The translations under genes were made by a program, and so were the position numbers. This document shows, one piece after another, positions 1-24,000 of a DNA stretch of 24,000 nt. Positions within the stretch are counted from its first letter, which is position 1; every line of letters starts with the position of its first letter. Location: contig NZ_JAJUBB010000001.1 of assembly GCF_028683135.1 (NCBI RefSeq), forward strand, positions 554,277-578,276. The letters are read 5' to 3'. A model generated the notes under the pieces. The model was not told the DNA's origin, searched no databases, and was given only the letters and a program-made list of their open reading frames with translations. The stretch is from Enterovibrio qingdaonensis. GTDB lineage: Bacteria; Pseudomonadota; Gammaproteobacteria; Enterobacterales; Vibrionaceae.

Positions 1-2
1 TG

Positions 3-242
3 GAAGAACAAGCGGAAGACGCGTTTGATATTCAAAATGGTGAAGACAAAGGATTGGTTTTCTATCGCTATCGCTTGTTCGAAGAAACAAATAATTTCCG
101 CGTTGCCTCGTTATATAACTTCACATTTAGCCACTCAAGCTATGTACAACTTGGTATTTACTTTAACGATGAGGATGCTTTTTCAAAGGCAAAAGCTATC
201 TGTCAAAGTTTAACATTCACAAACAAAATGCTATTGCACTAA
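3..242 (+). CDS. 3' end of a gene truncated by the window edge; hypothetical protein of unknown function
   Basis: The frame of the 54..242 ORF stays open back to nt 3 (EEQAEDAFDIQNGEDKGLVFYRYRLFEE...). It ends at TAA 240-242 and is followed by a hairpin terminator. I recognised no family motif. Confidence 0.5.
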   Translation, partial: EEQAEDAFDIQNGEDKGLVFYRYRLFEETNNFRVASLYNFTFSHSSYVQLGIYFNDEDAFSKAKAICQSLTFTNKMLLH

Positions 243-318
243 CCCTCCCTCGCATGTCGGTAAATAAACAATAGCCGACGCTTATTGACGTATATTGCGA
301 TTCTAAATCGTTTATGGC

Positions 319-360
319 GCGAGACGTAATTCGAAAAAAGTCTTCGTACGTCTCGCTTTC
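319..360 (+). terminator. Rho-independent terminator-like hairpin after the truncated gene
   Basis: The inverted repeat GCGAGACGTA (319-328) / TACGTCTCGC (347-356) is followed by TTTC. The loop is fairly long at 18 nt. Confidence 0.5.
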
Positions 361-662
361 ACAACACACCTCAATAACTTATCACCGTTAGGCTCTAAGA
401 AAACCCTGTCTGGCTTTTCACTAGACAGGAAATAAAAAGCACGTGAGCGATCGCTTTGGACAATATTTCACCATCCAAATAGATAGGTTTCCAGTGAAGG
501 ATACGATCACCCTCCAGAAGCTTGCCACCTCTCCCCGTTTAGGAGGAGGGAGACGCCGCACGCGTGTTATTAGAGCCGCCTTGCCTGCCAATGATGATAA
601 AACAAACTTGGTCACCTCGGCTTAGCGGCCTTCAGTCAAAAATGTAAACAGTCGGAGGTAAC

Positions 663-2093
663 ATGCAGACTGATATTCCAGAAGGTGCCAGAGCCCCACA
701 TTTTTGGGAGGCGATCATTTCGCTTTTATCCCTTGTTGTGGGCATCAGTATTTCTATTGTTCTATACGGTTTGGATCCACAAGTCCCCATGATGCTCGGT
801 GTCGTGGTAGCGAGTATCGTCGCGCTAAGATGCGGCTTCGCTTGGAAAGACATTCAGGGAGGTATGATCTCAGGGATTCATAACGCGCTACCCGCCATGA
901 TCATTTTGATGATTGTTGGATCTCTCATCGGCGTTTGGATCCTCGCTGGTGTCGTGCCTACACTGATTTTCTATGGCTTAAAAGTCTTAGCCCCTGAGGT
1001 TTTCCTCCCCGCTTGTGTCATTATTTGCGCCATTACATCTTTGGCTACGGGTACCAGTTGGGGAACAACAGGTACCATTGGTGTGGCATTAATGGGCGTA
1101 GGCGGTGGATTAGGTTTTCCTCTCCCTATCGTCGCGGGTGCGGTGCTTTCTGGTGCTTACTTTGGTGATAAAATGTCCCCTCTATCGGACACCACCAACC
1201 TTGCTCCTGCCATGGCGGGCACGGATCTGTTCACCCACATCAAGCACATGTCCTATACCACCAGCGTCAGCATTGGACTTACGATGATCATAGAAATCGT
1301 GATTGGACTTCAATACAGTGCTTCCACCAGCAACATTGAACGCATCAACTCTATCCTCACAACGCTTGACAGTACCTTCTTTATCAATCCCGTTTTGCTC
1401 TTGCCGCTCGTGATAGTGTTGTTTGTTTCGTATAAAAAAATGCCTGCCATCCCTGGCATCGCGCTGGGTGTCATTTCGGGTGCGATCTGTGCGGCAGGGC
1501 TCCAAGGTGCCGATTACAACGCTATAGCAAGTGCCGCGTTTGGCGGGTACGAATCAGCAACTGGTATTGACGATGTTGATTCCCTGTTGTCTCGTGGTGG
1601 TATGGATTCAATGATGTACACCATCAGCCTCATCATCGTCGCCATGATGTTTGGCGGCGTGATGGAACGAACAAACCAATTGAAAGTCATCGCAGATAAA
1701 GTATTGTCCGCTGCAAAATCCACGGGCTCACTCATTGTATCTACTGTTCTTACAGGGATAGGTGCGAACCTGATTTTGTGTGACCAGTACATGGCGATTG
1801 TGATGAGTGCACGAAGCTATGCCGAAGCGTATCGAGAGCGAGGGCTTGCACCGGAGAATCTCTCACGGGCCGTAGAAGACTCTGCGACGGTCACGGCAAA
1901 CCTTGTCCCTTGGAACTCAGGCGGGGCCTATCAGGCTGCGACCTTAGGCGTCGCGACGTTAGCCTATCTACCCTTCGCCTTTTTCTGCTGGTTGTCGCCT
2001 CTGGTCACCATTCTCTTTGGTGTTATGGGTTGGACGATCTGGAAAATCGGCGATGAAAAACCAAGAGAAGCGAGCGTAGAGCGAAACCTCTAG
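663..2093 (+). CDS. nhaC: NhaC-family Na+/H+ antiporter-type transporter (476 aa, polytopic)
   Basis: GGAGG lies 5 nt upstream of the ATG. The protein is hydrophobic and multi-TM. It has stretches typical of the NhaC family (GTSWGTTGTIGVALMGVG, GAYFGDKMSPLSDTTNLA, LVPWNSGGAY). The substrate cannot be read from the sequence. Confidence 0.8.
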   Translation: MQTDIPEGARAPHFWEAIISLLSLVVGISISIVLYGLDPQVPMMLGVVVASIVALRCGFAWKDIQGGMISGIHNALPAMIILMIVGSLIGVWILAGVVPTLIFYGLKVLAPEVFLPACVIICAITSLATGTSWGTTGTIGVALMGVGGGLGFPLPIVAGAVLSGAYFGDKMSPLSDTTNLAPAMAGTDLFTHIKHMSYTTSVSIGLTMIIEIVIGLQYSASTSNIERINSILTTLDSTFFINPVLLLPLVIVLFVSYKKMPAIPGIALGVISGAICAAGLQGADYNAIASAAFGGYESATGIDDVDSLLSRGGMDSMMYTISLIIVAMMFGGVMERTNQLKVIADKVLSAAKSTGSLIVSTVLTGIGANLILCDQYMAIVMSARSYAEAYRERGLAPENLSRAVEDSATVTANLVPWNSGGAYQAATLGVATLAYLPFAFFCWLSPLVTILFGVMGWTIWKIGDEKPREASVERNL

Positions 2094-2116
2094 CCAAACT
2101 TACCTAGTTCCACAAT

Positions 2117-2150
2117 GCGCTGATTGAACTCAATCAGCGCGATTTTCCGT
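2117..2150 (+). terminator. Rho-independent terminator after nhaC
   Basis: The stem GCGCTGATT (2117-2125) / AATCAGCGC (2132-2140) has a 6-nt loop and is followed by GATTTTCCGTTTC. Confidence 0.7.
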
Positions 2151-2171
2151 TTCTTCTGTCCTGCCCCCTGC

Positions 2172-2216
2172 ATTGCTAACCTATTGCGAATGCTTTGTGA
2201 GATTTCCGCGAGATTT
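2172..2216. promoter_or_regulatory. Two pairs of direct repeats phased at 11 bp, upstream of the adenylation-enzyme operon; candidate regulator binding sites
   Basis: ATTGC occurs at 2172-2176 and 2183-2187. GAGATTT occurs at 2199-2205 and 2210-2216. Both pairs have one-helical-turn spacing and lie 80-125 nt upstream of the GTG start at 2297. Confidence 0.3.
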
Positions 2217-2296
2217 AGTCACTAACTTCTTTAATACGTCGTCATTGCGCCCGTTTCAGGGGTGATTTGACTCCGTTTTACCAAGGAGAATAGATA

Positions 2297-3940
2297 GTGA
2301 CTGTCATCCTCAACTCTGTTTTATTTCCACCGTCACCGTCCGAACAACCATCAGCACATGGAAGTGTTTTTAATCTCGCCCCGCTATCAAAGCTATCTCC
2401 AGAAGACAGACGCAAGTTCGTTAAATACGGCCGAGGAAGACTAGAGAAACCTGCATTTAGCACTCTGAATCAAGCATTCGAATATCACGCAGCGCGCTCA
2501 CCGCATGCCATTGCCGCCATGCATGGAAGCCGAGCAATTTCCTACGGCGAGCTTAATCAAGAAGCAGAGAAACTTGCCACGCTTTTGCAAAAAGCAGGAG
2601 TGAAGCAGGGAGAGTCGGTCGGACTATTTATTACGCGCTCGATCCCTATGTTGGTCGGCATGTTAGCTTGCCTTAAAATTGGTGCTAACTATGTTCCGCA
2701 ACATGCCAATGTTGCCCCAGCCAAGCAGCTTGAGCACATCGTCGACGTTGCTAGAATTCGCATCATCCTTACTCTCTCAACGCATAGAAAACAGCTTCCT
2801 ACTTTTAACAACAGCATTGTTCTGGAACTCGATACCTTATTGAAGTCATTCGAGTTCCGCGCGTTGGATATTGCAGGAAAACGACCTACCAAGCCCAGTG
2901 ATGTCTGTTTTGTTTTATTTACCTCTGGAACAACGGGCAAACCAAATGGTGTTCAGGTCACTCACCGCAACGTATGCAATGTTGTTTTGACCTCCCCCGG
3001 CAACTTGGGGGTGACGCCGGGTATGCGTGTCGCACAGATCCTAAGCATCGCCTTTGATATGTCAGCATGGGAAATTTACGTCGCCCTTTGTCACGGTGCG
3101 ACACTGCTTATTCGTGACAGTGTCATTGAACACACAACCAGCAATGCGAACGTCATCATCGCCACGCCATCCATACTTGGGCAAATCAATCCAGATAACT
3201 GTGAAGACGTCAAAGTCGTTGCTGTGGCAGGCGAACCTTGCCCTCGCCCTCTTGCCGAAAAATGGGCAATCCAATGTCGTTTCTACAACGGTTGCGGCCC
3301 AACTGAAACGACCATTATCAACACAGCAAAATGGTTTCAAACTGGCGGAGCACTCACCATTGGTAAGCCCACTCCAAATAACACGATATACATATTGAAC
3401 GACTGCTATGAGCCTTGTGATATCGGTGAAATTGGTGAGATGTGGGCAGGAGGCGCGGGTGTTACCAAAGGGTATCTTGCCAATGCCTCCCTTAGCCAAG
3501 AAAGATATCGTCCCGACCCATTTTTAGGGGATGGTCATATTATGTTCCGCACGCGGGATTTGGGTCGTTGGACGGAAAATGGCGAACTGGAGCATTTCGG
3601 ACGTACCGACGATCAAGTCAAGATAAGAGGGTATCGCGTAGAACTCGATTCCGTCTCTGCCATTTTAGAAACGTTGGACAATTGTCGTCTTGCCATCACG
3701 ATGAAAGTCGACGCTGAAAAACTTGTCTCTTTTGTTGTTCCCGCTGTGATAGACGAAGCCACCGCAATCGCCCATGTGGCAGCTTCATTACCCTACTACT
3801 CAGTCCCAGCGAAAGTGATTGCGTTCGACCAACTGCCTTTGACGCCGCGCGGCAAAATCGACAAACGCAAACTGCTCGACATCTACAAGAACCACGCGTC
3901 ACCTTCGCACGAGCCGGACATCGGGAACAGTGCATCATGA
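2297..3940 (+). CDS. Stand-alone NRPS-type amino acid adenylation (AMP-binding) enzyme, 547 aa, with no carrier domain
   Basis: The GTG start has AAGGAG 9 nt upstream. A-domain core motifs appear in order: ISYGEL (A1), LKIGANYVPQH (A2, variant), FTSGTTGKPNG (A3), FDMSAWE (A4), NGCGPTE (A5), GEMWAGGAGVTKGY (A6), FRTRDLG (A7), GRTDDQVKIRGYRVEL (A8), LPYYSVP (A9), RGKIDKRKL (A10). The protein ends about 25 aa after A10. Confidence 0.85.
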   Translation: MTVILNSVLFPPSPSEQPSAHGSVFNLAPLSKLSPEDRRKFVKYGRGRLEKPAFSTLNQAFEYHAARSPHAIAAMHGSRAISYGELNQEAEKLATLLQKAGVKQGESVGLFITRSIPMLVGMLACLKIGANYVPQHANVAPAKQLEHIVDVARIRIILTLSTHRKQLPTFNNSIVLELDTLLKSFEFRALDIAGKRPTKPSDVCFVLFTSGTTGKPNGVQVTHRNVCNVVLTSPGNLGVTPGMRVAQILSIAFDMSAWEIYVALCHGATLLIRDSVIEHTTSNANVIIATPSILGQINPDNCEDVKVVAVAGEPCPRPLAEKWAIQCRFYNGCGPTETTIINTAKWFQTGGALTIGKPTPNNTIYILNDCYEPCDIGEIGEMWAGGAGVTKGYLANASLSQERYRPDPFLGDGHIMFRTRDLGRWTENGELEHFGRTDDQVKIRGYRVELDSVSAILETLDNCRLAITMKVDAEKLVSFVVPAVIDEATAIAHVAASLPYYSVPAKVIAFDQLPLTPRGKIDKRKLLDIYKNHASPSHEPDIGNSAS

Positions 3941-5274
3941 TGCTCCCCTATACCGACGTTCAATTGCCCCAAAAGCAACCTGCTCTTCGCCGTATATGGA
4001 AATATCCAGTGCTTGAGCACTATGTCCGTTTAATTATTCTGGTGAGTTCCGTCAATATAGCTTGGCTGATTTATGGATTGACCGATGGGGGATGGTTTAC
4101 GGCTTCGCACGTTGACTTGGCAAGCCTAAGTAACGCCGTTATTGGTAATTTTTTTATCGCGGTTATCGTTCGACAACAATACACCATCAATCTACTCTTT
4201 CGGCTTGCCACCCTCGCGCCAGTAACATGGCCATTGGCAGTTCGCTGGCATTTAGGAAAGGTTTATCACCACGGTGGGCTCCACAGCGGTAGCGCGGTCA
4301 ATGGCACCTTGTGGTTTTTCCTGTTTAGTGGAGGCTTAATCTATCAGCACCACGAAAATGCCGCCGAGATATCCACCGTAACCCTTTGGAGTACGGTGAT
4401 AATTAACGCCTTGCTGGTTATCATGATCGCAATGGCAATGCCAACGATACGCCGCAAGTTTCACAATGCGTTTGAAGCCACTCACCGCTTTGCTGGCTGG
4501 TTCATTCTGATCCTGTTCTGGATTCAAACCGTTTCGTTAGCCAAGAACATCAAACCAACAGATGATATCTGGACAACCGTACTACAAACGCCCGCATGCT
4601 GGCTTCTTGGCATCATGACGTTCAGTATCCTTCTGCCTTGGCTCAGATTGCGAAAAGTCCCTGTGCGGATTGATACTCCGTCCAAGCACGTCGCGTTGTT
4701 AAAATTTGACTACGGTGTTACACCGTTTGCGGGTTCATCCATGGCGATTAGTCGTTCTCCTCTGATGGAATGGCATCACTTCGCCAATGTGCCGTCTCCG
4801 ACTGAATCTGGCTATCGGTTAACGGTGTCGAGAGCTGGCGACTGGACCGGGCGTCTTATTGACGACAAACCTTCGCATTTATGGGTGAAAGGTATCCCCA
4901 CCGCGGGTGTTGCCAACATCGAAGTGCTGTTCAAACGCGTTGTCTATATTGCTACTGGCAGTGGTATCGGCCCTTGTTTACCGCACCTTTTGGCGCAAAA
5001 ACTTCCTATGTTGCTGGTCTGGTCAACACGAGATCCTCGGAAAACCTATGGCGATAAACTCGTGGACGAAATACTTGCAGCTCAACCTGATGCCATCATC
5101 TGGGATACCGATAAAGACGGCAAACCAGACATGGTTCACCTTGCGTATGCCGCCTACCAATCCTTCGATGCAGAGGCAGTGATTTGCATCTCCAACCAAA
5201 AACTCACCCGACAGGTTGTGTTCGGCATGGAAAGCAGAGGCATTCCGGCTTTTGGCGCAATTTGGGATTCCTGA
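3937..5274 (+). CDS. Polytopic membrane protein with a C-terminal FAD/NAD(P)-binding (FNR-like) module; NOX/ferric-reductase-like architecture, 445 aa
   Basis: Its start overlaps the upstream stop (ATGA at 3937-3940). It has about 6 predicted TM helices in residues 30-240, with His-rich segments (RWHLGKVYHHGGLHSG, HNAFEATHRFAGW). These are followed by EWHHF (nt 4768-4782, compare the HPF[ST] FAD-domain motif), YRLTVSRAGDWTG, and the nucleotide-binding-like IATGSGIGP (nt 4951 onward). Confidence 0.6.
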   Translation: MMLPYTDVQLPQKQPALRRIWKYPVLEHYVRLIILVSSVNIAWLIYGLTDGGWFTASHVDLASLSNAVIGNFFIAVIVRQQYTINLLFRLATLAPVTWPLAVRWHLGKVYHHGGLHSGSAVNGTLWFFLFSGGLIYQHHENAAEISTVTLWSTVIINALLVIMIAMAMPTIRRKFHNAFEATHRFAGWFILILFWIQTVSLAKNIKPTDDIWTTVLQTPACWLLGIMTFSILLPWLRLRKVPVRIDTPSKHVALLKFDYGVTPFAGSSMAISRSPLMEWHHFANVPSPTESGYRLTVSRAGDWTGRLIDDKPSHLWVKGIPTAGVANIEVLFKRVVYIATGSGIGPCLPHLLAQKLPMLLVWSTRDPRKTYGDKLVDEILAAQPDAIIWDTDKDGKPDMVHLAYAAYQSFDAEAVICISNQKLTRQVVFGMESRGIPAFGAIWDS

Positions 5275-5285
5275 CGGAGTAAAAC

Positions 5286-6050
5286 ATGCTTATTCAAACT
5301 GAGAAAATCCAAGGCGTTGTTATCCTGCGTCTGCACCGTCCCAGCAAACGAAATGCACTTTGTACCGCCCTGATGCAAGAAATGGTCACGACATTAACGC
5401 AATACGACAATGACCCTGATGTTGGGTGTTTCATCCTCACGGGCTCGGAGCAAGTGTTCGCTGCAGGTGCAGACATTAGCGAAATGGCCGACATGTCATA
5501 TCAGGAAATGACGGCAACTGACTATTTTGCAGGTTGGGAAGCGATTAGTCGGATACGAACCCCTATCGTCGCAGCCGTTGCTGGTTATGCGCTTGGCGGA
5601 GGTTGTGAGCTCGCCATGATGTGTGACACTATTTTTGCAGCGGAATCGGCACTATTTGGTCAACCAGAATTGACGATTGGCGTCATTCCAGGAATGGGAG
5701 GATCTCAACGACTGACTCATCTGGTAGGTAAATCAAAAGCAATCGACATGATACTGACGGGAAGAATGATGGACGCGGTTGAAGCTGAACGCGCTGGGTT
5801 GGTTTCTCGCGTTGTTCCCGACGATCAACTCATGCATGAGACCTTAGAAGCGGCGAAAACCATCGCCAGTTACAGTAAACCCGCTGTCATGCTCGCAAAA
5901 GAGTGCGTGCTGAATGCAGAGACGCTCTCTGTGGAAGCCGGCGTGAAATATGAACGTCGCGCCTTTCATGGTCTGTTTGCCACCGAAGACCAGAAAGAAG
6001 GCATGCACGCGTTCATCGAAAAACGAAAACCACACTTTACAGGGCATTAA
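5286..6050 (+). CDS. Enoyl-CoA hydratase/isomerase (crotonase superfamily), 254 aa
   Basis: GGAG lies 8 nt upstream of the ATG. Crotonase signatures are present: KRNAL, FAAGADISEM, AAVAGYALGGGCELAMMCD, FGQPELTIGVIPGMGGSQRL, and EGMHAFIEKRKP at the C-terminus. Confidence 0.9.
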   Translation: MLIQTEKIQGVVILRLHRPSKRNALCTALMQEMVTTLTQYDNDPDVGCFILTGSEQVFAAGADISEMADMSYQEMTATDYFAGWEAISRIRTPIVAAVAGYALGGGCELAMMCDTIFAAESALFGQPELTIGVIPGMGGSQRLTHLVGKSKAIDMILTGRMMDAVEAERAGLVSRVVPDDQLMHETLEAAKTIASYSKPAVMLAKECVLNAETLSVEAGVKYERRAFHGLFATEDQKEGMHAFIEKRKPHFTGH

Positions 6051-6063
6051 CCAGTGCTTAAAA

Positions 6064-6094
6064 CGGCAGGGCTCTCCTGTTCCTGCCAACTTTC
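6064..6094 (+). terminator. Weak terminator-like hairpin after the crotonase gene
   Basis: GGCAGG (6064-6069) / CCTGCC (6081-6086) has an 11-nt loop and is followed by AACTTTCT. The stem is short and the U-tract is poor. Confidence 0.3.
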
Positions 6095-6139
6095 TAGGCG
6101 GACTCCTCGGTGAATCTCTTCCATCATTCTTTGAGAAAG

Positions 6140-6155
6140 TGTCTAAATTTAGACA
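6140..6155. promoter_or_regulatory. Perfect 16-bp palindrome; candidate operator upstream of the adaptor/FUSC-like operon
   Basis: TGTCTAAATTTAGACA is an exact inverted repeat. An extra half-site-like TTAGAC lies at 6176-6181. The palindrome sits about 90-110 nt upstream of the 6245/6266 start codons. Confidence 0.4.
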
Positions 6156-6244
6156 GCTTACTGGATATCCTTTCCTTAGACTTATCCTTCTGCGTCAAGT
6201 CGCATAGGTCATAACTACAACCCATAAACGTTGTTATATGCCGA

Positions 6245-7384
6245 ATGGATGAAGGAATAAGAACAATGAGTGATGCCAATTCACCCGCAGACAGTGAGAG
6301 AAGCGCGCCATCTCAGACAGAAGCCGCCAACAGCGCGCGACGCATAACCTATTACTTGATCGGGATAGCATTGTTGGTATGGCTATATACTTTATGGGCT
6401 GACAGATTCACCCCCATGACTAATCACGGTCGTATCAACGGACAGCTTATCCGAATAACCCCACAAGTCTCCGGTCCCATCGCAAGTGTCTCTGTATTAA
6501 ACAACGCAGAAATACGCCGCGGACAACCGTTACTCGACATTGACCAACAACCCTTCCAGTTAGAAGTCAATGCTGCAAAATTAGCCCTTCAACAAGCCAC
6601 TTTGTCTGTAAGAGCGGACTCTGCCGCAATCGAAGCAGCAAAAGCGAATCAAGTGGCAGCAAGGGTTAAGTTGGTAAATGCAACACAACATGCGCAAAGA
6701 AACAAAACCTTGGCTCGAAGAAACGTCATTAGTCAATCCACCCTTGATGACAGCGTCGCTGCGGAAAACAGTGCCCAAGCTGCGCTCTCACAGGCAACTG
6801 CAGACTTACTCAAAGCCGAACAAGCCTTAGGGCCAAAAGGGAAAAATAACCCCCAAATAAAGTCAGCCCTGAACCGACTAGATCAGGCACTTCTCAATCT
6901 GTCCTACACACAATTAAATGCGCCCGCTTCCGGCGTCATTACCAACATGACGTTAGCGACAGGTGATTACGCATCACAAGGTAAACCAATACTCACCTAT
7001 ATCAATAATTACCATTTTTGGTTGACTGCCATGGTGCGCGAAAGCTCCTTGGTCTACATCGAAAAAGGCACGGTCGTAAAGGTCGTGCTTGACGCTTATC
7101 CCGGACAGATTTTTCACGGGGAGGTATCTTCTGTCGGTTGGGGAAGCAGCGGTAACGGCAACTTGCACGTCGATTCCGTCAATGGCTTGTTTGATTCGCC
7201 CAATGGACTTCAGCATGCACAACGTTTCCCTGTAAACATTCGCTTTTTCGACCTGCCTAAAGACATCAATCTTCGCTATGGCGGAAGAGCCACAGTCAGT
7301 TTCTACACGGGACAATCGTCATTGGGTGAGAGCCTGCTTGATGTATGGACATGGTGTTGGAGTTACCTAAGCTATGTTTCATAG
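6245..7384 (+). CDS. HlyD-family membrane fusion / periplasmic adaptor protein (EmrA/AaeA-like)
   Basis: It has a single N-terminal TM (ITYYLIGIALLVWLYTLW). Next come a lipoyl/hairpin-type region (INGQLIRITPQVSGPIASVSV...RRGQPLLDID), a long Ala/Gln-rich coiled coil, YTQLNAPASGVITNM and a beta-barrel tail. The likelier start is ATG 6266 (MSDANSP), which has GAAGGA 9 nt upstream. Confidence 0.8.
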   Translation: MDEGIRTMSDANSPADSERSAPSQTEAANSARRITYYLIGIALLVWLYTLWADRFTPMTNHGRINGQLIRITPQVSGPIASVSVLNNAEIRRGQPLLDIDQQPFQLEVNAAKLALQQATLSVRADSAAIEAAKANQVAARVKLVNATQHAQRNKTLARRNVISQSTLDDSVAAENSAQAALSQATADLLKAEQALGPKGKNNPQIKSALNRLDQALLNLSYTQLNAPASGVITNMTLATGDYASQGKPILTYINNYHFWLTAMVRESSLVYIEKGTVVKVVLDAYPGQIFHGEVSSVGWGSSGNGNLHVDSVNGLFDSPNGLQHAQRFPVNIRFFDLPKDINLRYGGRATVSFYTGQSSLGESLLDVWTWCWSYLSYVS

Positions 7385-8372
7385 CCGTGGAAATGGCATT
7401 CTTCGTCTCGCGCTTTTTCCCGTGCTGCTTTTGTTTTGGCAACACTATTTCGGTACGTCCCTTCCATTGATAGCACCGGCAATTTGTGCCATGTTTCTCA
7501 GCATCACCGTAAAGCCACCACCTCTAAAAATGGTGCTTTTCATGGGGATTATGCTCTTTGCATCCGCGTGGTTTCAGGCATTTCTGAGTAATTTCCTCAT
7601 TGACCGACCCATCATTTATTACAGCTGTTTATATATTGTTTTTTACTGGTGTATTGAGCGAGCGCGCAGCAACCCACAGGATCTACTTTCTACCATGCTG
7701 CTATTGTCGACGATCTTGGTCGCTGTATTTACCCAACAAAAGGGGCTGGATGTCAGTCAAATTCCCCTAGCACTGCTCAAGGAAATCATGGTTGCAGGTC
7801 TGGTGGCGTACCTCGCTTTTTTCTTACTACCTGAGGGCAACCCCATTGCTGACACGACCCCACCACCAGCGTTTGGGGCTGTCCACGTTGAAATTTGGCA
7901 CATCATATTTAAAGCGATGGTCATTTTGATCGTGCTTATCACTGCCATTCACATGAACTTGGTACAAAGCACCATAGTGACACTCACCATAGCCCTCATT
8001 TTGAAAGACCCCAACCCCATTAGCGGGCATAGGTACGGATTAAGGCGACTTCTAGCCACTTACGCAGGTTTTTTGTTTGCTATGCCCGCACTCCTTGCCA
8101 GTGCTTTGGAAACTAACCTTGTTGGTCAATTGAGTGCCGCCCTATGCTGTGCCCTATTAATGGGGATATACGCGACGCGGCGTTTCGCGAGCTTTAATGC
8201 CATTCAACTGCTTTTCTCAGGCTATGTGGTTCTTATTTATTACGGCCTGACACAAGGTGCAGGCAGTGCCTTTATTGATGATGGTAAACGCCTGTTTTCG
8301 ATCCTTTTTGCTGTCCTGTTAGGCTCACTCGTATTGGTTCTTATACAACCTTCCAAACGGGTAACTTATTGA
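7374..8372 (+). CDS. Integral membrane protein, probably a half-size FUSC-like (DUF2955-type) efflux partner, 332 aa
   Basis: It overlaps the adaptor gene by 11 nt. It is highly hydrophobic, with two clusters of TM helices separated by a short loop (PEGNPIADTTPPPAFG). The family assignment comes from memory of adaptor-adjacent DUF2955 proteins and was not verified. Confidence 0.5.
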   Translation: MFHSRGNGILRLALFPVLLLFWQHYFGTSLPLIAPAICAMFLSITVKPPPLKMVLFMGIMLFASAWFQAFLSNFLIDRPIIYYSCLYIVFYWCIERARSNPQDLLSTMLLLSTILVAVFTQQKGLDVSQIPLALLKEIMVAGLVAYLAFFLLPEGNPIADTTPPPAFGAVHVEIWHIIFKAMVILIVLITAIHMNLVQSTIVTLTIALILKDPNPISGHRYGLRRLLATYAGFLFAMPALLASALETNLVGQLSAALCCALLMGIYATRRFASFNAIQLLFSGYVVLIYYGLTQGAGSAFIDDGKRLFSILFAVLLGSLVLVLIQPSKRVTY

Positions 8373-8447
8373 TGTGATATTCATCTTCTAAATGCATTTT
8401 GGTGACTGTAAATTTGTCGGTACGTTCTCACTTTAATCTTTTTCAAG

Positions 8448-8476
8448 ATGACCAAACATTCTGTGCTATAGATAAT
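8448..8476 (+). promoter_or_regulatory. Candidate sigma70 promoter of the tna operon
   Basis: ATGACC (8448-8453) is followed by a 17-bp spacer and GATAAT (8471-8476). This places the transcription start roughly 35 nt before tnaC. Confidence 0.35.
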
Positions 8477-8517
8477 ACTATCGTTAGCTTGAATTATTCG
8501 GTTTCAGGTTGGTAATT

Positions 8518-8589
8518 ATGGATATCAGTAAAGAAATGAATCACTGGATCACCCTCGACTACAAAATTGCTTTTTTCTTCCCTGCATAA
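8518..8589 (+). CDS. tnaC: Tryptophanase operon leader peptide TnaC (23 aa: MDISKEMNHWITLDYKIAFFFPA)
   Basis: It lies 199 nt upstream of tnaA. Trp10, Asp14 and Pro22 reproduce the W12-x3-D16-x7-P24 spacing of E. coli TnaC (MNILHICVTSKWFNIDNKIVDHRP). The D-x-K-I element is also shared. It has a single Trp codon at 8545-8547. Confidence 0.75.
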   Translation: MDISKEMNHWITLDYKIAFFFPA

Positions 8590-8788
8590 ATACATTTAGC
8601 GCAGTCTCATGCGTTAGATGCACTCTCACATCTGCAAAATATATCTAAGGGCTAAATAGCTCAGGGGTTTCTTTTGCACAAAAATAATCAAATCATTTTA
8701 AGAAACTAAAATTTCTGACGGACAGCTATCGCCTTAAAATAAATAACGCGCGATAACATGTCGTCCGAAATAAGGAAAAGGCATACTA

Positions 8789-10261
8789 ATGGAAAACTTC
8801 AAACATATTCCTGAACCATTTCGTATTCGCGTTATCGAGCCAGTAAAGCGCACAACACGCGCTTACCGTGAAGAAGCCATTGTAAAAGCGGGCATGAACC
8901 CATTCTTGTTAGACAGCGAAGACGTCTTTATCGATTTATTGACCGACAGTGGCACGGGTGCAATTACGCAAGATATGCAAGCCGCAATGCTGCGTGGTGA
9001 TGAAGCTTACAGTGGGAGCCGCAGCTACTATGCACTCTCCAATGCAGTGAAAGACATCTTTGGTTACGCGTTAACTATCCCTACGCACCAAGGCCGTGGT
9101 GCTGAGCAAATCTATATTCCCGTGCTGATCAAAAAGCGTGAGAAAGAAAAAGGCTTAGACAGAAACAAAATGGTCGCGCTGTCGAACTACTTCTTTGACA
9201 CCACGCAAGGCCATACACAAGTAAACTGCTGTGTGGCGAAGAACGTGTACACCAAAGAAGCCTTTGACACCTCCGTCACGGCAGATTTTAAAGGTAACTT
9301 TGACCTAGAGAAGTTGGAAGCGGCGATTATCGAAGCGGGTGCGGAAAACGTGCCATACATCGTAAGCACCATCACGTGTAACTCTGCAGGCGGTCAGCCA
9401 GTTTCTATTGCCAACTTAAAGGCGGTCTACGAGATTGGTCAGAAATATGACATCCCAGTCATCATGGACTCCGCGCGCTTTGCTGAGAATGCTTACTTTG
9501 TGCAGCAACGCGAAGAGGAATACAAAGACTGGACCATCGCCGATATCACGCGCGAAGCCTATAAATATGCTGATGGTCTGGCGATGTCCGCGAAAAAAGA
9601 TGCCATGGTCCAAATGGGCGGCCTGCTGTGCTTCAAAGACGAATCCATGATGGATGTTTATCAAGAGTGTCGCACCCTTTGTGTCGTTCAAGAAGGCTTC
9701 CCAACATACGGCGGGCTTGAAGGCGGTGCCATGGAACGTTTGGCCGTTGGCCTTTACGATGGCATGCGCCAAGAATGGCTGGAGTACCGTATCAAGCAAG
9801 TTCAATATCTGGTTGATGGTTTGGAATCTATCGGAGTTATCTGTCAACAAGCAGGTGGCCATGCCGCATTTGTTGATGCAGGTAAACTGTTACCGCATAT
9901 TCCCGCAGATCAATTCCCTGCTCATGCATTGGCTTGTGAGCTCTATAAAGTCGCGGGCATCCGTGCGGTAGAAATCGGCTCTCTTTTGCAAGGCCGTGAC
10001 CCACAAACAGGTGAGCAATACCCTTGCCCAGCTGAACTTCTTCGACTCACTATTCCTCGTGCTACCTATACCCAATCGCACATGGATTTCATTATTGAAG
10101 CGTTTGAAGAGGTGAAAAAGAACGCCCAATATGTGAAGGGCCTTGAGTTCACCTATGAGCCATCAGTATTGCGTCACTTTACTGCTCGACTCACTGAGGT
10201 ATCACCGGTAACAACTATAAAAAAGCCTTCGGCTAAACCTCAATTAGAACCAACCGCATAA
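8789..10261 (+). CDS. tnaA: Tryptophanase (tryptophan indole-lyase), 490 aa
   Basis: The N-terminus [31 protein letters not shown]... is nearly identical to E. coli TnaA. The PLP-lysine region [10 protein letters not shown] is present. It is collinear with E. coli TnaA through ...[12 protein letters not shown], then carries a 19-aa extra tail. Confidence 0.97.
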
Positions 10262-10271
10262 ATATATTATC

Positions 10272-10300
10272 GAGCGCAATTAATATTGCGCTCTTTTTTT
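10272..10300 (+). terminator. Rho-independent terminator between tnaA and tnaB
   Basis: GAGCGCAAT (10272-10280) / ATTGCGCTC (10285-10293) has a 4-nt loop and is followed by T7 (10294-10300). Confidence 0.8.
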
Positions 10301-10343
10301 ACCTTTTTTAAATTTAATTTCGTGAAATTTGAGAGTTATAATT

Positions 10344-11558
10344 ATGGAAAAGAGCCCTTCTTTAATAGGGGGAGCCTGTATCATTGCCAGCGTTTGCGTT
10401 GGTGCTGGTATGTTAGGGCTCCCCAGTTCAGGTGCGGGAGCCTGGACAGTTTGGTCAATTCTTGCAATTACAGCAACCATGATTGTTATGACTATTTCTG
10501 GTTGGATGTTATTGGAGTCGTTTAAACACTACGATCTAAAAGTTTCTTTTAATTCTGTTACTAAAGATCTTCTCGGCAGCAAAGTAAATCTCTTCAATAA
10601 TATTACCGTATACTTTGTCGGAGGCATTTTATTATATGCTTACATTACATCTTCTGGCCTGATCCTGCAGGAAATAACAGGACTTAGCAGTCAGCTAACC
10701 TCCATCATTTTTGTTTTAGTCTTTTCGCTATTTGTTTGGCATTCCACGCGCGCAGTGGACCGTATTTCAGTCGTTCTGATTGCATTTATGGTTCTGAGTT
10801 TTGTCTTTGGCGTGTCGGGAATGGCAATTAACGTCGATTTAGGTGTGCTTTTCGATGCTGCAAATGAAGAGCGTAAATATGCACCTTACGCAATGGCTAT
10901 GTTACCTGTGGCGTTAACCTCGTTTGGTTACCACCATTCCGTGTCGTCAATGCGTGCCTACTATGGCGAAGAGCGTAAAGCAAAGTACGCGATTCTCGGT
11001 GGCACAATCATTGCGCTAACACTGTATTGCCTATGGTTGGTCAGTATTTTTGGCAACCTCCCTCGCCATGAGTTTGGTCCGGTTATTGAGCAAGGTGGTA
11101 ATGTCGATGTTCTGTTGAAAGAACTCGATGGTGTTATCACCTCAGACAGCGTCTCCAAAGCCATCAATGCATTCTCAATGGCCGCAATACTGTCCTCCTT
11201 TATAGGCGTAGGCTTAGGTGTTTTTGACTTCTTGGCCGATTTCTTCAAGTTTGACGATACGCGAGAAGGCAGAACCAAATGTTGGTTGGTGACTTTCTTA
11301 CCGCCATTGGTCATGTCACTGCTATTTCCGTTCGGATTCATCGTTGCTATCGGCTACGCGGGTGCTGCGGCAACCGTTTGGGCATGTATCGTTCCAGCAC
11401 TGCTGGCGTTGAAATCACGTTCAATGATTGGCGGCAATCAAGGCTTTATGGCACCGGGCGGGAAAGCCATGATTGGTGCGGTCATTCTTTTTGGTGTGCT
11501 AACGGCACTCTTCCACTTCCTCGCTATGGCTGGGTTATTACCTGCATTCATCGGGTAA
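10344..11558 (+). CDS. tnaB: Tryptophan-specific permease of the aromatic amino acid (HAAAP, Mtr/TnaB/TyrP) family
   Basis: It lies immediately downstream of tnaA and has about 11 TMs. The N-terminal GGACIIASVCVGAGMLGLP matches the TnaB/Mtr G-rich motif, and SFNSVTKDLLG parallels E. coli SFNTITKDLIG. I chose ATG 10344 (MEKSPS...) over the TTG at 10329 used by the ORF track. Confidence 0.85.
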   Translation: MEKSPSLIGGACIIASVCVGAGMLGLPSSGAGAWTVWSILAITATMIVMTISGWMLLESFKHYDLKVSFNSVTKDLLGSKVNLFNNITVYFVGGILLYAYITSSGLILQEITGLSSQLTSIIFVLVFSLFVWHSTRAVDRISVVLIAFMVLSFVFGVSGMAINVDLGVLFDAANEERKYAPYAMAMLPVALTSFGYHHSVSSMRAYYGEERKAKYAILGGTIIALTLYCLWLVSIFGNLPRHEFGPVIEQGGNVDVLLKELDGVITSDSVSKAINAFSMAAILSSFIGVGLGVFDFLADFFKFDDTREGRTKCWLVTFLPPLVMSLLFPFGFIVAIGYAGAAATVWACIVPALLALKSRSMIGGNQGFMAPGGKAMIGAVILFGVLTALFHFLAMAGLLPAFIG

Positions 11559-11576
11559 AAACCACATCTTCGTTAT

Positions 11577-11604
11577 TCAAAAGGCCGCATTGCGGCCTTT
11601 TTAT
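11577..11604. terminator. Bidirectional rho-independent terminator shared by tnaB (+) and the histidine kinase gene (-)
   Basis: AAGGCCGCA (11581-11589) / TGCGGCCTT (11591-11599) is flanked by A-rich sequence upstream and T-rich sequence downstream. Confidence 0.85.
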
Positions 11605-11610
11605 TCCACA

Positions 11611-13260
11611 TCATTCTTTGGTTTCTGAGTTCGATGTTTCATCATCTTCAGGCGTTTTTACCGACGCAACGCCATGTGCGTTAAACGAAGGCAGTGGCTC
11701 TCCCTTTTTCCCCTCTTTATCTTGAGCAAACACATGCAACGTCTCTGAGTTATCCAACTTATCACCCTCTTCTTTTTTGAAGCGTTGAGCATGAACATGT
11801 GGAAGATGTGATGTTAAGGGAGGGGTATCCTCTTCCAATTCCTGTGGAATATCTTGAATCGGCGTTACGCCAAGGGTGTTTGCTGATAACTCAAATGTCA
11901 CCAGAAATACCGAATTTTTGACGGCAACATGCAACGTAGTTTGATGAAGGCTTAATATCGCTTCAACAATTTTCGTCCCCATACCGAGTGAGCCTGACGT
12001 ACTGTGTTGATCTATGCTGTTTTGGATTTGAAAGACAATCCGTGTCGAACCTTTACGTTTACCTTCAATTTTAATCTTACTTTGCGCAGGACTATGACGC
12101 ACAGCGTTCTCGATCAAATTATCAAACACCCGATTTATTAGTTGCTCGTCGGCCATTATCGCAAGCTTAGGATCGGCAATAATCGACATTTCTATCTGTT
12201 TTTGGGTCAACGATAAATCGAATCGCTTTTTCACCTCAGTAAGCAACGCCAGCACCCCTATGCCCTGATAGGAAAGTACAACTTTTGCAGACGGTGAGCG
12301 CGCCGCTTCTAACTGTTCGTTAAGGCGCTGTTGGAGTCTGAGCGCATTGTGATACGCCGTATCAATCATTCCTTGGCCTTCTTTGTGCTGAATGCGCCAC
12401 GTTTCGAGATAACCAAGAATATTCGCAAGTGGCGTTTTTAAATCATGACTTAACTGCACCAAGTGTTCTCTTCGCTGCGCTTCCTGTACCCGAAGTTGAA
12501 TGAACTGTTGTTGAATAATCGCCATCATGCGTCGATATTGCGCCGCTAACTCTTGCAATTCTGCCGCGTTGAACTGAAGAGGAGGGGTGATCCTAAACTC
12601 TGATAAAGCGGCGTCTTCTATTTGTTTCACCATCATCTTACCCGGTGAAATAATCTGCCTGTAGACCATGCGATAGACCACTAAGGCAAAAAACAAAATG
12701 GCGATCAAGGCACCTGCAACAACGGGTATGTATTGCAAGAGAGACGTCGGGTCGTCTAACGCTATTCGCTGTTGACTGCCAATCACCACATACAGGTAAC
12801 CTGCAATGTCTTCACCTACGTCGATTTGCGCTGCTGAAAAGACCTTTTTTCTACCGGGCATGAGCGGATCCTCTCCCAAAATTGGAAAAGGTTGCCCTGC
12901 TAAGAATTGTTTGATCGGCGTTGTATCGATCTGCGGTTGAAGCACATCGTCAATTGGGGGGCCGGACGTCGTAATATTGCCGTCAGGGTCTAAGAAGTAA
13001 ATTTCAAAATCAGGTCCCAACAACATCAGCGTATGGAAAATCGAAGACAACGCATTGGGGCTATAGTCATCACCCACCATCAGCGGGTTGTCGTCTCGCA
13101 TATGTACAGCAAGTTCTCTGTGAAGCGACTGCTGTGTGCGAAGCTCATTTTCTTCCCAAACGCTAACACTCAACAAGGTCAATATCGCTGCACTCACGAG
13201 AAACCAAACCGACGTGAACAACAACAATCGATGCTTAAACGCCAAGCGCAACCTCCTCAA
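11611..13260 (-). CDS. Sensor histidine kinase (two TM segments, periplasmic domain, HisKA + HATPase_c) with an acidic C-terminal tail, 549 aa
   Basis: The H-box is LSHDLKTPLANILGYLE and the N-box is FDNLIENAVRHSP, with a G-box-like GSLGMGTKIVEAI. TM1 is LLLFTSVWFLVSAAILTLL and TM2 is IPVVAGALIAILFFALVVY. About 90 low-complexity residues follow the ATPase domain. Confidence 0.9.
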   Translation of the reverse strand: MRRLRLAFKHRLLLFTSVWFLVSAAILTLLSVSVWEENELRTQQSLHRELAVHMRDDNPLMVGDDYSPNALSSIFHTLMLLGPDFEIYFLDPDGNITTSGPPIDDVLQPQIDTTPIKQFLAGQPFPILGEDPLMPGRKKVFSAAQIDVGEDIAGYLYVVIGSQQRIALDDPTSLLQYIPVVAGALIAILFFALVVYRMVYRQIISPGKMMVKQIEDAALSEFRITPPLQFNAAELQELAAQYRRMMAIIQQQFIQLRVQEAQRREHLVQLSHDLKTPLANILGYLETWRIQHKEGQGMIDTAYHNALRLQQRLNEQLEAARSPSAKVVLSYQGIGVLALLTEVKKRFDLSLTQKQIEMSIIADPKLAIMADEQLINRVFDNLIENAVRHSPAQSKIKIEGKRKGSTRIVFQIQNSIDQHSTSGSLGMGTKIVEAILSLHQTTLHVAVKNSVFLVTFELSANTLGVTPIQDIPQELEEDTPPLTSHLPHVHAQRFKKEEGDKLDNSETLHVFAQDKEGKKGEPLPSFNAHGVASVKTPEDDETSNSETKE

Positions 13261-13263
13261 CCC

Positions 13264-14007
13264 TTAATGCTTCATCGGGGCAGACTCACGGAACTTATAC
13301 CCTACTCCCCAAACAGTATGGATGTATTTTGGCACATTGGGTCGGCTCTCCAATTTGCTCCTTAATCGGTTCACGGCACAACAAACGGTATGCCGATAAC
13401 CATCATAATCGGTGTTCCACACACGGCTCAAAAGCTCATCTTTGCTAAAAACACGGTCAGGGCGCTTTGCAAGGCAACACAACAAGGAAAATTCGGTGGG
13501 TGTTAGGTCAATCGAAATGCCGTCTAGCGTGACGCAATGGGTTTCCTGGCAAATTTCCAGATGCTTAAAAATCATTGCCGAGGGTGAATTCACTGGTTCA
13601 ACAGGATTCACGCTAGGTGTATCAACCGACCATTGATGGTGCGTGATACGACGTAACAAAGCGCGAACTCGGGCCTGAAACTCAATCACGCTAAACGGTT
13701 TCGCCAAATAGTCATCAGCCCCTGATTCAAACCCCTCAACCATGTCCGTTTCGGTGTCCATCGCCGTCAAAATAAGAATAGGCAAACCTTTCTGCTGGCG
13801 GCGAAGCTGTTGGCATAGCACGACCCCATCACCATCCTCTAACCCTCGGTCTAAAACGATGGCGTCCACCATGCAGCTATTAAGTATTTCAAACCCCTCT
13901 TGCAGCGATGCGCCTTTCAAAACATCAAACCCCATGACTTTCAAATGAAGCGCAATAAGATCAGAAATATCCGCATCATCTTCCAACACCAGAACTGTTT
14001 GAGACAT
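13264..14007 (-). CDS. OmpR/PhoB-family response regulator, 247 aa
   Basis: The receiver domain shows VLVLEDDADISDL, DAIVLDRGLEDGDG and LPILILTAMD. The winged-helix output shows LTPTEFSLLCCLAKRPDRVFSKDELL...VWGVGYKF. Its stop lies 3 nt before the kinase start. Confidence 0.92.
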   Translation of the reverse strand: MSQTVLVLEDDADISDLIALHLKVMGFDVLKGASLQEGFEILNSCMVDAIVLDRGLEDGDGVVLCQQLRRQQKGLPILILTAMDTETDMVEGFESGADDYLAKPFSVIEFQARVRALLRRITHHQWSVDTPSVNPVEPVNSPSAMIFKHLEICQETHCVTLDGISIDLTPTEFSLLCCLAKRPDRVFSKDELLSRVWNTDYDGYRHTVCCAVNRLRSKLESRPNVPKYIHTVWGVGYKFRESAPMKH

Positions 14008-14467
14008 AGCATCACCACAATAAGAGTCGTTATTGACAGTGTGTAAGAACCTTAGGAGCCCAACCTTCTTTCACCAATCTCGGCTTGAAATGCACAAAGT
14101 CCCCTCTTTCTCTCTCATGTAATCAAATTCTTATTTCTCAGACGGATTGAAAAATTTCTTTATAGCTAAAACGTATGAAACTCCTTATATATAGAGCGTT
14201 TGGATATATTTAAAAATCAGTCACTTACTGGTAGTCGCCCATTCATCACACCCCAACCATTTACTTAGAACGCGAAGCAATTCAATTTCAAAATGTAACA
14301 TCAAGAGGGAAATTGTGATGCGGATTTGTTATCATTAATTCTATTGCGCTTAAAACAATCAGACAGTTAAACCACTTTTTGATGTTTTACGTAGTAGAAA
14401 GTCACCGAAGAAAATGATTAGACCTGTATTCATTCATCGTGGCTATTTTTAATGAGAGGGAACTTCC

Positions 14468-15460
14468 ATGAAAAAACTTTTAACCACGTCGTTGCTGTTG
14501 CTGGCGTCCGCTCCTATGACAAGCTTGGCTTCAGAATGTGGCAAGGTAACAATCGCGGATATGAACTGGAACTCCGCAAGCCTCATCGCTAACGTTGACC
14601 GCTTTATCCTCGCAGAAGGCTATAACTGCGATGCTGAATTGGTTCCAGGCGACACGATGCCAACGGGTACATCCATGATCGAAAAGGGTGAGCCTGATGT
14701 TGCACCTGAGCTTTGGAGTAATTCACTTAAAGCTGCACTGGATCGTGGTGTAGAAGAAGGTCGCCTTCGTTTCACTGGTGCTGTTCTTTCCGATGGTGGT
14801 GAAGAAGGTTTTTGGGTACCTAAGTACTTAGTAGATAAGAAACCCGAACTCGCGACAATTGAAGGCATTGTGGCCAACCGTGAGCTGTTTGAACACCCAG
14901 AAGATCCATCTAAGTCAGCATTCTACGGCTGTCCAGCGGGTTGGAACTGTCAAATTTCCTCTGGCAACCTATTTAGCGCAATGGGCTTAGGTGATGCTGG
15001 TTTTGAACTGATTGATCCAGGTTCAGGCGCTGGCTTGTCAGGCTCAATTGCCAAAGCCTACGAGCGAGGTGAAGGTTGGTTTGGTTACTACTGGGCACCA
15101 ACAGCCGTTCTCGGTAAATATGAAATGGTGAAAGTCGATTTTGGCTCGGGTGTTGATGAAGAACACTTCAAAAGCTGTACCACCAGTGCAGAATGTTTGG
15201 AGCCTAAAGTGACCATGTATCCACCATCAGCAGTTGATACCGTTATCACTGAAAGCTTTGCAGGCCGCTCTCCAGAAGCCGTGAACTATTTATCTACACG
15301 CTCTTTCACTAATGCACAATTAAATAGTTTGCTTGCATGGATGGAAGAGAATCAGGCCGATGGTGAAATCGCCGCACAACACTTCCTTGAGAATCACGAA
15401 GATATCTGGGGTCAATGGGTAAGCCCAGAAGTCGCTACTAAAGTGAAAGCTGCGCTGTAA
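14468..15460 (+). CDS. proX: Glycine betaine/proline betaine-type ABC transporter substrate-binding protein (OpuAC/ProX family), 330 aa
   Basis: It has a signal peptide (MKKLLTTSLLLLASAPMTSLA). The mature protein has NWNSASL and GYYWAP aromatic motifs typical of quaternary-amine binding proteins. It is followed by permease and ATPase genes. Confidence 0.8.
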   Translation: MKKLLTTSLLLLASAPMTSLASECGKVTIADMNWNSASLIANVDRFILAEGYNCDAELVPGDTMPTGTSMIEKGEPDVAPELWSNSLKAALDRGVEEGRLRFTGAVLSDGGEEGFWVPKYLVDKKPELATIEGIVANRELFEHPEDPSKSAFYGCPAGWNCQISSGNLFSAMGLGDAGFELIDPGSGAGLSGSIAKAYERGEGWFGYYWAPTAVLGKYEMVKVDFGSGVDEEHFKSCTTSAECLEPKVTMYPPSAVDTVITESFAGRSPEAVNYLSTRSFTNAQLNSLLAWMEENQADGEIAAQHFLENHEDIWGQWVSPEVATKVKAAL

Positions 15461-15473
15461 CGCCTCTCCCAAA

Positions 15474-15506
15474 GCGGCGGGTTGTGTTTCTCAGCCCGCC
15501 ATTTTC
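15474..15506 (+). terminator. Intercistronic hairpin / partial terminator between proX and proW
   Basis: GGCGGG (15476-15481) / CCCGCC (15495-15500) has a 13-nt loop and is followed by ATTTTC. Confidence 0.45.
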
Positions 15507-15626
15507 AATATAACGATAATTATTTTGTGACCTATCTTAGCTATGTCTTAAATAAGGTTACGTAAGACCCTTAGTACAAGGGTGTATAGTTTTAATAATT
15601 AAGGACGCAGAGGACGCAGTACTGTT

Positions 15627-16526
15627 ATGGCTGACAATTCTTGGCTGACCGAATTTCCGGAGATGTCTCGTTCAGATCTCCTGACGATTCGCAAAACACT
15701 CGATGGCGCTTATCGTGAGTTTTCACGAAACTATGGTGAAACCATCGAATCATTTTTTGATCCCCTTCTTCAATTTCTCATCTGGTTTGAAAAGCTACTG
15801 TTAGGCACCCCTTGGTGGCTAATGATTGCGATTCTTGCAGGGGTCTCATACGTCGCCAGCCGCTCTTGGAAACTTGCTGTTGCCGTCATCTTATCTTTCC
15901 TCGCCATTGGCTACTTTGGCATGTGGGAAGACACCATGCGTACCATGAGTATTATCTTGGTATGTACCATGCTCGCTATATTCCTTGGCATACCCATCGG
16001 TATTGCAATGGCGAGATCAAACCGAGTCCAATCGACAGTAACGCCAATGCTTGATGTCATGCAAACCATGCCCGCATTCGTCTACCTCATTCCTGTCGTT
16101 ATGCTGCTTGGTATCGGTAAAATTCCTGGCGTCATCGCGGTGGTAATTTATGCCATTCCGCCCGTCATACGACTTACAAACCTTGGGATACGGCTCGTTG
16201 ATAAAGAAGTCCTTGAGGCCGCTACTGCTTACGGCGCAAGCCCGATGCAGCGTTTATTTGGTGTTCAGCTACCATTAGCGATGCCAACAATCATGGCGGG
16301 CATCAACCAAACCATCATGATGGCTCTGGCGATGGTTGTTATCGCATCGATGATCGGTGTGAAAGGTTTGGGTCAACCTGTTCTCAAATCCATCACCAAT
16401 CAATACTTCACCTTGGGCCTGATTAATGGACTTGCCATCGTAGCCTTGGCGATCATCTTCGACCGTGTATCACAAAGTTATGCGAAGCGTACACAACAGC
16501 ATTTGTGCGGAGGCCACAATGAGTAA
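15627..16526 (+). CDS. proW: Glycine betaine/proline ABC transporter permease (ProW/OpuAB-like), 299 aa
   Basis: It is a polytopic protein with the BPD-transporter EAA-type loop (EVLEAATAYGASPMQRLFGVQLPLAMP). It sits between the SBP and ATPase genes. Confidence 0.88.
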   Translation: MADNSWLTEFPEMSRSDLLTIRKTLDGAYREFSRNYGETIESFFDPLLQFLIWFEKLLLGTPWWLMIAILAGVSYVASRSWKLAVAVILSFLAIGYFGMWEDTMRTMSIILVCTMLAIFLGIPIGIAMARSNRVQSTVTPMLDVMQTMPAFVYLIPVVMLLGIGKIPGVIAVVIYAIPPVIRLTNLGIRLVDKEVLEAATAYGASPMQRLFGVQLPLAMPTIMAGINQTIMMALAMVVIASMIGVKGLGQPVLKSITNQYFTLGLINGLAIVALAIIFDRVSQSYAKRTQQHLCGGHNE

Positions 16527-17778
16527 CGCAGAAAACAGCACGCCGCTAATTCAAATCAAGGGTCTTTACAAAATCTTTGGCAACACACCTGCAAAAGTGT
16601 TGCCGGACGTAAAAGCGGGGAAGTCTAAGGACGATATTCTCGCAGACACGGGGCACACCGTAGGCCTCCAAGACATCAATCTCGATATCGATCGTGGTGA
16701 AATCTTCGTCATTATGGGGTTGTCGGGTTCAGGTAAATCGACGCTAATCCGACACTTCAACCGCTTGATCGAGCCAACTGAAGGCCAGATCATTGTTGAA
16801 GGTGAAGATGTCATGAAGTTGGATGACAAAGGCCTTCAGGACTTCCGCCGCCATAAGATGTCGATGGTATTTCAGCGCTTTGGTCTCATGCCGCATCGCA
16901 CTGTGCTTCAAAACGTCGCATACGGTTTGCACGTTCAAGGCGTAGATAAAGTGGAGCGCGAACAAAAAGCGACTGACTGGTTAGATACGGTTGGTCTTGG
17001 CGGTTATGAGAAACAATACCCGTCTCAACTGTCTGGCGGCCAGCAACAACGTGTGGGACTAGCCCGTGCGCTGTGTACGGATGCTGAAATTCTATTGATG
17101 GATGAAGCGTTTTCTGCGCTTGACCCATTGATCCGAAGTGAAATGCAAGACCAACTGATTGGACTTCAGGAGAAGCTTCACAAAACCATTATCTTTATCA
17201 CGCATGACTTGGACGAAGCCCTTCGCTTAGGCGATCGCATTGCCATCTTGCGTGATGGTAAGTTGGTACAGCAAGGGCGTCCAGTCGACATTCTTCTCAA
17301 CCCTGCTGATGATTATGTCGAAGCATTCGTTAAAGATGTGAACCGCGCGCGTGCACTGACCGTTGATACTGTCATGAAGCCACAAAGCCTGCGCATTAGC
17401 GCAGAAACTGTCGGCGAAGCGATTGCTCAAATGCGTCAGGCGAAAGCCCAACACGGTTACTACATGAATGACGATGGCTATCAAGGTGCCTTGTGCCGAG
17501 ACAAGCTTGAGTCTGTGGAAGCATCTCGCCATGACGATGCCATTGATGACTCCGTGCTAGAAAGTGTACCAGGTATCCAATCTGACGCGCTGCTTGAGCA
17601 AGTCATTCCAGACACCTTAGAGCATGAGCTGCCGCTTCCTGTATTGGATGACGCAGGCGAATTGCAAGGTGAATTGTCTAGAGCAAACCTTGCCGAAGTA
17701 TTGAGTGACCAGTCTGCGGTCAGCAATGACTCCGACTCAACGAAAGGCAAGTCCGACGAAATGAAAGCATCCGCTTAA
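16519..17778 (+). CDS. proV: Glycine betaine/proline ABC transporter ATP-binding protein (ProV/OpuAA-like) with a C-terminal CBS-type region
   Basis: Walker A is GLSGSGKST, the signature is LSGGQQQRV and Walker B is ILLMDEAFSALD. I chose the start at ATG 16519 (MSNAENS), which has GGAGG upstream and an 8-nt overlap with the proW stop. I did not use the track start at 16465. Confidence 0.9.
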   Translation: MSNAENSTPLIQIKGLYKIFGNTPAKVLPDVKAGKSKDDILADTGHTVGLQDINLDIDRGEIFVIMGLSGSGKSTLIRHFNRLIEPTEGQIIVEGEDVMKLDDKGLQDFRRHKMSMVFQRFGLMPHRTVLQNVAYGLHVQGVDKVEREQKATDWLDTVGLGGYEKQYPSQLSGGQQQRVGLARALCTDAEILLMDEAFSALDPLIRSEMQDQLIGLQEKLHKTIIFITHDLDEALRLGDRIAILRDGKLVQQGRPVDILLNPADDYVEAFVKDVNRARALTVDTVMKPQSLRISAETVGEAIAQMRQAKAQHGYYMNDDGYQGALCRDKLESVEASRHDDAIDDSVLESVPGIQSDALLEQVIPDTLEHELPLPVLDDAGELQGELSRANLAEVLSDQSAVSNDSDSTKGKSDEMKASA

Positions 17779-17786
17779 AATCTTAA

Positions 17787-17815
17787 GAGCGCTTCGTCAA
17801 GAAGCGCTTTTTCTT
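17787..17815 (+). terminator. Rho-independent terminator after proV
   Basis: AGAGCGCTTC (17787-17796) / GAAGCGCT (17801-17808) is followed by TTTTTCTTT. Confidence 0.8.
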
Positions 17816-17872
17816 TCCCATCCGTTACGCCACTCTTCGCTATACTAACGTAAGACTTATCATTCCTGAGAC

Positions 17873-18922
17873 ATGCGTGTGTTTGCAACGAATAGCAAAA
17901 GCTCCTACGCACATAGTGCCTTTGGCCTAAAGCTGGCAACGATAAACTTGTTTAATTTTATCGAGCCGCCGGGTGCGTATTACGAATTCAGTAATATCTA
18001 CAGCGAAGACCAATGGCACCAGAAACGTGCATGGCTGAACCGTTATATCGGAAGTTACGAGCCTGATATTATAGCGTTTCAGGAAGTGTTCAGTGCCAAT
18101 ACCTTACGTTCATTATTAGAACCGCTTGGATATCGCTTTTTCTCTGTGGTGGACGAGCCAGAACCTTTAGACGAATACATCTATAAAAGCCCAGTGGTTT
18201 GCCTTGCATCACGCTACCCTATTCTAAGCGCGCTGCCTCTAAGGGCCGACCCAGAACTTTCTGTTAAATTAGGCTTAAATGAAGACTTTGAGTACAGCCG
18301 CTTGCCGCTGTTCGCGACGTTAGAGCTTCCGTCTATCGGTCAAACTGATGTTTACGTTGTGCACTTGAAATCTAAACGTCCCATCACCGACGAAAAACCA
18401 AACCCGGAAAAGAAAACACTCCACGACACGATGAGAGAGGAAATTGCTGGCTCTTGGGCGTCCTCCATCCAGCGCGGTTCAGAGGCATGCCATTTAATGG
18501 CGTCAATCATTGAAAGACGCTCCCATACAAACAATCCAGCGATATTGATGGGAGATTTTAATGATGATCTGAATTCAGACGTTTTACGCGCTTTTCATGT
18601 AAACAGTCTCCGCACCATCACCGAAGACATGGCAGACATGCCTCTGTCTCACTACCAACTGCATGACAGTTGGGAGCTTTACGTAAAAAGCGTCGGAGAA
18701 ACCGGTTTGATCAGGCCTTCGACACACTACTTTCACGCCAAGGGCTCTGTGCTTGATTACATTCTTTTATCCAATGAGTTCAACAGCACAGATCCCGCTA
18801 GCATCGCAGAAGTCGGGGATTTTCATTGTGAGGATAAACACCTTGTCGACCCCAAGTTTGATCAAGATACCTACTCCAGTGATCATGCGATTATCTGTGT
18901 AACCATAACATTGAGACAGTAA
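17873..18922 (+). CDS. Endonuclease/exonuclease/phosphatase (EEP) family protein, 349 aa
   Basis: EEP-type motifs are present: ATINLFNF near the N-terminus, DIIAFQEV, ILMGDFND, and the C-terminal SSDHAIICVTI (catalytic His). No signal peptide is evident. Confidence 0.7.
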   Translation: MRVFATNSKSSYAHSAFGLKLATINLFNFIEPPGAYYEFSNIYSEDQWHQKRAWLNRYIGSYEPDIIAFQEVFSANTLRSLLEPLGYRFFSVVDEPEPLDEYIYKSPVVCLASRYPILSALPLRADPELSVKLGLNEDFEYSRLPLFATLELPSIGQTDVYVVHLKSKRPITDEKPNPEKKTLHDTMREEIAGSWASSIQRGSEACHLMASIIERRSHTNNPAILMGDFNDDLNSDVLRAFHVNSLRTITEDMADMPLSHYQLHDSWELYVKSVGETGLIRPSTHYFHAKGSVLDYILLSNEFNSTDPASIAEVGDFHCEDKHLVDPKFDQDTYSSDHAIICVTITLRQ

Positions 18923-19023
18923 CGAGCTTCGCTCAATAAGACCTTCTACAAAGCAGTATTGTGAGGTTAATTTCTTATAAACAATAGAACGCGAACGTGG
19001 CGATCTATATGGGGAACACCATC

Positions 19024-19788
19024 ATGTATCGTTTATTAAAATGCTGGGAATGCGCAAAACTGCTGCTAATTACCATTTCGCTGATTTTGCCCGGATTTAC
19101 CTTGGCGCAAACGGTGCCTCAAAGGGAGATAACCGTCATCAGTGAACTCTGGGTTGATGCGACGGAAAAAGACGGCAGCGGACTTTACTTTGAAATCATG
19201 CGCCGTGTTTTTGAACCGCTGGGTTACTCGGTGAAGACACAAACCACAACCTACTCGCGCAGCGTCAAACTGGTTCAGTCAAAGAAGATGGACATCTTTT
19301 TAGGATCATATATAGACGAACAAGAACGTGTTTTATACCCCAAATGGCATTTCGACGCTGAGCAAGTCGCCGCTGTATACAAACCAAGTGTGATCAATAG
19401 CTGGCAAGGAGAGGCAAGTTTAAAAGGGAAAACGGTCGCCTGGATTAAAGGATACGACTATGACGAATACTTGGAAACTGAGCTTAACAAGCGCGAAGTA
19501 AAGTCTCGCCGCCAAGGCCTGTCTCTGCTGGCTTCAGATCGCATTGATGCGCTTTTAGATGCCCATGATGAAATATTGGAAGAGCTTGACGAAGATAATC
19601 TAGAAAGCAAAAATCTCGCCATTTCGATTGTAAAGGATCTGCGTTTATATCCTGCTTTTTCGGATTCTCCGCGAGGTAATGAGTTGCGTAGAATCTATGA
19701 CAAGCAATTCGAAAAGCTGCTGAGAACAGGTGAAATAAAACGTCTGTTTGATGAATATGAATGGGAGCGCTTCCCCTTCACGCCATAA
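19024..19788 (+). CDS. Orphan periplasmic solute-binding-like protein (family 3 PBP-like)
   Basis: Its signal peptide is MYRLLKCWECAKLLLITISLILPGFTLAQ. Its size and alternating alpha/beta pattern resemble stand-alone SBP_bac_3-like proteins. No permease or ATPase gene is adjacent. The ORF is open from GTG 18997, and ATG 19009 is also possible. Confidence 0.5.
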   Translation: MYRLLKCWECAKLLLITISLILPGFTLAQTVPQREITVISELWVDATEKDGSGLYFEIMRRVFEPLGYSVKTQTTTYSRSVKLVQSKKMDIFLGSYIDEQERVLYPKWHFDAEQVAAVYKPSVINSWQGEASLKGKTVAWIKGYDYDEYLETELNKREVKSRRQGLSLLASDRIDALLDAHDEILEELDEDNLESKNLAISIVKDLRLYPAFSDSPRGNELRRIYDKQFEKLLRTGEIKRLFDEYEWERFPFTP

Positions 19789-19793
19789 TAGAG

Positions 19794-19822
19794 AAAACGC
19801 CAGTCTGAACTGGCGTTTTTTA
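19794..19822. terminator. Bidirectional rho-independent terminator
   Basis: AAAACGCCAG / CTGGCGTTTTTT (stem 19797-19803 / 19810-19816) lies between convergent genes. Confidence 0.8.
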
Positions 19823-19847
19823 CATTCTGAGGCTTAACGGCGTTTGA

Positions 19848-20114
19848 CTAGCGACGGTCAGTAATGTCTTGGTAATCGCCGTCAATGGTTTGACCTTGAT
19901 GATCGTGTTTCTTACCAAACGGTGTTTGTTCCGCTTGTGAATGTTCCTGCTGATAAATGCCAGCCTGTTCCTCTTGCATTCTACGTATTTTCTTCATCAC
20001 AAAAGGCTTCGCAATCAAAGCACATAGAGAAACAAACAGTCCAAGTACCGTTGCAAATACAAGCGTGAAGAAGCCTAAAATAAGTGTCATCGCACCGATT
20101 AGGATTTGTCTCAT
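19848..20114 (-). CDS. Small membrane protein, hypothetical, 88 aa
   Basis: GGGGA lies 6 nt upstream of the ATG. Two hydrophobic segments (ILIGAMTLILGFFTLVFATVLGLFVSLCALI) are followed by a charged Gln/His-rich tail. Confidence 0.5.
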   Translation of the reverse strand: MRQILIGAMTLILGFFTLVFATVLGLFVSLCALIAKPFVMKKIRRMQEEQAGIYQQEHSQAEQTPFGKKHDHQGQTIDGDYQDITDRR

Positions 20115-20222
20115 GTCGATTCCCCGTGGATTAAAATCGTGTTGGCTTCATTGCGCTATATTTGCTCGTCCCAACTAAAATGCGCCTTCGACACTGCTTT
20201 TTCAACCCTGCTTTACAGAATT

Positions 20223-21032
20223 TTACATTCCAGTTTTAGGCTGCTCTTCCTGATAAGTTAGCGACTGATTGATAAGAGCATTGATTTCATTCACCAAAAT
20301 CGTCACATTTTGCCAAAGAACGAAGTGCCCTTCATTCGGTAACAACTTGAGCTCAGCCCCATCCAATTTCTGTTTAGCAAAAACAGAATTGCGCGGATCA
20401 GCAATGTCATCCTCTTCACCATGAACCAAAACTATCGGCATGTTCAAGGTTTCCCAATTTTGCTCTGAAAGCTTCTCCAACTCCCCTTCCAACACCATCA
20501 TTTCTTCATTGGAACGATTCATGTCTTCAGGCAGTACCCATTTCGCCACCATGGTATCGGCCAAATAGTTGTACCACTTTGGGTCCTCTAACACAGGGTC
20601 AAACGCTGAGGCGATAAGTAGCAACCCGCTCACTTTTTCAGGAACCAATAACGCAACTTGTAATGCAATTGGACCGCCCAACGAGTGTCCGACCAAAAAC
20701 GTTCGCTTTTCGCTGTTCTCAAGCAGTGGAACAATCGCTTCTGCCTGACGGTGGAGAGAGGTTTCAACGTCTGAGCCCGATTCACCAAACCCCAATCTGT
20801 CTACAGACACCAAATCGAGAAGCTGCAACGCATGGTGTTGGAGATAGTCGTCATAGGCTTCTTTACTGCCCGGCGAACCATGAATGAATATCACCCGTAT
20901 CGGAGAACTACTGTTGCCGCCTTGCTTGATCGGCACTGGCAGTTCGGTAAGGGCTTTAGGTGTTTCTGCGCACGCCGTTTGCAAGCCCAACATGGTGATT
21001 AGCAAGATACCTACATTTCTCAATCGCCACAT
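20223..21032 (-). CDS. Exported alpha/beta-fold hydrolase, 269 aa
   Basis: The signal peptide ends in an A-x-A site (LQTACA/E). It has the nucleophile elbow GHSLGG, an HG oxyanion-like FIHGSPGS, and a C-terminal GHFV catalytic His region. Confidence 0.8.
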   Translation of the reverse strand: MWRLRNVGILLITMLGLQTACAETPKALTELPVPIKQGGNSSSPIRVIFIHGSPGSKEAYDDYLQHHALQLLDLVSVDRLGFGESGSDVETSLHRQAEAIVPLLENSEKRTFLVGHSLGGPIALQVALLVPEKVSGLLLIASAFDPVLEDPKWYNYLADTMVAKWVLPEDMNRSNEEMMVLEGELEKLSEQNWETLNMPIVLVHGEEDDIADPRNSVFAKQKLDGAELKLLPNEGHFVLWQNVTILVNEINALINQSLTYQEEQPKTGM

Positions 21033-21233
21033 GTCCTTCCCCGTCCCTCCACTTTTTTATCACGCTTCCTGTATTCAGAGACCGTACATCAGCCTAATAA
21101 ATAACGTTAACCAAGAAGATTTTGATGACATTTGTATTGTTAAGGAGACTTAACATACTGAATTGGTTTTGAGACAACACATACACTCTGCAGAGTTGTA
21201 GCCTATATGCATGTCAGTAAGAGGATGTATGGC

Positions 21234-21512
21234 ATGACAACCCAACGCAACACCAAAGTATTGTTCCTGTTGAGCGTCGTTGTATTAGTGGGATGCTCAC
21301 AAACGCGCCACGATGCTCTCGCGGATCTCGGCTTCGCCACTCCCTATTTGGAAGGCTATGACGACGGCTGCCACAGCAAAGTCACCTCAGCACAAACTCA
21401 CCGAGATGGCTTTCGTCAAGACAGGGAACGCATGTTCAAAGACATACGCTATGCCAATGGATGGGCTGATGGGTTTGAGCAATGCTATGCCGCAAACAAA
21501 CGTTTTTATTAA
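21234..21512 (+). CDS. Small lipoprotein, hypothetical, 92 aa
   Basis: AAGAGGA lies 9 nt upstream of ATG 21234. The signal peptide has the lipobox LVGC. The mature part carries two related motifs, EGYDDGC and NGWADGFEQC. The ORF track start at 21207 is less likely. Confidence 0.6.
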   Translation: MTTQRNTKVLFLLSVVVLVGCSQTRHDALADLGFATPYLEGYDDGCHSKVTSAQTHRDGFRQDRERMFKDIRYANGWADGFEQCYAANKRFY

Positions 21513-21604
21513 AAACCTGCCATTTGGCCGGTTATACCCAAACAACTTGAAGATGCTTGAATTCAGGTTGATTGGGTATAACGTCAACGCCGTCACAGCG
21601 TTCG

Positions 21605-21925
21605 TTAGCTTTTGTCGTCACTCAAAAGCATCACTCGCTTAGATAGCTCTGTCCCATCTTCAAACGTTGCCGACAAACGGCCGCTGCGTGTACTTACACT
21701 GTCTGTGGGAATGAATACCACTCCGTTTTCAGGTGTTGTATAACTCCCCTGTTCGTTCGCAAGAGACAGCTTAACACCCTCAACGGGTGTACCTAACTGT
21801 GACACACTCACCCAAAAGCCTTGTTCTACAGAAGTAATATTCAATTCAATATTGGACTCGACTGAAACTGCAAAAGATGGCGCACAAAAGACAGTTGCAA
21901 TCAACGTGGACATAAAATTTTTCAC
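21605..21925 (-). CDS. Small secreted protein, hypothetical, about 106 aa
   Basis: AAGGAGA lies 6 nt upstream of GTG 21925, giving the signal peptide (M)KNFMSTLIATVFCAPSFA/VS. The mature part is beta-strand-rich in character. The longer track start at 21970 adds a non-signal-like extension. Confidence 0.55.
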   Translation of the reverse strand: MKNFMSTLIATVFCAPSFAVSVESNIELNITSVEQGFWVSVSQLGTPVEGVKLSLANEQGSYTTPENGVVFIPTDSVSTRSGRLSATFEDGTELSKRVMLLSDDKS

Positions 21926-22245
21926 AGTGCTTCTCCTTATTAGAATTGAAGCAAAGCAATAAGCTTTCACTACTTTTTAAGCGTAGGCGCGAATATAGAT
22001 TCCTCCAAACGACGCGAATACTTCTTCAGCTATAACCACATAAAAAAACATGCCTTTTTTCTTAATTAACAGTGCGATATACCGTTAATTGTGACCTTTA
22101 TCGTACCCGAATCATGAATTGAAATATTTTTGCAACATTAATCGCGAACAAAATCAATATTGACCTATATTAAAGACAATCAGTGTATGTAAAAACCAAC
22201 AATTTCATTTTCCGTCGACCTATAACATTGACATCAGGAGCGTCC

Positions 22246-24000
22246 ATGCACCACTTCTTGCCCAAAACCATTAAGGCACAGCTAGCCAGTGTTGCTGTTC
22301 TCATTCTTTTCTCTGTCGTTGTTTTTGCCGCCACGTTTCACACCTCATTTTCGCAGTTGAATAAACTCGATACGGCGTCGATGGACATATTGAAAAGCCA
22401 AACTTCCGTGTTAATGCTTCGTCGCCATGAAAAAGACTTTATGGCGAGAAACGACACCAAATATAAAGGGAAATTTGAACAGGAATTCTCTGCACTGACC
22501 AACAGACTATCGTCGGCTAGTGCAATATTGAATTCGCTTCAAATGGAGAAAAAATCTGATGTCCAAGCAATGCTTGATAAATTAAATAAGTATAAATATG
22601 ACTTTGATGCCTTAATCGAACAACGTCTTACTGTTGGCGTATCACATGACAAAGGTCTGCAAGGGGCTGCAAGAGATGCTTCACATCGCATTGAAAAAGA
22701 AATACAGCGCATCGAAGATGACGGTATTTACAAACAATTGTTGATGCTAAGAAGGCATGAAAAAGACTTTTTGCTGCGTTCAGACGAAAAATACATCAAC
22801 GCATTTAATGCGCAATTGGCAGGGGTAGAATCTTCCATTGCTAGCAGCGATATGCCCGCGAGTAATCGCCTCATTATGGAATCCGCATTAAAAGATTACC
22901 AATTAGCATTCAATGCGTTAGCTCAAGGCCTATCCGATATTGGTCTAACACCTCAAGATGGTCTTCACGGAAGCTTGCGGGCATCCGTGCGCGAAACCGA
23001 AGCGCAGATGAAAACATTGAGTCAAGATCTTGTGGCATCGATAAAAGCACGAGAATCCAGCGTCACGACACAGCTGATTTTGGTTGGAGCCATCTTAGCC
23101 ACAATCCTCTGTTTTACTATCCTGCTGATTTCACACCACGTGACAAAAAAAGTCTCGACTGCCAATCAGTTAATGCACAAAATCGCCAGTGGCAACACGT
23201 CTCTTGATGTCCGCATGAATTTGCCCGGTAACGATGAGCTTTCTCAGCTCGCACTTCATTTCAACACCTTCATCAGTAACCTACAGTCCACAATGGAGAA
23301 AATCGGCAGCATCTCTAGTGAACTAACAAGTAATGCGCACCACAGTTATTCATTGGCACAAAAAACTGCTGAAAATGCAGAGAAGCAACGTGCCGAATCA
23401 GAATCAGTTGCAACAGCAATGAATGAAATGACAGCAACGAGTAAAGACATTGCACAAAGCGTTGCACAGGCTGCCAGTGTTGCTAACGAACTGCAGCAAT
23501 CTGCACAAACAGGACGAAACGTAAACACTGAAACATCCACCCAAGCAAACGAACTCTCCGAAAGCATGCAATCGGCCAGTCAAAACATGCAGCAGTTAAA
23601 TAGTGACAGTGAGGAGATCGGCTCCGTCATTGATGTTATTCGCTCCATTACCGAGCAAACAAACTTACTCGCACTCAATGCAGCAATAGAAGCGGCGCGA
23701 GCAGGCGATCAAGGCCGAGGGTTTGCTGTTGTTGCAGATCAAGTGCGCGAACTCGCCATGAAAACACACCAATCTACCGATGAAATTACCAATATTATTG
23801 AACAGCTCCAGCAAGGGATTAAGCGGAGTGTTGAGGTCATGACGCAAAGCAGCGAGATGGCCTCTCGCAGCGTAAATCAAGCCCTCGAAGGCGCATCAGT
23901 CATAGTGCGCATGGTCGATCAAATCGAAAACATTGCAGGGCAAAACATGCAGATTGCCACCGCATCTGAAGAACAAACTGTTGTGACAGAAAGTGTGGAT
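22246..24000 (+). CDS. Methyl-accepting chemotaxis protein, 5' 585 codons, open at the window end
   Basis: It is absent from the ORF track because there is no stop codon within the window. CAGGAG lies upstream of ATG 22246. It has TM1, a helical sensor of about 250 aa, TM2 ([19 protein letters not shown]), a HAMP domain and the MCP signalling core [30 protein letters not shown]. Confidence 0.92.

Follow-up and report, generated by a model that had tools for sequence, protein, structure and literature searches.

A putative bacterial split form of the fungal TmpL-type proteins in Enterovibrio qingdaonensis: a carrier-less adenylation enzyme, a membrane flavoprotein and a crotonase in one operon

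An adenylation (A) enzyme of the nonribosomal peptide synthetase (NRPS) type, encoded directly upstream of a membrane flavoprotein and a crotonase, raises the question of which substrate is activated and what becomes of the adenylate. In the 24,000-nucleotide stretch of Enterovibrio qingdaonensis DNA analysed here (the window), the three genes follow one another on the plus strand, with 11 nt between the membrane gene and the crotonase gene (Table 1). Re-reading the open reading frames returned exactly the gene layout, the ATGA overlap, the 11-nt gap and the FDMSAWE position given in a preliminary description of the locus. The overlap indicates translational coupling of the A enzyme and the membrane flavoprotein, as had been proposed, and a four-nucleotide overlap is the modal arrangement in related loci. 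The terminator-like hairpin would delimit the transcription unit of the trio at its 5' end; synteny of nhaC with the trio is found only in Enterovibrio and Grimontia among the 80 loci fetched.

Table 1. Coordinates of the trio, its sequence motifs and associated features in the window.
Feature	Position	Strand	Details
Terminator-like hairpin	2116..2141	+	11-bp stem, 6 GC pairs, T-rich tail; 3' of upstream nhaC
Shine-Dalgarno AAGGAGA	2283..2289	+	7 nt 5' of A-enzyme GTG start; read from sequence
A enzyme, 547 aa, GTG start	2297..3940	+	Stand-alone NRPS-type adenylation enzyme
A4 motif FDMSAWE, residues 253-259	3053..3073	+	D254 equivalent to GrsA Asp235, alpha-amino contact
A10 catalytic lysine K520	3854..3856	+	Equivalent to GrsA Lys517; Lys in all full-length orthologues
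ATGA stop/start overlap, A enzyme/membrane gene	3937..3940	+	Read from ORFs
Membrane flavoprotein, 445 aa	3937..5274	+	6 TM helices and FNR-like domain, NOX-like fold
H116, candidate inner-haem ligand, cytosolic start of TM3	4282..4284	+	H in 132/133 wide-family representatives
H176-x3-E180-x2-H183-R184, cytosolic start of TM5	4462..4485	+	Profile alignment to 8gz3_B and conservation
EWHHF, FAD-binding motif	4768..4782	+	Aligns with NOX2 EWHPF; H280 and F282 both 144/144
GSGIGP, NAD(P)H-binding glycine motif, residues 341-346	4957..4974	+	G341 144/145, G343 143/145, P346 140/144
C-terminal W443-D-S	5263..5271	+	W or F 127/134, D 131/133, S 124/132
Crotonase, 254 aa	5286..6050	+	EchA8/ECHS1-type enoyl-CoA hydratase
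Two-component system	11611..14007	-	Histidine kinase 11611-13260, OmpR-type response regulator 13264-14007; domain identities

The trio is widespread, with confirmed loci of its family in at least 557 species genomes, 80 of which were fetched for examination of their layout. The three genes occur in one order and on one strand in 78 of the 80, with the crotonase gene directly 3' of the membrane gene. These loci span Gammaproteobacteria, Burkholderiales, Chloroflexota, Bacteroidota, Actinomycetota and Cyanobacteria, with Vibrionaceae, Arenicellales, Paraburkholderia and Endozoicomonas among the named carriers, so the conservation beyond Vibrionaceae that the preliminary description had left to be checked extends to at least six phyla. 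None of the other gene families near the trio recurs in all of the 80 loci. There is good support for a self-contained operon that has travelled, or been maintained, as one block in at least six bacterial phyla. Partners typical of NRPS systems are missing: carrier, condensation and MbtH-like genes were not found in the window, in agreement with the first reading, and the 4 kb on either side of the trio in the 80 related loci hold no conserved small ORF resembling a carrier, indicating a trio that lacks a carrier at the family level.

The 547-aa protein matches Pfam AMP-binding (3e-66) and scores 319.6 bits against TIGR01733, 'amino acid adenylation domain', above the curated cut-off of 317.4, while acyl-CoA ligase models score far under their own cut-offs. 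Its closest solved structures are the NRPS A domains of LgrA, TycA and GrsA (1amu, 5e-76). By these comparisons the enzyme is of the NRPS type and not of the CoA-ligase type, bearing out its initial description as a carrier-less NRPS-type enzyme. T, C, TE and R domains are all absent, and the chain ends 27 residues after K520. Family-specific motifs, whose conservation was examined in 75 orthologues, comprise YVPQH (A2), TSGTTGKPNG (A3), NGCGPTE (A5) and FRTRDLG (A7), and the A8 motif, which serves the thioester-forming conformation, is still of the NRPS type. In A3, variants in which Asn (PNG) replaces the Lys (PKG) of nearly all ANL enzymes are the commonest among bacterial orthologues and are not present in the two fungal fusions aligned.

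The specificity code, whose extraction had been suggested earlier, reads DMWIAAGIIK, and the form DMWIAAxI[IV]K varies very little from phylum to phylum among the 75 orthologues, which points to a single substrate. Asp, Met and Trp of FDMSAWE are invariant among full-length orthologues. The amino acid substrate first proposed is consistent with the invariant Asp235 and Lys517 equivalents and with reports on fungal relatives. The code describes a putatively small hydrophobic pocket, for which Val, Ala, Abu or Ser is favoured; the best guess is that the amino acid is small and aliphatic and that its activation probably ends in a CoA thioester.

Neither the local Pfam nor the NCBIfam library gave a match to the 445-aa protein, nor did the Ferric_reduct, FAD_binding_8 and NAD_binding_6 HMMs. 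The HMM check advised for the three proteins accordingly upheld the AMP-binding and crotonase assignments and provided no ferric-reductase, FAD or NAD match; homologues of the 445-aa protein carry Pfam PF26733, '03009_C', the family to which it is assigned. Its AlphaFold2 model (pLDDT 85, pTM 0.82) finds its best full-length matches in DUOX1, NOX2 and SpNOX, with the C-terminal half matching FNR-family reductases. Six transmembrane (TM) helices lie at about residues 28-236, followed by an FNR-like FAD/NAD(P)H domain at about 239-445. GSGIGP is kept in at least 126 of about 145 wide-family representatives, and FNR and NOX structures suggest that the aromatic residue at the W443 position stacks on the flavin.

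The invariant TM residues sit in segments that the predicted model places at the cytosolic face. H176 (143/144), E180 (141/143), H183 (141/144) and R184 (142/144) are conserved in the wide family, and a weak profile alignment to 8gz3_B pairs H183 with His209, an inner-haem ligand of NOX2. The outer-haem positions hold F, L or Y in TM3 (residue 130) and A, V, I or T in TM5 (position 196), both histidines being missing across 149 family representatives. The protein could thus hold at most one haem, the inner one; this weak alignment and the fold similarity suggest haem binding, and the His/Glu cluster could instead ligate a non-haem metal or be free of any cofactor. With neither outer-haem histidine present across the family, the protein is unlikely to carry electrons through the membrane. 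The fold and the FAD and NAD(P)H motifs of the NOX/ferric-reductase-like flavoprotein first described are upheld, but 'NOX-type' was an overstatement, and its clustered histidines do not form the NOX bis-haem pattern.

The 254-aa protein was rightly called a canonical crotonase, matching PF00378 at 3e-76 and Mycobacterium tuberculosis EchA8 at 308 bits and about 60% identity, and scoring 380 bits against NF004517, whose cut-off is 396. Catalytic Glu108 (nt 5607-5609) and Glu128 (nt 5667-5669) are both present and invariant in 66 sequences. Close to the housekeeping EchA8, the enzyme has no obvious specialisation for an amino-substituted substrate as judged from its sequence.

A precedent for the first two genes exists in fungi, where proteins of 1005-1202 aa ('nonribosomal peptide synthetase 12' and kin) fuse an AMP-binding region to the membrane part, with 42-47% identity to the membrane protein and 40-42% to the A enzyme. 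In a bacterial-type contig, the A and membrane genes are likewise fused into one ORF, followed by an ECH gene. The sequence comparisons lend good support to the view that the two overlapping Enterovibrio genes represent a split bacterial form of the fused fungal ChNPS12/TmpL/TmpB proteins. ChNPS12 has been described as a single A domain with a ferric-reductase-like TM domain, with bacterial stand-alone A domains nesting in its clade, and TmpL combines an AMP-binding domain, six TM helices and a domain shown experimentally to bind FAD, with neither a T nor a C domain. The fungal TmpL/TmpB/NPS12 protein is needed for virulence and sporulation, ROS homeostasis is disturbed in tmpL mutants, and an extracellular conidiation signal is ascribed to Aspergillus TmpA/TmpB. 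In Aspergilli, a conserved enoyl-CoA hydratase gene adjoins tmpB, for which an amino acid substrate has been proposed. The label 'uncharacterised' given to the trio accordingly holds for the biochemistry of the TmpL/TmpB/NPS12-type family, but not for the architecture, given these fungal proteins, the hydratase neighbour of tmpB and PF26733.

A bacterial split TmpL-type system with a CoA-thioester amino acid route is the preferred explanation, held at roughly even odds as a whole, and the following steps are proposed with low to moderate confidence. The cytosolic A enzyme, co-translated with the membrane flavoprotein and presumably docked onto it, would turn one particular L-amino acid into aminoacyl-AMP and pass the acyl group to free CoA, yielding aminoacyl-CoA. 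A hand-over of the adenylate to CoA or to the membrane redox partner, as put forward in the preliminary description, is plausible. CoA is proposed as acceptor because a carrier is absent, the NRPS-type A8 motif is retained and a crotonase needs a CoA thioester. Against the CoA route stands the NRPS type of the A enzyme, the case for this acceptor consisting of the crotonase and the missing carrier. Hydride from NAD(P)H would then reduce FAD in the membrane protein, with electrons moving to a single haem or other His/Glu-ligated centre at the cytosolic membrane face for redox chemistry on the activated amino acid, e.g., C2-C3 desaturation or C3 oxygenation, without transmembrane electron flow. 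Since more divergent PF26733 proteins are found without adenylating enzyme or crotonase, this redox job need not act on the adenylate or CoA ester. The crotonase would finally add or remove water at C2-C3 of the CoA ester, interconverting dehydro- and beta-hydroxy-aminoacyl-CoA. What the pathway yields is probably a metabolite small enough to diffuse, which fits the two-component linkage in Gammaproteobacteria, the efflux and outer-membrane genes near the trio and the TmpA/TmpB conidiation signal.

A rather unlikely alternative is an amino acid reductase, in which the aminoacyl adenylate is reduced directly by NAD(P)H via FAD, carrier-free, to an alpha-amino aldehyde that dimerises to dihydropyrazine- or pyrazine-type volatiles or signals, leaving the crotonase an accessory or salvage role. 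Pyrazines derived from amino aldehydes are established bacterial signals (PvfC, AusA), and the FNR-like domain retains all NAD(P)H and FAD motifs. Hoffmeister's group is said to place the ChNPS12/TmpL/TmpB family among class IV adenylate-forming 'reductases', and fungal work reportedly using that name would point to aldehyde formation instead. The literature assigns the fungal relatives to the type IV adenylate-forming reductases, describes an FNR domain at their C terminus and calls them 'L-serine reductases'; this, the Pfam name 03009_C and the diffusible signal suggested by fungal genetics and the adjacent two-component system favour the same chemistry. However, this reading assigns no function to the six TM helices, to the invariant cytosolic-face His/Glu/Arg cluster or to the crotonase, which persists in 78 of 80 loci, its catalytic Glu residues intact. 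Known carboxylate reductases rely on a phosphopantetheine thioester and an SDR-type R domain, and we know of no precedent for an FNR/NOX-type module reducing an adenylate.

Improbable, too, is a catabolic or detoxifying route by which one amino acid, or an acid related to it, would enter short-chain acyl-CoA metabolism, with ordinary beta-oxidation-type hydration by the crotonase and the flavoprotein tied to the respiratory chain or quinone pool. The near-equivalog scores of the crotonase to housekeeping hydratases favour it, a single-haem membrane flavoprotein could trade electrons with quinones, and transport and amino-acid catabolic genes (nhaC, tnaA and a Trp/Tyr permease) surround the trio in the window. 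The catabolic neighbours are lineage-specific, however, and neither a dehydrogenase nor a thiolase nor an aminotransferase is co-conserved with the trio in the 80 loci. The patchy cross-phylum distribution at about 60% identity resembles an accessory trait rather than core metabolism, and to our knowledge no catabolic pathway employs NRPS-type A domains.

Very little weight is given to a true NOX or ferric reductase, with cytosolic NAD(P)H electrons crossing the membrane to O2 or Fe(III) to make ROS or reduce iron and with the A enzyme as regulator or ligand supplier: the full-length structural matches and the ROS phenotype of tmpL mutants speak for it, but the two histidines that define NOX/FRE transfer are missing, the family HMMs find no match, and both the invariant specificity code and the crotonase are left unexplained. 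Hardly credible is a free-standing A enzyme loading an NRPS encoded elsewhere beside two functionally unrelated neighbours, as bacterial members of the ChNPS12 clade were read in 2010 as free-standing loading enzymes; the stand-alone A domains VibE, YbtE and DltA do act in trans, but here the three genes adjoin across phyla, the first two often overlap by 4 nt and are fused in fungi and in the bacterial-type contig, and no NRPS or carrier gene is co-conserved with the trio in the 80 loci.

The split TmpL-type operon is probably regulated by the two-component system of the window, since the system is recurrently linked to the trio in Gammaproteobacteria, with orthologous histidine kinase and response regulator genes adjoining it in about 22 loci. 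In Endozoicomonas and Amphritea (L026, L038, L039 and L041), both genes follow the crotonase gene immediately and share its strand. In the Enterovibrio window, lineage-specific insertions separate the two-component system from the trio.

The three open reading frames assigned to the module in the preliminary description were all recovered on the forward strand at the same positions, and the domain identities, fold and motifs ascribed there to their products agree with the results reported here. The adenylation (A) enzyme and the membrane flavoprotein are separate reading frames in different frames, joined by the ATGA at 3937-3940 that supplies the stop of one and the start of the other, and a ribosome-binding site (AAGGAGA) lies seven bases 5' of the GTG of the A enzyme.

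Features of the trio and its surroundings, in window positions
Feature	Position	Strand	Length	Remark
Strong terminator-like hairpin	2116-2141			closes the upstream nhaC gene
A enzyme	2297..3940	+	547 aa	GTG start
Membrane flavoprotein	3937..5274	+	445 aa	
Crotonase	5286..6050	+	254 aa	11-nt gap after the membrane gene
EmrA/MdtN/AaeA-like membrane-fusion protein (HlyD-type adaptor)	6245-7384	+	379 aa	overlaps the DUF2955 gene; pair at 6245-8372
DUF2955 inner-membrane protein	7374-8372	+	332 aa	
Tryptophanase-type beta-eliminating lyase	8789-10261	+	490 aa	with the permease at 8789-11558
Trp/Tyr permease	10329-11558	+	409 aa	
Histidine kinase and OmpR-type response regulator	11611-14007	-		window copy of the pair
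Glycine-betaine-type ABC transporter (OpuAC-like binding protein, permease, ATPase)	14468-17778	+		downstream of the two-component pair

A scan of one genome per bacterial or archaeal species with conserved peptides of the membrane protein gave at least 599 pattern matches, at least 557 of which were confirmed by tblastn. Among the 80 best loci of these at least 557, the A enzyme lies directly upstream and the crotonase directly downstream of the membrane protein, on the same strand, in 78, the exceptions being a locus cut at its 5' end (L024) and a Microbulbifer locus without a crotonase match (L080). These loci span Vibrionaceae, Arenicellales, Paraburkholderia, and Endozoicomonas and other Oceanospirillales, along with Chloroflexota, Bacteroidota, Actinomycetota and one cyanobacterium, and the gene-neighbourhood check proposed for the trio thus returned co-occurrence across several phyla. 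Separate A and membrane genes are the rule in the 80 bacterial loci, with a -4 ATGA overlap as the modal junction. Median pairwise identity is 54% for the A enzyme, 60% for the membrane protein and 64% for the crotonase, with distances that correlate positively among the three (Spearman 0.38-0.61). Clustering of all flanking ORFs at the 80 loci revealed no universal fourth gene; the genomic coupling of the trio is obligatory and includes no carrier.

The A enzyme matches the Pfam AMP-binding model at 3e-66, and its score of 319.6 bits narrowly clears the curated threshold of 317.4 bits for TIGR01733 ('amino acid adenylation domain'), with no second domain found in Pfam and NCBIfam scans. It falls far under the cut-offs of all acyl-CoA ligase models, for example NF004837 (149.8 against 476), and these model scores place it outside the ANL CoA-ligase family. 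Its nearest solved structures are the NRPS A domains of LgrA, TycA and GrsA (1amu, 5e-76). The full ten-residue specificity code, whose extraction the preliminary description had called for, reads DMWIAAGIIK (D254, M255, W258, I288, A309, A311, G332, I340, I341 and K520). It was read by anchoring on the core motifs in GrsA numbering, and a 17-residue interval without gaps at 282-299 supports the register, with the caveat that HMMER gaps one residue within this segment against LgrA, which is one residue longer. The 75 orthologues, spread over all the phyla, follow the pattern DMWIAA[S/A/C/G]I[I/V]K with few departures, and this near-constancy argues for one substrate throughout the family. The pocket is predicted to be small and hydrophobic, and its substrate would be held through the classical contacts to the alpha-amino group (Asp) and the carboxylate (Lys).

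Several unusual core motifs recur in most of the 75 orthologues, namely YVPQ[H/D] (A2), TSGTTGxPNG (A3), NxCGPTE (A5) and FRTRDLG (A7). In the phosphate-binding loop A3 (TSGTTGKPNG, residues 210-219, nt 2924-2953), Asn stands in place of the near-universal ANL Lys, as in the commonest variants among the bacterial orthologues, whereas two aligned fungal fusions have PKG at this site. Carrier (T), condensation and release domains were found neither in the window nor among the genes co-conserved across the 80 loci. The window holds no convincing PP-binding-like motif, its single GxDS match falling inside NhaC, and no carrier-like small ORF is conserved within 4 kb of the trio, with chance motif matches in 4 of the 80 loci. 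A hidden carrier protein or MbtH-like gene is rejected as a part of the module, the motif matches being NhaC-internal or due to chance. Within the 24-kb window the enzyme belongs to no NRPS assembly line, and a carrier elsewhere in the genome is possible. Overall, the A enzyme is confidently predicted to be an adenylation-competent NRPS-type enzyme with a single conserved pocket of amino-acid type.

The membrane flavoprotein gave no Pfam match even at E <= 1 and no NCBIfam match in local HMM libraries, Ferric_reduct (PF01794), FAD_binding_8 and NAD_binding_6 included; its homologues carry the precomputed annotation PF26733, '03009_C'. A sequence search of the PDB returned just a 35-residue match to NOX2 (E 0.006-0.02), and because this match is weak and short, a fold search was preferred. 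The AlphaFold2 model built from 15 diverse homologues (pLDDT 85.4, pTM 0.82) comprises helices at 28-49, 61-91, 113-139, 147-167, 176-205 and 219-236 and, after them, an FNR-like domain of beta/alpha type. The top full-length Foldseek matches in the PDB are DUOX1, NOX2 and the bacterial SpNOX (E 3e-12 to 2e-10, probability 1.00), with a TM-score of 0.59/0.65 to SpNOX, and the C-terminal half matches dozens of members of the ferredoxin-NADP reductase family. Aligned to NOX2, the family profile places EWH(S/H)F on the FAD motif EWHPF and HNxFExxHRF on YFEVFWYTHHL, with H183 landing on the inner-haem ligand His209. Given this profile alignment and the FNR/NOX fold matches, the FAD and NAD(P)H motifs named in the preliminary description are soundly assigned, and their conservation in the window protein predicts binding of both cofactors.

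NOX enzymes carry two His pairs in TM3 and TM5, 13-14 residues apart, that ligate an inner and an outer haem. Among 149 representatives of the wider PF26733 family, fungi included, the invariant transmembrane residues are N40, N71, R79, N85, R103, G113, G114, H116, W126, R172, H176, E180, H183, R184 and W195, with invariant His limited to H116 in TM3 and H176/H183 in TM5. The outer-haem ligands are absent from these representatives, positions 130 and 196 being occupied by F/L/Y and A/V/I/T. The window protein shares six TM helices and an FNR-like dehydrogenase fold with the NOX/FRE enzymes (NOX2, DUOX1, NOX5, SpNOX and FRE), and in the alignment with NOX2 its FAD motif EWH-x-F and one of its TM5 histidines have counterparts. 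It differs from them in the lack of outer-haem ligands, in a His spacing of 5 and 7 rather than 13-14, and in its coupling to an adenylating enzyme; full membership of the NOX/FRE group is rejected, since the fold is present while the two His pairs and the Pfam models are not.

The model places most invariant residues in the TM2-TM3 loop or where TM2, TM3 and TM5 end on the cytosolic side. We infer that the protein would hold at most one haem, the inner one, or another His/Glu-bound centre, with its chemistry at the cytosolic face of the membrane; electron export by this protein is unlikely. The modelled structure firmly supports a flavoprotein of NOX fold in which the NAD(P)H and FAD motifs are intact and the conserved putative ligands lie at the inner face only; such proteins would define a NOX-fold subfamily incapable of classical transmembrane electron transfer.

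The crotonase matches Pfam ECH_1 (PF00378) at 3e-76 and aligns over its full length with EchA8 of M. tuberculosis at 308 bits, and with rat mitochondrial crotonase at 263 bits. It scores 380.3 bits against the enoyl-CoA hydratase equivalog NF004517, just under the cut-off of 396. The catalytic glutamates E108 (GGGCE108L) and E128 (QPE128L), equivalent to Glu144 and Glu164 of the rat enzyme, are present and are invariant in 66 trio-linked sequences, and from these residues the enzyme is confidently predicted to be catalytically intact. The glutamates are common to EchA8 and ECHS1, but the gene is locked here to an A enzyme and a flavoprotein, not to beta-oxidation genes.

An HMMER search of 1.84 billion cluster representatives returned 1190 relatives of the membrane protein, the top ones including fungal proteins of 1005-1202 aa from Mycena, Apiospora and Tricholomella, all with an N-terminal AMP-binding domain. 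The membrane protein is 47% identical to the Mycena 'nonribosomal peptide synthetase 12' (P0125; E 2e-117) and 42% identical to the Apiospora relative (P0153; E 5e-94). Against the N-terminal halves of the same two proteins the A enzyme shows identities of 42% and 40% (E 2e-120 and 8e-118), and it has the code elements FDM[AC]AWE and N[CV]CGPTE in common with them. A further relative, P0121, is a fused form of 1016 aa, 59% identical, encoded on a bacterial-type contig and followed by a crotonase and a DUF6733 protein. Since both halves are homologous to the fungal family, as measured on NPS12-type fusions and not on the named TmpL and TmpB sequences, the window would hold a split bacterial form of the TmpL/TmpB/ChNPS12 family, and membership of the trio in that family is very probable. 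It has the carrier-less NRPS-type A domain, the six TM helices with an FNR-like domain and, as in 78 of the 80 loci, the neighbouring crotonase; the single polypeptide of the family is replaced in the window by two ORFs.

In this fungal family, ChNPS12 (NPS12 of Cochliobolus heterostrophus) has one A domain and, after it, a TM domain resembling that of ferric reductases, and bacterial stand-alone A domains nest in the NPS12 clade, where they were read as free loading enzymes (Bushley and Turgeon, PMC2823734). TmpL of Alternaria brassicicola and Aspergillus fumigatus combines an AMP-binding domain, six TM helices and a domain whose FAD binding was shown spectroscopically, and has neither a T nor a C domain; virulence, conidiation and ROS homeostasis depend on it, and its family was described as confined to filamentous fungi (Kim et al., PMC2766074). 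TmpB of Aspergillus nidulans has a TmpL-like architecture and controls conidiation through extracellular signals, as do AfeA, a 4CL-like ligase, and TmpA, a membrane flavoprotein alone; a hydrophobic amino acid was proposed as the TmpB substrate, and a conserved enoyl-CoA hydratase/isomerase gene adjoins tmpB in Aspergilli (Soid-Raggi et al., PMC4804170). The bacterial crotonase linkage parallels the latter. The fungal proteins are single polypeptides located in the Woronin body or plasma membrane, whereas the window encodes two translationally coupled genes in a bacterial host, with PNG instead of PKG in A3.

The closest precedent for the split arrangement is the AfeA-TmpA pair of A. nidulans, in which a separate adenylate-forming enzyme and a TmpA-type flavoprotein act in one genetic pathway and are encoded by syntenic genes; AfeA is, however, 4-coumarate-CoA-ligase-like rather than an NRPS-type A domain, and a crotonase is not reported for that pair. 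Carboxylic acid reductases (CAR) and Lys2 (A-T-R) have in common with the trio an A domain, a nicotinamide-dependent redox domain, and a single substrate with no peptide formed. They are soluble and require a phosphopantetheinyl carrier and an SDR-type reductase, whereas the trio has no carrier and a membrane-embedded redox module of NOX/FNR type.

The Pfam name '03009_C' presumably refers to the 'adenylate-forming reductase 03009' of Coprinopsis cinerea. This enzyme and Nps1 of Ceriporiopsis subvermispora are said to be class IV adenylate-forming reductases, with A domains that reportedly prefer L-Ser or L-Ala/L-Val/L-Ser (work attributed to Kalb et al. 2014 and Brandenburger et al. 2016). 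To our knowledge, neither the 'reductase' activity nor the product of class IV enzymes has been demonstrated. These substrates, for Nps1 and the Coprinopsis cinerea enzymes 03009 and 06235, fit a small hydrophobic pocket and serve as a lead, not a result, the link to the class resting on the Pfam name and the NPS12-type fusions and not on direct alignment of the named enzymes. A secondary source describes type IV adenylate-forming reductases as A domains with an FNR domain at the C terminus and names them 'L-serine reductases'; the published description of this class does not deal with a TM domain or a crotonase.

Pairing with an adenylating enzyme is not a constant of PF26733, and such a rule is rejected: more divergent members, at 43-48% identity, occur on their own or have a fused cyclic-nucleotide-binding domain, and neither an adenylating enzyme nor a crotonase was found near them. 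The trio thus represents one particular orthologous group within a wider membrane-oxidoreductase family. Four loci (L082-L085, gene at 6001-7824 in each) encode a 607-aa flavoprotein variant with an N-terminal cyclic-nucleotide-binding domain and 48% identity to the window protein, in a tandem duplication with SnoaL_4 and CoA_binding_2 genes; their contigs also bear integrase, Toprim and phage-like genes, and the vicinity includes neither an adenylating enzyme nor a crotonase.

A crotonase needs a CoA thioester and the A enzyme is the sole activator in the trio, so the aminoacyl group would probably be passed from the A enzyme to free CoA. A domains can reportedly form aminoacyl-CoA, a finding attributed to Linne et al. 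2007. At the membrane surface the activated amino acid would then undergo an NAD(P)H-linked redox step, carried out by the flavoprotein; the crotonase would hydrate or dehydrate at C2-C3, and the product would be a small diffusible compound. Seryl- and beta-hydroxy-aminoacyl-CoA are formally 3-hydroxyacyl-CoAs, which provides a rational link from an amino acid to a crotonase. This specific chemistry, from CoA transfer and flavoprotein redox step to C2-C3 (de)hydration and diffusible product, is put forward tentatively; the best explanation as a whole, with identity and chemistry combined, has an evenly balanced chance of being right. In its most extended and doubtful form, the trio would be a complete portable pathway in which an amino acid activated as adenylate or CoA ester is oxidised or desaturated, carrier-free, at the cytosolic face by a NOX-fold flavoprotein that has no outer haem and draws its electrons from NAD(P)H, and the crotonase finishes a diffusible signal common to marine bacteria, actinomycetes, Chloroflexota and fungi through ancient or horizontal spread. 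If that were so, the product would be the long-sought TmpB/TmpL metabolite of fungal conidiation signalling and virulence.

The main competing explanation is direct reduction of the adenylate to an amino aldehyde, in line with the fungal name 'reductase', possibly leading on to pyrazine-type signals; it accounts for neither the TM domain nor the crotonase and is regarded as unlikely. A catabolic role for the three genes is quite improbable. That the membrane protein is a true NOX or ferric reductase, as its fold might suggest, is very improbable given the missing outer-haem ligands. The idea that the A enzyme acts as a free-standing loader of a distant NRPS, as its bacterial relatives were once read, is contradicted by synteny and by the fusions and is scarcely credible. 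The bacterial 'stand-alone A domains' of the NPS12 clade are reinterpreted as partners of a membrane redox enzyme.

The preliminary description could place this combination in no textbook pathway; its observation of the module and its account of the parts are upheld, but a precedent exists in the fused fungal form with its Pfam family. The fused form has been known genetically since 2006-2010, with partial A-domain biochemistry, and bacterial A domains of the NPS12 clade were already noticed in 2010. The literature searched holds no account of a split, translationally coupled bacterial operon or its very wide distribution, and none of a universal crotonase partner, a two-component association or the loss of outer-haem ligands; a search on PF26733 found nothing, and one on the bacterial operon returned unrelated papers only. 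The fungus-specific view of the family is corrected by its bacterial members. TmpL and TmpB are important for virulence in fungal pathogens of plants and of humans, as well as for sporulation signalling and ROS balance, and their reaction has been unsolved since 2006-2009. The A enzyme, flavoprotein and crotonase form a compact operon in hundreds of culturable bacteria, and the soluble adenylating half is separate there, making the chemistry directly testable in E. coli-friendly systems and turning an old fungal puzzle into a doable experiment with bacterial proteins.

Beyond the trio, the neighbourhood varies by lineage. Orthologues of the histidine kinase and OmpR-family response regulator adjoin the trio in about 22 gammaproteobacterial loci (among them L011-L016, L026, L032, L038, L039, L041, L061 and L075). 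In Endozoicomonas and Amphritea the pair lies directly 3' of the crotonase on the same strand, and the five genes, in the order A enzyme, membrane protein, crotonase, response regulator and kinase, appear to form one unit. The periplasmic sensor domain of the kinase matched no named family. In 18 Bacteroidota loci (L021, L028, L029, L033, L037, L040, L043, L045-L048, L050, L052, L059, L060, L065, L066 and L069), a DUF6733 protein of about 245 aa, with a signal peptide and an outer-membrane beta-barrel-like composition, is encoded directly 3' of the crotonase on the same strand; a DUF6733 gene also follows the crotonase beside a fused A-membrane gene in locus L081 (5026-5736).

The HlyD-type adaptor, DUF2955 protein, tryptophanase and Trp/Tyr permease are rejected as parts of the module, being linked to the trio only in Enterovibrio and Grimontia, the same genera in which alone nhaC lies beside it. 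The membrane-fusion protein and DUF2955 pair sits between the crotonase and the two-component genes in these loci only; it is a candidate efflux pair for a carboxylic or aromatic acid, perhaps with the trio product as its cargo in this lineage. The lyase and permease separate the trio from its usual two-component neighbour in only some Grimontia and Enterovibrio loci and therefore look like a lineage-specific insertion. The glycine-betaine-type ABC transporter appears to be unrelated housekeeping context. In a Chloroflexales locus (L074), a second, partial membrane-flavoprotein gene lies 5' of the trio A enzyme (2-757 and 3602-4918), which suggests tandem trio copies or a local duplication.
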